Part shown: positions 1-64,000 of the stretch, piece after piece
Numbering within the stretch: the first letter of the stretch is position 1
How the letters are laid out: every line of letters starts with the position of its first letter
IMG/VR virus record: IMGVR_UViG_3300046777_001793
Span: 32,001-96,000 of that record
From: a virus
Length of the DNA stretch: 64,000 nucleotides
Direction: 5' to 3' (one strand)
Notes under the pieces: generated by a model
Databases searched by the model: none
Told to the model about the DNA's origin: nothing
The model's input: only the letters and a program-made list of their open reading frames with translations
Program-made: the position numbers and the translations under genes

Positions 1-840
1 AGATGTATAAGTATTACCAAACACAGTTGTTTCAATAAAAGGTGTGCCTAAAGCAGAAGCATATACATTAATATATTCAGAATTTGATAAATATCTTTTA
101 AATAAAATATTTCTAAAGTCAAAATTACATTCATTACCTTGACTATCTTTTCTATAAACTATTCTACCTTTTGTAGATCCACCTGTTTTTGGAAGTGTAT
201 ATAGAAAGTCATAGTAAATAATATCCTTTGGAAATGCAGGTTGAAAAGCAATAGGTGATAATGTGTTTGTAGTTATTGCTATAACAATTAATGGTTGAAT
301 AGGTCCTGATTTAATATTTGGTATTAAGATGGGTGTATTTCCATCAGTAGCATAATCAGGTTGTTCATATATAGTTTGAAAATCATTTATCAAATAATAT
401 TGACCTGGTGAAAATGCATTTGTTGATTGAAGAGTTGACATTTCTGACCAAGTTCTAGAAACAATATTTGAACCATTAGGAATTGATGTAATTAAAGTTT
501 GAGCCCAATCAACAACTTTTTCAATAGCTACATTTAATGTATCTCCTTCTTCAAATACTAATGTATTTGTTAAAGGTAAGTTAGCATTTTTATCACCTGA
601 AGCATGAGTCTTATTACAGAAAAAATCTACAATTCTAGATTGAACTTCTGATAAAGAATCTCCTGTTTCATAAACAGTTTCATTTTTACATTCTTTTCCA
701 TCTCCTGTATATATAACACATTCTGTAGGAATTATTTCAGGACATGGAGATGGTGTAGGGCAATTAACAGCACCACATGTTTCACAATGTACATTTTCTA
801 ATGTACTATTTTGATTTGCATTGCAAGTTGGACAACTCAT
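1..840 (-). CDS. Cys-rich N-terminal putative tail/fibre protein (runs off left edge)
   Basis: Not in ORF track; ATG at 840 reads MSCPTCNANQNSTLENVHCETCGAVNCPTPSPCPEIIPTECVIYTGDG... and stays open to base 1; N-terminal motif resembles 2308-2823. Confidence 0.7.
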   Translation of the reverse strand, partial: MSCPTCNANQNSTLENVHCETCGAVNCPTPSPCPEIIPTECVIYTGDGKECKNETVYETGDSLSEVQSRIVDFFCNKTHASGDKNANLPLTNTLVFEEGDTLNVAIEKVVDWAQTLITSIPNGSNIVSRTWSEMSTLQSTNAFSPGQYYLINDFQTIYEQPDYATDGNTPILIPNIKSGPIQPLIVIAITTNTLSPIAFQPAFPKDIIYYDFLYTLPKTGGSTKGRIVYRKDSQGNECNFDFRNILFKRYLSNSEYINVYASALGTPFIETTVFGNTYTS

Positions 841-842
841 AA

Positions 843-2306
843 TTATACTATTGATTTAGTTTGTAAATAATCTCTATATCCACTAGTTGTAAAAAAATAA
901 ATATCACAACCAATGCATTTAATTACTAGACCATATTCATAAAAGATATTTCCAAAAAAGTAATCAATTTGTTCTTTTGTAACTTCAGGGTTTGCTCTTT
1001 TAAAATTATCTAAAATAATACCTATACCACTTCTAGAATTAAATGAGTTTGCTTCTATTATATCGCCATACTTACTATAAGTAGAATCTGAAGTAGCATC
1101 ATATCTAAGTCTTTGAAGACTTTCATTGAAATTTGTTTTACAGCAAGGTGGTGTTTTGTCATACAAATCAAAACAAGGTTCTCTTCTTAATACTGTATCA
1201 CAATCTTCTTGAAAATTAAAATCAGGAAAAAAAGTATAAGTTGAAATTGTTGATGAATTTGCAACCCAAGTAGTATCATCAGAAAAAGCAATGTTTGTGT
1301 TATCTGAATACTTTGTTTCAGCAAGATTTTCCATTAACCAAACTTGAGTTCCAATCTTAACTGTAGCATACACTTTTCCATCATTTCCTGTATAGGAAGA
1401 TATTAAAGTTGGATTTTCTAATGAACTACTTCCGTCAACTAATGTTAGTTCTTGTAAAGTAGCAGGTCTAACTAAACGTATTGATAAACCTCTTTTTTTA
1501 TCAAGACCAATAATATTAGCATTAGAATCAGAATTTAATATTTTTAAAGCAATAGCTTTTGTTGAATCAGTAGGATCAACTGTAGTAGTCCACATTGAAA
1601 AAGAATATCTAAGTTGATCATACGTTCCTGTTTCATCCATAAAGCCTGCTCCTAATGCACTAAATTTACTTTTATTAGTTGCACCAACATTAGCTTGCCA
1701 ATGAGATGTTGAATTAGATTCACCAAGTTCTTTTAATTTACCGCCAGCCTCAAATGTTCCGCCTAAATAATTTACTAATAAATTTAAATCTAATTGACTT
1801 GGTATTTTCCAACCATCTATGGCATTAACAACACTTTTTGTTCCACTAATAACATTAAAGTTATATAAATGACCATAACCAAAACAAATTGCTTTATTTC
1901 TTGTTAAAATAAATGTATCATCTTGATAATCAATCAACTGATCATTAGGTAAAGCTAAATTTACACAACATTCAAATTTTCTTGAAGCATCAAATAAAAG
2001 TTCATGATGTTGAGGATTATCATTATTTAATCCATCATACACTATAATACTTTTGAATTGAGTATAAGAACCTAAAAAATAAAAACCATGTTCTGAATTA
2101 CAATCAGGACAACAATACTTACTGTTAACATTTGAAAGTATAATGCTATCATTATTCATTAATGTTGAATAAGCATCTCTATAAATATCAGCACTTGATA
2201 AATCACCATCTCTTGCAATATTATGAAGTAAACCCATAAGATAATTTAATGGGTTAATGCATAATGATACATCACATGGTACAATATTTTCTTTTACACA
2301 TTCCAT
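843..2306 (-). CDS. Cys-rich virion protein with inserted, circularly permuted Fib_succ_major (FISUMP) domain
   Basis: Motifs YGHLYNF, GWKIPS, LGG..EAGGKLKE, GATNKSKFSAL, GLSIRLVR, then GNDGKVYATVKIGTQVWLMENL. Confidence 0.7.
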   Translation of the reverse strand: MECVKENIVPCDVSLCINPLNYLMGLLHNIARDGDLSSADIYRDAYSTLMNNDSIILSNVNSKYCCPDCNSEHGFYFLGSYTQFKSIIVYDGLNNDNPQHHELLFDASRKFECCVNLALPNDQLIDYQDDTFILTRNKAICFGYGHLYNFNVISGTKSVVNAIDGWKIPSQLDLNLLVNYLGGTFEAGGKLKELGESNSTSHWQANVGATNKSKFSALGAGFMDETGTYDQLRYSFSMWTTTVDPTDSTKAIALKILNSDSNANIIGLDKKRGLSIRLVRPATLQELTLVDGSSSLENPTLISSYTGNDGKVYATVKIGTQVWLMENLAETKYSDNTNIAFSDDTTWVANSSTISTYTFFPDFNFQEDCDTVLRREPCFDLYDKTPPCCKTNFNESLQRLRYDATSDSTYSKYGDIIEANSFNSRSGIGIILDNFKRANPEVTKEQIDYFFGNIFYEYGLVIKCIGCDIYFFTTSGYRDYLQTKSIV

Positions 2307-2307
2307 A

Positions 2308-2823
2308 TTACACTCCAGTTATTGAATTAACAGTTGATTCAAGGTTAGAAACTTTAGATGTTAAGTTTGCAATAGTTGCATTTAAATTTGCAATAGTTGC
2401 AGTTTGATTACAAACATATTGTCCTAATACTCCAACCATAGTATCAATTGAAACAAATGAACCACCAGCTAAACCTTGTAAACAAGTTGCAACACCTACT
2501 TCTACATCAGCTAATGATTCTGCTGTTACAGGTGCAGTTGTTGTATTTTTTATTTCACAAATTTCATCAATGATTATTTGAAACAATTCATTAAAAGTTT
2601 CAGGCGGACAATCAGTTAAATCCAAACAAGAAAAATCCAAATTCTTTGGACTTAATTGCTCCATGATTTTACATATCTTATCTGCAATTCCTGCAACTAC
2701 ATCAGAAACTGTATCACCATTACATAGATTTAAGAATGGTATAGAAGGTCCTTGCCACACAACACAATTACTTGATGTTGTAGCGCAACCTGATGGTTTT
2801 GTATTTTTTGGTATTCCGGACAT
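2308..2823 (-). CDS. Cys-rich putative structural protein with C-terminal coiled coil
   Basis: SNCVVWQGP...GDTVSDVV motif; heptad repeat TIANLNATIANL; late-module context. Confidence 0.55.
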   Translation of the reverse strand: MSGIPKNTKPSGCATTSSNCVVWQGPSIPFLNLCNGDTVSDVVAGIADKICKIMEQLSPKNLDFSCLDLTDCPPETFNELFQIIIDEICEIKNTTTAPVTAESLADVEVGVATCLQGLAGGSFVSIDTMVGVLGQYVCNQTATIANLNATIANLTSKVSNLESTVNSITGV

Positions 2824-2850
2824 AATATAATATAATAAATTTTTTGCAGT

Positions 2851-3420
2851 TTAACAAGTTGGACAATGAGTTTTTGAACTATCAATTAAATCTAACTTGA
2901 GTATGTTAAAGTTTAGTTTTGCTGTAAACATATCTTGCGGACAGCAAAATTTAACACCCATTCTTTCTGATAACATATTTTGATACATAGCTGTAGCAAA
3001 ATCACACATTACAGAAACAGCACGTTTAGGATCTACATCATTTGGTAAAGCTGGTTCAGCATATACTGTTCTTCCTGTGCTAGTAATTATTGCTGGTTTT
3101 GATTTAGGTTTATTAGTATCAAATTCAGCCTCTAATAAAAACTCTGAATAGTTTAATAACTCATAATCATCAGCACATTCAATCTCTTCTAATCTATAAC
3201 AACCTTCAATTGAAACCTCATCAATTGTTTTAAAGCTTGTCATTTTTTTGGTAACAATCTTTTCAGGATCTAAATTGTTATTATAAGTTCCATCATAAAT
3301 AAATGCAGTAGGTTTACCATTTACAGTTATTGGTTCATTTGAATCACAACAAACTATAATGTAAAAAATACGGTTAGTATCTCCAAATGAAAAAGATACA
3401 AATTCATTAGATTGTGCCAT
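2851..3420 (-). CDS. Cys-rich putative structural protein
   Basis: 189 aa ORF with CC pairs, tightly packed in the late operon. Confidence 0.5.
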   Translation of the reverse strand: MAQSNEFVSFSFGDTNRIFYIIVCCDSNEPITVNGKPTAFIYDGTYNNNLDPEKIVTKKMTSFKTIDEVSIEGCYRLEEIECADDYELLNYSEFLLEAEFDTNKPKSKPAIITSTGRTVYAEPALPNDVDPKRAVSVMCDFATAMYQNMLSERMGVKFCCPQDMFTAKLNFNILKLDLIDSSKTHCPTC

Positions 3421-3421
3421 T

Positions 3422-3601
3422 TTATTCTTTTTTATTAAACCTATTTGGATCTAAATCTGCAATAGGTGTAACCGGAGTTACTTCTTGTTGTTTTAATACT
3501 ATACTTACACATTTTGAACAAACAACCCTATTGTTTGCCATTGTGATTAAATAACTACCTGTACATGTACAAGTATTACAATTAGGACACGTTCTTGCCA
3601 T
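3422..3601 (-). CDS. small Cys-rich protein
   Basis: Start reassigned to MARTCPNCNTCTCTGS...CSKC directly after the upstream stop. Confidence 0.55.
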   Translation of the reverse strand: MARTCPNCNTCTCTGSYLITMANNRVVCSKCVSIVLKQQEVTPVTPIADLDPNRFNKKE

Positions 3602-3602
3602 C

Positions 3603-4148
3603 TTAGTATAATTTACATGAATACTCTGATAATAACTTGTTAGCGTAATTATATAAAGCCATTCCTGCATCAACATCACTACAATATTCTACTTTAGCTT
3701 TTGCTGCTTCAACATAATTATCAATTAATGTCAATTGTTGCATTTTTTTTCCAACTTCAACACTTGGTTCACAAGCTCCTAATGTAAGGTTACACCATTC
3801 TCTTTTTAGTTTTTGCTTTAACACAGACACACGTAAGTGGTCATATTCCACATAAACTTTTTCATTTGGTGATTGAGAATACTTTACTGTATAAACACCA
3901 TCAGGAATTGGTTGTGATTCTGTACCACAATCTTCTTTTTGTAAACCTAAATCACAAGCTGTCAGATTTAAAATAAAATCTTTTGGTAATTCTGAAAGAG
4001 TTACACAATCATTAAATCCAGGAACAGAAATTTGTAATGTAGGACACACTCTTGGTACAAGATCATTGTAAGTTGAAATGTCTTCAATTCTTAAAACACA
4101 CTCTGCTAAAATATCAGGAATGTTTAGGTTTAATTTGTTTGCTAACAT
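3603..4148 (-). CDS. Cys-rich putative structural (tail-associated) protein
   Basis: ORF with ATG at 4148, immediately after a promoter-like element. Confidence 0.55.
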   Translation of the reverse strand: MLANKLNLNIPDILAECVLRIEDISTYNDLVPRVCPTLQISVPGFNDCVTLSELPKDFILNLTACDLGLQKEDCGTESQPIPDGVYTVKYSQSPNEKVYVEYDHLRVSVLKQKLKREWCNLTLGACEPSVEVGKKMQQLTLIDNYVEAAKAKVEYCSDVDAGMALYNYANKLLSEYSCKLY

Positions 4149-4154
4149 AATGGT

Positions 4155-4162
4155 CAAATATA
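4155..4162 (-). promoter_or_regulatory. Bacteroidota -7 promoter element TAnnTTTG
   Basis: Minus strand TATATTTG; same element at 8569-8576, 11892-11899, 19820-19827 and 28274-28281, each in an intergenic gap upstream of a minus-strand gene. Confidence 0.5.
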
Positions 4163-4169
4163 TAAAAAA

Positions 4170-4203
4170 AATGGAGAATAGAGAAACCCCCTACTCTCCA
4201 TTT
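4170..4203 (-). terminator. intrinsic terminator
   Basis: ATGGAG...CTCCAT stem with A-run on its left (U-tract on minus strand). Confidence 0.6.
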
Positions 4204-4224
4204 TAGAGTTTTTAAAAACCTATC

Positions 4225-5730
4225 TTATAATGCATCATACACATAAGGAGTGTGAGCATCAGATTGCAATGTAATTGGGTTATTTGCTTGAGCTAAGAAA
4301 TTAGCAACAAATGTTTCAAATGCAGTTGCAGCACCAAACGTATTTGGTATATAGATAGTCAATGCGTATTGATCATTGTCAAATACACCTGAAGGGTTAC
4401 TTACTCTTGGAACTGAATGTACCAATACGTAACGTGTATATTTAACATTTCTATCTACAGCATCATAGATGTCATTTCCTTGGTTGATTTCACGTAAACG
4501 CATATCATCATGGAAATGATTTGTCAAATAAGACTCATCTAATATGATGTTACGTAAAACTGACTCACCGTAACCTTGACCTTGGTATCCAGGAGTTTCT
4601 TCAACTGTACATAAACCTTCAAACTCACATGGTAAACCTGCTAAGTCAACTAATTGAGCTTTGATACGTACAATCTCTCTTTCATAAAAATCAGATTTTT
4701 GGAAAGATGTTTTACCAAACTTAGTTTCAACGTAAGCACCTTCTAAACGTAAACCAGCAGTTTTACCTGCAACGTGAGCTGGAGCAGTAGCTTCATAAGC
4801 TTCCATAGCAGCTAATGTATCTAACTTAGTTCCATCTTCAGCATAAACAATTGGTTTAACAAAATCTTTTAAGAATACATCATTCAAGATTTGTTTAGCC
4901 CAGTTGATCATAACTAAAGTAGAGTTTACAGGAGATGGTGCAGCACCAGGAGCACAGCATCCTGTGTAAGCAGCTAATCTACGGTAAGCATCATGATTCA
5001 AGAAACGTAATACAGGAGAACCCCATAAGTTTACTTGTAAGTTATATGTTTCGCCACATAAAAACTCAAAATCACATACAGCAGTTAATGTAAATGTTGC
5101 TGGAGTACCAGTTCCAGGAGTATAAGTAACTACATCACCTACTTTGTATCCTTTACCTCTATTAACAATAGAAACCGCTGTAACAACGTTACCTGCAACA
5201 GTAATTTTAATTGTTAATCCTGTACCAGAACCACCTGTAGTAGCTAAACCACCTACAACTGAAGAAGTACCGTTGGTTAAACCTGAACCAGGAGTTGTAA
5301 TTACAATACCAGTATGGTAGTTAGTGTTACCAATGTGAACAACATTTTGTTCTGCATCAGCACCTACTGATTTGTAAAATGCATTTACAAAACGTGGGTT
5401 AATAAGTTTTGACTTATTTGATTCAGCATAACCACCATGGAAAGGACCAATTTTATCATTAGTCAACAATGAAGTTGAAGCTAAAATTAAAGGTTTTCCT
5501 GGGTTAGCAGTTACCCATGCATTATCAACAGAAACATAAGTATTTGCTGTAAAGAAACCAAATACTTTCTTGTCAGCAACTTCTGTACCTAATTGTGCAT
5601 TTTGTGCTAACTCTTTTGTATGAAGACCTGCAGTTAACAAGAATCCATCTTCTACACTAACACCACCAGTGTTAAACGTAGGCTTTGTACCTAAAAATGA
5701 TTTGCGGTACGCATGATTAAAATAACTCAT
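4225..5730 (-). CDS. crAss-like virion structural protein (auxiliary capsid type) with Gly/Thr-rich inserted beta domain
   Basis: 501 aa, downstream of MCP; insert GGSGTGLTIKITVAGNVVTAVSIVNRGKGYKVGDVVT is typical of phage structural proteins. Confidence 0.6.
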   Translation of the reverse strand: MSYFNHAYRKSFLGTKPTFNTGGVSVEDGFLLTAGLHTKELAQNAQLGTEVADKKVFGFFTANTYVSVDNAWVTANPGKPLILASTSLLTNDKIGPFHGGYAESNKSKLINPRFVNAFYKSVGADAEQNVVHIGNTNYHTGIVITTPGSGLTNGTSSVVGGLATTGGSGTGLTIKITVAGNVVTAVSIVNRGKGYKVGDVVTYTPGTGTPATFTLTAVCDFEFLCGETYNLQVNLWGSPVLRFLNHDAYRRLAAYTGCCAPGAAPSPVNSTLVMINWAKQILNDVFLKDFVKPIVYAEDGTKLDTLAAMEAYEATAPAHVAGKTAGLRLEGAYVETKFGKTSFQKSDFYEREIVRIKAQLVDLAGLPCEFEGLCTVEETPGYQGQGYGESVLRNIILDESYLTNHFHDDMRLREINQGNDIYDAVDRNVKYTRYVLVHSVPRVSNPSGVFDNDQYALTIYIPNTFGAATAFETFVANFLAQANNPITLQSDAHTPYVYDAL

Positions 5731-5795
5731 TTTTTATTTTTTTAATTAATAAACAATATAAAGAATATACTAAAAAATTTTTAATTATCAAAATT

Positions 5796-5933
5796 TTAGC
5801 AACTTCCTTTTTTCATTGAACCACCCATTTTCTTTTTTGGAGTAGCTTTTTGCATCCATGGTGGCATTTTTTTACCACTAGCTGCTGCTGCTTTTGCAGG
5901 TTTTTTAGCCGAAGCTTTTTTCATTGTAGCCAT
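5796..5933 (-). CDS. small Lys/Ala-rich basic protein (45 aa)
   Basis: MATMKKASAKKPAKAAAASGKKMPPWMQKATPKKKMGGSMKKGSC; below track cutoff; packs between neighbours. Confidence 0.65.
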   Translation of the reverse strand: MATMKKASAKKPAKAAAASGKKMPPWMQKATPKKKMGGSMKKGSC

Positions 5934-5935
5934 TT

Positions 5936-6082
5936 TTATTTGTTTTTAGATTTAATTTTTTTCTCTTGTTTAAGCATTTCTTTTGTAGGTTTTTTACCAG
6001 AACCTTTATTGTCACGTATATTATCCCACAAACCTCTTTGTGAAACACTACCGTCTTTTCTTTTTAACATTTGCTTTGCCAT
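5936..6082 (-). CDS. small basic protein (48 aa)
   Basis: MAKQMLKRKDGSVSQRGLWDNIRDNKGSGKKPTKEMLKQEKKIKSKNK; 1-2 nt spacing to neighbours. Confidence 0.65.
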   Translation of the reverse strand: MAKQMLKRKDGSVSQRGLWDNIRDNKGSGKKPTKEMLKQEKKIKSKNK

Positions 6083-6083
6083 C

Positions 6084-6527
6084 TTATGAAAGGAATGTTA
6101 ATTTGTACATTAATGAATTGATACTTGATTTTGCAGTATCTAAATCATTTACAATTTCAGAATAACACATGTATTCTTGTAATTCGCAAATCATTGCTTT
6201 TAATTCTTTAGCATAAGCAATACCTTCTTCTTTAGTATTTAAAGTACGTGGTGTAATCTCTACATAAGAAAGTAATTCACATGTAGCACCTTGATATTGT
6301 TCTGCTAATGTATCTGCATGACCAGGTAATGCATCATAAATTTCATTTAATGCTGCGTGTGCTGCATAAGATCCAGGACCTGTAATTTTTAAATGTAACT
6401 TATGAAATGCAGTTCTTGCATTCATTAATTCAGAAACACAAGCAGCAGTCATTGATGAACAATCTTTTAATGTTTGTTGCATCACCGGTTGTCTTGAAAA
6501 CAATAAGTTTCTTTTTGGAGCATCCAT
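6084..6527 (-). CDS. ferritin/Dps-like four-helix protein (DUF5856-like)
   Basis: FHKLHL...SYAAHAALNEIYD...ADTLAEQYQG pattern. Confidence 0.7.
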   Translation of the reverse strand: MDAPKRNLLFSRQPVMQQTLKDCSSMTAACVSELMNARTAFHKLHLKITGPGSYAAHAALNEIYDALPGHADTLAEQYQGATCELLSYVEITPRTLNTKEEGIAYAKELKAMICELQEYMCYSEIVNDLDTAKSSINSLMYKLTFLS

Positions 6528-6532
6528 TATTA

Positions 6533-7234
6533 TTAGTTATTAGTTTCTACGTAATTATCAGTTAATTGATTTGCTGTAATATTTTCAATATCTCCTGCAA
6601 TTATTTTAGATGCTTCATCAATAAATAATTCTACCAAATCATCTTTAAATTCTGATTCTACAGTTTTCTTTGATGATTCTCCTGTGTAAGGATTAGACAC
6701 ACCAATAATTTCAATCTTATTAGGGAATCTATAATAAACAAGATTACCTGATGTAATTTCAAATTCATTATTGGTATAGACTTTTACTTTGTTATTTGCA
6801 AGGTTGCAAAAAGTTTCAGCCCATTGAAAATTTGGTTTACGGTGATGATTTCTAAGTAGCTCATCTGTATCACCTTCTCTACTTAAATAAATCATCATAG
6901 GTCTTTCATCACAACAACCAGATTTAGCTTTAGCATTAATACGCTTCCATTCCATAAAGTCTTTTGGAATATCTGCTTGATAAAATCCATCTTTCTTTTT
7001 TAAAGCTAAAGGTTTTTCTATAAGTAAAACTTGAAGATCTGTGATTCTTCTTTTAGAAGATTCATCTCCTTCTTTAAAGTGGTTATAACCATGTAAGTTT
7101 CTTCTTACCCAAGATATAGTTGCTTTATTAAAGGCTTCTACAATTCTCCAATCAGTAATGTTATCATAATCATTACTGGCAAGTTTATTTAACCTTTGTC
7201 TTACTTTTAATAGAATAACCTGATTTGAAATCAT
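6533..7234 (-). CDS. crAss-like ring/head-tail connector protein
   Basis: LNKLASNDYDN...FNKA, DESSKRRITDLQVLL, YYRFP pattern and position. Confidence 0.55.
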   Translation of the reverse strand: MISNQVILLKVRQRLNKLASNDYDNITDWRIVEAFNKATISWVRRNLHGYNHFKEGDESSKRRITDLQVLLIEKPLALKKKDGFYQADIPKDFMEWKRINAKAKSGCCDERPMMIYLSREGDTDELLRNHHRKPNFQWAETFCNLANNKVKVYTNNEFEITSGNLVYYRFPNKIEIIGVSNPYTGESSKKTVESEFKDDLVELFIDEASKIIAGDIENITANQLTDNYVETNN

Positions 7235-7398
7235 TACTTAACTTTTTTTAAATTAGGGTTTTTTGCCTTAGCTGCCGGAGATGCTTTGCGAGCAGAAGCT
7301 GCAAGTATTGCACCTGCAGCTTTCTCACTTATACCTTGTTTCTTAGCAATGTTTTTTTGAGCTGCTTTAAAGCCCATTCCTTTTTTAACTTTTGCCAT
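7234..7398 (-). CDS. small basic protein (54 aa)
   Basis: MAKVKKGMGFKAAQKNIAKKQGISEKAAGAILAASARKASPAAKAKNPNLKKVK; stop overlaps next start (TAATG). Confidence 0.65.
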   Translation of the reverse strand: MAKVKKGMGFKAAQKNIAKKQGISEKAAGAILAASARKASPAAKAKNPNLKKVK

Positions 7399-7399
7399 T

Positions 7400-7543
7400 T
7401 TACTTTTTACGTTTTACTTTTCCACCATAACGCATTTCATCAAGACCTTGTGAAACAGGTTTGCTAAAATTTTTAACTATTTTTCCACCATCACCCATTT
7501 TAGGTAATGATTTTTTTTTAACTGGTTTTTTAATTGCCGACAT
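7400..7543 (-). CDS. small basic protein (47 aa)
   Basis: MSAIKKPVKKKSLPKMGDGGKIVKNFSKPVSQGLDEMRYGGKVKRKK. Confidence 0.6.
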   Translation of the reverse strand: MSAIKKPVKKKSLPKMGDGGKIVKNFSKPVSQGLDEMRYGGKVKRKK

Positions 7544-7554
7544 GTTATTTAATT

Positions 7555-8544
7555 TTATTGAGCCCACATTTGTTCAACTTTAGCCATTAATGTGTCAAGG
7601 ACATCATCATTAGCTGGATTTTTCAAGAACTCTAATGCTTCAGCAGTATTTCTACCCATTAATGCATTAGAAGAAGTTTCATAAAGAACACCATCAGACT
7701 TAGCAGCAATAAATTTAACAAAGACAGCATCTTTGATTATTGCTTTAAGTTTTAAGTCTTCATTACTCATTTCAGATAAATCAATGAAATTTTGAGCTGC
7801 ACGCTTAACGCTTCCTTCAAAACTTAAACCATTGATGTATCTATCTAAATTGCTGTAAATAGTATCAGCCAATGTTCTATTGGTATATTGAATACTATTA
7901 CCATCAATTGATTTAATGATATAGAATAATTTTCTTTGCTCATCATCAGCCATTTCATCAAGGATTGATAATGCGCGGTTACGGATTTTAGTAACAGAAA
8001 TTTTAGATGCAACTGTATCTATCTCTCTATCTAAATACCACTTCTTGTTGAATTTTCTTGCATCATCATAAGATGGAGCAACAAGTGAAAATCCACCACC
8101 TTCTACCGCTTTGATAATCATTAAGTGATCAAGGTTGTTTGCTGGATCAAGAATTAAATCATCATTTCCTAATTTCAACATTAACTTACCAAACACTTCT
8201 GTATTATCAGAACGGAAGGTTTCTACTTTAGTCCAAAAATCTTTATCTTCTGGATCTATCTGATTAAATGCTCTTTCTCTTTCAAGGGTAGCAACTGTTT
8301 CTCTAATGTCTTTAATAACAGCAGCTTTTTTCTTTTCATCCTTAATTGATTTTACATAAGGAGCAAATTCATTAAGACCTGTTAAATAAACAGTTCTACC
8401 ATTTTGTTCAATTGCCGCTAAACTTTCAACTTGAAAAGTATTAGGGAATACTACATAATTGTAATTTTCCAATCCCATATTTTCAATGGTTGGATCACAA
8501 TAAGCTTTAATTCTAACTTTTGATGTTTTTGAATTTTGTGTCAT
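7555..8544 (-). CDS. conserved crAss-like capsid-module protein
   Basis: Long ORF next to MCP; ATG at 8544 preferred over TTG at 8571 because of the leader shared with 11846. Confidence 0.55.
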   Translation of the reverse strand: MTQNSKTSKVRIKAYCDPTIENMGLENYNYVVFPNTFQVESLAAIEQNGRTVYLTGLNEFAPYVKSIKDEKKKAAVIKDIRETVATLERERAFNQIDPEDKDFWTKVETFRSDNTEVFGKLMLKLGNDDLILDPANNLDHLMIIKAVEGGGFSLVAPSYDDARKFNKKWYLDREIDTVASKISVTKIRNRALSILDEMADDEQRKLFYIIKSIDGNSIQYTNRTLADTIYSNLDRYINGLSFEGSVKRAAQNFIDLSEMSNEDLKLKAIIKDAVFVKFIAAKSDGVLYETSSNALMGRNTAEALEFLKNPANDDVLDTLMAKVEQMWAQ

Positions 8545-8612
8545 AATTTTTGTTGGTTGGTTTTCTGACAAATTTAATAAAAAAGCAGGCCAATTTAATG
8601 ACCTGCTAAATT

Positions 8613-8870
8613 TTATGATAATGCATTAATAATTGCATTAAGTTTAGATTCAATTGCATCTAAACGTGTTTCTACTTCTCCTCTTAGACCTGTTACAGTT
8701 GTACCAGCTAAATCAGTAGATGCAGGTAATACTCCTACTGTACTTACAGCTTTAGCAAGATTTTCTAAAGCAGCATTAACATGTGCAATACGTGCAAATG
8801 CGTGTTCAGAAAAAGGTGCTTTTTCCAATACTGGATCTGGACTTTGAGTTTTTACTTTAGTAATTGACAT
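8613..8870 (-). CDS. small virion-module protein with coiled-coil C-terminus
   Basis: ORF between two terminator-like hairpins (8583-8607, 8889-8915). Confidence 0.55.
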   Translation of the reverse strand: MSITKVKTQSPDPVLEKAPFSEHAFARIAHVNAALENLAKAVSTVGVLPASTDLAGTTVTGLRGEVETRLDAIESKLNAIINALS

Positions 8871-8888
8871 AGTTTTATTGTTTTAAAA

Positions 8889-8915
8889 AAGAAACCGGCA
8901 CTGAACCGGTTTCTT
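8889..8915 (-). terminator. intrinsic terminator after MCP
   Basis: AAGAAACCGG-CACTGAA-CCGGTTTCTT inverted repeat with A-run on its left. Confidence 0.65.
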
Positions 8916-8932
8916 TATATTAATAACTAAGA

Positions 8933-10549
8933 TTATAATGAACCACCTGTTAATGGGTTTCTCATAACAATCTTCAATACTTTAGTAGGATCTTCTACTT
9001 TGATTGCAGGCATTGCCTGTGTCATGTAGATTTGGTATCCGTTAAAGTTACCAGAAGATTGGAATCCTTGTGTTCTTCCCATGTAATCCATAGTACCGTT
9101 CACATATCTCCATTGTAACTCTTTGTTCCAAGCACATTTTAACAATTTGATGTTGTCACTTCCGTTTTCAGTAACATCAAAGATGATGAATGAATAAGAA
9201 GATAAACGGAATCCATCAATTAATGGGTTCTCAATCTCATTGTTTTGTAAGTTATCAAACGCTGGGTTCAATACAAACTTAATGTTTGCTAAGAAAGGAA
9301 TAGTGTAAGATGTGAAAGAGAATCCAAATCCTAAGTCCATTCCTGTGTTTGTTACAGCACCAAGTTCTTTAGCATTCATTACTAATCCTGAAGACATTGC
9401 TTCACGTTTGATAGCTTCATTGATCATTTTCATACCACCCATACCAGTTTGAACAATAAGTTCTCTTTGTGGATCTGGACCTTGGAAGTCAACTTTACCA
9501 TTGTAGAAGTTGAAGATCTCTGAACGGAATACATCTAAACGGAAATCAGCTTTGTTGTAAACGTGTTTGAAAGACAAGTCTAATTGTTTCCAAAGACCTA
9601 CAGACAATCTGATGTCATCTGGACCATCTTGCTTGATTCTACCACCTTTACCCCACATAAGGTAAGTTTCAATATCATAAGCAATTTTAGAAAGGTGAGC
9701 AGCTTCCATTTTAGTGATGAAAGATTTAACAAGGTTTCCATTGTCAATAGCTTTCTTCACATAGTCTTTACCTTTAGTAGCAACCATTCCTTCTAATGTG
9801 TTCACAGATGGATCAACATTTGTATCAAAGTTTTTCCAAATTTCCATTACTGGAACTGAACCATCAGCTTTCATACCACCCATTTCCATCAATTTAACTC
9901 TTGAAGAAACTGTGTAGTGTACGTGCGCATCTGCATTACCTACATAGTTGTAGAACTCACGAGTTGAATGAGTCATAGAAAGATCTGAATACTTCTCACC
10001 ATATTCTCCTTTAGCAGAACCTACTCTGAAGAAATAAGTTTGAGATGTCAAGAATTTATCAGCAGGGAAAACTCTTGTAGAGTCCAAGTTTGGCATTTGA
10101 ACTGTATAGATGAAACCATCACCTACATCCAAGATGTCAGCATCAGTAATGAATAATTCAATACCATTGAATTTATCATAAGTGATGATGTCACCATGTC
10201 CAAATGTTCTCTTGTTTAACTTGATGCGGAATGGAGTTCCATCTGCACCAATGTCAGAACCTGTTTCAATATTTTCAACTACGTATGGTAACTCTTCAGA
10301 AACTGGAGTAGTCCATTTGTACTCACCTCTTGGGTGGTTTACTTCAATTACGTTTTTACCGTTAAAAGAAGACATTTTGTACAATGGCATCTCTACTTTC
10401 TTAACCTGTGCCCATAACTCAATTGGTCCTAAATCATCAGGTTGTGCATCCTTCATCAAGTTCATCAAGTGAAATGAATCAACATGAGAAGTAGCTTGAT
10501 AACTGTTCTCTCTTAAAAAGAGGCCGTTATTTAAAACTGGTGTACTCAT
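8933..10549 (-). CDS. major capsid protein (crAss-like, HK97 fold)
   Basis: 538 aa; YLMWGKGG, GLWKQL, TGMGGM, FVLNPAFDN, SYSFIIFD motifs; terminase-portal-scaffold-MCP order. Confidence 0.85.
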   Translation of the reverse strand: MSTPVLNNGLFLRENSYQATSHVDSFHLMNLMKDAQPDDLGPIELWAQVKKVEMPLYKMSSFNGKNVIEVNHPRGEYKWTTPVSEELPYVVENIETGSDIGADGTPFRIKLNKRTFGHGDIITYDKFNGIELFITDADILDVGDGFIYTVQMPNLDSTRVFPADKFLTSQTYFFRVGSAKGEYGEKYSDLSMTHSTREFYNYVGNADAHVHYTVSSRVKLMEMGGMKADGSVPVMEIWKNFDTNVDPSVNTLEGMVATKGKDYVKKAIDNGNLVKSFITKMEAAHLSKIAYDIETYLMWGKGGRIKQDGPDDIRLSVGLWKQLDLSFKHVYNKADFRLDVFRSEIFNFYNGKVDFQGPDPQRELIVQTGMGGMKMINEAIKREAMSSGLVMNAKELGAVTNTGMDLGFGFSFTSYTIPFLANIKFVLNPAFDNLQNNEIENPLIDGFRLSSYSFIIFDVTENGSDNIKLLKCAWNKELQWRYVNGTMDYMGRTQGFQSSGNFNGYQIYMTQAMPAIKVEDPTKVLKIVMRNPLTGGSL

Positions 10550-10580
10550 TTTTATTTATTTATTTAATTGTGTTACTAAT

Positions 10581-11846
10581 TTATCTTGAGAAAATGCTTC
10601 TTCCTGTTCTCTGAATAGGAGCTTTCCTAGTTGCAGATGCAGGTTTATCATTTTGCTCTATTTGTGAACTTGATGCATTTCTGTTAGCACCTTGTTCTGT
10701 TCTTAACAGCCTTGCTGTTTTTTCATTTGTTGTTTTCTCAACAGTTTTCTTAATTGAGTCTTTATAGTTTACTGGATCTGCCAATAACCATAAAGCTTCA
10801 GCTACTAATGAGAAATTTGGATTTGGTCCAAATTGATGCTGCTCTAACAAATACCCTAACGCATTGGTTGGTTTACCTTCTGCTGTTTGGTATCTTGATG
10901 AATCTGTTAAACCGTAGTATAACATATTCTGAACTTTCTCATTTAAAGGAATACCATTCAAGTTTGCAGTTTGTAAAGTTTTAATTACAGTATTTGAATA
11001 CTGTTGTTTAGCTTGTTCTTTACGTGTTTTAGCTTCTTGTTGTTCTTTTAATTTTTCTTGAACAATTTCAGCTTGTTTTGCATCTAACTTCGGTTTATAC
11101 CTTTCAGCATATTTCTTTAAATCACCTCTGTCTTTAATTAGGTTAATCTCATCTTCTAATTCTTCAATAGAATCATAAGTTCCTAAAGCGTTATACCATT
11201 GTCTAATAATAGACTCTTGGTCTTCTTCTTTTTCAACATCAAGTTCAAATGTTTCATGAACTCTTGATAATTGTTGAAAAACAGCTTTAGTATCTTGACC
11301 ACCATCTAATGCATACTTAACTACAGCTTGAACATCTTCCGGCAAAGTTTTAAATAATTCTATTGGTGCTTCTTGAGCAACAGTAGAAATTTTGCTTTCA
11401 ATGTTTGCCTGAATTAATTCCTCAAAATCATCAACTGTATAATCAGCTAAAGCTTTCCCATCATCAAATGGAGCAAGAACGCCTTTTTCAATTAAGCGGT
11501 TTGCTGCTTCAACCATAGCATCTTTTACAAGCTTTGGTCTTCCACCTTTGTTTACTGGAGCATCATCTTCTTCTTGATCATCATTTAAATCTTCATCAAG
11601 AATCTGATCTGTTACAGCTTTAACAACATCTTCAGGTGCATCTTTAAGTTTATCTCCATCTAAATCATCATCCATAAAAGATAAATCTGGTTTAGAATCA
11701 GATAATACAGTTTTAGGTGCATCATCAGCTGTTGTAACAATTGAATCAGATAATCCTAGCAAGGCATCTAAATTGTCAAAGTCCACTTCTTGCACTTGCG
11801 CACTTGAAGCTGCAGCCGCTGCTGCTTGTTTTTCTTCTTCTGTCAT
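10581..11846 (-). CDS. acidic scaffold-like capsid assembly protein
   Basis: Asp/Glu-rich N-terminus and coiled coil, between portal and MCP. Confidence 0.65.
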   Translation of the reverse strand: MTEEEKQAAAAAASSAQVQEVDFDNLDALLGLSDSIVTTADDAPKTVLSDSKPDLSFMDDDLDGDKLKDAPEDVVKAVTDQILDEDLNDDQEEDDAPVNKGGRPKLVKDAMVEAANRLIEKGVLAPFDDGKALADYTVDDFEELIQANIESKISTVAQEAPIELFKTLPEDVQAVVKYALDGGQDTKAVFQQLSRVHETFELDVEKEEDQESIIRQWYNALGTYDSIEELEDEINLIKDRGDLKKYAERYKPKLDAKQAEIVQEKLKEQQEAKTRKEQAKQQYSNTVIKTLQTANLNGIPLNEKVQNMLYYGLTDSSRYQTAEGKPTNALGYLLEQHQFGPNPNFSLVAEALWLLADPVNYKDSIKKTVEKTTNEKTARLLRTEQGANRNASSSQIEQNDKPASATRKAPIQRTGRSIFSR

Positions 11847-11982
11847 GTTTTTTTTGTTGGTTGGTTATTAACTGACTATATATAATATAAACAAATTTAT
11901 TTGATTTTAAATATAATATGTTTAACTATTTTAGGTTTAAAAAAAATTTTTGTGGATTATATGACAATAATCCACAAAAACA

Positions 11983-14721
11983 TTACTTATTAGGTTTTTT
12001 CCCATCATATTTATTCTTGTTCTCACGCGCAATGGCAAATTCAATTTGCTTATTTCTTTGGTCTGCCATTAACTTTTCTTTCTCAAGGTCTAATTTTTGT
12101 TGAGCTAATGAATTTTTACTAGATTCTTTTTCCTTGTTAAAATTCATTGTTTCTTTATATTGTTCAGATTGTTGTACTTGTTTTAAAGCATCCATGTAAT
12201 CTGATTGTTGGTTTTGGTTAACATCTTGCATAGCACCGTATCCAGCAGATTTAATTTCAGCTTCAAGTAATCTTGCTCTACGGTCTTTTTCTTTCTCTCT
12301 TGACTCATGATCAAACTCCATTTGCTGTTCTTGTTTTCTTGCTTGAATTTCAGCTTCTTGCATTTGTCTTTCTTGTTCAGCTTGTTGTTGTCTTTGTTCA
12401 TCAGCTTTCTTCTCAATAACTTTAAGAGCATTGTTAAGAGTTCCAATAGAATCAGCTTGCATGATTTTACCTAAATCATAAATACTTGCACCTGTTGTAT
12501 TATTTGTCATAAACAACTGTTTTAATTGCTCAAGTATTGTTCTTTGATTTGCATTGGTCTGACAATATACATTGATGTCTGCTAATAATAAATCAGTACC
12601 ATTTATTTCAAAATTGGTTCTTTCATCATCAGCAGTCATTCCTTTTAACTTAATTACTCCTTCACTTGATAAATAGAATTGAGCAAGGTCTGTTCTCATT
12701 CTATGTACTCTTGGCATTAAGTGGTCACAGAATTGTGAGAAATAAACTTCTGTTTGAACGTAAGATGCACTAACAGCTTGTTCTACTCCTGTAGCAGTAT
12801 TAATTTGCCCCATTTGCATTCCCATACGTTGTGGTGTTAAACCAATTATTTCCATTGCTTGTTGCTTGAAATAATTAGCCAACTGTATTCTACCCAATAA
12901 TCTATTTGTTTGCTCAAGATTTAATTGTTGGTAGTGTTGGAAGTTTGTTGGACTTTCTGTATTTGCTATACTAGGATCTAACGGTAACATTGAAAAGTCT
13001 TTCATTGCTACATACGCTTTAGCAAGATTTGCTCTACCCCAATCTTCACCCATAGAATGTTTTGGTAAAGCATTTTGGTCAAGTACCACTACTGTTCCAA
13101 TCTCATCAATAAGTATATCAGAAATTTGATTGTTTACAATATTAAATCCAATTTGTGCTGGTTTAAGTAAATCTACAACAGACATAGACTTACTATTTCT
13201 ATCAGAGAAAACTCTACCTTCAATTGGAAGTTTTGCACCATACATTGTGCTGTCACCTTTGAACTGAAATTTTAATGGACCAGGTGTAGGTTTATCAATA
13301 CCAATATAAATTGGATCAAAATCAGAATCAGTTGTAGAATTAAAAATAGTTCTGTTGTTTCCTATCTTAACACCACCCCATACTTGATTAATCCATATCC
13401 ATTCAATATGATCTCCAAAAATTAAATTTTCAGCAGTCTTATTTTTATTAAATGTGTTGTTATATAATGGTTTATTATGTGTCTTGTAGTTCTCATCAAC
13501 TATATCTGTAAATACTCCACCATCTTCTCCAATAGATGTCAAGTAACCAACTTTACGTTGTGTTTTCCAATATGCTGTAGTAACACGTAACATACCAGCA
13601 TTATTCAACAATCCTGTGTGTTCACTTTGTCCTACAATCCATGAAACAATATCATGTGTATCATAATGGTTATCCAAGAAAGATAAGTGTCTTTTCATAT
13701 CAACACCAGACTTTCTATTATGCTCATAAGTAGAATCAGAATCATACAATGAACCATCATTAGGAATACCATCCATCATAAATCTAGCAGAACGTGCTGG
13801 ATGTAATAATTCTAATGTTTGAATTTGTTCATCAGTCATTATGTAACCAAACTTATCAATAACATCTGCTATTGTAAGCATTTCAATAAATCCAGCCCAG
13901 TTAGCTTGAGAAATATATTGAACATTTGGTGACTTATGGTAAAATGTTAATGGTGGATTTAATACTTCAATATCATAATCAGTATCAAACATTCTAAAAT
14001 GAAAAAATGCTGAATCTGTAATTATCATATCTCTAAATGCTAATTCTTCTAACTCATCCATTGAAAATCTATTGACATCAATGTTATGTTGTTTAGCAGC
14101 CCATTGTTCAGAAAGTGTTTGGTATTTTTTAGAATAAAACTCTGAAATTTCTGGAAGTTGTTTTATAGCATCAGGGTTTAATTTTTCTTGTGCTTGTGGA
14201 GAATTAGGATCTAATCCCATCTTTAATAATTCCTGTAACATTTTTGCTTTGGCATCTTCAATAAGAGCATTTGCTAAAGCTTCAGTTTTTTTCTCCATTA
14301 TTTCATTATAGGAATACTCATCAATTGCTCTATAGTCAATCTTAGTATTTCTTTTAGCAAACTCTGAAGTTAGTACATTTACAATGTTAGGAATAATAGG
14401 ATAAAATTTAAGTTCTAATGCTGAATCTTCGTGGTATTGTGTTAACACATCAACCATCTCTGCATATTCATTTTGTTCTGAAGGAATGTAATCTGATTTA
14501 TCAATTGTACCTTTTGCAAGTTTGTAGTTTTTCATTAACCTTCTAGCTTTACCAAAGATTTGTTTGATTCCCTGCCACTCCATCCAATCAAGATTATGTC
14601 TTGTCCACTCATCATCTTTTTCACTAACTGGTAAAAATTGTATAGGTTGAGTAAAGACACCAAACTTATTGTTTTTAGTCTTCTTACCTTTTTTTATACT
14701 TAAAGCATTAATTACTTCCAT
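11983..14721 (-). CDS. portal protein (crAss-like)
   Basis: 912 aa; YPIIPNIVNVL, WIWINQVWGGVKIG, GLTPQRMG; long coiled-coil tail; follows terminase. Confidence 0.85.
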   Translation of the reverse strand: MEVINALSIKKGKKTKNNKFGVFTQPIQFLPVSEKDDEWTRHNLDWMEWQGIKQIFGKARRLMKNYKLAKGTIDKSDYIPSEQNEYAEMVDVLTQYHEDSALELKFYPIIPNIVNVLTSEFAKRNTKIDYRAIDEYSYNEIMEKKTEALANALIEDAKAKMLQELLKMGLDPNSPQAQEKLNPDAIKQLPEISEFYSKKYQTLSEQWAAKQHNIDVNRFSMDELEELAFRDMIITDSAFFHFRMFDTDYDIEVLNPPLTFYHKSPNVQYISQANWAGFIEMLTIADVIDKFGYIMTDEQIQTLELLHPARSARFMMDGIPNDGSLYDSDSTYEHNRKSGVDMKRHLSFLDNHYDTHDIVSWIVGQSEHTGLLNNAGMLRVTTAYWKTQRKVGYLTSIGEDGGVFTDIVDENYKTHNKPLYNNTFNKNKTAENLIFGDHIEWIWINQVWGGVKIGNNRTIFNSTTDSDFDPIYIGIDKPTPGPLKFQFKGDSTMYGAKLPIEGRVFSDRNSKSMSVVDLLKPAQIGFNIVNNQISDILIDEIGTVVVLDQNALPKHSMGEDWGRANLAKAYVAMKDFSMLPLDPSIANTESPTNFQHYQQLNLEQTNRLLGRIQLANYFKQQAMEIIGLTPQRMGMQMGQINTATGVEQAVSASYVQTEVYFSQFCDHLMPRVHRMRTDLAQFYLSSEGVIKLKGMTADDERTNFEINGTDLLLADINVYCQTNANQRTILEQLKQLFMTNNTTGASIYDLGKIMQADSIGTLNNALKVIEKKADEQRQQQAEQERQMQEAEIQARKQEQQMEFDHESREKEKDRRARLLEAEIKSAGYGAMQDVNQNQQSDYMDALKQVQQSEQYKETMNFNKEKESSKNSLAQQKLDLEKEKLMADQRNKQIEFAIARENKNKYDGKKPNK

Positions 14722-16946
14722 TATCTAATATTTTTAAAAGGGTTTCTTACTCTTACACTTGTATTTCCAGCATAGGAACTTTTACCCAAATTTTTAAAAG
14801 GTGATCTATTTAATTTACTGAATTTTTCTGAATTATCCAAATGACGGTCATCTTCATACTCAATACGTTTCTTAATACCTCTACCTGATTCTTGAATTTT
14901 AACAAAGGTAATCAAAGCACCCAAAGAAACCAACCTATCCACGTTGACTCCTGGTTGATATGCTTCCATTTCAATCATGGCCATTTTGTCCGGTATTCTA
15001 CTAATTCCATAAAGTGTTTTGAATACTTTACCATTGTCATCTTTCTCAACATCTAATTCTTCCTTAATAAACTCAATAAGGTAACTTAACATTGTGCTTT
15101 TAAAGATGGTAGATACGTTTCTCCAACCATAAGTTTGAAACTGTGTTTTAGATTGCTGTATCTCTTTTGATAAAACCATTTGGGTAGAAGGAACAAGATA
15201 TTTTTGCTTTTTCTTAAATTGCATGTATTGAATAAATAAACCTACGTTATTTTCAACCAATGTCCAAGCATCATACCATTGAATAATTAATTCTAATTGT
15301 TCATGGGTTTTATTAATATCATCATATCTACCACACCATGCTGCAACTATTTTACCACCCTCTACAAATGTTTCTATTTCTCCATGAACTGAACGCTGTA
15401 CCAACACAGGATTCTTGTAAACATAAATAGAACATAATGATTCAGATGTTACAGTTTTACCCTCACCTACTGGATCGACAGATGCATAATAAGTTGTACA
15501 AAATTCTCTGTCTTCATCAGGTAATTCCCATACTTGAATAGCACCGGTTTTGTCTTCAGCATTTTTTGGAATTGGAAATTCTGTAATTGGAGCTTTTTTA
15601 GTTAACTCTGCAACAACCTCTCCGGTATTAGAAAAAGCTAATTTATATGTTTGAAAAGGATATAATCCTTCCTCAATGTCACGTTTATTTGTCTTTACAA
15701 CTTGTAATGGAAATATACTTTCTCCTCTATATGCAAATGCTTCTTCTAATGTAGTTGGATGCTGTGATACACGTAATTGATAGATTTCAGGATCTAAATC
15801 TTTCTTCCATTTTATCCTGTTTCTTTCACAAGCTTCTAATGCTTCTTCTACAAGTGAATTACCAAACTCATCAATATATGGCGGCATTGACCATTGCTCT
15901 GGTATAAACATACCTGTATATGCAACAGTTCCTTTGTCATCCATGTATTTATTTCTTACAGAATAAAAATCATTTGCTTCTGGAGCATACATGAATTTTT
16001 TCAAAGGTTCACATTGATCTAAGTCACCCACAGAACCAGCTGCACAAAATAAACCTGTAGTTAAATCTCCTGACTCAAATGCTGGGCGCATGAACTCATA
16101 AGTTTTATCCATGGTTTTTGCTACACCGGCTTCTTCATAAAAAAACAAGGTACATAAACCCCCTACACCTGCTGTATCTGATTGCTCAAAAGATGTAGCT
16201 TTAAGAACACCTTTTCTACCTTTTTCAGTTTTTCTACCATTTTCTACATACTCAATTTTTTGTTGCCATCCCCCAACATTACCTGGGTTCATTGGTCTAT
16301 ACCATGCAGTATGCTCATTTAAGAAGTTTCTATATTCTTGTAAGATTTTCCAAGTACCTGTTTCTCCTGTTACGTATGCACTAAGAGATGCACCAATTTT
16401 TAATACTGGTGATTGTTCAAACCAAAGGATATTAATCAGTTTAGCAGCGTGGTATAATGAAGAACCAAACTGTCTTTTCTTTAATGTTACAGCGTGTTTA
16501 TAATTTAATTCTGCTAACCAATTGTATAATGCTAAATGTAACTGACCATCCCAAATATCAGTAAAGTCATCTTTCTTTTTCTTTTTATCTTGAATCTTCA
16601 CAAAATTTATGAAGAAATAATAATCTCTTGGTAAATACCAACTTTTTCCATTATTGGTAAAGAATGCTCCTTTTCTTGATTTTAATTTTTCAGCATCCCA
16701 ATATTTAATGAAATCTCTTGTTCCATCAAGAGCATCACAATAATATCCTTCTTTTTTAAAATATAAAGCTGGAGCTTGAAACATTTTAACTGTTTCATCA
16801 AACGCATATTCTCCAGGTTCTTTAAAATAATTATTTTCTAAATCTTTGGTAAAAGTTTCTCTTGACTCATAAGATTTGTAAGTCCATACCCCATTGTCAT
16901 AATGAGGTATGTCTTCATAGATTTCACCTAAATCATCATTCTTCAT
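14721..16946 (-). CDS. terL: terminase large subunit
   Basis: Walker A-like LKKRQFGSS, Walker B FFYEEAG, nuclease motifs SVDPV and NVDRLVS. Confidence 0.9.
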   Translation of the reverse strand: MKNDDLGEIYEDIPHYDNGVWTYKSYESRETFTKDLENNYFKEPGEYAFDETVKMFQAPALYFKKEGYYCDALDGTRDFIKYWDAEKLKSRKGAFFTNNGKSWYLPRDYYFFINFVKIQDKKKKKDDFTDIWDGQLHLALYNWLAELNYKHAVTLKKRQFGSSLYHAAKLINILWFEQSPVLKIGASLSAYVTGETGTWKILQEYRNFLNEHTAWYRPMNPGNVGGWQQKIEYVENGRKTEKGRKGVLKATSFEQSDTAGVGGLCTLFFYEEAGVAKTMDKTYEFMRPAFESGDLTTGLFCAAGSVGDLDQCEPLKKFMYAPEANDFYSVRNKYMDDKGTVAYTGMFIPEQWSMPPYIDEFGNSLVEEALEACERNRIKWKKDLDPEIYQLRVSQHPTTLEEAFAYRGESIFPLQVVKTNKRDIEEGLYPFQTYKLAFSNTGEVVAELTKKAPITEFPIPKNAEDKTGAIQVWELPDEDREFCTTYYASVDPVGEGKTVTSESLCSIYVYKNPVLVQRSVHGEIETFVEGGKIVAAWCGRYDDINKTHEQLELIIQWYDAWTLVENNVGLFIQYMQFKKKQKYLVPSTQMVLSKEIQQSKTQFQTYGWRNVSTIFKSTMLSYLIEFIKEELDVEKDDNGKVFKTLYGISRIPDKMAMIEMEAYQPGVNVDRLVSLGALITFVKIQESGRGIKKRIEYEDDRHLDNSEKFSKLNRSPFKNLGKSSYAGNTSVRVRNPFKNIR

Positions 16947-16948
16947 AA

Positions 16949-17461
16949 TTAATCATCATAACTTAAACGTGAACCACCTCTTGCTCTTGATGATTGTTCT
17001 TCTTCTAAATCCTTGGCAACACCTTTAAAAGATTTACGGATATTATCAAAGTTTTTAGCTGCTTGAACAATAGCAGAAATATTACCATCTCTACCATCAG
17101 AAATATCTTGAGTTTCTAAATATAACGCAAGTTTATCAAGCATAGTAGCAAAACCATTATATGCCCTAACAGTAGGAGTTTCATATAAATCTTTTGCTTT
17201 ATCTAACGCTTTAACAATTAATGGATCTTCTACTGAAAAATCAGCACCTAAATCTCTAAGTATTTCAATATCCAAATCTTCTGACGGTCTATTAAAATAA
17301 GGATTTTCTGCACTTCTACATGACATGTAGAAAACAAATGCCAATATTTTTAAGTAGTTATCAGGATAGTTATCTATGACTTCCTTAAACTGTTTTATGT
17401 TATAACAATGTTCTGTTGCTAAAACTTTATCTCCACGTAATTCAAATAATTTAATGCTCAT
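16949..17461 (-). CDS. conserved protein upstream of terminase (small terminase candidate)
   Basis: Position; helical protein ending RARGG. Confidence 0.45.
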   Translation of the reverse strand: MSIKLFELRGDKVLATEHCYNIKQFKEVIDNYPDNYLKILAFVFYMSCRSAENPYFNRPSEDLDIEILRDLGADFSVEDPLIVKALDKAKDLYETPTVRAYNGFATMLDKLALYLETQDISDGRDGNISAIVQAAKNFDNIRKSFKGVAKDLEEEQSSRARGGSRLSYDD

Positions 17462-18287
17462 TTTTCTTTAATTTATGGCGGTTAATTTTTAAATAATTAA
17501 ATAATGCATTTACTTCCTTTTTTAAATAAGGAACAGCATGAGGTGTTACAGCTTTTACAATAGGATTATTATCCTTATCTAATTTTGTAACAGGATAACC
17601 ATTTTTATCAATATGGTCAATTTCAAACTCTATATGTTCAATTTGCATAATTCCTGGTTCTAAATTATAATTATGCTTTAACATCATGAACATGTAGATT
17701 GAAAGTTGTAAAGAGTAATCATTAAAATTACAGTCATCTAAATGTGACAAAGGACCAAGCATTTTTTTAGTCTTTGTTCCCATTTTAAATCCTTCTTTTT
17801 TAATCTCTTTATTAGTTTTAAAGTCATACAAATCAATTGTATCACCAACAACTTCAACTCTATCTGCTTGTCCACATATACCTGCTGATTTTAAATATAT
17901 AAAATGTTCAGGATATATTCCAGGAACTAATGCTTGTTCAGGAGCAATTTTTACAGGTCCATCCATTAAAGGATGAATTATTGGTAAATCTAATCCCCTA
18001 CGTGTAATTGTATTACAAGACAAAATATCTTTTTCTCTTTGGTCATGATACCAAGAACCTAATGTTACAGCTCTAGTGTTTTCTGCTTTCCAAATTGCTC
18101 TAATTTCTTCAGGAGTTTTACCGCAATACTTAGGGTTCTTTCCTTTAGAACATGATTCAGACATTTTGATTTCATCAAAAGGTTCTTTAAAAAAGTGGAT
18201 AAGTCTTGTAACACTTATCCAGTCTATATTATCAGATGCATCTATACTTTCATATTTATGCTCATCTGCGTAAAATTTAATTGCCAT
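17451..18287 (-). CDS. PD-(D/E)xK (Cas4/RecB-like) nuclease
   Basis: SVTRLI, G.WYH, PEH, GQAD, DFKTN, YSLQLSIY motifs. Confidence 0.8.
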   Translation of the reverse strand: MAIKFYADEHKYESIDASDNIDWISVTRLIHFFKEPFDEIKMSESCSKGKNPKYCGKTPEEIRAIWKAENTRAVTLGSWYHDQREKDILSCNTITRRGLDLPIIHPLMDGPVKIAPEQALVPGIYPEHFIYLKSAGICGQADRVEVVGDTIDLYDFKTNKEIKKEGFKMGTKTKKMLGPLSHLDDCNFNDYSLQLSIYMFMMLKHNYNLEPGIMQIEHIEFEIDHIDKNGYPVTKLDKDNNPIVKAVTPHAVPYLKKEVNALFNYLKINRHKLKKNEH

Positions 18288-18288
18288 A

Positions 18289-18585
18289 TTACTTATCTTG
18301 TAAATTTTTATATATTATTTCTCTTGCCATTCTTGCAGTTTCAAAATCAGAACTATGTAACATTGATTTTAATTTAAAATACTGTTTACTAGTAATTATT
18401 TCTAATGCCAGAATATCTCCAAGATTTTCAAAAACTGTATCAGCTATTGACTTAGTAATTGATGCTGATGCTGATGCCATATCTATAGATATTGGTTTAT
18501 TCATTTTATGAATATAAATTAAATCGCTTGCACTCATTCCATTAGGAATTGAGTTTACATCTATTACAGCACTATTCTGGAACAT
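18289..18585 (-). CDS. hypothetical protein
   Basis: ORF coupled to neighbours. Confidence 0.5.
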   Translation of the reverse strand: MFQNSAVIDVNSIPNGMSASDLIYIHKMNKPISIDMASASASITKSIADTVFENLGDILALEIITSKQYFKLKSMLHSSDFETARMAREIIYKNLQDK

Positions 18586-18889
18586 CTTCTCTTAATTTTT
18601 GCTGTAACAAATACTCTTCTTCAAATGTAAGGACTGGTTTCCATTTAGGTTCAGATAAAGGACATTCTGATGAAAGAGAACGTACTTTTAATTTTAATGA
18701 ACATCCACAATGACCACAACAAGGCCCTGATCCTGGAACAGCACACTCACCATCATAATTTACACATCCTTTACAAAATGCTAATCTTTCTTGAGCAATT
18801 TCTTCAATGTGATCAGTTTTAAAGATATTGTTTTTAATACCTTCAATAATCTGATTTCTATTCTTCCATATTTTTATTACGTTTTTCAT
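18572..18889 (-). CDS. Cys-rich zinc-binding protein
   Basis: RLAFCKGC...CGHCGC..KLKVRSLSSECP..KW. Confidence 0.6.
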   Translation of the reverse strand: MKNVIKIWKNRNQIIEGIKNNIFKTDHIEEIAQERLAFCKGCVNYDGECAVPGSGPCCGHCGCSLKLKVRSLSSECPLSEPKWKPVLTFEEEYLLQQKLREDVPE

Positions 18890-19223
18890 ACAATGGTCTA
18901 TAATAATTATTACATCTTTCTAAAGCTTCTTCTAATTTAAATTGCATCTCTTTATTATAATTATACTTAACAAGTTTTTTAAAGTCATCCGGCTCTTTAC
19001 TTGCTAGTAATTTTTTTAAGAACTCTAATTTAAATTTTAATTTCTTTCTGCTAATCTTAAATATTCCAAAATTGTGAACTAAAAGAGTTGGGTGTTCTAA
19101 TGATTCAACTTTCTTTTTTAAAGTATCATAATAAAAATCTACTACATCTTTTACCAATTCTTCAGAAAGACCTAACTCTTTTGCAGTTTCAGGAATTAAT
19201 TTATTTGCCTTGGTTGGTGTCAT
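18858..19223 (-). CDS. HU/IHF-like DNA-binding protein
   Basis: LIPETAKELGLSEELVKDVVDFYY...LLVHNFGIFKI. Confidence 0.6.
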   Translation of the reverse strand: MTPTKANKLIPETAKELGLSEELVKDVVDFYYDTLKKKVESLEHPTLLVHNFGIFKISRKKLKFKLEFLKKLLASKEPDDFKKLVKYNYNKEMQFKLEEALERCNNYYRPLYEKRNKNMEE

Positions 19224-19575
19224 GGTGATACACTTTTAAATTCAATACAATTGTTCCCTCTGTTAAAATTGACAACTCACTATTTAATGTTATTGTCTTG
19301 TTTCCCATTCCACTTCTTACAACTAAATTGTCTTTGATGCATTTTACCATAAAATTTCTTGCAGTTTGCACATTTCCAAATATTCCTTCTGTAACAGTTT
19401 GCTCACAAAAATCAGAAAGAAACATACTTCCATACATTCCCAATAAAGCAAGGCAGTCCTGTTGAGCAGGACTTAACCTTATTTTATTTAGAAAACAATG
19501 CATGTTAATTTGATATTTAATAATATCAAGCATTGTCATTGGAACAATCTTATTGATCACTTTCGCTGTTGCCAT
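19201..19575 (-). CDS. putative winged-helix protein
   Basis: LSPAQQDCLALL...QTARNFMVKCIKDNLV pattern. Confidence 0.45.
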   Translation of the reverse strand: MATAKVINKIVPMTMLDIIKYQINMHCFLNKIRLSPAQQDCLALLGMYGSMFLSDFCEQTVTEGIFGNVQTARNFMVKCIKDNLVVRSGMGNKTITLNSELSILTEGTIVLNLKVYHHDTNQGK

Positions 19576-19792
19576 TTTCCTCTGGTTTTTCTTGTACTGA
19601 TAACTGTAACTGAATGAATTTCACTCTGTTTTCTAATTGTCTAAATTTAGCTTCTTCAATGTCTGCTTTTAAAGTTTCATACTTTTTTTGTGCTTCTAAA
19701 AAAGGTAATTGCTCTTTATAGAATTTAAGCATGTTTTCTTTATATGCTTTAATCTCTTCAGCTGTTGGTTCTTGGTTGGTGTTTTCTGACAT
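19550..19792 (-). CDS. small coiled-coil protein
   Basis: First gene after the TAnnTTTG element at 19820-19827. Confidence 0.55.
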   Translation of the reverse strand: MSENTNQEPTAEEIKAYKENMLKFYKEQLPFLEAQKKYETLKADIEEAKFRQLENRVKFIQLQLSVQEKPEENGNSESDQ

Positions 19793-19849
19793 GATTTAAC
19801 TTTTAAATGTTTAACACTACAAATATATAATTATTTTCTATATAAAAAA

Positions 19850-19873
19850 AAGCACCCCATTTGGAGTGCTTTA
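19850..19873 (-). terminator. intrinsic terminator after lysis cassette
   Basis: AAGCAC...GTGCTT stem with A-run on its left. Confidence 0.55.
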
Positions 19874-19894
19874 ACTTTTGACATATTGATTGAT

Positions 19895-20188
19895 TTATTT
19901 TAATCTCTTATTGTTACCTTTTCCGTTTCTTGCTCTGTTGCTTGATGCTTTTTCACTTACAAGTTTTCCAGATTTTGTATGAGATTTATCTTTGCCATCT
20001 CCATTACCATAAGTTCCATCTTTACGGTTTGCTTTATTCAAAGATTCTCTGTAGTTTTTTCTTTCTTCAGTAGAGTGATATGCTTTATTGTAAGCATTCT
20101 TTTTAGCTCTTGCTTCAGGATTTTCTTGAAAATATTTTGCAGACTTTGAATTACCTTTCTTAGAACCTGCCAATCCGTTTCTAGCCAT
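19895..20188 (-). CDS. very basic small protein with degenerate HNH-like motif
   Basis: GDGKDKSH...SSNRARNG; Lys/Arg/Asn-rich. Confidence 0.5.
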   Translation of the reverse strand: MARNGLAGSKKGNSKSAKYFQENPEARAKKNAYNKAYHSTEERKNYRESLNKANRKDGTYGNGDGKDKSHTKSGKLVSEKASSNRARNGKGNNKRLK

Positions 20189-20808
20189 TAGTCATTCCAT
20201 TCTTGAAGTAAACAATATGTAACTGATTTTTGATCCTTAAAGAACTTATTAATTGTTTGATTAAACTTTTGTACATCAGGTACAACCTGACATCCAGCAG
20301 ACCAACCATTAATATCTTCAGGAACATAAGTGGATTTAGAATCAAAAGAAACTGTGTGAAAATTAATACCTTTCCATTGAAACGTATTTAATGGTCCAAT
20401 TTCTTCAGCTTTATTATCTCTATCTCCATCTCTATATCCAAGGAATTTACCAATTTGAAGTAATGCTGGCATTTTTTTCAAATGCATTCCATATCTCCAA
20501 ACTCCATAGTACCACTCATTAGCTTTAATGACAGCAGCACCAACTTTGTTGTATTTTAGAAAACCACCTTTTAAAATTGGAACACCTGGATTTGTAGTTC
20601 CATGAAGAAGTGTAACAAATTGCTCACCACAAAAAATATAAAACTTATCATCATATTTATTTGGAGCATCTTCATTAGATCTAACACCAACTATCCAATA
20701 GTTTGATGGTAAAGCCTGAAAAGAAGGTAAAGATTTAACTCTATCTAATATTTCAGTATTTGTATATGTTCTTACACTAGTTTTGCTCATTGCTAAATCC
20801 GTCTTCAA
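20188..20808 (-). CDS. putative endolysin (L,D-transpeptidase/YkuD-like)
   Basis: GTTNPG, GINFH and WSAGCQV His/Cys motif; adjacent to holins. Confidence 0.7.
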   Translation of the reverse strand: MKTDLAMSKTSVRTYTNTEILDRVKSLPSFQALPSNYWIVGVRSNEDAPNKYDDKFYIFCGEQFVTLLHGTTNPGVPILKGGFLKYNKVGAAVIKANEWYYGVWRYGMHLKKMPALLQIGKFLGYRDGDRDNKAEEIGPLNTFQWKGINFHTVSFDSKSTYVPEDINGWSAGCQVVPDVQKFNQTINKFFKDQKSVTYCLLQEWND

Positions 20809-21004
20809 CTGTTAATTGACTAATTGCTGCTATTGTACCACCTATTGTTGCTAAATATCCTGATGCTGTAACAATAACAGCTGGAAGTGCTACTGGTGAA
20901 GCCATAATTGCCGCAGAAACACCTGCTGCAACTAAACCTATACTTTGAACCTTTTTCCAAAACTTTGGTGTTGGAGAACTGATTCTTTCTAATAATTTTT
21001 TCAT
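20777..21004 (-). CDS. holin
   Basis: SPTPKFWKK followed by two hydrophobic helices, ending ISQLTVED. Confidence 0.7.
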   Translation of the reverse strand: MKKLLERISSPTPKFWKKVQSIGLVAAGVSAAIMASPVALPAVIVTASGYLATIGGTIAAISQLTVEDGFSNEQN

Positions 21005-21068
21005 AGCTTATTTGTTTTTTGTAAAAGTAGCAAAATAAAAAATCCTCTCAAAAGAGAGGACTAATTAT

Positions 21069-21548
21069 TTATTTATTCTTTAATGTGGATAAAAATGAAT
21101 CCGAGATTTTTATGAATGAGTTCCTCAAATACTTTAAGAACTGTGTGATAATGTCATAGTCTTCAACATCTTTCTTAGTTCTTATAGCTATTGAGTTACT
21201 TATTATACTTATTGTTTCACTACATATTAAAATTTTAATAGAGATATTTACAAGTAATTTGAAGTCATAACCTAAACCTTTTCCTGTTAATGCAACAACC
21301 ATTGGAATTAAAATAAATGTAATCTTTGCCAGAAAACCTAAAAGTAAAATCTTAAATTTAAATTGACGGTAATCAATTCTAAAGGTTTTTACTGTACCAA
21401 AAAGTGTATCAATACACATTAAGGTTGCTAAGATTGTAATTGCTTCTATATCTATTTTTAGATACATAAACATTCCATATAAGAACATTTTTAATTCATT
21501 TGTTGATTTCATTATTATATTAAACATTTTAAATAGTTTAGGTTTCAT
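21069..21548 (-). CDS. phage holin (Phage_holin_4_1-like)
   Basis: Three TM segments; IDTLFG and ETISIISN motifs. Confidence 0.65.
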   Translation of the reverse strand: MKPKLFKMFNIIMKSTNELKMFLYGMFMYLKIDIEAITILATLMCIDTLFGTVKTFRIDYRQFKFKILLLGFLAKITFILIPMVVALTGKGLGYDFKLLVNISIKILICSETISIISNSIAIRTKKDVEDYDIITQFLKYLRNSFIKISDSFLSTLKNK

Positions 21549-21551
21549 AAT

Positions 21552-22040
21552 TTACAATGTTTGATAATTTCTTAACTTACACCAATTAAACAAATCTTCA
21601 GGTGACATTTTGAAATAATCAGGAATCTCATAAACCCAAGCTACAAATTCAGAACAATACATTTTTTCTTCTTTATTTCCTGCTTCTTTCCAGTTACCTG
21701 TTAATAATTTCCAGGGTTGTCTAATTAATAGACTTTCTAAATCATAAGCAGTATGTCCAACTTTTGATAAAGCTCTTTTTGATATAACCTCACCATCTTC
21801 TTTAGTCAAAAGCGGATTTCTATTTATGATGTAAAAATACTTATATTTTTTTTGCCATTCTTCAAATGGTCTGACATTTACTCCGTCTTTTTGCGCATCA
21901 ATAATATAAGGTTGCCCCCATATTTCAATATACAATGCTGTATGAGAAACTTTAGATTTAGTAAAAAGTTTTATCAGTTTACTAATCAATCTGTTTCCAC
22001 TACAATGTAGTATATCTCCAGGTTTTAATATTGTTTCCAT
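21552..22040 (-). CDS. permuted papain-like amidase (YiiX/NlpC-P60 superfamily)
   Basis: LKPGDIL, SHTALY, AYD, YCSEFVA, SPEDL; His precedes Cys. Confidence 0.75.
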   Translation of the reverse strand: METILKPGDILHCSGNRLISKLIKLFTKSKVSHTALYIEIWGQPYIIDAQKDGVNVRPFEEWQKKYKYFYIINRNPLLTKEDGEVISKRALSKVGHTAYDLESLLIRQPWKLLTGNWKEAGNKEEKMYCSEFVAWVYEIPDYFKMSPEDLFNWCKLRNYQTL

Positions 22041-22041
22041 T

Positions 22042-22284
22042 TTATAATTCGTATAAATTTTTTATTTCACTACTTACACTTTCTAATTGATTAAATTTCT
22101 CAAATAATATTGGTGTCATTAATTCAATTCTTTGAGCTATTTGTGAATCTACATCTGATTTATTTTCTAAACTACAATTAGAAGCAATAAAATCTTCTAT
22201 TTCTGGATCACTTGGTCTTAAACTTAAATTTATAAAACCGTTTTCATCTATATAATGTGTTGAAGTTAATATAAATTTTTTCAT
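22042..22284 (-). CDS. hypothetical protein (possible fibre chaperone)
   Basis: Small ORF directly after the fibre-like gene. Confidence 0.45.
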   Translation of the reverse strand: MKKFILTSTHYIDENGFINLSLRPSDPEIEDFIASNCSLENKSDVDSQIAQRIELMTPILFEKFNQLESVSSEIKNLYEL

Positions 22285-22295
22285 GCATTTAAGTT

Positions 22296-23915
22296 TTAAA
22301 AGTTATAAACACCAAGAATTTTAACATCAAATCTTCCTGAAGAAGATACACCACCACCACCTGTACCCATAGATCTACCAGCTTGATAAGCAAGTAATGT
22401 TGAAGCATCTGGTAAGTTTGTAGTAATAGTTCCTTCAGCAATAGCTCCTGTTTCTCTATTAATTACAGAATATTTAACTTCAGATGAACCTGGAGCATTA
22501 TAAAACCTTACATAATACATAGTTGTTGAAACAGCTCCTGATGTTCTATTAGCAGGAAAACCAGAACCTAAATCAATTTTAGTTGCTGTTCCTGATGCAT
22601 CATTATGCATTATTTGCAAGTTGGCATCACCTGAATCATTTGCTAAAGCAATAATATTTGTTAATGCAGAAGGTTGTAAATTACTTATAGTACCTATAGC
22701 TAGGTTTGTTACTGATGAAGTTAATCCCCAAAAATTATGAGCACCTACTGCATAATTTGTATCTGCTATACCAAATTCACCTACAAATAAAAATCCTGCT
22801 GTGATTGACCATAATGCTGCTGATGTTCTCATACAACAATAGTTTCCTGTTCCAGTAACAGATGGCTCAAAACGCATTGTTATTTGTCTTGTCCTAAAGT
22901 TTGTAACAGCAACTGTGTTTGCACCTTGAGTACCTGAAAGGTTATTTGTGATACCACCTAATGTATCTATAGTTGTAGAGTTAGCTCTAAAAGTAACACC
23001 TCTAAAAACTTCATTACCTGTTAAATCAGGGATTAAACTTTGAGAACTTGCTGGTGCTATTGGAATATTTAAAGTATCATCAATTAATGTTGCTGCACCA
23101 GTTCCTTCAGTAGTAAGTGTAAGTAATGATGAAATTTTTGCATGTTTCCAAAGATTGTCTGCGGTATCTCTATAGAGTACACCTTTGTTAATATAAGTAG
23201 GTAATGATACATCATGTAATTCATCAAGTTCATAACCATTTTGAACTTTAACAAATATTTCACCGTTGTTTACATTTACTCTAGTTACAACACCAAGATA
23301 AACTAAATGTGCTGGAGCAACAGGTTTATTTGCTAAACCGTAAATTAAATTACCATCTATACCTAACCAAACCGGATCATTTACTTGAGCTAAAGAAGTG
23401 TCTAAACCTTCAAGTCTTCCTTCAGTAATAACTTTTCCAATTCCATTTAAAGCAAGGTCTTGAAAAAGTAAACCTAATGTTTTACTTGATGTTGCTTCAC
23501 TAGCATTACTAGCTTTAGCAACAATTACATTTGTTCCATCTGAACCAGATACATAAACAGCCTGACCTTTAGAAATTGCAACACCTGCTTTTACAGTTTG
23601 TTGGATTTTTTCTGAAGGTAATGTTTCAGGTTTATTTAAAATAAGTGCATCACCTGAAACTGCATTCCAATCTGATTGAACATTTGCTTCAGCTCCTTCT
23701 TGTATTCCAGTTAATTTAGTTTTTTCTGCTGCAGAAAATAAACCTGCGTTTGTACTGTCAGCTAATAAAATAGTTGCATCACTTCCTGAATCTGAAGTAA
23801 TAACTCCATTTGATATACCTGGAACAAATGCTAAGTTAGCACCACCCCCAGCACCACCAGAAGGTGCTTCATAATAGTCTAACTTTCCTGTATGTGGGTT
23901 GTACTTGTAAGGCAT
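22296..23915 (-). CDS. fibre/decoration-like structural protein
   Basis: NVQSDWN..GDALILNKP fibre repeat, ISKGQAVY capsid-cement-like domain, GYELDELHDV, beta-rich C-terminus. Confidence 0.6.
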   Translation of the reverse strand: MPYKYNPHTGKLDYYEAPSGGAGGGANLAFVPGISNGVITSDSGSDATILLADSTNAGLFSAAEKTKLTGIQEGAEANVQSDWNAVSGDALILNKPETLPSEKIQQTVKAGVAISKGQAVYVSGSDGTNVIVAKASNASEATSSKTLGLLFQDLALNGIGKVITEGRLEGLDTSLAQVNDPVWLGIDGNLIYGLANKPVAPAHLVYLGVVTRVNVNNGEIFVKVQNGYELDELHDVSLPTYINKGVLYRDTADNLWKHAKISSLLTLTTEGTGAATLIDDTLNIPIAPASSQSLIPDLTGNEVFRGVTFRANSTTIDTLGGITNNLSGTQGANTVAVTNFRTRQITMRFEPSVTGTGNYCCMRTSAALWSITAGFLFVGEFGIADTNYAVGAHNFWGLTSSVTNLAIGTISNLQPSALTNIIALANDSGDANLQIMHNDASGTATKIDLGSGFPANRTSGAVSTTMYYVRFYNAPGSSEVKYSVINRETGAIAEGTITTNLPDASTLLAYQAGRSMGTGGGGVSSSGRFDVKILGVYNF

Positions 23916-23917
23916 AA

Positions 23918-24163
23918 TTATTGAATTGTAATTTTTGTAACTCTTGATCCATCTACTAATGGATTTTCATATTCTATATTTTCAATTACAGAACCTTTTC
24001 TTGTATCAGCACAATAATGTTTAATTTGAGTAACATTAGTTGTTGTTCCACCATACGTAAATTCTCTAACGTATCCTGGTGAATTTTGTATTTCTATAAG
24101 CTTTGAGTTTCCTTTACCCAAAAGCATTAATAAATTTGTCTGAAATGATCTATCAAAAAACAT
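23918..24163 (-). CDS. hypothetical protein
   Basis: ORF leading the fibre gene. Confidence 0.5.
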   Translation of the reverse strand: MFFDRSFQTNLLMLLGKGNSKLIEIQNSPGYVREFTYGGTTTNVTQIKHYCADTRKGSVIENIEYENPLVDGSRVTKITIQ

Positions 24164-24209
24164 AATCTTTGTGTTTACTTAATAATATACAAAAAAATAT
24201 TGGAATAAA

Positions 24210-24240
24210 AAAACCCCTACCAAAGGTAAGGGCTTTTTTT
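24210..24240. terminator. hairpin terminator after groES
   Basis: CCCT-ACCAAAGGT-AAGGG stem flanked by A- and T-runs. Confidence 0.5.
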
Positions 24241-24521
24241 TAATAGATTGCAATCACATCAGATTCTTTGGCGACATAGTAAATTTTACCATTCATGTCA
24301 AAGGTATCACAGTAACTTAACTGCTTTGGTGTGATAAGGACTTTATCTCCTACTTTTACTTTCTCAACATCTACTCCTGTAAAAGCTACAGGTAATTCAG
24401 AGAATTTTTTTACAATCTCATCTTCAAGTTGTTTTTTTGCTTCTGGCAATAACTCAATTCCTGAAGGTCTTTCTTCAATCACAGGTCTTTCAATAATGAC
24501 CAATTTTCCTAAAAATTTCAT
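24240..24521 (-). CDS. groES: GroES/Cpn10-like co-chaperonin
   Basis: MKFLGKLVII, SGIELL mobile loop, VKVGDKVL, YYVAKESDVIAI. Confidence 0.8.
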   Translation of the reverse strand: MKFLGKLVIIERPVIEERPSGIELLPEAKKQLEDEIVKKFSELPVAFTGVDVEKVKVGDKVLITPKQLSYCDTFDMNGKIYYVAKESDVIAIY

Positions 24522-24524
24522 TTC

Positions 24525-24791
24525 TTAATATTTAAGAGTTAATACTTTAACTACACTCATTTGTGCATTTAACACTTCACCGATCGCATGATTATAAAGT
24601 GTATCTGCTAATGGAGAAGCACCCAGATTTTTTGCTCTGTACTCTTGTTCCAAAAGATCTGCTGCTTTAGCAAATAATATTTTTGCTTGTGCTACTTTAT
24701 CATCTGCTGAAGGATTAAAATTTAATCCTACCAATTGCTCTCCAAACGTTAGAGATCTTACTTCTACTTCCATTTTACCTTCTACTACCAT
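24525..24791 (-). CDS. Acb2-like helical-hairpin protein (putative cyclic-oligonucleotide sponge)
   Basis: TFGEQLVGLNFNPS.DDKV..AK..FA...AIGEVLNAQMSVVKVLT, the Acb2/Tad1 hairpin pattern. Confidence 0.55.
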   Translation of the reverse strand: MVVEGKMEVEVRSLTFGEQLVGLNFNPSADDKVAQAKILFAKAADLLEQEYRAKNLGASPLADTLYNHAIGEVLNAQMSVVKVLTLKY

Positions 24792-24792
24792 C

Positions 24793-24888
24793 TTACTTAG
24801 ATTTTGTGATTTTTGTTTTTACTATTACTAAATGCTGAAGCCATCCTTTTAAAGCTTCAATCTTTGCTTTGTTTCCTGTTTTACTCAT
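24793..24888 (-). CDS. 31 aa basic peptide
   Basis: MSKTGNKAKIEALKGWLQHLVIVKTKITKSK fills the gap with 1 nt spacing on each side. Confidence 0.5.
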   Translation of the reverse strand: MSKTGNKAKIEALKGWLQHLVIVKTKITKSK

Positions 24889-24889
24889 G

Positions 24890-25507
24890 TTATTTGATTT
24901 TTGATAAGTTACGTAATCTTTCCAAAACATCTTGGCCATTGTGGCCATCAAAAGGATATTTTGCTTTTTCTTCTACAGGTATTTGGAATAAATCCCAATC
25001 TTCTTCTTTGTAGTGATTGGTTATCATTCCATCTGGTAACATTGCTACTACAATAAACCATCCGCCACCAAAACATTCTTTTCCATCATGATGTTTCCAT
25101 GACTTATGAACATCATATTTGCAATGATTATATGGTTGCCCTGTGTTTTTCCATTTTGGATTCCACAATTTATTTGCAGCCCACTCATTGAACAATGCAG
25201 CATTGTACATTTTTCTGAAATCATACAACTCATTGTATGTATGGTATCCATCAGAAAATTCTCCAATCTCTGCTTCAGTTGCATAAGTCATTTCAAAGAT
25301 GTCTGGTTTGCATGCGTAAAACTCACCCTTTACCCCTTTTATAACATAATCTTCAAGACTTGCTCTCATGCTACCTTCCAATGTATGAATAAACAATGCA
25401 TCACCTTGGAACTCAATATCATTTCCTGCAAATGCTCTAATTTCATTTGCATTTAATCCTGTCCATTGAACAGCTTCTATTACTACTGGTTTCTTTGCGT
25501 ATTTCAT
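24890..25507 (-). CDS. two-domain fusion: Acb4-like (KKPVVIEA) domain plus WDGH-type domain
   Basis: Start reassigned to [15 protein letters not shown]; TLEG...[23 protein letters not shown], then [11 protein letters not shown]...HHDG...GWFIV...HY...WDLF...FDGH. Confidence 0.65.
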
Positions 25508-25508
25508 A

Positions 25509-25862
25509 CTACTTTTCATTTTTACCTTCAACTTGTCTTCTCTGTCTATCCTTAGTTCTTGCATCTTGCCAATGAATTGCTTCTTCAATCTTTGTGATTG
25601 ATAAAGCATTTTCTCTACAAGGAAAAGCTTCATTTAGACTTTGAAATAAACATTTAACATATTTCAACATGTCTAATGCTTGACAACCATTTACACCCAC
25701 TTCAGAAATAGGATCTGATTGAATTGTAAATTTCACTACTGGTGCAACACCTTTTACATCTTCTGCATTTTCAATTTGAATAAAATTTATTAAATGCATC
25801 TCTTGTGATGTGCTATCCATTTCTCTTTCAAGAAGATTTCTTGCTTTTTCTACGTGCCTCAT
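25509..25862 (-). CDS. tad1: Tad1-family anti-defence sponge protein
   Basis: [13 protein letters not shown]...[34 protein letters not shown] matches the Tad1 C-terminal signature (RENA.A.T..EEAL.W...R..DR..R.V.G). Confidence 0.8.
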
Positions 25863-26251
25863 TATTTATTTCTTTTTCTGTAAGACTTCAAGATTGCTAA
25901 GTAGTTGATTGCATCATCAATAGTATCATCTACCGCTTCATCTTTTACCATTCCCTCTTTATCTAACAATGTAGATATGCGTGACATTTTATCCATTAAT
26001 CTCACCAAAATTCCACGTTCAACCGGAACACCAGCAATTGTAGAATTTCTAAAGTTTGCATAAGGATCTTTGTTACTACCCCCATAGTCATGATTTTTTC
26101 TTACTGCTGTAGCAAGACAATCAGAAAAGGTTTTTTCCATGTCATGAAGTAATGGGTTTACTTCTAACTTCTTAAGAGTTACAGGTCCGCAAACAGCTCC
26201 AACCTTTGCTTCAATTTCTGCAAGTTCTTTTAACACTTTTTCTTCAGCCAT
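25862..26251 (-). CDS. DUF1599/Nmad1-like all-alpha nucleotide-associated protein
   Basis: KNHDYG...ANF...VRLMDKMSR...EAVDDTIDDAINYLAI. Confidence 0.7.
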   Translation of the reverse strand: MAEEKVLKELAEIEAKVGAVCGPVTLKKLEVNPLLHDMEKTFSDCLATAVRKNHDYGGSNKDPYANFRNSTIAGVPVERGILVRLMDKMSRISTLLDKEGMVKDEAVDDTIDDAINYLAILKSYRKRNK

Positions 26252-26253
26252 AT

Positions 26254-26685
26254 TTATTTTATTAATTGGTTACTTTTTAATATTTCACATACTTGCTCAA
26301 AAATCCATTCAGTCAAGTATGCTTCAAACTCTACTTCTACCTTATTCAGAAAGAAGATTCTTCTTATGTGTTGCATTATGTGTACAATCTCATGAACCAA
26401 TGTTTTTAAAATATTATCATCAATCTTTCTAATCACCAATGACAAATAATAATTACCTTCTTCAGTCTGATAATATTCTACATAAGCATCTGTGTAAATC
26501 TTTACATCATCATATCCATCAAATACCTCATTGACTAATTTATGCATATCCTTATCAAAATGTTTGCGTAAACTTTTCATATTTTTTACGCCACATATAA
26601 ACAAGAACTCTTGATTAATCAAAGGTATCTTGATAGACTCAACTATCTCATTTGATTTTGTAGAATTTCCCAAGGATGTTTGCAT
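26254..26685 (-). CDS. zincin-like metallopeptidase
   Basis: TLVHEIVH followed by EFEAYL. Confidence 0.6.
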   Translation of the reverse strand: MQTSLGNSTKSNEIVESIKIPLINQEFLFICGVKNMKSLRKHFDKDMHKLVNEVFDGYDDVKIYTDAYVEYYQTEEGNYYLSLVIRKIDDNILKTLVHEIVHIMQHIRRIFFLNKVEVEFEAYLTEWIFEQVCEILKSNQLIK

Positions 26686-27070
26686 TTAAAAATTCATCAC
26701 TCTCCAATACACCATAAGCAAATTGATATTTACACTCCATGTAAGTCAACTCTGTTGCAGAGAAACAGATATGTAACATATCACGCTTTAGCACAATACC
26801 ATCTTTATGGGCTTGTTTCAATATCTCATTACTACTGAAATAATTTTGATAAGCAGCTTTTTTCTGAATAGTGTATTTTTTCAAACGCTTGTCTGTTACA
26901 GCAGCCAATTCCCTTTTACCCATCTTCTTTTTTGTCTGTGAATAAAAGTTCTTCTTACCAATATATCTCACAGACTTTCCATCAACAATACCACTTATCT
27001 CATAGATAAATCCTACTGCATTATCTGGAATGTCACTATCCTTAAACTCTTTACCTTGATACAACCACAT
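26648..27070 (-). CDS. GIY-YIG family nuclease
   Basis: GFIYEI...RYIGKK, ELTYME, FLNANI. Confidence 0.7.
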   Translation of the reverse strand: MWLYQGKEFKDSDIPDNAVGFIYEISGIVDGKSVRYIGKKNFYSQTKKKMGKRELAAVTDKRLKKYTIQKKAAYQNYFSSNEILKQAHKDGIVLKRDMLHICFSATELTYMECKYQFAYGVLESDEFLNANILGKFYKIK

Positions 27071-27189
27071 AAATAAGAATTATTATAATTAATACTACTA
27101 TGAACAAAAAAGGAACAAGACATCCACCATGAACTCTACCCTCATAATCATCCCAATCATCCAATCCCTGTATATAAACCTCATTGTAT

Positions 27190-27435
27190 TTAAAATCTGT
27201 GTTTTGCTCTTCTGCCATAATTTAATGTTTGTTTACTAAATGCGTGTGTTGTACTAAAGTGATGTGCTGAAACAACAAAGTCATGTGGATTTTTGTATCT
27301 CTTTTCCACTCTTTGTCCAACTGCAACCTCTACAAACTTTGGAAAAAACTGATTAAGTTCTACTCCTATGCAATACGTTCCTATAAAAAGTTTCTTCTTG
27401 CACATATCACTAAATACAGTAATTGCTCTAATCAT
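27190..27435 (-). CDS. hypothetical protein
   Basis: Probable start MIRAITV coupled to upstream stop. Confidence 0.4.
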   Translation of the reverse strand: MIRAITVFSDMCKKKLFIGTYCIGVELNQFFPKFVEVAVGQRVEKRYKNPHDFVVSAHHFSTTHAFSKQTLNYGRRAKHRF

Positions 27436-27692
27436 CAGCTCCCACAATTTAAACAACCCTCATCATCATCTTCTTCCGGATGAGTTTCAATTCTAGGATT
27501 TAGAATTTTTTTCAACTCATAAATCTCCTGTTGTATATCTCCATCCTGGAAAATATCACCAGTCAATTGCGTTCTCAATTCCGCAATCTTTGCTTTGATT
27601 TCATTTTCTTCCATACTTTCTAGCTCTTTGTACTTTTTTAAACATTCTCTTACCTTCCTTTTCCATCTTGTGTTTCTTATACTCAAACTCAT
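27435..27692 (-). CDS. hypothetical protein with C-terminal CxxCGS
   Basis: Coiled coil, acidic stretch, then CLNCGS; start uncertain (27692 or 27614). Confidence 0.5.
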   Translation of the reverse strand: MSLSIRNTRWKRKVRECLKKYKELESMEENEIKAKIAELRTQLTGDIFQDGDIQQEIYELKKILNPRIETHPEEDDDEGCLNCGS

Positions 27693-27731
27693 TCATTGGA
27701 GCACATGCTGAAATAAAAAGAAACAATATCA

Positions 27732-28253
27732 TTACTCTATACATTCCTTCTTTTTAAATTTTTCAAACACATCAAACACCTTATTCTCAAAAACCTTTCT
27801 CTTTCTTGACAAAAATGGATTCAGCATATAACACACACGCACCTCACCATAAATCCTACCCTTAATCTGATATAACACCCCAGCAGAAACCAAACGTGTA
27901 ATCAACTTCATAAACATGCTCTTTGATGAAATCTCTAAATACTTTTGTAGAGATTCATTTGTATGAGGTATAGTATTATTAAATACAATGTTCAAAGGAG
28001 TCTTTGTAACAACACTCATCTTAATCACATTTGCAAGATCACTATTGTTCAACAACTTTGTTAATTCCAATAAAGCTTCAGTTTCTAATACAGCATAATC
28101 ATTAGAAGTAATCATACTCATACCAGTTTCCTTACTCACATTAACTCCTTCAGGAACTTCAGCCAATACCTTAACCTCACCTGTAACCTCATCTACATAA
28201 GATTCCAAATCTAACTCCACGTTACTCTTTAAGGACTTTACTTTAGCACTCAT
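27732..28253 (-). CDS. RepL-like (plasmid-type) winged-helix replication protein
   Basis: VDEVTGEV N-terminal motif, HTH LQKYLEISSKSMFMKLITRLVSAGVL, CYMLNPFL. Confidence 0.65.
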   Translation of the reverse strand: MSAKVKSLKSNVELDLESYVDEVTGEVKVLAEVPEGVNVSKETGMSMITSNDYAVLETEALLELTKLLNNSDLANVIKMSVVTKTPLNIVFNNTIPHTNESLQKYLEISSKSMFMKLITRLVSAGVLYQIKGRIYGEVRVCYMLNPFLSRKRKVFENKVFDVFEKFKKKECIE

Positions 28254-28282
28254 CTGTCATTTCATTTACAGGACAAATATAA

Positions 28283-28382
28283 CTAAAAATAACACTTTTG
28301 TGCTAAAAATAACACTTTATTTTTTACCCAGGTGCTAAAAATAACACCTGTGAGCCTTGTGAGGTGCTAAAAATAACACCTG
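28283..28382. repeat. four iteron-like repeats CTAAAAATAACAC
   Basis: Copies start at 28283, 28303, 28335, 28367; the last two are extended to AGGTG-CTAAAAATAA-CACCTG. Confidence 0.85.
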
Positions 28383-28807
28383 ATAAAAACCCCCACAACC
28401 CTTGAAAACATTGGGCTATCCCCCCATCCTAAGCAAAAACGTACTTATTCTTATTTAGGAGCACATGATGCTAACGCTATAAAGAGAAATTCATGTGTGT
28501 GGCGGAGAATGGGTATATTGAAAATTATGGATATAATGGTGTGTATGGGTCCTTCCATTATTTGCCCCCCGGGCAAACACAATGTCAGGTGTACCCCCTA
28601 GGCAAGCAGCAGGCACAGAGGTTATTGTTATAGCATAATGACATTAATTTTCTCCAGGGAAGAAGTTTGTGTGCCAGAGGAGAAGGGTGCTTGTCAAGAG
28701 AGTGCTTGGGAAGCAGAGCAAGAGAAGAGAGTGACACAGGAAGGAAGATGCAGGGCAAGGTCTTATTCTATATTAATGACCTCTCGGTCATTTTAAATTT
28801 TATAATT

Positions 28808-28990
28808 ATGAAAAATTTTTCAGTAAGAGAAATGATTATCATACTAAATGTTGTGGTAATCATTGCATTAGCAGGTTCATTGACTGCTTTATGCATTACA
28901 ACTAATGTTGTGTTTGTGTACACCTTTGTGTGCACAGCACCAGTTGCTATGCTTTGTGTTTTAATACTTGATAAGTATGAGAAACAATAA
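28808..28990 (+). CDS. small two-TM membrane protein
   Basis: Start reassigned to MKNFSVREM; two hydrophobic segments. Confidence 0.55.
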   Translation: MKNFSVREMIIILNVVVIIALAGSLTALCITTNVVFVYTFVCTAPVAMLCVLILDKYEKQ

Positions 28991-29282
28991 TTTGAAAAGG
29001 GGAGCTTCCGTAGGGAAGTTCTACCTTTACACTATGGTTATTATAACCATAGTATTAATATTTATAATGAGTTCTTGTTCTAAAGGAACATACTATAAGT
29101 ATGCCTACATAGATTGTAGGAAACAAGATGTGGTTACAACTCATTTGATTCCAGTTAACCACACCTTATCTGATGCAGAGATTAACCAAAGACTCTCTGT
29201 ATATAGAGCTGAAAGAAACAGTTATGTCCTTATGGATACAATTGTATTGGAAACAGCTTCTACATTATTTATGTTAAAATAA
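28977..29282 (+). CDS. putative lipoprotein
   Basis: Hydrophobic helix ending in lipobox-like IMSSC. Confidence 0.55.
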   Translation: MRNNNLKRGASVGKFYLYTMVIITIVLIFIMSSCSKGTYYKYAYIDCRKQDVVTTHLIPVNHTLSDAEINQRLSVYRAERNSYVLMDTIVLETASTLFMLK

Positions 29283-29287
29283 TTATT

Positions 29288-29455
29288 ATGAAAAAGAAAA
29301 TAGAAAAGGCACTATTATATATAGTGTCAATCATACTAGTGCTTGTTGGATTAACAGGCACTATGTTACACAACCAACTAATTGGTTGTGTTAGTTTATT
29401 AATGTTCATTGCAGGAATAATTGCCTTTATAGGCACAATGAACAAGTATGAGTAA
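29288..29455 (+). CDS. small two-TM membrane protein (55 aa)
   Basis: MKKKIEKALLYIVSIILVLVGLTGTMLHNQLIGCVSLLMFIAGIIAFIGTMNKYE; below track cutoff. Confidence 0.6.
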   Translation: MKKKIEKALLYIVSIILVLVGLTGTMLHNQLIGCVSLLMFIAGIIAFIGTMNKYE

Positions 29456-29464
29456 GACATTCTT

Positions 29465-29497
29465 GACCACGCATTCTACTACGGTAGGTGTGTGGTC
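29465..29497 (+). terminator. hairpin closing the membrane-gene trio
   Basis: GACCAC...CTAC-TACG-GTAG...GTGGTC with a cUACGg loop; weak U-tract. Confidence 0.45.
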
Positions 29498-29527
29498 TTA
29501 CGCTTTAGGACAAACGTGTAACCTTTA

Positions 29528-30214
29528 ATTCTATATCAATTACCTTTGGTAATTTTCCCAGTGCGTTACATTCACACCCATTGATAGGCTACGCCTATCA
29601 TCACCCACATCAAAGACAAGGCACACCAACAAAGAGATTACTATCATCAGCACCCAATGTAACACAGCAATGCACCGGCCTTCGGCCTATGCCTATCGGC
29701 ATCAACAATGTAATGTAATCTTACATTCTATACCAATTACCTTCGGTAATTACTTATTACAAAAAGTCCTGTTGCTGATTAACTGAACAAATGATGTTTC
29801 AGCAACAGGCATTATGTCGTTGTAGGTGTATTATTATAACCTTCTGTTTGCAGTTTTAGAATAAAACTGTTGTTTGTATGTTAGGCCTAAACATTCACCA
29901 CCAATACCATTAAGCGTATTGGGTATTCTCATTCAAGCAGATTGTATAAAGCAATGTTAAAAGGGTTGCAACCTTATGAGAATACAACAACTATGGGGGA
30001 AAGTCCTTTAAGGATACCAATTATTACCGTCTAACATTTGGTAATAACGGTGCGTAAAGCCATAGCGTGAATTAGAGATAGCCCTGATTATAGGGTGTTT
30101 GAGAATGAGTGACCAAGGTTAGTGGTTAGAGCATTTGGCTAATTAAGTGTCAACGAGATAGACACTATTTTTTCCTCACAACCTTTCATTCTAAACCAAC
30201 TACCTTCGGTAGTT
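29528..30214 (+). promoter_or_regulatory. three copies of a conserved triloop-hairpin element (candidate virion-RNAP promoters)
   Basis: ATTCTAwAyC-AAyTACC-TTy-GGTArTT at 29528-29554, 29725-29751 and 30188-30214; compensatory base pair in copy 3. Confidence 0.6.
29760..30173 (+). ncRNA. candidate ~410 nt structured non-coding RNA
   Basis: No ORF of 60 aa or more; many perfect stems; starts after hairpin copy 2 and ends at a terminator (30146-30173). Confidence 0.5.
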
Positions 30215-30339
30215 CTTACGCTACGCGTCTTATGCTTTTGCATATATTCCTAAAATTTGGTTAGGGAATTAAAATAATTAACCAGCATTTATTAATTTTT
30301 AGAAACCTTGTGGTGTATAGGTCAACCCAATCTACGGTA

Positions 30340-31014
30340 ATGGAAACTTTAAACACATTAACCGCAAAAAAAGAGTTCATTAAAAACAATTTGGACAAAT
30401 TGTCTGATGAAACTCGCCCATCTGCATCTCAAATTAATGCTTTCAAGGCTGGTGACACAAACCACGTTGATGCTTTAGTAGAAGAGATTAACTCATTTGT
30501 TGCACCTGCAAATGATGTTATAGCAGATGAAACTGTTGAAAAAGTTGATACACTTGTGTATGAAACATTAACAACAGAATCAGGTGCAAGTGTTGAAGTT
30601 GTTTGGTTGCCATTCCTTAAATATGGAATGCGACAAGACAAACAAACACGCAAGGTTAGAACTAATTACCAATTTGGTTTTGGCTCTAACATAGTAACCA
30701 TTCAAAACTCTTTACTTGACCCAATCAAGAAGAGCATTGAAGTAGGTGCAATGTTCCCTATCAAGGTTGAAACTATTCAGCCTATTGTAGCAGAACGCAC
30801 TTATGGTTACGGTAAACAAGTATTCTCCGCAGGTATTGCTGAATTTGCTTGTGAGTTGTTGCTTGATGCACGTGCAGAGAAAATGGAAGAGTTGGAAGAA
30901 CTTTCTCAATTATCTGCGGAAGCACAAGAGATGGTTATTAAAGCAACCGCTTTAAGCCAAGCAGAGCAATACTTATTGAAGAAAGGTATTAAGTTACCTT
31001 CATCAATGAAATAG
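30340..31014 (+). CDS. hypothetical early protein
   Basis: ATG 30340 (METLNTL); stands alone between hairpin copy 3 and a hairpin at 31022-31042. Confidence 0.7.
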   Translation: METLNTLTAKKEFIKNNLDKLSDETRPSASQINAFKAGDTNHVDALVEEINSFVAPANDVIADETVEKVDTLVYETLTTESGASVEVVWLPFLKYGMRQDKQTRKVRTNYQFGFGSNIVTIQNSLLDPIKKSIEVGAMFPIKVETIQPIVAERTYGYGKQVFSAGIAEFACELLLDARAEKMEELEELSQLSAEAQEMVIKATALSQAEQYLLKKGIKLPSSMK

Positions 31015-31021
31015 AGATAAT

Positions 31022-31054
31022 GGAGTGGTGTAACAACCACTCCTAATCTTTTTT
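31022..31054 (+). terminator. intrinsic terminator
   Basis: GGAGTGGT-GTAACA-ACCACTCC followed by TAATCTTTTTT. Confidence 0.6.
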
Positions 31055-31285
31055 GTGGGAGCTCTTTGAAACCTCCGGTTTCAGCCGCAAGGCAACCTTC
31101 CCTGAAATTACAGGCTGATTGCGTGTGTAGCGTAACGTATGGATGTTTAAATTACCGTTCCCATAATATGCAGGGTGTGACAATAACACCCAGAAATTAC
31201 CGTTCCCATGCGTGTGTAGCAACGCTTTAAAGGATAAATTACTATCATCATAACACAGTATCACATTTAAAAAACCCTAGAAAAA

Positions 31286-31468
31286 ATGAACAATAACTTA
31301 ATGTTAACTGAAATAACACTCAACCCAAAAGAGTATTACCAGTTCAGATTACTAGCATTACAGCACAGAGTAATGTTCACAGTAGAGTGGACCAAACAAG
31401 GTGCATTAGTTTCTTGTGAAACTCCATTCCTAATTGCATTTGGTTACATCAATCAAGTAGAATTTTAA
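31286..31468 (+). CDS. hypothetical protein
   Basis: 60 aa ORF preceded by TTACTATCATCA and AACCCTA motifs. Confidence 0.55.
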   Translation: MNNNLMLTEITLNPKEYYQFRLLALQHRVMFTVEWTKQGALVSCETPFLIAFGYINQVEF

Positions 31469-31751
31469 TTAAATGACTATCAGCATTTTACATTTTGCCT
31501 TTTTACCTGTTTTCGCTTTTATATAGGCATTTTGTAATTTGCTGATTAATAACCGGTTAGTCTACTTGTTACACCGGTAAAACACAACAAAAATTACCAC
31601 TTTCAACTAAGAATTTAATTGATAACACACAAATTGTAGCAGATTGTGGTAAATTTTTTTGTGTAACGTGTTGATTTGTAAGTGTTTGGCGACCAGTCAC
31701 CCAAATCATCATATTTCATAAAACCCCTAAACCCTAAAAAATTTTAATAAT

Positions 31752-32087
31752 ATGGCAATAAGACAGTTTATTACAGGCTTCAAGACCTTTGTAGTATTGA
31801 CTACTTGTATGTTAGCAATGCAGAACTTATACACAACAATACAGTATGGTAGGCTTAATGCTTACTATGACTTTGATGTTATAGATTGGTCTTTAATGAC
31901 TATATGTGTTCTCTTTAACTTATCTATTAGTGTTATTGATGCTATAACAACCACAGAAACGTGTATAATACAAACAGATACAGACACTTTATCATATCTG
32001 GAGAAAACATTACCATTCATACCAGATGGAGATTTTAAACAAGAGATTACAGAGCATATAGAAAACATATATGTAGAGAAGTATTAA
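31752..32087 (+). CDS. two-TM membrane protein
   Basis: Two hydrophobic segments. Confidence 0.55.
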   Translation: MAIRQFITGFKTFVVLTTCMLAMQNLYTTIQYGRLNAYYDFDVIDWSLMTICVLFNLSISVIDAITTTETCIIQTDTDTLSYLEKTLPFIPDGDFKQEITEHIENIYVEKY

Positions 32088-32155
32088 GGGTGAAGCCGGA
32101 GATAATATCAATGGCTTTCATCATTATATGGCAATAAAAAATAAAAGACATTCCT

Positions 32156-32392
32156 ATGATTAAATTAACATTTATATGGTGGTTACTTACAGGAACAGTA
32201 ACACCAACAGGTGAACAACATGAAGGACATAAACTTTATCACGTTCTAGTAGATAAGAATACCGCAATTGAGAATGCCTATAAAGGTGAGATTCTTAATT
32301 ACATTAAGACAGGAACATTTGTGTACAATGATTTCTATGAATGGGAAGATGAAGACCAGATCATAGAAGAAACATTTTACACAAAAAATTAA
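32156..32392 (+). CDS. hypothetical protein
   Basis: 78 aa ORF with A-rich leader. Confidence 0.55.
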   Translation: MIKLTFIWWLLTGTVTPTGEQHEGHKLYHVLVDKNTAIENAYKGEILNYIKTGTFVYNDFYEWEDEDQIIEETFYTKN

Positions 32393-32399
32393 ATAACAT

Positions 32400-32690
32400 T
32401 CCACACTACTGGATTATGTTACAGCAGTAGTATATCAACGGTATCCTTAACAGGGCTTGGAGATGGGTTGTAACAATTAAGTCCACAAAGTAATACGTAA
32501 TTAGTCAACTCTATTATCTTTGTGGCATGAATGGTAGTCAGGCTGCTTACTATGTGCATTAAACTACAACGCAATAGTTTCACATAGTTCCTGATGATTT
32601 GCGTAGATTGACCCAAAGGCATGGGTTGTGTAAAAAATATGGCTATCAAGTGTCATACAATCTGAACAGGTGCTTCCTGTTATTTATAAA
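32400..32690 (+). ncRNA. candidate structured RNA
   Basis: Stems TGTTACAGC/GTTGTAACA, CCACAAAG/CTTTGTGG, TCAGG-ACTATGTG-AAACTA/TAGTTT-CACATAGT-CCTGA, GACCCA/TGGGTT, TATGGC/GTCATA, AACAGG/CCTGTT. Confidence 0.4.
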
Positions 32691-32700
32691 AAAGAATATT

Positions 32701-32784
32701 ATGAACAGATGTATTTATTGCAATGCAAAAATTATTGATGAAGCTGAACTATGTGATGAATGTAGTGTAGGTGAAAGTATTTAA
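32701..32784 (+). CDS. 27 aa zinc-ribbon peptide
   Basis: MNRCIYCNAKIIDEAELCDECSVGESI with A-rich leader. Confidence 0.45.
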   Translation: MNRCIYCNAKIIDEAELCDECSVGESI

Positions 32785-32789
32785 AATAT

Positions 32790-32879
32790 GGTGGTATGGC
32801 GGAATTGGTAGACGTATTAACTCTTTAAGATGATTTCAACAGGAGAAAAGATATACAGGTTCAAGTCCTGTTGCCACCT
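32790..32879 (+). tRNA. aberrant class II tRNA-like gene (Leu-type D arm, uncertain anticodon)
   Basis: Acceptor GGTGGTA/TGCCACC, D arm TGGCGGAATTGGTAGACG, T arm ACAGG-TTCAAGT-CCTGT; anticodon arm imperfect. Confidence 0.55.
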
Positions 32880-33011
32880 CATTTTCCCCTGCAATAAGTG
32901 GATCGGAGTGAATAATCAGGTAACAACTCCCCTCAAACGGTATGAGAGAATGTAAGGCTAAACAATAGTCTGATAACCGGAAAATAGTGACAGCCAGGAA
33001 AGACTGGTAAC

Positions 33012-33135
33012 TGGTTGGTAGCATACATGGTGTATGTATAGGTTCATAAAGTGTCGGTAGTCAAGACTGTGATTAAGCAATATAAGCATGAGAATAAAGC
33101 ACACCTATCACAGGTTCAAGTCCTGAACCAACCAC
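33012..33135 (+). tRNA. tRNA-like gene with an ~55 nt insertion in the anticodon loop
   Basis: Acceptor TGGTTGG/CCAACCA, D stem GCAT/ATGT, ATAGGT/ACCTAT stem, CAGG-TTCAAGT-CCTG T arm. Confidence 0.45.
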
Positions 33136-33364
33136 GAAGTTCGCTGGTTAATGGGAGAGATTGGTATCTTATCATCTCACGTGAATGGATTGTTTTAAAG
33201 GCAACAAATACTCACACCAACCTCTGCAACTTGAAACAAAACTGTACTGCTTTAGAAAGATAGCACCTGATAGGCTTTGACCTATGAAGATACCGGGAAA
33301 AATTTGATGAAGTATGTATGATGTCCGACAAGTTTGCCACAGGGTATGTTTTAGCAGGACAATT

Positions 33365-33427
33365 AACCGGTGATTAGATAAATATTTACTTGACATTCAT
33401 AAATATCTATCACCGGTTTCTTTTTTT
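33365..33427 (+). terminator. long hairpin terminator closing the RNA cluster
   Basis: AACCGGTGAT..GATA...TATC.ATCACCGGTT followed by TCTTTTTTT. Confidence 0.65.
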
Positions 33428-33450
33428 AGTAACCCCTTAATACATAATAA

Positions 33451-34074
33451 ATGAAGAATCTGTATGAGATTTTAGCTGTAGCAAAGGATGCAACAGCAGA
33501 ACAAATTAAAAAAGCTTACCGTAAGTTGGCAATGAAACATCACCCAGATAAGGGCGGTGATGACAAAACATTTCAAGAACTATCAAAGGCATATACCATA
33601 TTGTCTGATGAAGATAAGCGTAAACGCTATGATGAAACAGGACAAGTTGAAGAAGAACGTGATCCATTCAATGAGATACTTGCATCATTTATATCTGATT
33701 TGCAAGAACAAATGGATAGTCTTAATGATGACATCATTGAGAAAGGTAAAAAGAAAATCAAGAAAGAAATAAAAGAAATCAATCTTGCTCGCATACAAAC
33801 AGACAACAAGATTAAGTATCTCAATTTCTTTTTAAAGCGTATCAAAAAAGATACAGAGTCAAATGTCTTTAAGCTGGTAACAGAAAATAAAATTCAACAA
33901 CTTACTACTAAGCTTGAAGCTATAAATAAATCTATGGATATACTCAAACGTATGCAAGATATATTCAATGGAGATTTAGAGTATGACTTTAACTCTGAAG
34001 ATGAATACACATCATCAAAGGAAGAATACCCTGATGATGTATTTGAAACATTACACCAGAAACTTTTTAAATAA
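33451..34074 (+). CDS. J-domain (DnaJ-like) protein
   Basis: LYEILAV...IKKAYRKLAMKHHPDKGG...AYTILSD..KRKRYD. Confidence 0.9.
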   Translation: MKNLYEILAVAKDATAEQIKKAYRKLAMKHHPDKGGDDKTFQELSKAYTILSDEDKRKRYDETGQVEEERDPFNEILASFISDLQEQMDSLNDDIIEKGKKKIKKEIKEINLARIQTDNKIKYLNFFLKRIKKDTESNVFKLVTENKIQQLTTKLEAINKSMDILKRMQDIFNGDLEYDFNSEDEYTSSKEEYPDDVFETLHQKLFK

Positions 34075-34282
34075 TAACCCCTATGAAAACAGGAAAGAAA
34101 AAATCTATCAACGTGATAGAGTTAGGCAAACATGTAGCATGTCTTGCATCAAGTATTAACACAGAGATAAGCAAACAAACTTATTTCAAAATCACACCAA
34201 TGTTTTATCATAAGTCTGGTAGTGAGTTGCGTTTAGAGCAACAACAAAGAACAAAGTTATTAACCCTTTCAAATTATTAATT

Positions 34283-34576
34283 ATGAGCACAGGAGCATGC
34301 TTTAACATGAGAGGTAATTTATGTACAGTTAACTCTTTTGATGACCGTATGAAATACAAAGACTCTCCATACAAACCAGATAATGCAGAAATGTTATTCA
34401 TATCTGAACAACCAGTAATAAACCATGAAAAAGTTGAAGATATTGATAACCCTGATAAATATGAATGGTATGAAATAGGTGGTGAAAAATATGGGCGTAC
34501 CATGTATTGTCCTAAATCTAACATAAGAAGAACACTAACATTTGCAGAGTTCTATCAGTCATCAACAGTAGATTAA
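34283..34576 (+). CDS. hypothetical protein
   Basis: ORF in packed plus-strand array. Confidence 0.5.
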   Translation: MSTGACFNMRGNLCTVNSFDDRMKYKDSPYKPDNAEMLFISEQPVINHEKVEDIDNPDKYEWYEIGGEKYGRTMYCPKSNIRRTLTFAEFYQSSTVD

Positions 34577-34577
34577 A

Positions 34578-35192
34578 ATGGGAACAAGTAATTTTCATTC
34601 AGTAAATGCTCATAACACATACGCCATATTTATGAGTTATGAGCAACCTAAATTAGATGATGAAGGTAAAGAAATAGTAGGAGAAACTGAAACGGTTTCT
34701 CCTGAATCTTGGGAGTGTGATGATTTTATAGCTGAATTAAAAATATCAGCAGAAAAACTAGCTATAGAAAATAATGTGAAGTATTATAAATCTGTAGAGA
34801 AATCAGATCCTCATGAACTACATTCATTCCCATCAACAGAACTATTTCAACTATACACCCAAAAAACTTTTGGTGATATAGAAGTTCAAGTAAACATTAA
34901 TTGTGTAATTCGTTCAGGATACTATGAAGGTGCGTGTCTTGATTGGTACATAACAGCATCTTATGCCAATGAAGTTTATTACATAAAAGATATAGACTAT
35001 ACAATTGATGAGTATATGTCTAATATGAATGCAGGCTTACGCACAATCATTGCACGTAAAGCACAAGCATGGGTAGAAAAATCTAAAGATATGCTAGTCA
35101 ATATTATAGAAGAGTTTTATAAAATCAATTCAACTCCTCTTATGGTAACAGCACGTTTTAGTAACGGAGAAACAGTCTATCAAAAAATATAG
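34578..35192 (+). CDS. hypothetical phage protein
   Basis: MGTSNF, RSGYYEGA and ARFSNGETVY motifs. Confidence 0.6.
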   Translation: MGTSNFHSVNAHNTYAIFMSYEQPKLDDEGKEIVGETETVSPESWECDDFIAELKISAEKLAIENNVKYYKSVEKSDPHELHSFPSTELFQLYTQKTFGDIEVQVNINCVIRSGYYEGACLDWYITASYANEVYYIKDIDYTIDEYMSNMNAGLRTIIARKAQAWVEKSKDMLVNIIEEFYKINSTPLMVTARFSNGETVYQKI

Positions 35193-35254
35193 TATATTTA
35201 CTATCATCATCAATCAGTAAACAATAAATAGTTAATAATCAAAAATCAAAAACA

Positions 35255-35590
35255 ATGAACAAGTTAATCAACAAGTTATCAGCTGGAGAAGCTGTAATCA
35301 GAAACCAAAGAGCACAAATTGTAGCAGAAGACATTCAATCAGAGATTGAGTCATTAATTGTGAATTTGGAAAAGAAAAAGCGTGAAGTAATCAAAAACAA
35401 GTTATCTCATACAGATATAGGTCCAAATGAAACTACATCATTAAGAGTAGTTGATGAGAACTTTAATGCATCACAATGGGTTGCTACATTACATACAATT
35501 GAAAAAGAATTGTTGAATGTAGAGATTGAGTTGGAAATTGCTAACCGTATCAAAAAGGAATGGTTAGAAGAATCTGAAAGCAATGACTAG
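35255..35590 (+). CDS. coiled-coil protein
   Basis: ORF after a TTACTATCATCA motif. Confidence 0.6.
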   Translation: MNKLINKLSAGEAVIRNQRAQIVAEDIQSEIESLIVNLEKKKREVIKNKLSHTDIGPNETTSLRVVDENFNASQWVATLHTIEKELLNVEIELEIANRIKKEWLEESESND

Positions 35591-36056
35591 TGTATATCTA
35601 TCAAGTAGTAAACATTCAAACCCACAAGAGTTTAGTTATGTTTACGCAGCATTAAACAATATGCTTACTTGCCCTATCAAAACTTATGAAGGTGGTACGT
35701 TTGATAAGACAGCACCAGATGATTCAGACTATTTAATCATTATACCACCTGTTAATGCAGGTAGTGATAAAGAGTCAATATATTTAGGCAGAGGGCAATA
35801 TGATATGGTAGATAGAGCATTAGATAATAATCAAAAGGCTATCATATTTTTCAATAAACAATTCTATTTTATTCAAGAAGTAGAATACATGGGAGATGAT
35901 TGGCAAAAGTCTTATGGTATAGCATTTACCAATGAAGAGCATTGTCCATTAAATAGTGTATTTCTTCAGAAGAAAAAAGAAATAATAGTCACTAGCTCTA
36001 GCAATATCACATTGCTTCCAGCATACATATTATTTCCAAATAGATATTCCAAATAA
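35583..36056 (+). CDS. hypothetical protein, possible TIR/nucleoside deoxyribosyltransferase-like Rossmann fold
   Basis: VYLSSS...DSDYLIIIPP...GRGQYDMVDRAL...KAIIF pattern. Confidence 0.35.
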   Translation: MTSVYLSSSKHSNPQEFSYVYAALNNMLTCPIKTYEGGTFDKTAPDDSDYLIIIPPVNAGSDKESIYLGRGQYDMVDRALDNNQKAIIFFNKQFYFIQEVEYMGDDWQKSYGIAFTNEEHCPLNSVFLQKKKEIIVTSSSNITLLPAYILFPNRYSK

Positions 36057-36060
36057 TACA

Positions 36061-36089
36061 AAGCCTGATTAAGTTCAGGCTTTTTTTTT
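36061..36089 (+). terminator. intrinsic terminator
   Basis: AAGCCTGA-TTAAGT-TCAGGCTT plus T-run. Confidence 0.75.
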
Positions 36090-36113
36090 GTTAACCCTAA
36101 AAAATTAAAAGTC

Positions 36114-36611
36114 ATGAGTGTTATCTCAAAAACAAGAGCACAGGAAATTGCTCAAGATGTATTTAAAAAATCTATCATTGCAAACAATGCAACAAGAGAT
36201 GAAATACGTGAAGATTTGTACAAAGAGTATATGAAAACTTTTTCAGAAGAAATACAAAAGTTTCATGAAAATAATAAAAGTTGTTTTGCAAATGTAAATT
36301 TAGCTTTACATGATCATAGTAGTTGTAGTGTATATAGGCCAATTCCTTGTAAAAACAATAGCACATATACAAGACATCATTGTGATGACCTTAACAGACG
36401 TTGGGTAAAATATGATGCAAAGAAAAGAGAAATTGAAAAAGCATACAAAGACTTGGAGTTGCATTTGATTACATTACGTTCAAAGAAACGTATTCTTGAA
36501 GCATACCCTGAATTTGATAAGTATTTTGCACATGAAACAAGAACACTTGTAAATCTTCCTGCTGTGCAAGTGGATAAGATGCGTGAGTTAATTGCTAATC
36601 AACCAATCTAA
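36114..36611 (+). CDS. Nmad5-like protein
   Basis: C-terminal L..LRS.KRILEAYPEF..YF...NLPAV pattern. Confidence 0.45.
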   Translation: MSVISKTRAQEIAQDVFKKSIIANNATRDEIREDLYKEYMKTFSEEIQKFHENNKSCFANVNLALHDHSSCSVYRPIPCKNNSTYTRHHCDDLNRRWVKYDAKKREIEKAYKDLELHLITLRSKKRILEAYPEFDKYFAHETRTLVNLPAVQVDKMRELIANQPI

Positions 36612-36835
36612 TGGCAAAAATAGACTATGACAAGCACATCTGGGAAGGATGGCGTGTCAGAGATTTTGTTCAAGAGTTAACCCCTGTGTTTAATCAAATA
36701 CAACAGGGGTGTTCTTGGATGAAACCTTTTCAAACAAAAGAGGAATTAAAAGCTTGGTGTAAAGACAATCAACCACACTATAAGAAACATATTCCTGGAG
36801 TATATAATCATTTCCTTAACCTTTCAAAGCTATAG
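36611..36835 (+). CDS. hypothetical phage protein
   Basis: HIWEGWRV...WCKDNQPHYKK. Confidence 0.6.
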   Translation: MAKIDYDKHIWEGWRVRDFVQELTPVFNQIQQGCSWMKPFQTKEELKAWCKDNQPHYKKHIPGVYNHFLNLSKL

Positions 36836-37013
36836 CAATGTACAATAGAGCATTAAAATTTAGAAAAGAATTTCTAACAAAACATCCTGAACTTGAAGAA
36901 CAAGTTGATGATCATTTACAACTAATGTTTGATGGAGTAGATGAAGGGGGTAGTATTCAAAATGAAACGGATCAGTTTATTACAGCGTGTGAACAACTAT
37001 TAATGGATTCAGA

Positions 37014-37574
37014 ATGAAATTACAAAAAGAAGACGGTTATTATTACCTGATGGAAGAAGGTAATGATATTGCTATAGCAACAACAGATCAATCCTTTATT
37101 GATGAATTAGGTGCTATGAAACTATCCCAAGAAAACTGTGATGAGATATTTGGAGTTGTTGATGTTGAGAAGTTGGCTAAAGAAGAAGCTATTAAAATAT
37201 CTGAATCAGAAATAAGAGATGAAAAATTAGAAAGAATTTATAAAAGGGGCTTCAACAAAGCAATGGAACTTAATAAAGATAAGTTGTTTACTGTTGAGGA
37301 TATGAGGCAAGCTTATGATAACGGTATGGATAATATAGATGCAGATGGATGTGCAATTGATAATCCTGATGAGGATTTTTTTGATACGTTAAGATGTATT
37401 CAACAACCAAAAGAAATAGAGGTTGAGATTGATATGGAAAAATATGGCTATTGTGAAGGTTGTAGAAAAGCAGGAATGTGGCATTGTGCTCATGCAGATA
37501 CTTGTGGTTATGCAGAAACAAGAGAAAGGCCTAAACTTGATGAAAATGGTTGTTTAATACTTAAAAAGAAATAA
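37014..37574 (+). CDS. hypothetical phage protein
   Basis: GFNKAMEL...FTVEDM...PKLDENGCLILK with a CxxC insert. Confidence 0.6.
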   Translation: MKLQKEDGYYYLMEEGNDIAIATTDQSFIDELGAMKLSQENCDEIFGVVDVEKLAKEEAIKISESEIRDEKLERIYKRGFNKAMELNKDKLFTVEDMRQAYDNGMDNIDADGCAIDNPDEDFFDTLRCIQQPKEIEVEIDMEKYGYCEGCRKAGMWHCAHADTCGYAETRERPKLDENGCLILKKK

Positions 37575-37771
37575 GATGGAAAGTCCTGAACTAAAAGCTA
37601 AAAACTATCTACAGGAAACAGGTAAAGCATTACCTCCTGGAGATTGTAGTGAGTGTCATTACTTTAATTTTCCAAATAGATGTACTGCTTTATCAGAAGA
37701 AGGTATGAAAAGATGTAGAAAAAATGGCTACACAGCAGGGATGAGAAGTATTTACTTAAAAGAAAAATAAG

Positions 37772-38170
37772 ATGGAAGATCACTTTGTAAATTATAATCA
37801 AGCATTAGCTTTGAAGGAATTAGGCTTTGATGAACCTTGTATAGCTTTTTATAGTAAGCAACTATTAACCTTCCATACACATGGAATAGACCCTCACTTT
37901 ATTTTCAAAAGAAATACAGAATTGTGGAGTTCACCTTCAGCACCACTCAAATCACAAGTCTTCAAGTGGTTTAGAGATAAACATGGACTATATAGCTCTT
38001 ATGGTACAACAAATGATTTTGATGAAAAAATTAATGGTTATGTTATTAGTGTTTTCAATGATGGTGTAAGAAAAAAACTTCATATAAATTGGGAGGTTGG
38101 TACTTATGAAGAAGCTGAATCAGAGTGTATAGATAAGTTAATATCAATTATTAAAGAAAAGAAATCATGA
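37772..38170 (+). CDS. hypothetical phage protein
   Basis: ALALKELGFDEPC...APLKSQVFKWFRDKH...TYEEAE. Confidence 0.6.
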   Translation: MEDHFVNYNQALALKELGFDEPCIAFYSKQLLTFHTHGIDPHFIFKRNTELWSSPSAPLKSQVFKWFRDKHGLYSSYGTTNDFDEKINGYVISVFNDGVRKKLHINWEVGTYEEAESECIDKLISIIKEKKS

Positions 38171-38937
38171 AAAACATACACATACTTTCAACAGACCAAC
38201 CAAGTAGGTTACACTATTATGTATTCGGGTCTTGGTCTTTATCTAAAGAACCATTAAATTGGAGAACAGCAAGTTATATCTACATCACATCTGATGAAGA
38301 GATTAAAGAAAGCAATTGGTATCTTAATATAGAAGAAAAAAATGGTATAAAAAATCCATTTTATGGGAAACCATATAAAGCCAACCAATCTATATGTAAA
38401 GTTCCTTTAGATTATCTTGTAAACAATCTTAAAAAAATCATCATAACAACAGACCCAACTCTAATTGCAGATGGTATTCAAGCTATTGATGATGAGTTCT
38501 TGGAATGGTTTGTAAAGAATCCTACTTGTGAGTTTGTTGAAGTTCAAAAATGGACTAATTACAGTGAAGTAAAATACAAACTCATCATTCCACAAGAAGA
38601 ACCTAAACAAGATTGGTATTGCCCTAAATGTAAAAGTTATGTTAGTTCTGAAAGTGTAACATTTGAAGAAATACATCAAATATGTAATACAAGTGTTATT
38701 GTTAAGGAAGAACCTAAACAAGAAACATTAGAAGAAGCTGCTGAAAAATTAGCACCTAACTCATCTTGGCGGTTAGGTTTCATAGCCGGTGGTAAGCACA
38801 TGGCTGAAAAAATGTATAGTGAGGAAGAAGTATTAAATATATTACATGATTACAGGAATCACTTTGAACTTTACAGAAACATTCAAGTTCTCCCTGATAT
38901 GTTTTTTCCTTGGTTTGAACAATTTAAAAAGAAATAG
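38167..38937 (+). CDS. hypothetical phage protein
   Basis: MKNIHIL, KKIIITTD, KQETLEEAAE, MYSEEEV mosaic motifs. Confidence 0.6.
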   Translation: MKNIHILSTDQPSRLHYYVFGSWSLSKEPLNWRTASYIYITSDEEIKESNWYLNIEEKNGIKNPFYGKPYKANQSICKVPLDYLVNNLKKIIITTDPTLIADGIQAIDDEFLEWFVKNPTCEFVEVQKWTNYSEVKYKLIIPQEEPKQDWYCPKCKSYVSSESVTFEEIHQICNTSVIVKEEPKQETLEEAAEKLAPNSSWRLGFIAGGKHMAEKMYSEEEVLNILHDYRNHFELYRNIQVLPDMFFPWFEQFKKK

Positions 38938-38938
38938 T

Positions 38939-39376
38939 ATGAAATGGATAATTAAAAACATTTTTCAAATAATGTATTGGACTGCTTTTATAGCATATCT
39001 ACTAACCAAAGATATTTACTTTGCTATACTACAAATGACCATGCTTCTTGCTTGGTATTTTGATGGAAGATTAGGTAAAGTCTTTAACAATGAAGTCAAT
39101 GTAATAACTCAAAATGATTCTTTAACTAAGAAAATTGAAAACATTGAACAAAGCTTAGAAATGTTTAGACCTGAAAAAGTTGTTAAAGGAAATGAATTGA
39201 TATTCATATCACGTATTCATAAATTAGGATATGGTGTTGAAATAGTTAGCAACCATAAGATGCAAGACCTATATGGTAAAGATGATTTTCATATTAATAA
39301 TTTATCAATTAGTAGTGATACTTATATTGCATCAGGATTCTCAACATTTGTAGTTCAATTAAAACCTAAAGAATAA
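38939..39376 (+). CDS. membrane-anchored hypothetical protein
   Basis: Start reassigned to MKWIIK; two N-terminal hydrophobic segments. Confidence 0.55.
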   Translation: MKWIIKNIFQIMYWTAFIAYLLTKDIYFAILQMTMLLAWYFDGRLGKVFNNEVNVITQNDSLTKKIENIEQSLEMFRPEKVVKGNELIFISRIHKLGYGVEIVSNHKMQDLYGKDDFHINNLSISSDTYIASGFSTFVVQLKPKE

Positions 39377-40014
39377 AAACAATAAAGTTATGTTTAAAAT
39401 TTTAAGACCTACCTTATGGTTCTGTAAGAATGATGAGGTACTTGAATCTCAATTCAAAATCTATTTCTCTGAAAAAGGTATCAGAGAACTTATCAAGTAT
39501 GGTTTCATTGAACCTATACACAATGAAACCATTGCACATCAGCTTGAATTTGAAAAAAGAAAGTTTGAAATAATCAATACTTTTTGTGACAAAGTAATGA
39601 ACGCTAAAACTATTACTGAAAGAAAAAAAGTAATTGATAATGAATTAGGTTCTGCTATAGCAAAAATCAATCAATTAAAAGATTTATTGTGAGTACTCAA
39701 ATAAAAAAAGTAGGAGGTAAAATTTATATTGATGTTGAAATTGAAGAAGAAATTTCAACAGAGGATTTATTAGAACATGTCAGAATAGATGAAATTCTAG
39801 ATCATTTTGATCATAATGATTTATTAGAACGCATACCTAAACATACAATCAAACAATTTTTCATGGATAACATATCTATAACAGCTGAAGAAATGTTTGA
39901 AATGTATGGTGATAATGCAGGACTTAGACAAGAGTTTGCAAAGTATCTCCTCAAAGATTAACAAGTGGTGTGTTTTACTATCATCACATAACATTAACCC
40001 TAAACCCATTAGTT

Positions 40015-40296
40015 ATGGTATTACATGACACAGAATTAGTTGTTCAGTTTGAAAAGTATTCAAGCAACAACAAACCATGCATCACATTGTATGAAAAAGA
40101 AACAGGAGAACCTTATACAGTAGCTACTGTAAATGTTCCTGGTCTTGAAGACAATGAAGTTGCTATCAAAGATTATTCAGAAAATGAAGGTGTAATGCAA
40201 GCACTATTTATGGCTGGATACATTAGTGAACCGTTGAGAATGCAATCAAGTGGCTTTGTAAGCATTCCTATTTGCAAACTATTAAAAACAGAGTAA
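40015..40296 (+). CDS. DUF4313-like protein
   Basis: GEPYTVATVNV...IKDYSENEG...SGFVSIP. Confidence 0.55.
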   Translation: MVLHDTELVVQFEKYSSNNKPCITLYEKETGEPYTVATVNVPGLEDNEVAIKDYSENEGVMQALFMAGYISEPLRMQSSGFVSIPICKLLKTE

Positions 40297-40297
40297 A

Positions 40298-41248
40298 ATG
40301 CCTTATTTAATAACAGAAGAAAATCTTCCTGGGTTAAAAGACAATCTACAAGGTAGATTTATAAAAACTCATGAAAAAAGAGGTCCTTTAGTAGATATTT
40401 CAATAAAACCTCACAACCGTTTATTGTTACAATTTGCGTGTGATTCTGTATATACAGAAGACAACTCAATAACTCCTTTAGATGATGAAATTGCAGAAGT
40501 TTTATTTCTATTAGGTAAAAAAGTAACAGCTGTTAAGCCTGATTTTACTGATGAAGATTGGGAAATAGTAGGCATAGATGATGACATGAACTACCACGTA
40601 GGAGTTCAATCAGAAGTCAAAAGGGTTGATTTTGTTGAAGGTGTTATATCAGTAGAATTAGAAAATGGATTTTGGTATCCAGTAAGTGCATTAGAAGATA
40701 GTGACACTTCAGATAACTGTAGATATGCTATAAACAAATTCTATATGCCTATTCCTAGTGAAGGATGGATTACAGAATGTTACAAAGTAGCGGACACTAT
40801 TTTTGTAAAGACTATGATGGGTAATTGGTTTGCTCATAGTTCTAATAATGCATTTTTCTACACAGATATAGTTCCTGAATGGTTGCGTGCTGATTCTTAT
40901 GTAGTTTTGTTACATGATTGTAGCGAGAAAAACAACTCATGGCTTTATTCAATGCCAAAAAATCATGTTTACAAATTAAGAGAAGATGCTAACAGATTTA
41001 ACTTTATGATTTGTGCAGATATAAATGGAAGCACAACAAATGGTTGGTATATATTAAATCCTGCTATTTCAAGCGGTTATCTAAAACTTAGACCAGCATA
41101 TCCTAAAGAAATAGCCGCATACAATGCAGAAAATTGTCCTGTATCTGTTGTGGATTATATTGAAACTTTTACAGAAAATACTGATGTAGTAGAAGAAAAA
41201 GTTGTAGAAATTAAAACAAAAAGAATATCTTCAAAAAATTATTTATAA
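40298..41248 (+). CDS. hypothetical protein
   Basis: 316 aa ORF. Confidence 0.65.
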   Translation: MPYLITEENLPGLKDNLQGRFIKTHEKRGPLVDISIKPHNRLLLQFACDSVYTEDNSITPLDDEIAEVLFLLGKKVTAVKPDFTDEDWEIVGIDDDMNYHVGVQSEVKRVDFVEGVISVELENGFWYPVSALEDSDTSDNCRYAINKFYMPIPSEGWITECYKVADTIFVKTMMGNWFAHSSNNAFFYTDIVPEWLRADSYVVLLHDCSEKNNSWLYSMPKNHVYKLREDANRFNFMICADINGSTTNGWYILNPAISSGYLKLRPAYPKEIAAYNAENCPVSVVDYIETFTENTDVVEEKVVEIKTKRISSKNYL

Positions 41249-41268
41249 ACCTTTAACACAAAATAAAA

Positions 41269-41802
41269 ATGGGAAGACCAAGAAAAACAACCACAGAACC
41301 TATAGAGCAAAAGATTGAAACAGGTGCTGATCATGACATAAATAAAGCAGATGCTGCAACAAGACCTGAATTACCAAAGTACCATGAGTTCATATCATCT
41401 GTAAACAAAAGACAAGGTATGACTTCATTTGAAAAGATTGAAGAGTTTGCTAAAGCATTAGTGGTAAAATGGAAAAGAGAGCAAGACAAAATCAGAAATA
41501 GATTTGCTGCATTAAATGTAGAATGTTCAGAAGAACTAGATCTATTAGACGAAAAGATTACAGATGCTAAATCAGATCTTGATGGTGCATGGTATGACAT
41601 TCCAGAATCAGCTTTAGCAACAAAAGAATCTCAAAGAACATTCATGGTTACTTATGAGAATAACATTGACTCTAAGTTGTTAAAGCTTACAAATCTTGAA
41701 TCTCAAAAACAAAAGACTATCAACAATTATGAAGAAAAGTTGAGAGAGTTAGTAGAAGAGATTGAAGAGCTTGAGAGAAGGATTTATAAAGTTTCAAAAT
41801 AG
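41269..41802 (+). CDS. coiled-coil protein with N-terminal GRPRK AT-hook-like motif
   Basis: MGRPRK start; terminator at 41812-41838 follows. Confidence 0.6.
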   Translation: MGRPRKTTTEPIEQKIETGADHDINKADAATRPELPKYHEFISSVNKRQGMTSFEKIEEFAKALVVKWKREQDKIRNRFAALNVECSEELDLLDEKITDAKSDLDGAWYDIPESALATKESQRTFMVTYENNIDSKLLKLTNLESQKQKTINNYEEKLRELVEEIEELERRIYKVSK

Positions 41803-41845
41803 ATTATTAACTGGGGAGTTAAACTCCCCATTTTTTTATATCAAA

Positions 41846-42280
41846 ATGAAAAAATCAACATTAAAAACAATTGAAAAAGTTGGTTTGACAATCTCTATTA
41901 TGGGTTTATTTTTACTTGCATTGAGATTATTAAGCAATGTTATTGAAAAGAATCCTTGGGATGAAAATGTATTCTTTAGTACAACAATAATAATAATTGG
42001 TTTATTAATCATAGGTTTTGTAACATGGTATAATATCTTGTTCAAGAAACATATTATCATTGACAAAGAACAAATCAACACCATGATATGTCAAATCAGA
42101 TTTACAGCTGAAGATAGTTCAATCAAAACAAATAGATTGTACACATCAGAATATTGTGATCCTGAACATGAGTGGATAGATGCTTTACTTAAATTTATTG
42201 AAGTTCAAAAAAAAGAAATACAAAAAGAACACAAAAAGAATTTTGCTTTTGAAATAACAGTATTCCACAAAAACTTTTAA
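41846..42280 (+). CDS. two-TM membrane protein
   Basis: Start reassigned to MKKSTLK. Confidence 0.55.
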   Translation: MKKSTLKTIEKVGLTISIMGLFLLALRLLSNVIEKNPWDENVFFSTTIIIIGLLIIGFVTWYNILFKKHIIIDKEQINTMICQIRFTAEDSSIKTNRLYTSEYCDPEHEWIDALLKFIEVQKKEIQKEHKKNFAFEITVFHKNF

Positions 42281-42281
42281 C

Positions 42282-42626
42282 ATGAAAAAAATTTTTTTTA
42301 TAAGTATAATCTTACTTATTGCATCATGCCAAGAACAAGACATAAAAGGATATGTAGTTTATAAAAAACACATTCCAAAACACATGTGTCATGATGAAGA
42401 TGTAAAAATAGTTACAGAAGCAGGAATGACACCAATAGTAGTTCCACATACAACTCATACACATCATCATTCAGAACAAGCCCCAACATGGGAAATTTAT
42501 GTTTCAAATTCTTATGGTACAACAAAAGTTTCTGTAACTGAAAATTGTTACAATTCTTTTCATGTAACTGATAAAGTTCATGTATATGGCAATCATGTAG
42601 AATTAATTAAAAAAGGTTGCAGATAA
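42282..42626 (+). CDS. lipoprotein with His-rich loop
   Basis: MKKIFFISIILLIASC lipobox; HTTHTHHH. Confidence 0.6.
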   Translation: MKKIFFISIILLIASCQEQDIKGYVVYKKHIPKHMCHDEDVKIVTEAGMTPIVVPHTTHTHHHSEQAPTWEIYVSNSYGTTKVSVTENCYNSFHVTDKVHVYGNHVELIKKGCR

Positions 42627-42787
42627 TGAAAAAAGTTGTTTGTATTGTACCATTTCCAGGTATGTTTACAAAAGATAAAGAGTATTCTGTAATAAAAAAT
42701 TTACCTAACAACAGCTACCTTATCAAGTGTAATACTAATGAGGTAGTTAAAGTTAGTAAAGATAGGTTTTATTTAAAAAAATAATCC

Positions 42788-43252
42788 ATGGAAAAAAGAT
42801 TTACAGTTTGGGTAGGTGGCTTTGAAGTAAATGACCACTACCTAACACAACAAGAAGCTGAAGATTTAAAAAGAGAATATGTTGAGAAAGGATATGATGA
42901 TGCAATAATTGAATCAAAAAAAAAAGGTTTAATCAAAGCATCAGTTTTTGTTAAATGGTTTTATTCAGATGAATCTGATACAAAAGATTTAGGTAGTGAT
43001 GCAGTTTTTAATATAAAAACAAACGGATACTTCAACCTAACAGTAAAAGAAGTATTTGATAGTTGTGGATATATTCCTGCGCACATCTGTGATTTATTTC
43101 CAGGAGAAGAAGCAGATGAAGATGATGATGTTCCGCCTAATGAATTAATATTCATTGATGACATTACTAAGGTTGGTACTTGTCATAAGTGTCATCAACA
43201 ATACACAGGTGATGTAGATTATTGTCCTAATTGTAGAGCTTGTGTTGCCTGA
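42788..43252 (+). CDS. hypothetical protein with C-terminal zinc ribbon
   Basis: VWVGGFEVNDHYLT; CHKC...YCPNC. Confidence 0.55.
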   Translation: MEKRFTVWVGGFEVNDHYLTQQEAEDLKREYVEKGYDDAIIESKKKGLIKASVFVKWFYSDESDTKDLGSDAVFNIKTNGYFNLTVKEVFDSCGYIPAHICDLFPGEEADEDDDVPPNELIFIDDITKVGTCHKCHQQYTGDVDYCPNCRACVA

Positions 43253-43483
43253 ATGGTATGATAAGGTGGCTTTAACAACAGAGAACAAGAAATTTATCAT
43301 GGTATATTACAATGATTATAAAGCTCAATACAGATGGGAAATTGATCTTACATCTGAAGAGTTTAGATATTTATTACAGTACACCAGTGAGAAATTAAAA
43401 TTAGTTTTTGAAAGAGAAGACTTTCCTTATCAAAGAATAAAAGATTATTACAGAAGAAACTTAGCTTATATAAGATTAAGATT

Positions 43484-43936
43484 ATGAAAAAAGGTGATAT
43501 ATTAATTGCCATTGATCCATGTGTAATGGATGATGGTGAAGTAGCATTAACTATTGGTAAAGAATATAAAGTAATCAGTTCATTAGTAAATGGAATATTG
43601 ATTATAGATGATTCAGGTAGCCAACATAGTTATGACTATAATGACATTCCTAATTTCTTTATTACAAAAGTAGATGACTATGAAGTTCTAATTGGAAACA
43701 TCAAGAAAGATGTTTGGAAAAGAATATTATTGTTACCAAATGATGTAACCAAAAACATTATCAATATGCAAGAAAGAGCTATCCTTGACAACGGAGATGC
43801 TTATCATTTCTACATTAAAGATAATGAACTGATAGATGATATATATCAAAAGTCTGTAAGCTTAACTGATATATGTATTGAAGATTTGATTTATTTGCTA
43901 GAGCAATGGCAAGAACTTTTAAATAAAGAACAATGA
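43484..43936 (+). CDS. hypothetical protein
   Basis: LTIGKEYKV SH3-like motif. Confidence 0.55.
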   Translation: MKKGDILIAIDPCVMDDGEVALTIGKEYKVISSLVNGILIIDDSGSQHSYDYNDIPNFFITKVDDYEVLIGNIKKDVWKRILLLPNDVTKNIINMQERAILDNGDAYHFYIKDNELIDDIYQKSVSLTDICIEDLIYLLEQWQELLNKEQ

Positions 43937-44805
43937 AGTTAAATAACAAAAACATCACAGCAAAAATCATTGCAGACAGTATCAATCCTGTAGGAAATAG
44001 GATAACTTCAATGATACTTACAATGCCACGTATAGTATTGGCAGAGTTTAATACTCACAGAGCATTAAGTAGAAACTCTGCATCAAGTAGAGCAATACCA
44101 TTCCGTAAAATGGTACAACAAGTAATGGATAACCCATTTATTCCTACAGCTTGGCAGAAAGACCATTCAGGAATGCAAGGTATAGAGTATTTTACAGAAG
44201 AAGAAGTAATTGCATTAGGTTTAGAAAAGCATTGGCTTGATGCAAGAAACTATGCGGTACATAGAGCAACTGAAATGAATGAAAGAGGTTTAACAAAACA
44301 AATATGCAATAGATTGCTTGAACCTTTTATGATGCATACAATTATTGCTACAGCTACAGAATGGGAAAACTTTATTGCATTAAGAGCTAACCCTGAAGCA
44401 GAGATTCATATTCAAGATGCAGCATATAAAGTTCTTGATGCTTTAAATAAATCAACACCTACATTATTACAGCCTGGTATGTATCATATTCCATTTGGTG
44501 ATATGATAGATGAAGATAGAGTCAAAGAGTTGTTTCCTAATCAAGATATTTCTCTTATCAAAATGAAAATTTCATTGGCAAGATGTGCACGTGTGTCATA
44601 CCTTAACTTTGAAGGTAAGGATGATTATGTTGCTGATGTCAAACTATTTGATAGATTAAGAGAATCAGGTCACATGTCACCATTTGAACACGCTGCTCAA
44701 TGTTTAAGTTTTCCTAGTCAAAGTGGAAACTTTATAGGTTGGTTACAATTTAGAAAAGAATTACCAAATGAAAACAGAAGAGAAGAAAGACTCATCAAAA
44801 AATAA
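43933..44805 (+). CDS. thyX: FAD-dependent thymidylate synthase (ThyX-like)
   Basis: AEFNTHRALSRNSASSR, KQICNRLLEPF, NFIALR, ARCARVSY, HMSPFEH. Confidence 0.8.
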   Translation: MKLNNKNITAKIIADSINPVGNRITSMILTMPRIVLAEFNTHRALSRNSASSRAIPFRKMVQQVMDNPFIPTAWQKDHSGMQGIEYFTEEEVIALGLEKHWLDARNYAVHRATEMNERGLTKQICNRLLEPFMMHTIIATATEWENFIALRANPEAEIHIQDAAYKVLDALNKSTPTLLQPGMYHIPFGDMIDEDRVKELFPNQDISLIKMKISLARCARVSYLNFEGKDDYVADVKLFDRLRESGHMSPFEHAAQCLSFPSQSGNFIGWLQFRKELPNENRREERLIKK

Positions 44806-45045
44806 AAAGGTAGAAGTTGATCCGCAGTCCACTAATAAAAGGATTGCGGAACTTCTATTAAAGTTTAACAAAGAAATGTTTAAAGAAAAAGATGGCGGAG
44901 GAAGTTTTGAACCTGGAAGAAAGTCCTAAAGACTATACAGTAAAAAAGAATATTATATTCTTTGGAGAAGATGAAAAAGTATCATTAGATGATATGAGAA
45001 AAGTATTCACATTGGAAGCAATAGCTACCTTAATTAAAAATAATT

Positions 45046-45630
45046 ATGTACAAAGGGATAATACCGGAATCAAGAAACAGCATTAAAGATAATGCTTTTA
45101 GATTAATATTCTTATATGTTTTTACATTTGGAGTAATAGCAGTATTGTTAATTTCAGGGATTGTAAATGAAACAAGACATCAGCAATCAAACAATCAAGT
45201 AACAATACCTATAGTAAAAGACACAACAAAAGTTGATACATCTATCTACTTTAAAGTGTACAGTTTTATAAATGAAGTAGGTATTAAATACCCTGATTTA
45301 GTATTTGCTAAAGCTGTATTAGAATCAGGTCACTTCAAAAGTAAATTGTTCTTAAACAAAAACAATTTATTTGGAATGAAAAAGGCAATGAGAAGATCTA
45401 CATTAGGCCAAGGTAATGCAAATGAATATGCTTATTTCAAATCAATTGAAGAATCTATAATTGATTATAAGCTATACCAAATGTTATTCATAGATGAAGT
45501 TTCCAGCAAAGAAGAATATTTAAGGCTAATAGCTAAATCATATTCAGGAAATAAAAATTATGAAACATTAGTATTACAAGTGTTAGATTCTTTAAAAGAA
45601 AAGTATAAATGGATAAAGACAAAAAGTTAA
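45046..45630 (+). CDS. membrane-anchored glucosaminidase (GH73-like)
   Basis: N-terminal TM; AKAVLESG, NNLFGMK, YAYFKSIEESI. Confidence 0.75.
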   Translation: MYKGIIPESRNSIKDNAFRLIFLYVFTFGVIAVLLISGIVNETRHQQSNNQVTIPIVKDTTKVDTSIYFKVYSFINEVGIKYPDLVFAKAVLESGHFKSKLFLNKNNLFGMKKAMRRSTLGQGNANEYAYFKSIEESIIDYKLYQMLFIDEVSSKEEYLRLIAKSYSGNKNYETLVLQVLDSLKEKYKWIKTKS

Positions 45631-45795
45631 TTATCTTATTACTGTTTTGTATTGCAAGTACATACTTGTGTGCATACATAATCAATCTTTTAAAAAATGA
45701 ACTAGGATCATTCCTATCTATGTTATTATTTGTTATTGTCTTAATGATAACAGCAGTATTAACATTCATTGTTTCATCTAATTCAATTAACAAGC

Positions 45796-46218
45796 ATGAA
45801 AAAAGAACAAGAAAGTGAATTATTTGCTAGAGCATTCCTATCAATGTCAAAAAAAAAGCAAACAGAATTTCTTATGAATCTGTTTGAAACAAACAATACA
45901 TCAACAAAACTTGTTGATTATGTGTTATATAAACCGTTAGAGTCTAATTATGGTTTACGTGTAGGTGAGTATGGTTTACTAGAATTAAATGCTAGCATTT
46001 ATCCATCAATTAATAAACAATATTATGTTGATAAAGACTTAGTGATTGACCATGATAAAATTAAAGTAAAAATTGAACGTATTAATGTGTTTGATGCGTA
46101 TCTTTGGGTTGAAATTTACACAAATAACAACAAAAAAGAATTGGTAAGTGTATATGAAAGCTATATAAAACCTTTACCAACACTTGATGAAGTTATAAGT
46201 GAAGCATTTGATTTTTAA
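45796..46218 (+). CDS. hypothetical protein
   Basis: Probable start MKKEQES. Confidence 0.5.
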   Translation: MKKEQESELFARAFLSMSKKKQTEFLMNLFETNNTSTKLVDYVLYKPLESNYGLRVGEYGLLELNASIYPSINKQYYVDKDLVIDHDKIKVKIERINVFDAYLWVEIYTNNNKKELVSVYESYIKPLPTLDEVISEAFDF

Positions 46219-46443
46219 ATGATCTATCAACTTCCTAATGGCAAAACAATTAATATAAGTATGGAAGCATATCTGAATATGTCAGATGATGATTTTAAGT
46301 ATCTTAATGAAATGAACATAGGAAGTTCAAATGTTGACAACCCTTTCATCAGTCCTGATGAATTAGAAAATTTAGATTTAATCATTGATGATGATGACAT
46401 CTTAGATATAGACAGTATAGACATAGAACCTGTCGAAGATTAA
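46219..46443 (+). CDS. small acidic protein
   Basis: MIYQLPNGK start; very Asp-rich tail. Confidence 0.6.
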   Translation: MIYQLPNGKTINISMEAYLNMSDDDFKYLNEMNIGSSNVDNPFISPDELENLDLIIDDDDILDIDSIDIEPVED

Positions 46444-46468
46444 TTAACCCCTTATTAAAATTATTTTT

Positions 46469-46924
46469 ATGAAAGCTGAAATATACAACAGCTTACAGGA
46501 ATTGGAATATTCTGGTAAGTTAGCTCACAAACAATTTAAAAGTTCAAGCATTGTAAAATATGAAACTTTATCTATAGTTCAGAATGAGCTATACAAAAGA
46601 TGTCTTATTGGTTTAGAGTTTTACTCACCACAAGAACTATACTTTATGAACTCTGCTAAAAAAGCAAAGATCACTAAAAGACACAGAGTAGTTCAAGACC
46701 ATCTTAATCTATGGAAACAAGAGTTAACAAATGGAGCAGTAAACAAACTGTTAAAAACATTGTTTCCAAAATCTGACTGTATTGTATCTATCATAAACAA
46801 TAATGATACAGATAAGACCTTTAAAAATACTTTAACTTTTAAAGATTTAGGTATATCAAAATCACAAATAATTGATAGATTAATTGAATATAAATTTCTT
46901 CCTAATAACTTTGCATCATTATGA
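46469..46924 (+). CDS. hypothetical protein
   Basis: TLTFKDLGISKSQII...LP.NF. Confidence 0.6.
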   Translation: MKAEIYNSLQELEYSGKLAHKQFKSSSIVKYETLSIVQNELYKRCLIGLEFYSPQELYFMNSAKKAKITKRHRVVQDHLNLWKQELTNGAVNKLLKTLFPKSDCIVSIINNNDTDKTFKNTLTFKDLGISKSQIIDRLIEYKFLPNNFASL

Positions 46925-47322
46925 TGGGGAAAACAAAACTTTGCAACGGATGTCAACGTGATAAGTACATCTACAAAAATGTAACTATTGATGGTGTCCG
47001 TTGCAGGTTTTGTAAAGAATGTGCTTTAAATCCAAAAGTAAATATTACTCTTACACCTACTCAAATAAAAAAGAAAAGTGATAAGAAAGTAATTGAAGAT
47101 AGATTGTATTCTATACTTAGAAAGAAACACATGGAAGAGTTTCCGCTATGTCAAGCTAAATTACCTGTATGCACTAATGTTGCTGTTGATATACATCACA
47201 CAGCAAAAAGAGGAGTTAACACTAACAATGTTTCTACTTGGATTAGTGTATGCAGAGCTTGCCATAATTGGATACACTTTGTAGATCCAGCACAAGCAAG
47301 AGAATTAGGATTATTAAAATAA
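46921..47322 (+). CDS. HNH endonuclease-like zinc-binding protein
   Basis: DIHH...N...VCRACHNWIH. Confidence 0.7.
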   Translation: MMGKTKLCNGCQRDKYIYKNVTIDGVRCRFCKECALNPKVNITLTPTQIKKKSDKKVIEDRLYSILRKKHMEEFPLCQAKLPVCTNVAVDIHHTAKRGVNTNNVSTWISVCRACHNWIHFVDPAQARELGLLK

Positions 47323-47325
47323 CTT

Positions 47326-48426
47326 ATGAACCAAAAAGATATAGTTCAAGCAGAATGCTTAAAGAAAATAATTAACAAAAAAAGATGTTGTACTGTACTT
47401 GGTACAGGTTCAGGTAAGACAATGCTTGCATTAAAACACATGATGCAACAATATACAGACTTATCATTATTTCTTGTTGTTTGTCCTACAAAAGCAATCA
47501 AAGATGGCTGGATAAAAGAAATTAAAGACAATGATTTAGACTTCTTGCTTAATCATATTACATTCAGCACCTATCTTTCTTTACACAAACAAGATTACAA
47601 AAATACTGATTGGGTTTACTTTGATGAATCACACAACTTAAAGTTCACACATGAACCTTGGTTGCAGTTGTATGAAGGTAATATACTTGCTTTGACAGGA
47701 ACACCACCTAAAAATAAACAACAGGAAAACTATATACTTACGGATAGATATTTTCCAATAGCATTTAACTTTGGAATAGATGCTGCTATAGCACAAAAGA
47801 TGTTGAATGACTATAGAATACACATCCATCAGTTGAAGTTATCTGAAAAGACAACACACAAAGCAAAGTTTGGAATGACAAGTGAATCAAAAGCATACAC
47901 TAGTATATGCAGAAGACTTGACAAAACACCAAACACAGCAAACAAAATACTACGTATGAAAACTCTTCAAGGGTTTAACACAAAAGTATTATATGCTAAA
48001 ATGTTGTTAGAAGTTCAAGAAAATAAAACATTAGTGTTTACTGATTATACAGAACAAGCAGATAAAATTTGTAAATATTCTTACCACAGCAAAAACAAAA
48101 ACAGCAAGAATAACCTTGAAATGTTTAAGTCTGGTGAGATAACTAAACTTGCTTCTGTACAACAGCTTAATGAAGGTGTAAACATACCTAACCTTAAAGT
48201 TGGTATCATCATGCATTCATACGCTAATGAAAAGAAACTACCACAAAAAATTGGTAGGTTGTTAAGGCTTAATCCTAATGACACAGCAGACATACATATA
48301 CTAGTGTATCAAAATACTGTTGACATGGATTGGCTAAAGAACGCACTTAAATCATTTGATAAAAATAAAATCTTTACTTATGACACAAGAAAAACAGTTG
48401 ATGCTTTTAAACGACTCCATTCATAG
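47326..48426 (+). CDS. superfamily 2 (DExH) helicase
   Basis: GTGSGKT, FDESH, LTGT, LNEGVNIP, QKIGRLLR. Confidence 0.9.
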   Translation: MNQKDIVQAECLKKIINKKRCCTVLGTGSGKTMLALKHMMQQYTDLSLFLVVCPTKAIKDGWIKEIKDNDLDFLLNHITFSTYLSLHKQDYKNTDWVYFDESHNLKFTHEPWLQLYEGNILALTGTPPKNKQQENYILTDRYFPIAFNFGIDAAIAQKMLNDYRIHIHQLKLSEKTTHKAKFGMTSESKAYTSICRRLDKTPNTANKILRMKTLQGFNTKVLYAKMLLEVQENKTLVFTDYTEQADKICKYSYHSKNKNSKNNLEMFKSGEITKLASVQQLNEGVNIPNLKVGIIMHSYANEKKLPQKIGRLLRLNPNDTADIHILVYQNTVDMDWLKNALKSFDKNKIFTYDTRKTVDAFKRLHS

Positions 48427-48622
48427 TTATGACTATGTAAAAGCATGCATACTAAAGTATGTTCACCCATTCAGCTTTATTCAAGCAGAACAATTAGTAA
48501 CCATTGCTCATTACACAGGAAAAGCATCAATAAAAGTATCTGATGACATAGTAACGCTTGTTAAAATTCAACAAGAATTGGAAAACAAAGGTCTTAAAAC
48601 AGAAATAATACCATGCAAATAG
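48380..48622 (+). CDS. clpS: ClpS-like N-degron adaptor
   Basis: LMLLNDSIHSYDYV...QAEQLVTIAHYTGKASIK...L..KGL..EI. Confidence 0.75.
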   Translation: MTQEKQLMLLNDSIHSYDYVKACILKYVHPFSFIQAEQLVTIAHYTGKASIKVSDDIVTLVKIQQELENKGLKTEIIPCK

Positions 48623-48918
48623 AACCGTTCAAAGTCATCTGTATTGATGACACAAAAATTCCTAATGAAATACCTAAACATCTACGCGTTGTAGAAAAAA
48701 AAATCTACACAGCAGAAGGTATTGTGCATTTACTATCATCTAATGTCATAGGTTTACACATTTTAGAGTGTCCACTAACAGAAAAAACAACCTTTCCATA
48801 TCTTTATTGGGGTGCTCACAGATTTATTCCATATACAGAAGAAGCCATGGCAGAACTAATGAGTCTGGAAAAAGAAATTGGTGATATGTTAACACCAGAT
48901 AAAACAAGAATGGCATGA
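48613..48918 (+). CDS. hypothetical protein
   Basis: KVICIDD motif. Confidence 0.55.
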   Translation: MQIEPFKVICIDDTKIPNEIPKHLRVVEKKIYTAEGIVHLLSSNVIGLHILECPLTEKTTFPYLYWGAHRFIPYTEEAMAELMSLEKEIGDMLTPDKTRMA

Positions 48919-49304
48919 ACCATGGAATACTTTGTAAAAAGTATTATAGAAAACAAGAGTGGGATAAAACAGTATATAATTCCAATGAACATTTATTGAG
49001 AAGTATTACTGAATATTTTGCTGGTTACACATCAAGAAACATTTACTATGGTGCATTAAAGCATAAGACCATAATGGTATTAAAAGGTTTTGATCATACC
49101 CTATATGAGATAAGAGATGCATTAAATCTTACAAATCATGCTACAGTATGTCATTACCTAACAAAGTATAAAAAGTCTTATGATTATGATACATTCATAG
49201 AAGAAAATTACTTGAAGTGTATATATGAAAAACTGTATCCTGTTACAGTTTACACAAAAGAAGGAGAACTTAGTTATAAATTAGTTAAAAAAGAAGAGCT
49301 ATGA
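48915..49304 (+). CDS. HTH protein, DnaA C-terminal-like
   Basis: TLYEIRDALNLTNHATVCHY. Confidence 0.5.
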   Translation: MNHGILCKKYYRKQEWDKTVYNSNEHLLRSITEYFAGYTSRNIYYGALKHKTIMVLKGFDHTLYEIRDALNLTNHATVCHYLTKYKKSYDYDTFIEENYLKCIYEKLYPVTVYTKEGELSYKLVKKEEL

Positions 49305-49491
49305 GCAATAAGAGAAAGATAAGTAGAGTTTTCCCAGGAAGAACAAGATCAAACACACACATGCTTGTTGTAGAGATTAAAAACTCTATACTCAAAAGTG
49401 TAATTGATATTCAAAACAAGAAAAGTTTTATATCACATGATTACGCTAAAATAACAGGCAACAGAGTTCAAGAACAATGTAATTTAGGATA

Positions 49492-50046
49492 ATGGCTAAC
49501 TGGTGTTATAATTCGGTCTTATTTGAAGGAGATGAAAAAAATATCTCTGCTTTAACAAAGATTGTTGAAGACATGGTAGAGAGAGCAAACAAAGGAAATT
49601 GTGGTGTTATTCCTTTAGTACAAGAAAAAGAACTTGACAATTACTATTTTGAGATACACATAAATGAAAAAAGTGAAACTCATTTAGAGATAACTTATAG
49701 TACAAAGCACAACCAAAACCCATTAAATTTAAACTTTCTTTGTGTTAAGTTTGGAGTTGATTCTATGTATGGTTCTTTTAGTGAAGAGTCATATAAAGTT
49801 TATGGCGAGTATAAATTTGAAGACAACACATTCTATACAAAAGAATTAACTGATGCGGAATTTGATAGTTGTGAAGTTTTACTAGATGAAAATACAGATG
49901 AAGTTCTTAAACGGAGAGCAGATTATTTAGACAATGAAGAAGAATGGGATGAGTTAACTGAACAAGAAGATACTTATACAACTCATCAATATGAATTGCT
50001 AGATGATATATTAGATAAAAAGGATTGGATTAAATTAAAGACATGA
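49492..50046 (+). CDS. YubB/DUF1281 ferredoxin-like protein
   Basis: MANWCYNSV N-terminus; acidic C-terminus. Confidence 0.5.
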   Translation: MANWCYNSVLFEGDEKNISALTKIVEDMVERANKGNCGVIPLVQEKELDNYYFEIHINEKSETHLEITYSTKHNQNPLNLNFLCVKFGVDSMYGSFSEESYKVYGEYKFEDNTFYTKELTDAEFDSCEVLLDENTDEVLKRRADYLDNEEEWDELTEQEDTYTTHQYELLDDILDKKDWIKLKT

Positions 50047-50367
50047 GAAATAGAAGTGCTTATAATTACCTGCATATTTCTAAAAGAATACATCAATGTG
50101 TTCAACTAGAATTATATTATGTTGGTGAACCTGTGTTAAAACTGATCCATTGTGACCAAGAGTATCTTAATGAAATGGTTGAAAGAGCCAATGAATTATT
50201 TGATAGTCTTACACCAAGTTTAATTATGAGTGCTATAAAACTATTACCATTGTTGCCAAAAGATTTTCCTAAATTCCATGACTACATTTGTTATAGCTTA
50301 AAAGAATTACTGATTATCAAAATGAAATTAGTAGATGATGAATGTATCTCACATTTTGAAATAGAAT

Positions 50368-50760
50368 ATGAAAAAAACCACACTAATTAAATTCAAAAAA
50401 ATAGATGGTAAATTAAAACCTGCTGATGGATTAATGACACACAGGTTTAATCAATTTGTAGCAAATCTAACACCAGATGATGTTGTTGAAGCAATGTTTG
50501 AAGCTGATGAACCAGACAATACAAAAGCTCAATTAGCAAAGATTCATGTGATGATTAGAGAAATTGCTGATGAAACAGGAGAAGATGTTAAGAAAACAAA
50601 GAATGACATCAAAGATCAATGTGGATTGACTACATACAGAGATAATAAAAAATACTTCAAATCATTTGCTGATTGCTCTAAAAAAGAACTATCAGATGTG
50701 ATTGAAAAGATTTATATTATTGGTGAGTTTGTAGGAATTAACTTTCAAAAAGATCTTTAA
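50368..50760 (+). CDS. NinB/YbcN-like protein
   Basis: TKAQLAKIH..IREIADETG...KSFADCSKKELS.VIE. Confidence 0.5.
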   Translation: MKKTTLIKFKKIDGKLKPADGLMTHRFNQFVANLTPDDVVEAMFEADEPDNTKAQLAKIHVMIREIADETGEDVKKTKNDIKDQCGLTTYRDNKKYFKSFADCSKKELSDVIEKIYIIGEFVGINFQKDL

Positions 50761-51025
50761 CATCAATTTCTTGTTCTTCAAGTAAGTTGTGTTCTTTAGC
50801 GTAAAGTTCCATTTCATTTATCAAATGAATTAAAACGCTAATCATAGCTTCTTCTTTAGTAATGTCATCAGCATTATCTAAAATCTTTGTTAATGATTTT
50901 ACCTGGTCCGGTTGATCATTCATTAACTTAAAGAAAAAACCTTTTAGTTTTTTGTAATAGTTAGTATTTAACTTTACAATCAACTCAACATTATCTTTTA
51001 TAACCTCTAATTTTTGTACAGACAT
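50738..51025 (-). CDS. hypothetical protein on opposite strand
   Basis: 95 aa ORF exactly filling a gap in the plus-strand array; natural-looking composition. Confidence 0.65.
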   Translation of the reverse strand: MSVQKLEVIKDNVELIVKLNTNYYKKLKGFFFKLMNDQPDQVKSLTKILDNADDITKEEAMISVLIHLINEMELYAKEHNLLEEQEIDVKDLFES

Positions 51026-51581
51026 GAGTTTTGAAATTAAAATTCAAGAAATTAATTCAAAGGTAGTAAATAAACTTCAAGATACTACTTGGAGTAGCGT
51101 GCTTGTTCCTTATATTAATTCACCAGAACATTTTGAATTAATGAAAACCTTAATGGTTGAAACAAAATCCGGATTAACATTTCAACCACCATTAAAAGAA
51201 TGGTTTGTTGAGTTCAATAAGGATTATGATAAAATCAAAATGGTTATTGTCACAACAGACTATGAAAACCCTGTTGTAACAGATGATCCTGAAGTTCTAC
51301 ATTTAGTATTAAACAAAACTTCTAACTCAAAAGAATCACATGGATTTCTTTGGGAAAAATTCAACAAGGATTTAATACTAGCAACTAGTAAAAACAGTTG
51401 TGCTTATGTATTTGTAGGACAAGCAACGTATAGTTATGCTGCACTAGTTCCAAACAATAAAAAGTTTATTATGCCAGAGCCAACACATAAGTTTTGGGAT
51501 GATGATAAACTTGTAAATGCGTTTTCAGAAAATGTAAATAAAGTATTGTTAGGACTTGGCACAACAAAAATAAAATGGTAA
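51024..51581 (+). CDS. degenerate uracil-DNA glycosylase-like protein
   Basis: W..VL..YI, FQPPLKEWF..F, IKMVIV, H..LW..F, YVFVG..A; catalytic GQDPY and HPSP motifs absent. Confidence 0.55.
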   Translation: MSFEIKIQEINSKVVNKLQDTTWSSVLVPYINSPEHFELMKTLMVETKSGLTFQPPLKEWFVEFNKDYDKIKMVIVTTDYENPVVTDDPEVLHLVLNKTSNSKESHGFLWEKFNKDLILATSKNSCAYVFVGQATYSYAALVPNNKKFIMPEPTHKFWDDDKLVNAFSENVNKVLLGLGTTKIKW

Positions 51582-51599
51582 CTTTGATGCCCCCATTTT

Positions 51600-52187
51600 A
51601 TGAAGAAAAAATTAAAACAAGTAAGTCTATTTAATAAGATTAAATCATTGAAACTCACCTTCAATGTGTATGTAATCTTATATAGAATATATCAAAAAGA
51701 AACTGTTGAACAGAGTCTATTAGACAAACTTCCTACTGCTTTATATTCAGACGGAAAACTAACTGAATATTCTATTAAAGCATTGGAATCTATTGATGCA
51801 TTATTCACCACAAATAAGAACATTAAAGTTGATGAACTTATGGGTGCTGAATACAAAATCAACATTGAAAAATACCTCAAAACATTTCCATCTGAAAAGC
51901 TTCCATCAGGTAAATATGCTAGAGCTAATTCTAAAAATGTTGAAGTCAATTTTAAATGGTTTTTTAATGAGTATGATTATAGTTGGGAAACTATACTTAA
52001 AGCAACAGATATGTATGTTCAAGAGTATAAACAAAACAACTACAATTATATGAGAACTGCTGTTTACTTCATCAGAAAAGATGATGGAACAAGAACTGTG
52101 CTGTCTGACTTGGCTGATTATTGTAATAGAGTTGAAGATGGGGAAAGTTATTCTTCACCTAAAATATTTAAAACAACAGTTATATGA
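51600..52187 (+). CDS. putative replication initiator/helicase loader
   Basis: TFP..KLPSGKYAR...YMRTAVYFI.K; directly upstream of and overlapping DnaB. Confidence 0.5.
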   Translation: MKKKLKQVSLFNKIKSLKLTFNVYVILYRIYQKETVEQSLLDKLPTALYSDGKLTEYSIKALESIDALFTTNKNIKVDELMGAEYKINIEKYLKTFPSEKLPSGKYARANSKNVEVNFKWFFNEYDYSWETILKATDMYVQEYKQNNYNYMRTAVYFIRKDDGTRTVLSDLADYCNRVEDGESYSSPKIFKTTVI

Positions 52188-53191
52188 CACCACAGAAGAA
52201 AACAAATCCTTGGAAAAGTCACTCTGAACACTACAAGGATGCATTATCTTACATGAAAGATAGAAAGGAAGGTAAAATCTTTTCTTATAAAACACCATGG
52301 AGTAAATTTAATAATGCATCTACTCAAGGTATAGAGTTCAATACTATTACTGTTATTGGGGGAAGACCTGCATCAGGAAAGACTTTATTGGTAGATCAAA
52401 TGATTAGAGAAGGCTTTAAGTTAAACCCTGGTTTAAATCTTAGAGTATTACAATTTCAATTTGAGATGCTTGGAAGGACTTCTAAGATGAGAGAGTTTTC
52501 TGCTGTAACAAAGAGAACTTATAAGTATTTATGTAGTGCTGAACAAGAAGGTTTAACAATTACAAAAGCAGAGTTTGAATTATGTAAACAGCATGCTATA
52601 TCAGCAGCAAAATATCCAATTGATATTGTTGATGAACCAATGACTGTTGAAGGTTTAAGAAAATGTATTAATGATTATATGAATCACCATGCGGTTACAA
52701 TGGCAGGTGGTAAAAAAATATACCATAATACAGTAATTACATTAGACCATACTGTACTGGTTAAAAAAGCAGAGAAAGAAACAAACAAGAATGAAACCCT
52801 GTACAATTTAGGTGAGATGTGTACAGAGTTAAAAAAGAAATACCCTATTGCTTTCATATTGTTATCACAATTAAACAGGGATATAGATAGACCTGAAAGA
52901 AATGAGCAAGGTAAATATGGTAACTACATTCTTGAATCAGACATCTTTGCTGCAGATGCATTATTGCAACACGCAGACCTTGTTGCTGGAATTAACAGAC
53001 CAGCAAAAAGATTTATTAAGTTTTATGGTCCTGAAAGATACATCATTGAAGATGATTCAGTTCTTGTTGTTCATTGGCTTAAAGCTAGGAATGGTGAGAT
53101 AGGTATGAGTTTCTTTAAAGCAGAGTTCCATAACATGCGTATTGCAGAAATGGAAACTCCAGGACAAGATCAATCTCAAAACAAAAAGTAA
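52184..53191 (+). CDS. dnaB: DnaB-like replicative helicase
   Basis: GGRPASGKT, FQFEM, ITLDH, LSQLNR, KARNG. Confidence 0.9.
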   Translation: MTPQKKTNPWKSHSEHYKDALSYMKDRKEGKIFSYKTPWSKFNNASTQGIEFNTITVIGGRPASGKTLLVDQMIREGFKLNPGLNLRVLQFQFEMLGRTSKMREFSAVTKRTYKYLCSAEQEGLTITKAEFELCKQHAISAAKYPIDIVDEPMTVEGLRKCINDYMNHHAVTMAGGKKIYHNTVITLDHTVLVKKAEKETNKNETLYNLGEMCTELKKKYPIAFILLSQLNRDIDRPERNEQGKYGNYILESDIFAADALLQHADLVAGINRPAKRFIKFYGPERYIIEDDSVLVVHWLKARNGEIGMSFFKAEFHNMRIAEMETPGQDQSQNKK

Positions 53192-53732
53192 ATTGAAAAA
53201 AGTAAACCCTAAATTAGAAATTTTGGACAGAAGAGAGAAGATTGAACAACTGTTTAAACACCATGATAAAGTGTTTAAAAAATTAAAGATTGAAAAGCCA
53301 TTGTATATTCCAAAAATGGCTTATTATGACAGAGATGTTAAAGAAACTGTCATATCATTCTTTGAAAGTGAAATGCATGGAGAAGATATTTTTACTGAAT
53401 TTATCAGTAGAGATTGTGATTCTGAAGATGAGTCAAGAACACTTTATCTTTGGAAATATAACCCTCACTTCAAGAGTGAATATAAAACTACTGCTCCTCA
53501 TCCTACAACAGGACACGTTAGGTATTTAATACCTGTATCTGAATTAATTGTTGTTGAAGAATTAATTAGTGAATTAGTTGAAGAAGAAGAAGAGTTCTTA
53601 ACTGATATACCTAATCCGGATTTGGATTTACCAATGGATCAAATGACATTGCGTGATTATGCGTGTATCAAATTAAAGACTCCACAAAGTTTTAAACCTT
53701 GGTTAAATGAAATAATTAATAAGGCAAAATGA
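53142..53732 (+). CDS. conserved replication-module protein
   Basis: RYLIPVSEL and QMTLRDYACI..K.P.S.K.WLN motifs; start uncertain. Confidence 0.55.
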   Translation: MQKWKLQDKINLKTKSKLKKVNPKLEILDRREKIEQLFKHHDKVFKKLKIEKPLYIPKMAYYDRDVKETVISFFESEMHGEDIFTEFISRDCDSEDESRTLYLWKYNPHFKSEYKTTAPHPTTGHVRYLIPVSELIVVEELISELVEEEEEFLTDIPNPDLDLPMDQMTLRDYACIKLKTPQSFKPWLNEIINKAK

Positions 53733-54019
53733 CAAAAGAATTTTACTTAGAAAAGTTAGAAGAAGTTAAAGTTAAACGTGCATCATTAGATGCATTTGTT
53801 GATAGACTTAAAGCTTCATATATAGAGAAGAATAAACCATGTAACATAGATGATTATGTAAAAATAACATTAGGTTCTGGTAGAGTAGCAAAAGGTATTG
53901 TAGTTTCTTTTGGAATACTTGCTGATAAGTGTGTACATATTACCGCTTACAAAGAAGGTTCTCAAACAAAATACATTACAGTTCCTACTCAAAGTGTAGA
54001 AATAATAACCCCAAAATAA
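53729..54019 (+). CDS. hypothetical protein
   Basis: ORF coupled to upstream stop. Confidence 0.55.
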   Translation: MTKEFYLEKLEEVKVKRASLDAFVDRLKASYIEKNKPCNIDDYVKITLGSGRVAKGIVVSFGILADKCVHITAYKEGSQTKYITVPTQSVEIITPK

Positions 54020-54026
54020 AAACAAG

Positions 54027-54812
54027 ATGAGTGAAATTATTTTGCCAAAGAAACCTATAAAAAGTAGGTTAGTTAACCCAAGTCCATTATTAATATTTGG
54101 TCCGCCAAAAATTGGTAAAACAACTTCTGTTGCTGCATTGGAAAACTGTTTAGTAATAAACTGTGAAGATCCAATTCAAACTGCAGATGGTATGGTAATG
54201 TATGCAGAGAATCTAAAAGTGTTTAGACAAATCTTAAATGCAATCATCAAAGAAGGATGTCCTTATGATTACATTGCCATTGATACAATTACAAAGCTTG
54301 AAGAGTTCTGTGTTGTTAGAGCAGAAGAAATCTATGCTAATTCACCAGTTGGTTCTGGTTGGATTAAACGTGATGAAGCTGGTAAGTTACTTGCTACATC
54401 TGGTAAAGCAAAGTATAAAAGTATTTTGTTCCTTCCAAATGGTAGCGGTTATCAATATTTACGCCAAGCTTTTGATGAAATCATTACGCTAATCAAAAAG
54501 GCTGCTAAACATATCATCTATATTGGTCACGTTAAACAAGCTAATATTTTAAAAGATGGTGTAGAATTTACATCACAAGATATTAACCTTGTTGGTAAAA
54601 ACAAACAGGCTATTTCAGCTGATGCTCAAGCTATAGCATACATGCGTAGAGTTGGTGGTAAAAATTTACTTTGTTTCCAACCATCTGATGATGTACTTGC
54701 AGGTTGTAAAGTTAGAAGACTTGAAGGTAAAGAAATAGTGGTTAGTGAATATGATGAAGAAGGAAATTTAGTTTCTCATTGGGATGAGATATATTTAAAA
54801 GAAGAAAAATAA
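54027..54812 (+). CDS. AAA_24/Sak4-like recombination ATPase
   Basis: GPPKIGKTT, IAIDTIT, GSGY, IYIGH. Confidence 0.8.
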   Translation: MSEIILPKKPIKSRLVNPSPLLIFGPPKIGKTTSVAALENCLVINCEDPIQTADGMVMYAENLKVFRQILNAIIKEGCPYDYIAIDTITKLEEFCVVRAEEIYANSPVGSGWIKRDEAGKLLATSGKAKYKSILFLPNGSGYQYLRQAFDEIITLIKKAAKHIIYIGHVKQANILKDGVEFTSQDINLVGKNKQAISADAQAIAYMRRVGGKNLLCFQPSDDVLAGCKVRRLEGKEIVVSEYDEEGNLVSHWDEIYLKEEK

Positions 54813-54843
54813 TTAATAAGTTTAACAATTAAAAATAAAAATC

Positions 54844-55656
54844 ATGTGTGCATTAAAAACTAAAGGAGTAGCTAAAAGTGGAGTTTCTAAAGAGTTAAGA
54901 CCAGGAAACAGAGTAGCAAGAATTTTCTCAATTGCATTAACAAAACCAGCATTTGCTAAAGAAGGAACACCAGAGTTCTATTTAGAAGCTGTGTTAGAAG
55001 GTGAACATTTAGATAACTTTGAAGGGTTTGATATTGAGTTTGGTAAACCAGAGAAAGGTAAATTCAAAGGTCAATCTGCAAAAGTTAAGTTGAGTAAATA
55101 TACTTTCAAAGACTTCAAAAAGAAAGATGGTGAAGTAGTTCCATTGGAAGAACAAGTAATGCAATTGTTACACCGTTTAGCAACAGCATTAGGAAATCCA
55201 GGATGGTTAGATTCAATGGATGGTAAGTGTGATAACATTCAACAATTAGTTGGAGAGTTTAACCGTAACACAGCATTCAAACAAAAGTATTTGAACTGGT
55301 GTTTAGGTGGTAAAGAAAAGACTGTTGAAGTTAACGGTAAATTTTATCCAAGATATTATTTACACGTTCCACCATATAAAGACAGAGCTGGTGTTGTGAT
55401 TTGTGAAACACCTTATGCAGATCCAAAAGACACATCAACAACTGTAACTGTTTTCAACAAAGACTTACACGTTGAGAAAGAAGAAAGTGCTCAACCATCT
55501 GCAGCATTTAATTCAACAGCAGAGTTTGATGCAAATGATGAGTTTGTTGATGTAGAAGATAACGCAACTGAAACAACTACTGATTCAGCATTTGAAATTG
55601 ATGATGATGCATTCAGCATTGATGATGATTCTTTTGAAGTAGAAGATGCGTTCTAA
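54844..55656 (+). CDS. putative single-stranded DNA-binding protein
   Basis: Follows Sak4-like gene; acidic tail ending DAF; terminator at 55678-55708. Confidence 0.6.
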   Translation: MCALKTKGVAKSGVSKELRPGNRVARIFSIALTKPAFAKEGTPEFYLEAVLEGEHLDNFEGFDIEFGKPEKGKFKGQSAKVKLSKYTFKDFKKKDGEVVPLEEQVMQLLHRLATALGNPGWLDSMDGKCDNIQQLVGEFNRNTAFKQKYLNWCLGGKEKTVEVNGKFYPRYYLHVPPYKDRAGVVICETPYADPKDTSTTVTVFNKDLHVEKEESAQPSAAFNSTAEFDANDEFVDVEDNATETTTDSAFEIDDDAFSIDDDSFEVEDAF

Positions 55657-55719
55657 ATAAATAAATAAATAAATATAAAGCCTGTTCATTTGTTGGACAG
55701 GCTTTTTTATTTTTGTCAC

Positions 55720-56715
55720 ATGGCATTAAGAACAAAAAGATTTACTCCAACTCAATTACCATTTTCTTCTGAAATATTATTTGAAAAGATACTTAACTTA
55801 AATGAAAAGTTAACAGGTCAATCTGTAAAAATAAAATCAATATTAAACCCTAAAGATACTGATCCTTCAATGATAATTTTCTTTGATGGAGAAACAAACA
55901 TTTATAGATTCAAAGATTTTTCAGCAGATAAATATGGTGATATAATAGATTTAATTAGTTGTATATACAACCTTGATAGAGTAAAAGCTTATTACAAACT
56001 ATTGGATATATGTGAGTCAAAAGAATTTGAAGGCATTGAAAAAATTAATACAAGTGATGTAGTTAAAATAGAAACTAAAATCACTAGATATAAAATTGCT
56101 CAATGGAAAAATAGAGATGAAGAATATTGGAGTCAATATAATATTTCACCTTTCTTTTTACAGCATTACAACATTAAACCAATAGAAAAATATGAGATGA
56201 CAAAAGTTCAAGGAGATAAAAAATGGTCCTATATATTTGAACAAGCTTTTGTCTATGGATATTTTACAAAGGATAATAAACTGTATAAAATTTATTCCCC
56301 TAAAGTAAAAGATAACAAGTTCATTAAAATAAAAAACAACATCTTACAAGGTGAAGAACAACTAAAGTTTGAACAACCTTATCTCATAATGCTTTCATCA
56401 ATGAAAGATATGGGTGCATTTTATGCATTAAAGTTTAAAGGGTTTGAGTTTGTTGCACCAGATAGCGAGAACACTTATATCAACAAAGACAAAATAGATT
56501 TCTTTAAAAGTAAATACAAGAAAATATTTACACTCTTTGATAATGATATTGCTGGAATGAAAGCTATGAAAAAATATCAAGAGCTTTATCAAATACCTTA
56601 CATTCATTTCAATGTAGAAAAAGATGTTGCTGAATGTGTTAAACAACATGGAATTGAAAGTACTAGAGTATTTATGAAATCAAAATTGCAAAATGCTATT
56701 AGAAAAGAAAATTAA
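55720..56715 (+). CDS. DNA primase (Toprim)
   Basis: D.DPSM, FKDFS, SSMKD, APDSE, LFDNDIAG, KDVAE. Confidence 0.8.
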   Translation: MALRTKRFTPTQLPFSSEILFEKILNLNEKLTGQSVKIKSILNPKDTDPSMIIFFDGETNIYRFKDFSADKYGDIIDLISCIYNLDRVKAYYKLLDICESKEFEGIEKINTSDVVKIETKITRYKIAQWKNRDEEYWSQYNISPFFLQHYNIKPIEKYEMTKVQGDKKWSYIFEQAFVYGYFTKDNKLYKIYSPKVKDNKFIKIKNNILQGEEQLKFEQPYLIMLSSMKDMGAFYALKFKGFEFVAPDSENTYINKDKIDFFKSKYKKIFTLFDNDIAGMKAMKKYQELYQIPYIHFNVEKDVAECVKQHGIESTRVFMKSKLQNAIRKEN

Positions 56716-57025
56716 AATCTTAGATTATTTAAAGTCTAATGATTTAGAATTAAAAAAATTAGGAACTACTATCTTAGAAAATCACCAAAGTCCTCAAATT
56801 AATGTTTGGTTTTATTTAAAGCTACCAAAAGAATTAAGAGAACCTATATTTAAAGATTTAGACAGCTCTTTAAAATTTCATTACTACGTAAAGAAACATT
56901 ATGAAGAAATGGATAATGATTCTAAACAAGAATATTGGAATTGGATAATTGTTACTCATGCAAGAGCAATAATGCCTGAAAAAGATAAGATAGATTTAAA
57001 AGAAATACATGCATTCTTTAAGTAA
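56693..57025 (+). CDS. hypothetical protein
   Basis: ORF overlapping both neighbours. Confidence 0.5.
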   Translation: MLLEKKIKILDYLKSNDLELKKLGTTILENHQSPQINVWFYLKLPKELREPIFKDLDSSLKFHYYVKKHYEEMDNDSKQEYWNWIIVTHARAIMPEKDKIDLKEIHAFFK

Positions 57026-58187
57026 AATTTGCAAAGATTTAATCTTTGAACAACCGTTTTACGGATATGTATTATTAGGATTACAAAAAGAATTTAGTAC
57101 CAAAGTTCCAACAGCAGGAGTAGGTATTAATGGGATTAACTTTAAGTTATATATTAACCCAGAATTTTGGTCAACTTTAAATGAAAGTCAAAAGAAAGGA
57201 CTTATTATGCATGAGTTAATGCATGTAGTATTTTTTCATTTAACTGATTTTAAACATTTGAAAAATGCTGAAGTGTCTAACATAAGCAAAGACATTGAAA
57301 TCAATCAAAAGATTCCAAGAGATATGTTACCAGCTGAAGGTTGTTTTCTTGAAGATTTTTTAGAATATGGATTAGAACCTAATGAAGGTACTAACACCTA
57401 TTACAAAAAGTTAATGCAAAACAATGATGTAAAAGAACAGTTAGGTGGTGAAGCACAAGGTTCAGGTGCAAGTCAATTTCAAAATGGAAATGGTAAACCT
57501 ATACCTGTTCCAGAACATAACTGGGGAGAGATTGAAAATGCATCTGAAAGTCAAGTCAAGTTAATGGAAAGACAACTTGCTGAAGTTTTAGATAACGCTA
57601 TAGAACAGGTAAAAAAATCTCAAGGAAAATATCCTAAAGATATTGAAAAAAGAATTCAAAAAATTCTTAAACCTGATCCACCAAAGTTTAATTGGAAAGC
57701 ATACCTTAAAAGATTTGTAGGAAGTTCAATTAAAACTTCTATGAAAAAAACTATGCGTAAAAAGTCATTGAGATTTGAACATGATTTTGGATTAAAAGTA
57801 ATACAATACTCAAGTGTTCTTGTTGGTATAGACAGTTCTGCATCTGTTTCTAATAAAGAAATACATGAGTTCTTAAATGAATTACATCACATGTATAAAT
57901 CAGGAAATGATTTTACCCTTATTTTTGCAGATACAGAAATGCAAGAACCTATTAAGTATAACCCAAAGAAAGAACTCATACTTAAAAAGCGTGGCGGAAC
58001 TTCATTTGATCCAATAGTAGATTACTATAGAGCAAACAGAAATAAATATTCTACTTTGATATATCTTACAGATGGTGAAGCACCAGTTCCAAGAAACCCT
58101 GTAAAGAATATGCTGTGGGTATTATCAACAATTAGTAGTGATGCAGATCACTTAAAACAATGTGGTAAAGTAATTAAATTAAACTAA
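57009..58187 (+). CDS. DUF2201-type metallopeptidase plus vWA protein
   Basis: PFYG, PTAGV, HELMH, DSSAS MIDAS, GGTSF, LTDG. Confidence 0.85.
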   Translation: MHSLSKICKDLIFEQPFYGYVLLGLQKEFSTKVPTAGVGINGINFKLYINPEFWSTLNESQKKGLIMHELMHVVFFHLTDFKHLKNAEVSNISKDIEINQKIPRDMLPAEGCFLEDFLEYGLEPNEGTNTYYKKLMQNNDVKEQLGGEAQGSGASQFQNGNGKPIPVPEHNWGEIENASESQVKLMERQLAEVLDNAIEQVKKSQGKYPKDIEKRIQKILKPDPPKFNWKAYLKRFVGSSIKTSMKKTMRKKSLRFEHDFGLKVIQYSSVLVGIDSSASVSNKEIHEFLNELHHMYKSGNDFTLIFADTEMQEPIKYNPKKELILKKRGGTSFDPIVDYYRANRNKYSTLIYLTDGEAPVPRNPVKNMLWVLSTISSDADHLKQCGKVIKLN

Positions 58188-58492
58188 TGAAAAAACTATT
58201 TATAGCATTATCATTAATAGCAACAAGTTGTGTTACTAGTAATCAAGAAAAAGACATCAGAATTTATTATCAAAATGGTTCTGTTGAAGATTTAACAATC
58301 AGTACAGAACATGGGTATTCTGATCAAATTGGCGGTAGAGAAGCAACAATTTATTTTCATAATGGATGTTTGTATAGAAGTCACCAAGAAACTAAATATG
58401 ATGCAAACTTTACAAGTTGTATCAGATGTGGTGTAAAGAACTTTGAAGTTCTTGAAATAAGAAATATTAAAATCAAAAAAGATGGTGAGTAA
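58187..58492 (+). CDS. lipoprotein
   Basis: MKKLFIALSLIATSC lipobox. Confidence 0.6.
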   Translation: MKKLFIALSLIATSCVTSNQEKDIRIYYQNGSVEDLTISTEHGYSDQIGGREATIYFHNGCLYRSHQETKYDANFTSCIRCGVKNFEVLEIRNIKIKKDGE

Positions 58493-58653
58493 CATTGATG
58501 AACAAGACATAATAAATGTCGCAAAAGGCATTAATAAAGAATTAAGTGCTGAACAAATAAACAAAGTATTGCACATGTATCCACATGAAGAAGAATGTGA
58601 TCCAACAGGAACATGGAATTTAATTGTAGAACATTGTATCTACAAAGTGATTA

Positions 58654-59511
58654 ATGAAAACTAAAGTTTTAAAATCATTACAAATTCTTCCTTCAGGTAG
58701 GTCAACAGATTTTATTATGCCTTCAATAATATTTGGTTGTGGGTATGACTGTTTATACTGTTACTGTAAAAGACATGTTAATGATGGCTTTGTTGTATCA
58801 GAAAACATATCACAAATACTATCTGAAGTAAACGCACATGCATTCTTTGCAGATGTAAAGAAACCAAATCAAACACATCCTGAATACATAACGTATGACA
58901 TTGGTTGTAATTCAGATATGGCTTTACATTTAAAGCACTATCCTTGGGAAACAATATTTGATTTCTTTAAAGAACATCCTATTGCCATGGGTAGTTTTGC
59001 TACAAAGTATGTAAACAAAAGATTGTTAGAATACAATCCTGAAAGAAAAATAAGAATAAGGTTTAGCTTAATGCCAGAACCTTATAGACAAATTCTTGAA
59101 CCCAAAACTTCATCTATTGCAGAACGCATTGATGCAATCAACTTATTTGCTAAAGCTGGATATGATGTCCATGTAAATTTTAGTCCAGTAATTGTTGTAA
59201 AGGGTTGGGCCAAAGAATATGAAAGATTATTTCATCAACTTAATGTAGGTGTAGATGATGCTTTAAAACAAAATGTACTTGCTGAAGTTATCTTCTTAAC
59301 CCATAACATAAAAAAGCATGAAGTAAACCTACAGGTTGATCCTATAGGTGAAAGTTTATTATGGAATCCTAAAATACAAGAACGTAAAATCTCTCAATTT
59401 GGTGGAGAGAATATAAGATATGCAAAAGGATTTAAAAGAAATTGCATAGAGGACTTTATAGAAGCACATGATTCTATAATCAGTTGGAACACAATACGTT
59501 ATATTTTCTAA
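58654..59511 (+). CDS. spore photoproduct lyase-like radical SAM protein
   Basis: GCGYDCLYCYC, YDIGCNSD, SFATK, RIRFSLMP, VHVNFSPVI, EVIFLTHN. Confidence 0.8.
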   Translation: MKTKVLKSLQILPSGRSTDFIMPSIIFGCGYDCLYCYCKRHVNDGFVVSENISQILSEVNAHAFFADVKKPNQTHPEYITYDIGCNSDMALHLKHYPWETIFDFFKEHPIAMGSFATKYVNKRLLEYNPERKIRIRFSLMPEPYRQILEPKTSSIAERIDAINLFAKAGYDVHVNFSPVIVVKGWAKEYERLFHQLNVGVDDALKQNVLAEVIFLTHNIKKHEVNLQVDPIGESLLWNPKIQERKISQFGGENIRYAKGFKRNCIEDFIEAHDSIISWNTIRYIF

Positions 59512-59523
59512 TCAATTTTTAAA

Positions 59524-60702
59524 ATGGAAGCAACTAAATTATCAAGTAAAGAGTTAAAAGAAGTATTAACTCACGTTATTAATAACAACAAAGTTATTCA
59601 AGGACAAAACAAAAAACCTGTATCAGTATCTATATTGGGTCATGCAGGGTTAGGTAAAACAACTTTGGTTGAAGAACTTCAAAAAGAATTAAAAATAAAT
59701 CATTTTGAATATATTAACCTTGCACAGATAGATGAGTTAGGTGACTTAGTTGGTATTCCAATTAAACAATATTGGTTGACTACACCACAAGGAAAAGGAA
59801 AATGGATAGATGAAACTATCATAGAACAATATGCAAAAGAAGGATGGACTATCACAAATAATTCAAGAATGAGTTATGCTAAACCTCAATTTATTGCAGG
59901 TAAAGGTGAAAATGGTATCTTATTACTTGATGACTATACACGTTGTCAACCAAGATTTATGCAAGCAGTAATGGAAATTATTTCTAAACAAGAATATATT
60001 TCTTGGAAGCTTCCTAAAAATTGGACTGTAATATGTACAGAAAATCCTGATGATGGAACTTATAATGTAAGTGATACAGATCCAGCAGCACAGTCAAGAA
60101 AGCTAACATTTGAATTAAAGTATGATGCTGAATCATGGGCTGAATGGGCTGAAAAGAATGGTGTAGATAGAAGATGTATTTCTTTTATGTTGTTGAATCC
60201 AGAAATAATTAAAACAGAAACACCTCATATTAATCCACGTTCACTTACAAAGTTCTTTGATACCTTAACAACTATTGCAGACTTTGAATCTAACCTTTCT
60301 CTTGTAAGAACATTAGCAGAAGGTGCTGTAGGATCTGAAGTTGCATCTTTATTTTGTTCATTCATTAATAACAAGATGGATAAGATGATTTCTCCTGAAA
60401 GAATAATGGACACTACAATTTCATTTGAAGCTATTCAAGATGAAATTAAAGAGTTGATTAAAGAAGGTTTGGATTATAGAGCAGACTTAGCATTTGTTGT
60501 AACAACAAGATTGATTAACTATCTAGCATTTACATTAGATAAAGTTACACCAAAACATATTGATAGACTTGCTGATTTAATTAAATCAAATTGTTTAGGT
60601 ACAGATTTAAAATTTGTATTAGCTAAAAAAGTTACTAATCAAGACAACAGATATAATGCACTATTAGTTCATTCAGAAGTTGTTGATATAATTTTAGAAT
60701 AA
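59524..60702 (+). CDS. MoxR-like AAA+ ATPase
   Basis: GHAGLGKTT, LLLDDYTR, ENP, DPAAQSR, NPRS. Confidence 0.85.
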   Translation: MEATKLSSKELKEVLTHVINNNKVIQGQNKKPVSVSILGHAGLGKTTLVEELQKELKINHFEYINLAQIDELGDLVGIPIKQYWLTTPQGKGKWIDETIIEQYAKEGWTITNNSRMSYAKPQFIAGKGENGILLLDDYTRCQPRFMQAVMEIISKQEYISWKLPKNWTVICTENPDDGTYNVSDTDPAAQSRKLTFELKYDAESWAEWAEKNGVDRRCISFMLLNPEIIKTETPHINPRSLTKFFDTLTTIADFESNLSLVRTLAEGAVGSEVASLFCSFINNKMDKMISPERIMDTTISFEAIQDEIKELIKEGLDYRADLAFVVTTRLINYLAFTLDKVTPKHIDRLADLIKSNCLGTDLKFVLAKKVTNQDNRYNALLVHSEVVDIILE

Positions 60703-61625
60703 TGAAGGCAATTGTTGTTCCATTTAACGCAAGTCATGAAATGGATTTAAGTAGAACAGGAAAAGTAGTTTCATTAACTATAACAGAAAAAGGAAGTAAT
60801 GGAGAACAAATAATTCCTAGAAGTCAGGTATTACTTCAATATCAATCAGAAAATTTAAATATTGTTGGTGCTCCTAGATATATTGATATACCTTCAAATT
60901 GGAAAAATAAAAAAGGTTTAAATATTAAAGTAGTAAAGCAAAATCAGATTAAAAGGTTTATAGTTGCAGACTATGAACCTTTTATACATTCAAAAAACTT
61001 ATCACATGTAGAGTTATTAACACTTCAACTTTGGGCTAGTAATACATTTGATATATGGAATATTAGTAATGGAGAACCATGTGTATTACTTTTTGATGCT
61101 AGTGACAAAATAATTAGAAATAATCCAGCTTTAAGTGAATTATTACATTCAGAAGAGATTGCAATGGGAGCAATAAACGCAATAATGTCTAATATTGATG
61201 AGATTCCTGTTAGTGAATATAATTTATTGTTGTTTGAAACTAGAGCAATGATTGATGCGGAAAAATACAAAAAATTAAAATCATTTATTGGAACAGATAA
61301 TGAAAGCATGCTATTAAAAATTATAGATTCATGCAATATGGCAATATCAATTACTGAAGTATTATTACTTTTTAATGAAATTCATTTAACTGATAAACAT
61401 AAAACTTTAATTAATAAGTTACCAAGGTTAAAAAAAATAATGGGAAAGTTTATTAACAATGCTTATTTTAAAATAGATGAAATTGTTGATTATTCAGAAA
61501 TGATTAAAGGTAGAACTTTAGGTAATGATGAAAAATTATTTATTGCTGAAAACTTTAAAACTAACGTTATAAAAAGTAACACGTTTGATGTAAAATTTAA
61601 ATTAAAACAACGCTTAAATAAATAA
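60702..61625 (+). CDS. hypothetical protein
   Basis: 307 aa ORF coupled to the ATPase. Confidence 0.6.
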   Translation: MKAIVVPFNASHEMDLSRTGKVVSLTITEKGSNGEQIIPRSQVLLQYQSENLNIVGAPRYIDIPSNWKNKKGLNIKVVKQNQIKRFIVADYEPFIHSKNLSHVELLTLQLWASNTFDIWNISNGEPCVLLFDASDKIIRNNPALSELLHSEEIAMGAINAIMSNIDEIPVSEYNLLLFETRAMIDAEKYKKLKSFIGTDNESMLLKIIDSCNMAISITEVLLLFNEIHLTDKHKTLINKLPRLKKIMGKFINNAYFKIDEIVDYSEMIKGRTLGNDEKLFIAENFKTNVIKSNTFDVKFKLKQRLNK

Positions 61626-61627
61626 AA

Positions 61628-62659
61628 ATGAAAGAGTTAAATGACAATGAATTGCTAAATGAAAGCAATTTTTATGAAGGAGTAAATAATTTATTCCTTA
61701 GTCCAAGTGCATTAAAGATGTTATTGGAAACACCTGCAAAGTATTATGACTACTATGTGTTAGGTAACAAAGAAAAGAAGAGTGCAAAATTCTTTGATGA
61801 AGGAACATTAGTTCATGCATTAGTATTAGAACCAGACACAGTTAATGAGAAGTTTGTTAAGATGGGAATTAGTACACCATCTGATTCTACAAAAGCTTGT
61901 CTTGATCATTTGTTATCATTAGAAAGAAATGCTTCTGAACTTGAAGAATACACAGAAGAAATCATTGATTACTTAAAAGAAATTAATCTTCACCAATCAC
62001 TTGTTGATGACAAGAAACCAGGTAAAGATGGTAAGATGTACACAGGTGATGAAAAAAGAATTGCTAAAATCATCAATGAAAATTCTTGTGAATATTTTAA
62101 ATTGATGGTTGAAGGTAGAGATAAAGTAATTGTTGATGCTGCTATGTGGGATAGATGTTATGCTAAAGCAGAAGAAATATTGAAACACCCATACGTTAAA
62201 AGATTACTTGAAGAAACACCAACTGATGAAATAAGAACAGAGTTGGAATTAAGTGCAAAGATTGAAGATGTTAAGTATGGTATTAAAGGTATCCTTGACA
62301 TTATCAAAGTTGATAAAACTGAAAAGAAAATCTACGTTGCAGATTTAAAAACATCTTCAGGAAATTTAAAAGCATTTCCTGATTCTGTTGAGAAATATGG
62401 TTACTGGTTACAAGGTGCAATATATTCTGCTTTAGCAAAATCATTAGCAGTTGGTGGTGCTATGAATTATTCTGTTGAAGTTAGTTTCATTGTAATAGAT
62501 AACAACAACCAAGTATATCCATTTGTTGTTACAGAAAAATCATTGGTAGAGTGGAGAATTAGAATGTATGAATTAATTAACAAAGAAATTGATTATCATA
62601 TCACAAATAAAGATTTCACTTTACCTTATGAGTATGCAAACAATTTAATAACTTTGTAA
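61628..62659 (+). CDS. PD-(D/E)xK exonuclease (RecE/ExoVIII-like)
   Basis: LSPSALK, GTLVH, KGILD, DLKT, YWLQGAIY. Confidence 0.8.
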   Translation: MKELNDNELLNESNFYEGVNNLFLSPSALKMLLETPAKYYDYYVLGNKEKKSAKFFDEGTLVHALVLEPDTVNEKFVKMGISTPSDSTKACLDHLLSLERNASELEEYTEEIIDYLKEINLHQSLVDDKKPGKDGKMYTGDEKRIAKIINENSCEYFKLMVEGRDKVIVDAAMWDRCYAKAEEILKHPYVKRLLEETPTDEIRTELELSAKIEDVKYGIKGILDIIKVDKTEKKIYVADLKTSSGNLKAFPDSVEKYGYWLQGAIYSALAKSLAVGGAMNYSVEVSFIVIDNNNQVYPFVVTEKSLVEWRIRMYELINKEIDYHITNKDFTLPYEYANNLITL

Positions 62660-62670
62660 AAAATTATTTT

Positions 62671-63048
62671 ATGTCAGAACAAAACCAACCAAAATCAATG
62701 ATGATTGTTAGTCAAGATTACATGGATCAACCTACATTTGGAATGATTCCTGTAACTAATGATTGTCCATTTGTGGAAGTAGTATTCCTACCAAACACAC
62801 AACAGTTAGCTGTAATGTCTAAAACAACAAAAGAAACTTTTCATTTCTTTTCAAGACTAGATGACAACGGTGATCCAATTCCTGCAAAAAGAAGAGTAGA
62901 AACAAGAGCACCATACAAACAAGAAAGAAAATTAATTAATACTTTCTATGAGTATTATTTAAAAGATGCAAAAGATATTCGTCAGTTCCTTGACCTTTTT
63001 GCAATCAACCCAGACTCAAACTTGGTTGATACTTTCATGAAAAAATAA
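62671..63048 (+). CDS. hypothetical protein
   Basis: ORF followed by terminator. Confidence 0.6.
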   Translation: MSEQNQPKSMMIVSQDYMDQPTFGMIPVTNDCPFVEVVFLPNTQQLAVMSKTTKETFHFFSRLDDNGDPIPAKRRVETRAPYKQERKLINTFYEYYLKDAKDIRQFLDLFAINPDSNLVDTFMKK

Positions 63049-63065
63049 ACCATTAATATTTACTA

Positions 63066-63101
63066 AAATGGCGAGATTCTTATTGATTCTCGCCATTTTT
63101 T
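63066..63101 (+). terminator. intrinsic terminator
   Basis: AAAATGGCGAGA...TCTCGCCATTTT plus T-run. Confidence 0.75.
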
Positions 63102-63112
63102 ATCTCTAAAAT

Positions 63113-64000
63113 ATGCAATTAGAAAAAGCTTACGTATATGATTATGAAACTGTATGCAACTGTTTTCTTGGTGTATTTGTTAGTGTTAAAAATCCAAAGA
63201 ACATAATCTCTTTTGAAGTAAGTGAATTTAAAAATGATATAGATGCATACTTAAAGTTTATGAATTATTGCATAAAGAATAATGTATTGCTAGTATCATT
63301 CAATGGTTTAAAATTTGACAATCAGATTTCCAGAGCAATCCTTAGTAATAAGATTGATAAGAAAGGAACAGGGTTAGATATTGCTGATCAGATTTATAGA
63401 ATAGCACAAGAAGTAATTAGGATTTCTAACAATAAAAACCCATTAGAAAAAAGCTATCCGTTATTTGGAAAAAAAGATAATCCTTTTAAAGAATGTGATA
63501 TTTTAAGCATAAACAATTATGACAATGCCGCCAAAATGAGTTCTTTAAAATGGTTGCAATACAACATGGATTGGTACAATGTAGAAGATATGTCAAAACC
63601 TCATAACAAAAGACATAATGAGAAAGACATTCTTGTATTAAAATCTTATTGTATTAATGACTGTTTATCTACCAGGGAACTGTTCTTTAAAAACAAATCT
63701 GAAATACTTTTAAGGTCTAAACTTTCCACTCACTTTAAATTAGATTTATACAATTCTTCTGAACCAAGTTTAGCAAAAGAGATATTCTTAAAGCTATTGT
63801 CTGAAGCTTTAAATATATCAAAAGGGGAGTTAAGAAAACAAAGAACTTACAGAAAACAAATTATACTTGAAGAACTCATACTTCCGTATATGAAATTCAA
63901 GACACCTGTAATGATAAACACTTTGAGAAAGTTCAAGAGTTTAAAATTAGATGGTGAAAATCTTAAAGGTTCATTTAAACATGAGATAGTTTACAAAGGA
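63113..64000 (+). CDS. DNA polymerase, probably family B; N-terminal 3'-5' exonuclease part, runs off right edge
   Basis: Not in track; MQLEKAYVYDYET (ExoI), SFNGLKFD (ExoII), SSLKWLQ, YCINDC (ExoIII). Confidence 0.75.
   Translation, partial: MQLEKAYVYDYETVCNCFLGVFVSVKNPKNIISFEVSEFKNDIDAYLKFMNYCIKNNVLLVSFNGLKFDNQISRAILSNKIDKKGTGLDIADQIYRIAQEVIRISNNKNPLEKSYPLFGKKDNPFKECDILSINNYDNAAKMSSLKWLQYNMDWYNVEDMSKPHNKRHNEKDILVLKSYCINDCLSTRELFFKNKSEILLRSKLSTHFKLDLYNSSEPSLAKEIFLKLLSEALNISKGELRKQRTYRKQIILEELILPYMKFKTPVMINTLRKFKSLKLDGENLKGSFKHEIVYKG

Follow-up and report, generated by a model that had tools for sequence, protein, structure and literature searches.

What does a run of five small, closely packed phage genes do when one of them is recognisable as an immune-signal sponge, and does that gene mark its neighbours as agents against host defence as well? 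The window in which this locus lies is a 64,000-nucleotide stretch of DNA (positions 32,001 to 96,000 of IMG/VR record IMGVR_UViG_3300046777_001793), taken from a phage whose 120,528-bp record carries direct terminal repeats. The first-pass annotation proposed a tight five-gene operon of sponges against Thoeris and CBASS in a crAss-like phage. The layout is as described: the five ORFs, all on the minus strand (Table 1), are spaced by -1 to +1 nt, the first junction being a 1-nt overlap and each of the other three a 1-nt gap, and the packing continues beyond both borders, with 2 nt to the upstream 143-aa gene and 3 nt to the downstream GroES-like gene. The large terminase is only ~25% identical to the terminases of crAss-like phages, so the phage is crAss-related and not a close crAss relative; its host is probably a member of the Bacteroidota. 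We read the stretch as a variable, accessory section within a series of genes running leftward, a section that probably works as a counter-defence island, all functions within it being predicted computationally. A PADLOC search with the five island proteins gave no match, as expected of a library of defence systems.

Table 1. Coordinates of the island genes, their domains and the flanking genes (positions in the window)
Feature	Position	Strand	Length	Basis and remarks
P0001, DUF1599/Nmad1-like protein	25862..26251	-	129 aa	phrog_1485; PF07659 below cut-off
P0002, predicted Tad1-family sponge	25509..25862	-	117 aa	phmmer vs PDB; phrog_2428; pocket residues
P0003, beta domain + WDGH	24890..25507	-	205 aa	from ATG 1 nt past previous stop
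P0003 residues 1-80, beta-rich PGDYG/Dec-like domain	25268..25507	-		phrog_419; VIA
P0003 residues 82-205 + stop codon, WDGH (PF25311), His-rich	24890..25264	-		Pfam
P0004, conserved peptide	24793..24888	-	31 aa	start and stop coupled to neighbour genes
P0005, probable divergent Acb2/Tad1-hairpin (PF24729) relative	24525..24791	-	88 aa	helical hairpin
Flank, GroES-like co-chaperonin	24240..24521	-	93 aa	Cpn10; phrog_3188; conserved downstream anchor of the island
Flank, protein with HExxH motif	26254-26685	-	143 aa	weak Pfam; phrog_1365 E 2e-8
Flank, SegE-type GIY-YIG homing endonuclease	26648-27070	-		SegE_GIY-YIG E 1.3e-20; overlaps 143-aa gene

P0002 is homologous to characterised Tad1 proteins (CmTad1, 8KBB; CbTad1, 7UAV and 8KBE-8KBH). 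Tad1 pairs an N-terminal beta-sheet with a two-helix hairpin at the C-terminus, and its hexamers, each a trimer of dimers, sequester the Thoeris signal gcADPR together with CBASS cyclic tri- and dinucleotides. In a phmmer search of the PDB, residues 37-116 of P0002 matched CmTad1 (8kbb_A) with an E value of 4e-12, and the CbTad1 chains 7uav, 8kbg and 8kbh followed at about 4e-6 (7uav, E 3.8e-6). Besides 8kbb_A there were six matches, five to chains of Tad1, with E values from 3.7e-6 to 4.7e-6, and the sixth to gp184 chain 8y6v_I (E 2.9e-4). The protein also matches phrog_2428 (E 3.8e-20) and has related loci in viral contigs (60), while PF24729 reaches 19.6-20 bits on it, under the cut-off of 27. 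The conserved region includes the C-terminal hairpin motif. Passages of the structural report on Tad1 place the gcADPR/cyclic-dinucleotide pocket of CbTad1 at F82, N92, R109 and R113, and the cyclic-trinucleotide contacts at R90 and T97, equivalent to R88 and T95 of CmTad1 (10.1101/2023.11.15.567273). With the offset between the paper's and the PDB numbering deduced by us, the four pocket residues fall on L76, N85, R102 and R106 of P0002, three of them identical and the fourth hydrophobic, and all four P0002 residues are invariant across 25 family members. By the same combination of PDB alignment and published positions (10.1101/2023.11.15.567273), the trinucleotide contacts are kept as R83 and T90 and the hexamer residue W103 as W98. 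The length of P0002 is also similar, 117 aa against 123-138 aa. It differs in several respects: its 36 N-terminal residues are unalignable, the CbTad1 phenylalanine F82 is a leucine, Q98, M102 and K106 of the CmTad1 hexamer interface are E93, H97 and A101, and its phage is of a crAss-related lineage, not a Bacillus or Clostridium phage. On sequence grounds we are nonetheless highly confident that P0002 is a Tad1 sponge, and the first-pass annotation, which had thought this its strong call, is borne out by the 8KBB match and the retained ligand-contact residues. Given these residues and the known activity of its homologues, P0002 would sequester the same Thoeris and CBASS signals.

The distribution of the gene among related phages adds to this picture. 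We read the Tad1 gene as a mobile cassette. A Tad1 95% identical to P0002 lies in an unrelated neighbourhood on another contig (L001). Two syntenic sister contigs (L062 and L063) have the DUF1599 gene, the 205-aa gene, the peptide, the hairpin gene and GroES in this order, with the Tad1 slot empty. In a third (L064) the slot is occupied by a 95-aa Tad2-like gene (PF11195, E 3.4e-22, 79.2 bits). Since this Tad2 stands exactly at the Tad1 position, it is independent evidence for an anti-Thoeris slot, which in otherwise syntenic sister phages holds nothing or an unrelated anti-Thoeris sponge. A site that carries Tad1, Tad2 or nothing in syntenic phages thus marks a counter-defence hot spot in this crAss-related lineage. 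The conserved genes around it are kept with or without Tad1/Tad2.

One of these conserved genes encodes the 205-aa protein P0003, which had been described as a fusion of an Acb4-like domain with WDGH. The WDGH half is secure: PF25311 covers residues 82-200 with profile positions 1-96 of 97 (E 7e-33; 113.3 bits, cut-off 27) and is matched by all 38 of 38 P0003 homologues. The invariant positions of WDGH include H89, H134, H139, C145, H165, D187 and H189. It is found in 108 cultured-phage records, including those of Bacillus, P22-like Salmonella and Lactococcus phages. The AF2 model of P0003 has a pLDDT of 88.7, and a VIA comparison of WDGH with 48,161 chains found no solved fold for it (best Z 3.9).

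The other half of P0003 is not Acb4. PF13876 was absent from P0003, from residues 1-80 alone, from all 38 homologues and from the 120.5-kb genome at E<=10, while the positive control, the Acb4 protein gp1.3 of phage SPO1, scored 34.9 bits; hhalign of the beta domain against gp1.3 gave a probability of 0.27%. Indeed, SPO1 encodes both families separately: the homologue of the beta domain is gp34.82 (129488-129766, E 5e-15), 110 kb from gp1.3 (19399-19689) and 2.1 kb downstream of the SPO1 Tad2. Acb4 is described as opening with three helices, continuing through three strands and closing with two further helices at the C-terminus (10.1101/2025.07.12.664507). In contrast, the predicted topology of the beta domain is strand, helix, five strands, helix (AF2 residues 1-80: strand 11-14, helix 20-30, strands 31-34, 37-42, 45-49, 54-57 and 63-66, helix 68-74). 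What the domain shares with Acb4 (SPO1 gp1.3, PDB 9E4W, PF13876) is that it is a small phage domain with a similar habit of fusion, Acb4 often being joined to Tad2 or further sponge domains according to Tal et al. (10.1101/2025.07.12.664507). Its own affinities lie with phrog_419 (E 6.3e-31) and, more faintly, with PGDYG and Dec. Scanned separately, residues 1-80 gave no Pfam match; PGDYG (PF14083) appeared weakly in 4 of the 38 homologues (best E 0.037) and in the related protein P0257 (E 0.016), and a search of the whole phage genome for PGDYG found none. VIA aligned model residues 5-75 with residues 16-87 of 6e3c, the OB-domain Dec chain of phage L (Z 3.2, rmsd 3.6, 57 aligned residues), and hhalign against Dec (0.62%, E 0.093) placed the two in the same register. 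The domain is present in 790 cultured-phage records.

The hairpin protein P0005 had been called Acb2-like. Its membership of the Acb2/Tad1-hairpin superfamily is likely by way of homologues that themselves score above the Pfam threshold; a direct PF24729 match did not appear. P0005 alone gave no Pfam match at E<=1 and none in PHROG or the PDB, and a PDB search with a profile of 42 family members returned no Acb2. By tblastn its homologues include proteins of phages Pmp11 (E 3e-5) and DSL-LC05 (E 6e-6), at 36-38% identity, for which PF24729 gives 42 and 39.9 bits at the same coordinates (cut-off 27). The homologue in phage PS3 reaches 22.7 bits, and PF24729 is seen under its cut-off in 11 of 42 members of the family and, in another set, in 14 of 150 (best E 9.9e-5). 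In BFVD the two best matches both bear the name Acb2/Tad1 hairpin protein (E 1.4e-3 and 5.8e-3, probability 1.00 each), and the nearest Atlas clusters carry PF24729 on 13%, 16% and 88% of their members. Hhalign of the family against a T4-type Acb2 alignment gave a probability of 0.8%, a comparison of low power since the Tad1-versus-Acb2 control also failed (4%).

The AF2 model of P0005 (pLDDT 90.4; helices 16-21, 31-53 and 60-84) suggests an Acb2-like build of ~80-90 aa, in which a short N-terminal segment would precede two long antiparallel helices. It aligned with T4 Vs.4 (7UQ2, chain 7uq2_A; Z 7.2, rmsd 2.6, 61 aligned residues) and with 8H2X (Z 6.1), a nonspecific match given that 764 of 48,161 chains reached Z>=5 and that the Vs.4 score tied with those of unrelated hairpins. 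Apart from the missing direct HMM or profile match, the family departs from known Acb2 (7UQ2; PaMx33/PaP2 8H2J/8H2X) in being often paired or fused with the beta domain and in having an invariant N-terminal motif of its own (F16, G17 and G22 invariant, N26 and P27 nearly so). Acb2 is a hexamer with nucleotide pockets between its subunits. The Acb2 ligand contacts given for PaMx33 (Y11, L14 and P90; PMC12393519) could not be aligned onto P0005. Its most likely role would be that of an oligomeric sponge for some nucleotide signal, and we regard the case for and against its acting as a sponge as evenly balanced.

The neighbours of the hairpin gene complicate this assignment. It adjoins Tad1 in several loci (L002, L003, L021, L027/28) and Tad2 in others (L095, L114/115), and a separate beta-domain gene abuts it in 9 of 32 clusters (80% identity). 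Of 80 hairpin loci, five include Tad1 or Tad2 (2/32 clusters), whereas 54 have a GroES- or GroEL-like gene no more than 300 nt from the hairpin gene (16/32 clusters). After the hairpin gene, a GroES-like gene is usually found 3-10 nt away, or a GroEL-like gene at 8-10 nt. In the window, the 93-aa flank protein matches Cpn10 (E 2.9e-5; 24.5 bits, cut-off 21.1), and the hairpin-then-GroES order recurs in L062-L064, L067 and L068. When 112 other neighbours were scanned with Pfam, no further sponge families appeared, and Cpn60 was the commonest family (6 ORFs). Synteny thus speaks for chaperonins more than for sponges, and a GroES-like gene as its commonest neighbour allows a reading of the conserved part of the cluster outside defence. 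Tad1 would then be the sole counter-defence gene, a mobile cassette inside a conserved block, and the beta/WDGH protein, the peptide and the hairpin protein would serve GroES/GroEL, for example as co-factors, regulators or client-specific adaptors in the chaperonin-assisted folding of virion proteins. That the conserved genes are present regardless of Tad1/Tad2 fits this reading, as does the two-helix hairpin, which is also a common chaperone element and whose match to the Acb2 fold is nonspecific. However, the 80 loci are a phylogenetically narrow sample, forming just four clusters at 65% identity, and shared ancestry can account for the synteny. The family also occurs in the T7-like Providencia phage PS3, where the gene lies between internal virion protein genes, and in the Pasteurella phage Pmp11, where it is flanked by lysis and terminase genes; the genes annotated within 2.5 kb of either copy include no GroES. 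The homologues above the Acb2/Tad1-hairpin Pfam cut-off, the fusion partners, which are sponges (Tad2, Sequestin) and not chaperonins, and the repeated insertion of Tad1/Tad2 right beside the conserved genes also argue against service to the chaperonin, which we consider unlikely.

The fusions deserve closer consideration, as they bear on the domains without a known role. The beta domain is fused to the hairpin in P0257 and P0355, and P0288 joins WDGH to the hairpin family. Single proteins (P0209 and P0237) combine the beta domain with both WDGH and Tad2, WDGH is fused to Tad2 in WOZ57315.1 of csAssE-Sib, and Sequestin (PF21825) is found on 1 of 150 hairpin-family representatives (E 2.8e-17). 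Some of these fusions, being drawn from metagenomic proteins, may be gene-calling read-throughs. Sequestin itself was discovered through domain fusions of this kind, as Tal et al. describe (10.1101/2025.07.12.664507), and like it the domains described here are unassigned ones that recur in fusion with known sponges. The passages on fusions in that paper (10.1101/2025.07.12.664507) name neither WDGH (PF25311) nor the PGDYG-like domain, and our literature search found no paper naming either. Since WDGH and the beta domain recur in other phages joined to one another, to hairpin-family proteins and to Tad2, we infer that they may act on immune signalling, where they would bind or cleave a signal; that either does so is plausible, at somewhat less than an even chance. 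In either case, fusion elsewhere to known sponges makes the uncharacterised domains of the island testable counter-defence candidates.

The DUF1599-like gene and the 31-aa peptide are real genes with adjacency as their sole tie to defence, and they accompany the cluster's conserved part. The DUF1599 label of P0001 is weakly supported: PF07659 is found on 6 of 120 homologues, among the matches listed, and on 57% of the members of the nearest Atlas cluster (score 0.95), whereas its direct score on P0001 is 18.8 bits (E 0.0021) against a cut-off of 25. The protein matches phrog_1485 (E 2.2e-14) and nothing in the PDB, by sequence or by profile. A local HMM of P0001 (E<=1e-3) found the gene at none of the 80 hairpin-family loci, and it is present in the close syntenic kin L062-L064; the SegE gene upstream is syntenic in L009, L063 and L064. 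The peptide P0004, listed as a gene in the first-pass annotation, is a conserved one: 11 of its 31 columns are invariant across six sequences from different contigs, and it lies beside the hairpin gene in L002, L003 and L061-L064, upstream in five and downstream in L061. It gave no match to the family HMMs of Pfam and PHROG. A part for the DUF1599 gene in defence evasion is unlikely. The DUF1599-like and WDGH proteins could instead serve the phage's own nucleotide or DNA metabolism, such as base modification or the clean-up of nucleotide pools, their adjacency to Tad1 being incidental. Pfam calls PF07659 "Nucleotide modification associated domain 1", the beta domain matches phrog_4159 (E 1e-9), annotated as a nucleotide pyrophosphohydrolase, the many invariant His, Asp and Cys positions of WDGH fit an enzyme, and the DUF1599 gene is confined to the closest kin. 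Yet Tad2 and the hairpin family are among the fusion partners of WDGH, this domain occurs as small accessory genes in the very different phages of the 108 records, and no DNA-modification enzyme was identified among the neighbouring genes scanned. We consider a metabolic role for the two proteins very unlikely.

We return to the counter-defence island as the preferred reading. Of the multi-sponge operon first proposed, a compact counter-defence locus stands, with Tad1 here and Tad2 in the same slot of a sister phage, and the Acb4 member falls away. A bolder version may be put forward tentatively, in which WDGH, with >7,000 detectable relatives, would make up a new inhibitor family directed at immune signals, either as a His-dependent enzyme that cleaves a nucleotide signal or as a sponge of new fold. 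The widespread PGDYG/Dec-like beta domain would partner it in capture or oligomerisation. Together with the Acb2-like hairpin protein, encoded by an adjacent gene or in one fused chain, the beta domain would form an undescribed two-part sponge, and the whole cluster would be a multi-signal counter-defence cassette anchored upstream of GroES.

Sponges of the Tad1 and Acb2 types are already known to be widespread, so one more phage carrying them is not news. The locus matters for other reasons. Variation of its slot provides a natural experiment in a crAss-related lineage whose hosts resist study, and the beta domain is corrected from Acb4. Through the network of fusions and adjacencies, two phage domains that are very common and uncharacterised become linked to validated sponges, and the records of WDGH and the beta domain include model phages that are easily tested (SPO1 gp34.82, SBSphiJ1, and Orf186 of P22-like phages and phage L). 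If it is true that WDGH binds or cleaves an immune nucleotide, a large new family would be added to the inhibitors of bacterial immunity.

The minus strand between 24525 and 26251 carries a real counter-defence island of five open reading frames, coding for proteins of 129, 117, 205, 31 and 88 aa (the 205-aa length is counted from an ATG 1 nt past the preceding stop). The genes are spaced as tightly as the first-pass annotation had claimed, with junctions consisting of one 1-nt overlap and three 1-nt gaps, and the close packing extends past both borders of the cluster. On the upstream side, the 143-aa protein with an HExxH motif gave only weak Pfam matches, to putative metallopeptidase families; on the related viral contig L061, a 113-aa ORF upstream of a second hairpin-like gene has a comparable motif, HExxE. 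The SegE-type gene shows synteny in the viral loci L009, L063 and L064, and a mobile endonuclease adjoining a variable slot may aid cassette exchange. Beyond the GroES-like gene on the other side lie an 81-aa gene and then a 539-aa gene, which we took to be a putative tail fibre, judging from its own sequence rather than from a family-library scan.

Features of the island and its flanks (window positions)
Feature	Position	Strand	Length (aa)	Placement and match
SegE-type GIY-YIG homing endonuclease	26648-27070			E 1.3e-20; overlaps the 143-aa gene by 38 nt
HExxH-motif protein	26254-26685		143	2 nt upstream of the island; phrog_1365, E 2e-8
DUF1599-like protein (P0001)	25862-26251	minus	129	
Tad1 (P0002)	25509-25862	minus	117	
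Beta domain and WDGH protein (P0003)	24890-25507	minus	205	
Peptide (P0004)	24793-24888	minus	31	
Hairpin protein (P0005)	24525-24791	minus	88	
GroES-like protein	24240-24521			starts 3 nt downstream of the island; Cpn10, 24.5 bits (cut-off 21.1)

By its sequence, the 117-aa gene is a new Tad1 of the known family. Its best match among solved structures is CmTad1 (8kbb_A), with E 4e-12 across residues 37-116; the CbTad1 chains follow at about 4e-6. The contact residues could be mapped, and the strong Tad1 call made at first pass holds. Li et al. (10.1101/2023.11.15.567273) name F82, N92, R109 and R113 as the pocket that takes up gcADPR and 2'3'-cGAMP in CbTad1. Using this numbering with the PDB alignments, we placed these residues at L76, N85, R102 and R106 of the 117-aa protein, assuming a 10-residue offset between the paper and the PDB chain that was deduced from motifs. 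On the same source and numbering, the cyclic-trinucleotide contacts (R90 and T97 of CbTad1, equal to R88 and T95 of CmTad1) correspond to R83 and T90, and the interface tryptophan W103 of CmTad1 to W98. L76, N85, R102 and R106 are invariant across 25 relatives, and 60 loci related to this Tad1 were found among viral contigs. When the Tad1 family was compared with T4-type Acb2, hhalign paired only a short N-terminal motif (an acidic pair, a hydrophobic residue, K and G, then P): residues 33-44 here with residues 2-13 of T4 Vs.4, at 42% identity over 12 columns and 4% probability. The motif may be a common pocket element or a product of chance.

The position that this gene occupies is variable. 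The window and three contigs have in common the gene order SegE, DUF1599, 205-aa gene, peptide, hairpin, GroES, 81-aa gene and tail fibre. The slot is empty in L062 and L063, where the DUF1599 gene directly adjoins the 205-aa gene; in L064 it holds a 95-aa Tad2-like ORF (PF11195, E 3.4e-22, 79.2 bits), and in the window it holds Tad1. Since two unrelated anti-Thoeris sponges swap at one position, we read the slot as a counter-defence hot spot, for which this exchange is the best single argument. Tad1 is also found in other settings: a 95%-identical copy in L001 sits in a very different neighbourhood, flanked by 257-aa and 116-aa genes, while Tad1 separates the hairpin gene from GroES in L002 and L003 and follows the hairpin gene in L027.

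We place the 88-aa gene in the Acb2/Tad1-hairpin superfamily, as a divergent member whose build is Acb2-like. The Acb2-like identity proposed for it earlier thus survives at the level of the superfamily, through its relatives, but the protein itself has no direct Pfam or PDB match: nothing was found in Pfam, PHROGs or PADLOC (the last of which gave 0 matches among the five island proteins), a search of PDB sequences with the single sequence or a 42-row profile returned neither Acb2 nor anything else, and Foldseek of the model against the PDB gave 0 matches at E<=0.001. The decisive step is that two homologues exceed the cut-off (27 bits) of PF24729, the Acb2/Tad1 hairpin family, at the same coordinates: those of Pasteurella phage Pmp11 (37.9% identity, E 3e-5; 42 bits) and phage DSL-LC05 (36.3%, E 6e-6; 39.9 bits). 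They are among six cultured-phage records, representing four phages, obtained by tblastn; the homologue in Providencia phage PS3 scores 22.7 bits against the same cut-off. Sub-threshold PF24729 matches were given by 11 of 42 and 14 of 150 family members (best E 9.9e-5). The family is large: a profile search yields 394 cluster representatives at E<=1e-10, rising to 1,087 at E<=1e-3. In the confident AF2 model (pLDDT 90.4), two long helices (31-53 and 60-84) follow a short one (16-21). Compared with predicted viral structures, the model comes closest to two that bear the name Acb2/Tad1 hairpin protein (E 1.4e-3 and 5.8e-3), and T4 Vs.4 ranks 5 of 48,161 chains (Z 7.2; 61 residues aligned at rmsd 2.6); as 764 of these chains reach Z>=5, with a top Z of 8.0, the fold match alone is no proof of Acb2. 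The family scored 0.2% against the Tad1 family, 0.1% against T4 Vs.4 and 0.8% against 32 T4-type Acb2 proteins in hhalign, negatives that carry little weight because the Tad1-versus-Acb2 control failed too (4%). Acb2 relatives can bind 3'cADPR instead of CBASS signals, according to Hadary et al. (PMC12393519), so the signal targeted by the 88-aa protein need not be one of CBASS. On L061 (a contig that is also L078) there are two hairpin genes, the second a very divergent 88-aa paralogue (3112-3375; local HMM E 3e-9) just upstream of the 205-aa homologue.

The 205-aa protein combines two domains. Its first 80 residues, here called the beta domain, had been taken for Acb4, an identity that we reject. 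PF13876 has no match in the whole protein, in the domain alone, in any of 38 homologues or, at E<=10, in the whole genome, and the predicted topology is unlike that described for Acb4. Furthermore, phage SPO1 holds both families as separate genes 110 kb apart: PF13876 in gp1.3 (96 aa, 34.9 bits) and the beta homologue in gp34.82 (E 5e-15, 51% identity); hhalign of the domain against gp1.3 gave 0.27%. PGDYG is weakly matched by 4 of the 38 homologues (best E 0.037). VIA aligned residues 5-75 with the phage L decoration protein Dec (6e3c, Z 3.2), and hhalign paired residues 47-78 with Dec 58-89 in the same register at a probability of only 0.62%. The whole 205-aa protein gave no match to PDB sequences by single or profile search, none by Foldseek against the PDB at E<=0.001, and 0 of 48,161 chains at Z>=5 in a wide VIA search (best Z 3.9), which leaves neither domain with a solved-fold match; Acb4 (9E4W) is absent from the best 50 VIA rows listed, from a library that may not include it. 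The beta domain occurs in 790 cultured-phage records, including SPO1 and SBSphiJ1. The study of Hadary et al. excluded sponge proteins that also bear a 'PDB 6E3C' domain (PMC12393519); on weak matches, we suspect that this is the beta domain and that its Acb2 set includes hairpin-family proteins.

Residues 82-200 form a full WDGH domain (113.3 bits) with many invariant His, Asp and Cys positions, which would suit an enzyme. The WDGH family has more than 7,000 representatives, and 108 cultured-phage records carry the domain, Bacillus and P22-like phages among them, 33 of the records being from Salmonella phages. In phage L it is found in Orf186 (AY795968, 7360-7920), which has the coat protein gene on one side and gene 4 on the other.

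Both domains are also joined to sponges in single chains. The beta domain is fused to the hairpin in two proteins (P0257 and P0355) and WDGH to the hairpin in another (P0288), and two more (P0209 and P0237) are triple fusions of beta domain, WDGH and Tad2. In csAssE-Sib, WOZ57315.1 has WDGH and Tad2 behind an unrelated N-terminus; it was rejected as a further triple fusion, its first 68 residues having no alignment to the beta domain. Among 150 hairpin representatives, one each carries PF21825 (the Sequestin family), RyR and DUF5522, and the PF21825 carrier is absent from the 19 long representatives scanned singly. Sequestin itself was discovered by this same fusion logic, by Tal et al. (10.1101/2025.07.12.664507). 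A set of hairpin-domain fusions (L069:3821-4225, L066:3755-4246, P0268, P0339) includes a Cys-rich DUF5522 (E 1.2e-16), RyR (E 6.5e-12), a methyltransferase-like region (weak matches only) and an unassigned 80-aa N-terminal domain. In SPO1 (NC_011421), gp34.82 (129488-129766) lies in the gp34.x block, 2.1 kb downstream of Tad2 (127133-127384; PF11195, 84.8 bits) on the same strand.

We surveyed the neighbourhoods of the best 80 of 259 hairpin relatives (L078-L157) by local HMM scans. The beta domain was found in 38 of these loci, mostly as a separate 83-88-aa gene that precedes or follows the hairpin gene at a distance of 0-20 nt. Two loci have Tad1, three Tad2, two WDGH and one the peptide; none has DUF1599. 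Grouped at 80% identity, the loci form 32 clusters, of which 9 have a beta domain next to the hairpin gene and 2 contain Tad1 or Tad2. Counter to the sponge reading, the hairpin gene is linked most strongly to chaperonins: the 80 loci contain 63 GroES-like and 12 GroEL-like ORFs, with a chaperonin gene at most 300 nt away in 54 loci and 16 of the 32 clusters. A divergent GroES-like gene, sometimes a GroEL-like one, lies a few nt after the hairpin gene in the window and across these loci. We also censused 112 other neighbour ORFs from the 32 cluster representatives (same-strand ORFs of at least 55 aa within 800 nt, HMM-matched ORFs being left out). Cpn60 was the commonest Pfam family (6 ORFs), followed by Thy1, Cpn10, DUF3310, SNase and PDDEXK with 2 each, and no further sponge family was seen among the 112. 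That only 2 of them match Pfam Cpn10 at E<=1e-3 suggests that most of the GroES-like neighbours belong to a diverged phage co-chaperonin family. These figures support a rival reading, in which the conserved genes would serve a chaperonin module, leaving Tad1 or Tad2 as the only counter-defence cassettes. We rank this below the sponge reading, however, since the 80-locus sample is narrow (it collapses to 4 clusters at 65% identity), no GroES is annotated within 2.5 kb of the hairpin homologues of a T7-like phage and Pmp11, and the fusion partners of the hairpin are sponges, not chaperonins.

The two remaining genes are less informative. The 129-aa protein is by sequence a diverged DUF1599 relative that found no match among PDB sequences by single or profile search, and nothing but its position ties it to defence. 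The 31-aa peptide has 11 invariant positions across six contigs, all in its first 16 residues, and always adjoins the hairpin gene; five contigs have it upstream, and in L061 it is downstream of the main hairpin gene.

The virus record is 120,528 bp long with direct terminal repeats. Its large terminase shares about 25% identity with the terminases of crAss-like, Bacteroides and Flavobacterium phages (126 records) and its portal and head proteins match PHROGs, so "crAss-related" is a fair description. A DNA search of 24000-27100 against phages gave short patches only, with no record covering at least 80% of the query. Scanning 22000-30500 for promoters and terminators was uninformative (24 promoter-like sites against 40.2 expected); the hosts probably use other promoter types than those scanned for. 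A tRNA-Lys (anticodon TTT, 32790-32880) is the sole tRNA within the window, and the sign of the GC skew switches around 28-32 kb, the region from which one run of genes heads leftward and another rightward.

The first-pass interpretation therefore stands as regards a counter-defence island with Tad1 and falls as regards the Acb4 identity of the beta domain. Sponge-gene islands and sponge fusions were known before; in the literature searched, which did not extend to supplementary tables, we found no naming of WDGH, PF25311, PGDYG or PF14083 in a counter-defence context. The firm parts of the finding are ordinary; what gives it worth is the Tad1/Tad2 slot, together with the candidate families to which it points, two of which, WDGH and the beta domain, are both present in tractable phages.

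What the first reader, a model, noticed from the sequence alone, without database searches (positions are those of the whole stretch)
29528..30228. Array of C-GNA-G triloop DNA hairpins: candidate N4-like promoters for a crAss-type virion RNA polymerase
Seen: three copies of ATTCTAwAyC plus a 7-bp stem and 3-nt loop (29538-29554, 29735-29751, 30198-30214), with a compensatory T-A to C-G change in copy 3. Three unrelated stems share the loop class: TGATAGGC-TAC-GCCTATCA (29582-29600), GGCC-TTC-GGCC (29677-29687) and ACGC-TAC-GCGT (30218-30228). On the minus strand five loops read C-GAA-G or C-GTA-G and one reads C-AAA-G. Established: C-GNA-G is an extra-stable DNA minihairpin and the template-strand element of N4 virion-RNAP promoters; crAss-like phages package an unrelated RNAP that transcribes ssDNA in vitro. 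Inference: convergent hairpin promoters driving the plus-strand early arm. Priming signals or DNA-ejection checkpoints are alternatives. The RNAP gene is not in this window.
Basis: partly seen in the sequence, partly recalled or inferred. Interest (0 to 1): 0.88.

Follow-up and report, generated by a model that had tools for sequence, protein, structure and literature searches.

The report
Box-plus-hairpin early promoter candidates
Four copies of a short conserved DNA box followed by a tiny hairpin sit at the head of the first rightward genes and RNAs of an uncultured freshwater crAss-like phage, and they are a precise, testable candidate for the still undescribed start signal of the RNA polymerase that such phages inject.

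Summary
The 120.5-kb phage genome has four elements, not three. Each is a 17-nt box (AAyCTTnnATTCTAwAy) followed by a 7-bp stem and a 3-4 nt loop. All four lie on the + strand between 28749 and 30214, at the head of the rightward arm.

- **Relatives:** a related phage (L019) has five such elements, with the same box and other stems. Four of seven stem pairs show compensatory changes.
- **Loops:** 10 of 11 read G..A on the template strand, which is the stable DNA mini-hairpin class. The same census picks out three template-strand GNA hairpins in N4, upstream of gp1, gp2 and gp15.
- **Polymerase:** the genome encodes a homologue of the crAss virion RNA polymerase.
- **Host-type boxes:** TAnnTTTG boxes mark the leftward arms but not the rightward arm.
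- **RNA:** contigs from RNA libraries begin 13-21 nt after hairpin c3. This is a weak hint only.

Most likely these are phage-specific early promoters, probably read by the injected polymerase. The architecture is not N4's, because the conserved part lies upstream of the hairpin. No start site has been mapped, and a second motif (TTACTATCATCA) competes as the general early signal. This scan noted similar arrays before on other crAss-like DNA.

The parts
28749..28792 (+). Element c0. Flank and box ..CAAGGTCTT-ATTCTATATT (box core 28765-28774). Hairpin AATGACC-TCTC-GGTCATT (28775-28792). Template-strand loop GAGA. Lies 15 nt upstream of the ATG at 28808.
   Evidence: (55.2 bits)
29512..29554 (+). 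Element c1. Box AACCTTTA-ATTCTATATC (core 29528-29537). Hairpin AATTACC-TTT-GGTAATT (29538-29554). Template-strand loop AAA, the one exception to G..A. Followed by non-coding sequence.
   Evidence: 32.4 bits; homologue X in L019
29709..29751 (+). Element c2. Box AATCTTAC-ATTCTATACC (core 29725-29734). Hairpin AATTACC-TTC-GGTAATT (29735-29751). Template-strand loop GAA. Heads a non-coding unit of about 420 nt.
   Evidence: (28.3 bits)
30172..30214 (+). Element c3. Box AACCTTTC-ATTCTAAACC (core 30188-30197). Hairpin AACTACC-TTC-GGTAGTT (30198-30214). Template-strand loop GAA. Lies just after a terminator and heads the 5' leader of the 224-aa gene.
   Evidence: (31.3 bits)
28808..29455 (+). Three small ORFs behind c0: 28808-28990 (60 aa, hydrophobic), 29034-29282 (82 aa, lipoprotein-like N-terminus) and 29288-29455 (55 aa, hydrophobic).
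   Evidence: the functional labels are read by eye from the translations
29555..29708 (+). Non-coding stretch behind c1. It holds hairpins 29582-29600 (TGATAGGC-TAC-GCCTATCA), 29677-29687 (GGCC-TTC-GGCC) and 29689-29702, plus two CTATCATCA words (29595, 29641).
   Evidence: The fold covered 29555-29724 (z -3.48). No ORF under TAG=Q or TGA=W beyond chance size.
29752..30173 (+). Non-coding, structured unit behind c2, ending in an intrinsic-terminator-like hairpin (GTGTC-9 nt-GACAC plus T-run, 30147-30173).
   Evidence: z -2.53. Contigs from RNA libraries cover 29773-29955 in 2 of 4 runs. No Rfam family.
30215..30339 (+). Leader of the 224-aa gene. The block CGCTACGCGTCTTATG is conserved with L019 and L023, and mini-hairpin ACGC-TAC-GCGT lies at 30218-30228. 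Assembled RNA-library contigs and record L022 begin at 30227-30235.
30340..31014 (+). 224-aa protein of unknown function, the first larger gene of the rightward arm. It has 12 relatives in the big protein collection plus the L019 ORF, 45-88% identical.
31023..31083 (+). Intrinsic terminator (31023-31055), then a box-less hairpin TGAAACC-TCC-GGTTTCA (31067-31083) with template-strand loop GGA. L019 keeps it as TGAACC-TCC-GGTTCA.
27732..28382 (-). First leftward gene (173 aa, YMLNP motif) and, upstream of it, the repeated palindrome AGGTGCTAAAAATAACACCTG (28283-28382). This is the left border of the switch region.

Best explanation
The four box-plus-hairpin elements are phage-specific early promoters, or essential parts of them. 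They head the first rightward transcription units of a crAss-like phage: one small-membrane-protein operon, two non-coding RNAs and the 224-aa gene.

The most likely reader is the injected crAss-type virion RNA polymerase. The most likely mechanism has three parts:
1. The 17-nt box supplies sequence recognition.
2. The adjacent inverted repeat is extruded, so that a stable C-G(N)NA-G mini-hairpin forms on the template strand.
3. RNA synthesis starts a few to about 13 nt downstream of the stem.

Shown: the family, its restriction to the head of the arm, its orientation, the covariation, the strand-specific loop class, the polymerase homologue, and the lack of host-type boxes on this arm.

Inferred: that transcription starts there, which polymerase reads it, and that the hairpin acts as single-stranded DNA.
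For: 1. Four copies only, all on the + strand within 1.5 kb at the divergent switch, which is also the GC-skew minimum.
2. The related phage record G001 (L019) has five copies. They are likewise confined to 2.2 kb at the head of its early arm and lie on the sense strand of that arm. There are none elsewhere in its 81.7 kb.
3. The box and the geometry are fixed: the loop starts 17 nt after the A of ATTCTA in all 9 elements scanned. The stems differ (AATGACC, AATTACC, AACTACC, AAGTTC, AAAGTTC, TGTCC). Over 11 elements, 96.1% of cells are paired, 4 of 7 pairs change on both sides, and the covariation score is 0.670 against 0.237 in shuffles, with 0 of 500 shuffles reaching it. The homologous pair c3/D keeps both flanks while 4 of 7 stem positions are exchanged.
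4. Template-strand loops are GAGA, GAA, GAA, GTAA (x5) and GCAA, with one AAA, and the closing pair is always C-G. C-GNA-G and C-GNNA-G are the 'mini-hairpin DNA' class (abstract of PMC13037366, seen in the listing). For N4, the closing G:C pair and the loop's 5'G and 3'A are what hairpin extrusion needs (PMC4496689, passages).
5. Positive control: the same census on the first 8 kb of N4 returns three template-strand GNA hairpins among 18 C-G-closed hairpins, and none on the sense strand. They lie upstream of gp1, gp2 and gp15, and one ends 12 nt before the gp2 ATG. Here the hairpin-to-ATG gaps are 13-15 nt.
6. Elements begin units. Intrinsic terminators lie just upstream of c3 and of L023 D, and a T-run lies at the same place before L019 D. 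Elements A, B and C in L019 follow the previous stop codon.
7. Residues 1000-2600 of the 3715-aa ORF match the gp66 frame of phi14:2 (E 2e-13 and 2.8e-11). The match includes DYDID at the place of DFDID. G001, which shares the box, has a 61% identical polymerase.
8. The Bacteroidota sigma-A -7 box TAnnTTTG (PMC9723704, passages) precedes 9 of 19 leftward genes that have an upstream gap of at least 40 nt, but only 1 of 21 rightward genes. Fisher p = 0.0028, and control words score 0-1.
9. Weak hint: contigs of RNA libraries from different coded studies begin at 30227 (X15) and 30235 (X18), 13-21 nt after the c3 stem, with no loose end. JGI record L022 also begins at 30227.
Against: - No transcript 5' end has been mapped. 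Contigs cannot show starts or strands, DNA carry-over in the RNA libraries is not excluded, and L022 and X15 may come from one sample.
- For phi14:2 the authors found no common motif upstream of early transcripts (preprint 10.1101/2020.03.07.982082, passages). My census finds no such hairpin in its first 9 kb. The signal is therefore not general to the family.
- The elements cover only the first 1.5 kb of a roughly 40-kb arm. Another motif, TTACTATCATCA, lies 28-45 nt before five ATGs along the arm and is also present in L019. It could be the polymerase's real promoter.
- One element (c1) has an AAA loop.
- Element D has a G-T pair that would be an A-C mismatch on the template strand.
- The stems are AT-rich and weak, at -3.3 to -5.5 kcal/mol with DNA parameters. 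The computed difference between strands is at most 0.7 kcal/mol.
- Only two independent lineages could be compared.
Confidence: 0.5

Rival explanations
1. The hairpin acts in RNA. Transcription starts at or just before the stem, with the box as the promoter proper at -17 to -1. The hairpin is then a 5'-terminal stem-loop that stabilises the early RNAs or marks a processing site, as with 5' stem-loops of phage mRNAs.
For: - Covariation cannot tell RNA from DNA pairing.
- Element D has G-T pairs on the + strand, which are G-U in RNA but an A-C mismatch on the other strand.
- The hairpins sit at a fixed 13-15 nt before ATGs.
- Other hairpins of the region are clearly RNA-type, with + strand wobbles and a + strand GAGA loop in L019 (read by eye).
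Against: - + strand loops (UUC, UUU, UCUC, UUAC, UUGC) belong to no stable RNA loop class that I know (recalled). Their complements are G..A in 10 of 11 elements.
- Genome-wide, such loops number 0 on the + strand and 14 on the - strand.
- The RNA-library contigs that reach furthest upstream begin after the c3 hairpin, at 30227 and 30235. Contigs of three runs bridge hairpin 31067-31083, so such a hairpin does not by itself break these contigs. This is a weak hint.
Confidence: 0.2
2. The elements are promoters for the host RNA polymerase, redirected by an alternative or phage-brought specificity factor. The inverted repeat would be a regulator's binding or control site.
For: - Clusters of strong early promoters at the leading end are common in phages that use the host enzyme (T7 A1-A3, recalled).
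- The box contains a TAwAy word that loosely recalls a -10 element.
Against: - There is no TAnnTTTG and no TTG-type -33 partner in the box. Host-type boxes are found on the leftward arms instead.
- A sequence-specific dimeric protein would need conserved half-sites, but the stems differ between copies of one genome while pairing is kept.
- In phi14:2 the rightward arm is transcribed in the presence of rifampicin (preprint).
Confidence: 0.12
3. The elements are single-strand DNA signals unrelated to transcription: priming sites for complementary-strand synthesis, origin elements, or pausing or checkpoint sites during DNA ejection or packaging.
For:
- Stable DNA mini-hairpins are also known at replication origins (recalled).
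Against: - Each element sits in register with a gene or RNA unit. Each comes after a stop or terminator and 13-15 nt before an ATG, in two phages whose gene content there differs.
- All are co-oriented with transcription.
Confidence: 0.08
4. The elements are intrinsic terminators or insulators of the preceding units.
For: Some copies are followed by T-rich sequence: c0 TTTTAAATTTT, c1 TTTTCCC, L019 D TTTTTTC.
Against: - c2 and c3 have no T-run.
- Real terminators, with long GC-richer stems and T-runs, lie directly upstream of c3 and of L023 D.
- A 17-nt conserved box upstream of the stem is not a terminator feature.
Confidence: 0.03

Closest known systems
Early promoters P1-P3 of coliphage N4 (Schitoviridae), read by the injected virion RNA polymerase gp50 (review PMC4496689, passages read; N4 sequence examined)
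   Same: - A few copies clustered at the head of the early genes and co-oriented with them.
- A 5-7 bp stem whose sequence is free as long as it pairs.
- A C-G closing pair and a G..A loop on the template strand.
- A short distance to the next ATG (12 nt at N4 gp2; 13-15 nt here).
- A phage that injects its own giant polymerase.
   Different: - The polymerase is of an unrelated type: a two-barrel gp66 homologue rather than a T7-like single-subunit enzyme.
- The conserved sequence is an AT-rich 17-nt box upstream of the hairpin, not a GC-rich heptamer in the hairpin plus a few bases downstream.
- Loops are 3 or 4 nt, and one is AAA.
- The stems are AT-rich.
- Extrusion, dependence on SSB or gyrase, and the start site are all untested.
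Early region of Cellulophaga phage phi14:2, the crAss-like model for the virion RNA polymerase gp66 (preprint 10.1101/2020.03.07.982082, abstract, passages and section 4 read; the final Nature paper is not held)
   Same: - A rightward replication arm and leftward virion arms.
- A gp66-type polymerase.
- Host-type promoters on leftward genes.
- Long, highly transcribed non-coding stretches near the head of the rightward arm (g004-g006), like the two non-coding units here.
   Different: - The authors found no common motif upstream of early 5' ends.
- I found no C-G-closed G..A hairpin (0 of 10) and no box repeat in its first 9 kb.
- The 224-aa gene has no homologue in g004.
Extraordinarily stable mini-hairpin DNA, GCGNAGC / GCGNNAGC (PMC13037366; only the abstract in the listing was seen)
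   Same: C-GNA-G and C-GNNA-G on the template strand in 10 of 11 elements.
   Different: The stems here continue with A-T pairs rather than G-C. The stability of these particular sequences has not been measured.
Box-plus-hairpin arrays noted earlier by this scan in other uncultured crAss-like phages (AI notes e1-6131529, e1-6019249, e1-5941615, e1-6157306, e1-5898692, e1-6109915)
   Same: Small covarying hairpins with fixed flanking boxes at the head of the rightward arm, read as candidates for the virion polymerase's start signal. e1-6131529 ('hairpin + ATTTAG') has the reverse complement of the CTAAAT core and may be the L019 lineage.
   Different: The boxes differ in sequence and in position, before or after the hairpin. 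I did not check those notes and they are not independent evidence.

Membership tests
N4-type hairpin promoters of a virion RNA polymerase | Inverted repeat forming a 5-7 bp stem whose non-conserved bases may vary as long as they pair | tested here: met
   7-bp stems (5-7 bp in L019). 96.1% of cells paired and 4 of 7 pairs with changes on both sides.
N4-type hairpin promoters of a virion RNA polymerase | 3-nt loop with 5'G and 3'A on the template strand, closed by C-G | tested here: inconclusive
   The closing C-G is invariant in 11 of 11 elements. G..A lies on the template strand in 10 of 11. Only c2 and c3 have 3-nt GNA loops. c0 and all L019/L023 elements have 4-nt GNNA loops, and c1 has AAA.
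N4-type hairpin promoters of a virion RNA polymerase | Conserved -17 to +1 sequence with a GC-rich heptamer centred on the loop | tested here: not met
   Conservation lies in an AT-rich 17-nt box 5' of the stem. Apart from the closing pair, the stem varies. The N4 hairpins show GC-TNC-GC.
N4-type hairpin promoters of a virion RNA polymerase | Read by a T7-like single-subunit virion polymerase | tested here: not met
   The giant ORF is homologous to the two-barrel gp66 of phi14:2. The PF00940 search of the genome found nothing, but its controls did not ring either, so that search is uninformative.
N4-type hairpin promoters of a virion RNA polymerase | Located in the first-injected tenth of the genome; start site a few nt 3' of the stem; needs supercoiling and SSB | not testable with these tools
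   The physical ends are unknown, since the record closes on a 27-bp assembly overlap. The only data are RNA-library contig ends 13-21 nt after the c3 stem.
Early transcription units of crAss-like phages read by a gp66-type virion polymerase | Genome encodes a gp66 homologue with the DxDxD catalytic motif | tested here: met
   A 3715-aa ORF carries GADYDIDKMF at residue 1696. It matches the gp66 frame at E 2e-13 and 2.8e-11.
Early transcription units of crAss-like phages read by a gp66-type virion polymerase | Rightward replication arm without host-type promoters; leftward arms with them | tested here: met
   Layout. TAnnTTTG precedes 9 of 19 leftward genes and 1 of 21 rightward genes.
Early transcription units of crAss-like phages read by a gp66-type virion polymerase | Rifampicin-resistant transcripts starting at the element | not testable with these tools
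   There is no cultured host and no raw-read 5' ends.
Intrinsic (Rho-independent) terminator | GC-rich stem followed directly by a T-run | tested here: not met
   c2 is followed by ACTTATT and c3 by CTTACGC. The stems are AT-rich, at -3.3 to -5.5 kcal/mol.
Palindromic operator of a dimeric DNA-binding protein | The same half-site sequence in all copies | tested here: not met
   Three different stems occur among the four copies of this genome, and further ones in L019. Complementarity is kept but sequence is not.
lambda-type nut site (boxA + boxB RNA) | Hairpin loop of the GNRA-like class on the transcribed (sense) RNA | tested here: not met
   Sense-strand loops are TTC, TTT, TCTC, TTAC and TTGC. 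The nut definition is recalled, not looked up.

The most novel reading that the evidence does not exclude
These are the first defined promoters of the crAss-type two-barrel virion RNA polymerase. They would work through a template-strand DNA mini-hairpin extruded next to a recognition box. That would be a solution convergent with coliphage N4, although the two injected polymerases are unrelated. It would also explain why the enzyme transcribes only single-stranded or denatured DNA in vitro.
Probability: 0.35. Interest if true: 0.85.

Novelty: new variant of a known kind. Interest (0 to 1): 0.7.

Why it matters
crAss-like phages are among the most abundant viruses known, and all of them package a giant RNA polymerase. 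In the papers I could search and read, no start signal for this enzyme is described. The phi14:2 study reports no common motif upstream of early transcripts.

The signal found here is short and exactly delimited. It has a 17-nt box, a closing C-G pair, G..A loop ends and a free stem. That gives oligonucleotide templates and mutants for a direct in vitro test. If it holds, it offers three things:
- a way to annotate immediate-early genes in uncultured relatives;
- a second, independent case of hairpin promoters for injected polymerases;
- a handle on how the first DNA that enters the cell is expressed.

Tried and rejected
**Searches for relatives that gave little**
- blastn of 28200-30400 against GenBank phages found no match. 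tblastn of the 224-aa protein there also found none.
- In viral contigs, the 224-aa protein alone gave nothing, and an exact box+hairpin pattern gave nothing.
- The 539-aa tail-side protein gave 13 loci, but their upstream 10 kb is co-directional and holds no element.
- The 173-aa protein gave 5 loci, of which only L019 has a switch region.
- The pattern AACCTTTAATYCTAWAY hit 119 or more stretches. Only the L019 record has several copies with a C-G-closed hairpin.
- The polymerase, alone and as an alignment, found only the L019 record.
- Metagenome contigs gave 2 short records. Genome contigs gave none.
- The search for homologous proteins gave 12 relatives of the 224-aa protein.

**Other checks that did not help**
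- Rfam gave nothing in the region at gathering threshold and only chance-level rows at E up to 1.
- There are no convincing ORFs in 29456-30340 under TAG=Q or TGA=W.
- Folding energies of the two strands, with RNA or DNA parameters, differ by at most 1.4 kcal/mol and do not discriminate.
- The PF00940 search was uninformative because its controls were silent.
- PHROGs and PDB sequence searches of the giant ORFs gave only an AlkB-like domain.
- phi14:2 has no similar repeat or hairpin.
- The more distant records G002-G005 have no model hit above 18.6 bits.

**RNA libraries**
Parts of 27500-32500 without contig cover in the four runs (27500-29772, 29956-30226 and 31541-32500) are not evidence of silence.

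**Readings rejected**
- Chance.
- Palindromic operator.
- Terminator.
- nut-like RNA.

**Papers not held or not seen**
- The final Nature version of the phi14:2 study and Gleghorn et al. 2008 are not held.
Supplementary Table 4 and Supplementary file 1 of the phi14:2 study hold primer-extension ends and motif hits and could bear on the claim that no early motif is known.
Full report
**What the window is.** The window is bases 32001-96000 of a single 120,528-bp virus record that closes on itself by a 27-bp overlap. The layout is crAss-like.
- Leftward arm: portal, large terminase and major head protein.
- Rightward arm: helicase and DNA polymerase.
- A block of giant leftward ORFs of 3715, 2053, 2125 and 1652 aa.

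GC skew changes sign at 28-30 kb of the window. The leftward and rightward genes diverge there: the first leftward gene starts at 28253, and the first rightward ORF starts at 28808.

**The observation.** The repeat finder adds a fourth copy at 28754-28791. The common form has three parts:
- an 8-nt flank (AAyCTTnn, or AAGGTCTT in c0);
- the core ATTCTAwAyy;
- a 7-bp stem with a loop of 3 nt (c1-c3) or 4 nt (c0).

The exact core with its two following A's occurs four times on the + strand of the whole genome, only here, and once on the - strand at a place where I saw no hairpin.

A covariance model was built only from c0 and seven elements of other records. In the genome it scores c0 highest (55.2 bits; c0 was in the training set) and recovers c1, c3 and c2 as the next three hits, at 32.4, 31.3 and 28.3 bits. 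The next hit has 16.9 bits.

**A relative.** The first leftward gene (173 aa) has a 70-72% identical homologue on an 81.7-kb IMG/VR record (L019 = G001). Read in the orientation of its early genes, that record carries five elements within 2.2 kb. One has ATCCTAAAT and the rest ATTCTAAAT. There are no further model hits above 17.5 bits in the record. A 1.2-kb metagenome record (L023) is close kin of L019 and holds two of the elements.

Three L019 elements (A, B, C) follow the stop codon of the previous ORF and lie 13-15 nt before the next ATG. c0 does the same here, at 15 nt.

Homologous pairs can be recognised by their flanks. c1 corresponds to X, and c3 corresponds to D. In c3/D the box and the downstream block CGCTA(A)CGCGTCTTATG are nearly identical, while the stem is AACTACC in one and TGTGTCC in the other.

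**Covariation.** On the model-guided alignment of 11 elements:
- 96.1% of cells are standard pairs.
- The closing C-G pair never varies.
- Four of seven pairs change on both sides (18 cells).
- The covariation score is 0.670 against 0.237 in shuffles, with 0 of 500 shuffles reaching it.
- Sliding the 3' partner drops pairing to 24-51%.

The alignment was fitted to this structure, which favours it. However, the ungapped MAFFT alignment shows the same pairs by eye. Only two lineages contribute, so the number of independent events is small.

**Which strand.** Sense-strand loops are TCTC, TTT, TTC, TTC, TTAC (x5) and TTGC. The complements are GAGA, AAA, GAA, GAA, GTAA and GCAA.

In a census of all perfect C-G-closed hairpins of the genome (173 with stem of at least 4 bp and loop of 3-4 nt):
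- Loops beginning with G and ending with A number 0 on the + strand and 14 on the - strand.
- Eight of the 14, and all five with stems of at least 6 bp, lie in 28700-31100.
- Shuffles of that region give 0.058 (stem at least 4) and 0.004 (stem at least 6) per shuffle under the stricter GNA/GNRA rule, against 7 and 5 observed. None of 1000 shuffles reaches these counts.

L019 shows the same bias: seven such hairpins, all on the template strand of its early arm.

As a positive control I ran the same census on the first 8 kb of coliphage N4. Of 18 C-G-closed hairpins it returns three, all with the GNA loop on the template strand. They lie upstream of gp1, gp2 and gp15. These are the places where the review puts the three virion-polymerase promoters, within the leftmost tenth of the genome (PMC4496689). 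By the N4 rule (sense loop TNC, template loop GNA), all elements here point rightward, as the genes do.

Computed energies barely differ between the strands. The argument therefore rests on the loop class, not on the energy model.

**The polymerase.** That refutation does not apply.
- The 3715-aa ORF lies at genome 108855-120002, beyond the window's end. It has GADYDIDKMF at residue 1696.
- Residues 1000-2600 match the 2184-aa open frame of phi14:2 that corresponds to gp66. The match has two blocks (E 2e-13 and 2.8e-11), and the second covers the DYDID site.
- L019's record has a 4114-aa ORF that is 61% identical over this part. The two phages that share the box therefore share a close polymerase.

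**Host-type promoters.** The -7 box of Bacteroidota sigma-A, TAnnTTTG (PMC9723704), lies within 80 nt upstream of 9 of 19 leftward genes that have an upstream gap of at least 40 nt. It does so for only 1 of 21 rightward genes (Fisher p = 0.0028). Three control words give 0-1 hits. This mirrors phi14:2, where middle and late leftward genes have host-type promoters and the rightward early genes are transcribed in the presence of rifampicin (preprint). The gene lists in this test are simple ORF calls of mine, not curated annotation.

**RNA data.** Four riverine metatranscriptome runs hold parts of the stretch. Their Logan contigs, 90-99% like the window, cover these parts:
- 29773-29955, behind c2, in 2 runs;
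- 30227 or 30235 up to 31155, behind c3, through the 224-aa gene and its terminator, with gaps, in 4 runs;
- 31390-31540, in 1 run.

The two contigs that reach furthest upstream begin at 30227 (X15) and 30235 (X18), with no loose end. A JGI record (L022) begins at the same base, 30227. Contigs of three runs bridge the hairpin at 31067-31083, so such a hairpin does not by itself break the contigs.

By the tool's own standard this is a weak hint of an RNA 5' end 13-21 nt after the c3 stem. Contigs show neither strand nor true ends, DNA may be present in such libraries, and L022 and X15 may stem from one sample.

**What does not fit N4.** In N4 the conserved part is the hairpin itself, a GC-rich heptamer centred at -11, plus a few bases up to +1. 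The N4 sequences show GC-TNC-GC with little conservation upstream. Here the situation is different:
- The stem is free apart from the closing pair.
- The conserved part is a 17-nt AT-rich box upstream.
- Loops may have four bases, and one loop is AAA.

The polymerases are also unrelated. The elements therefore work at most like N4 promoters. They are not members of that family.

**What weakens the promoter reading.**
- No start site has been mapped.
- phi14:2 shows no such signal.
- The elements cover only the first 1.5 kb of the arm. Downstream, another word recurs on the + strand in intergenic places: TTACTATCATCA at 29638, 31239, 35198, 39975 and 67245, which is 28-45 nt before ATGs in four of the five cases. 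It is often followed by AACCCTAAA close to the ATG.
- L019 has TACTATCATCA on the strand of its early arm at three places (938, 2494, 44897), two of them homologous to sites here.
- This second motif could be the general promoter of the arm. The box-hairpin elements would then be a special immediate-early class, or something else.

They are real but not a conserved class.
- At the place of 29582-29600, L019 has a different hairpin with a TGGC loop (structure read by eye).
- At 30218-30228 it has CGC-TAAC-GCG.
- The box-less hairpin at 31067-31083 (TCC loop; GGA on the template strand) is kept in L019, with one base pair fewer.

**Verdict.** The elements are a real, selected cis-signal with a conserved box and a hairpin maintained by compensatory change. 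They are restricted to the head of the early arm in two related phages. I put 0.5 on their being early promoters read by a non-host enzyme, most likely the injected polymerase. I put about 0.35 on the fuller claim that the hairpin acts as template-strand DNA, as in N4. The main rival, at 0.2, is an RNA-level 5' stem-loop behind a box promoter.

The scan has noted similar arrays on other crAss-like DNA before. I did not test those notes.

Noticed in passing
window 29638, 31239, 35198, 39975, 67245 (+ strand); variant AAATCATCA at 31703; L019 938, 2494, 44897 (- strand): A second + strand motif, TTACTATCATCA, lies in intergenic places 28-45 nt before ATGs along the whole rightward arm. It is often followed by AACCCTAAA 5-25 nt before the ATG, and it is shared with L019. 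It may be the general promoter or leader signal of the arm.
   Followed up: partly
It is preceded by two exact copies of the palindrome AGGTGCTAAAAATAACACCTG, 32 nt apart, with looser CTAAAAATAACAC copies on the side towards the gene. A TATATTTG host-type box lies about 20 nt before its ATG. L019 has different palindromes (GGAAGTT type) at the same place. Together these look like operator or iteron sites at the GC-skew minimum.
   Followed up: partly
window 28400-28760: A non-coding block of about 350 nt upstream of c0 is conserved with L019. Shared stretches include GGGTAwATTGAA..GGATATAAT.GTGTG, GTCCTTCC and CCCC.GGC. It is purine-rich towards its end. Its function is unknown: an RNA, a packaging site or a genome end.
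   Followed up: partly
window 32393-33450: A non-coding stretch of about 1 kb holds a 91-nt tRNA-Lys(TTT) at 32790-32880. A second T-arm-like word (GGTTCAAGTCCTG) lies near 33113, but ARAGORN and Rfam call no tRNA there.
   Followed up: no
window 31148-31210: A direct repeat, AAATTACCGTTCCCAT, occurs twice, 47 nt apart, in the non-coding stretch between hairpin 31067-31083 and the gene at 31286. Related words (ATACTATCCCAT, ATTACTATCCCAT) stand in L019.
   Followed up: no
window 30347-30525: In close relatives, seen in RNA-library contigs and in L022, 177 nt of the N-terminal part of the 224-aa gene are replaced by 183 other letters. This is a variable segment inside an otherwise conserved gene.
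   Followed up: no
L143 (phi14:2) 1-9000: The crAss-like model phage has no C-G-closed hairpin with a G..A loop on either strand in its first 9 kb (0 of 10). Instead it repeats ATTAACAAyTAAAACTAA just before several ATGs.
   Followed up: partly
L019 about 2600-2630 (reverse strand): A 12-bp hairpin with + strand G-U wobbles and a sense-strand GAGA loop closes the lipoprotein operon just before element X. It is an RNA-type structure, in contrast with the box hairpins.
   Followed up: no
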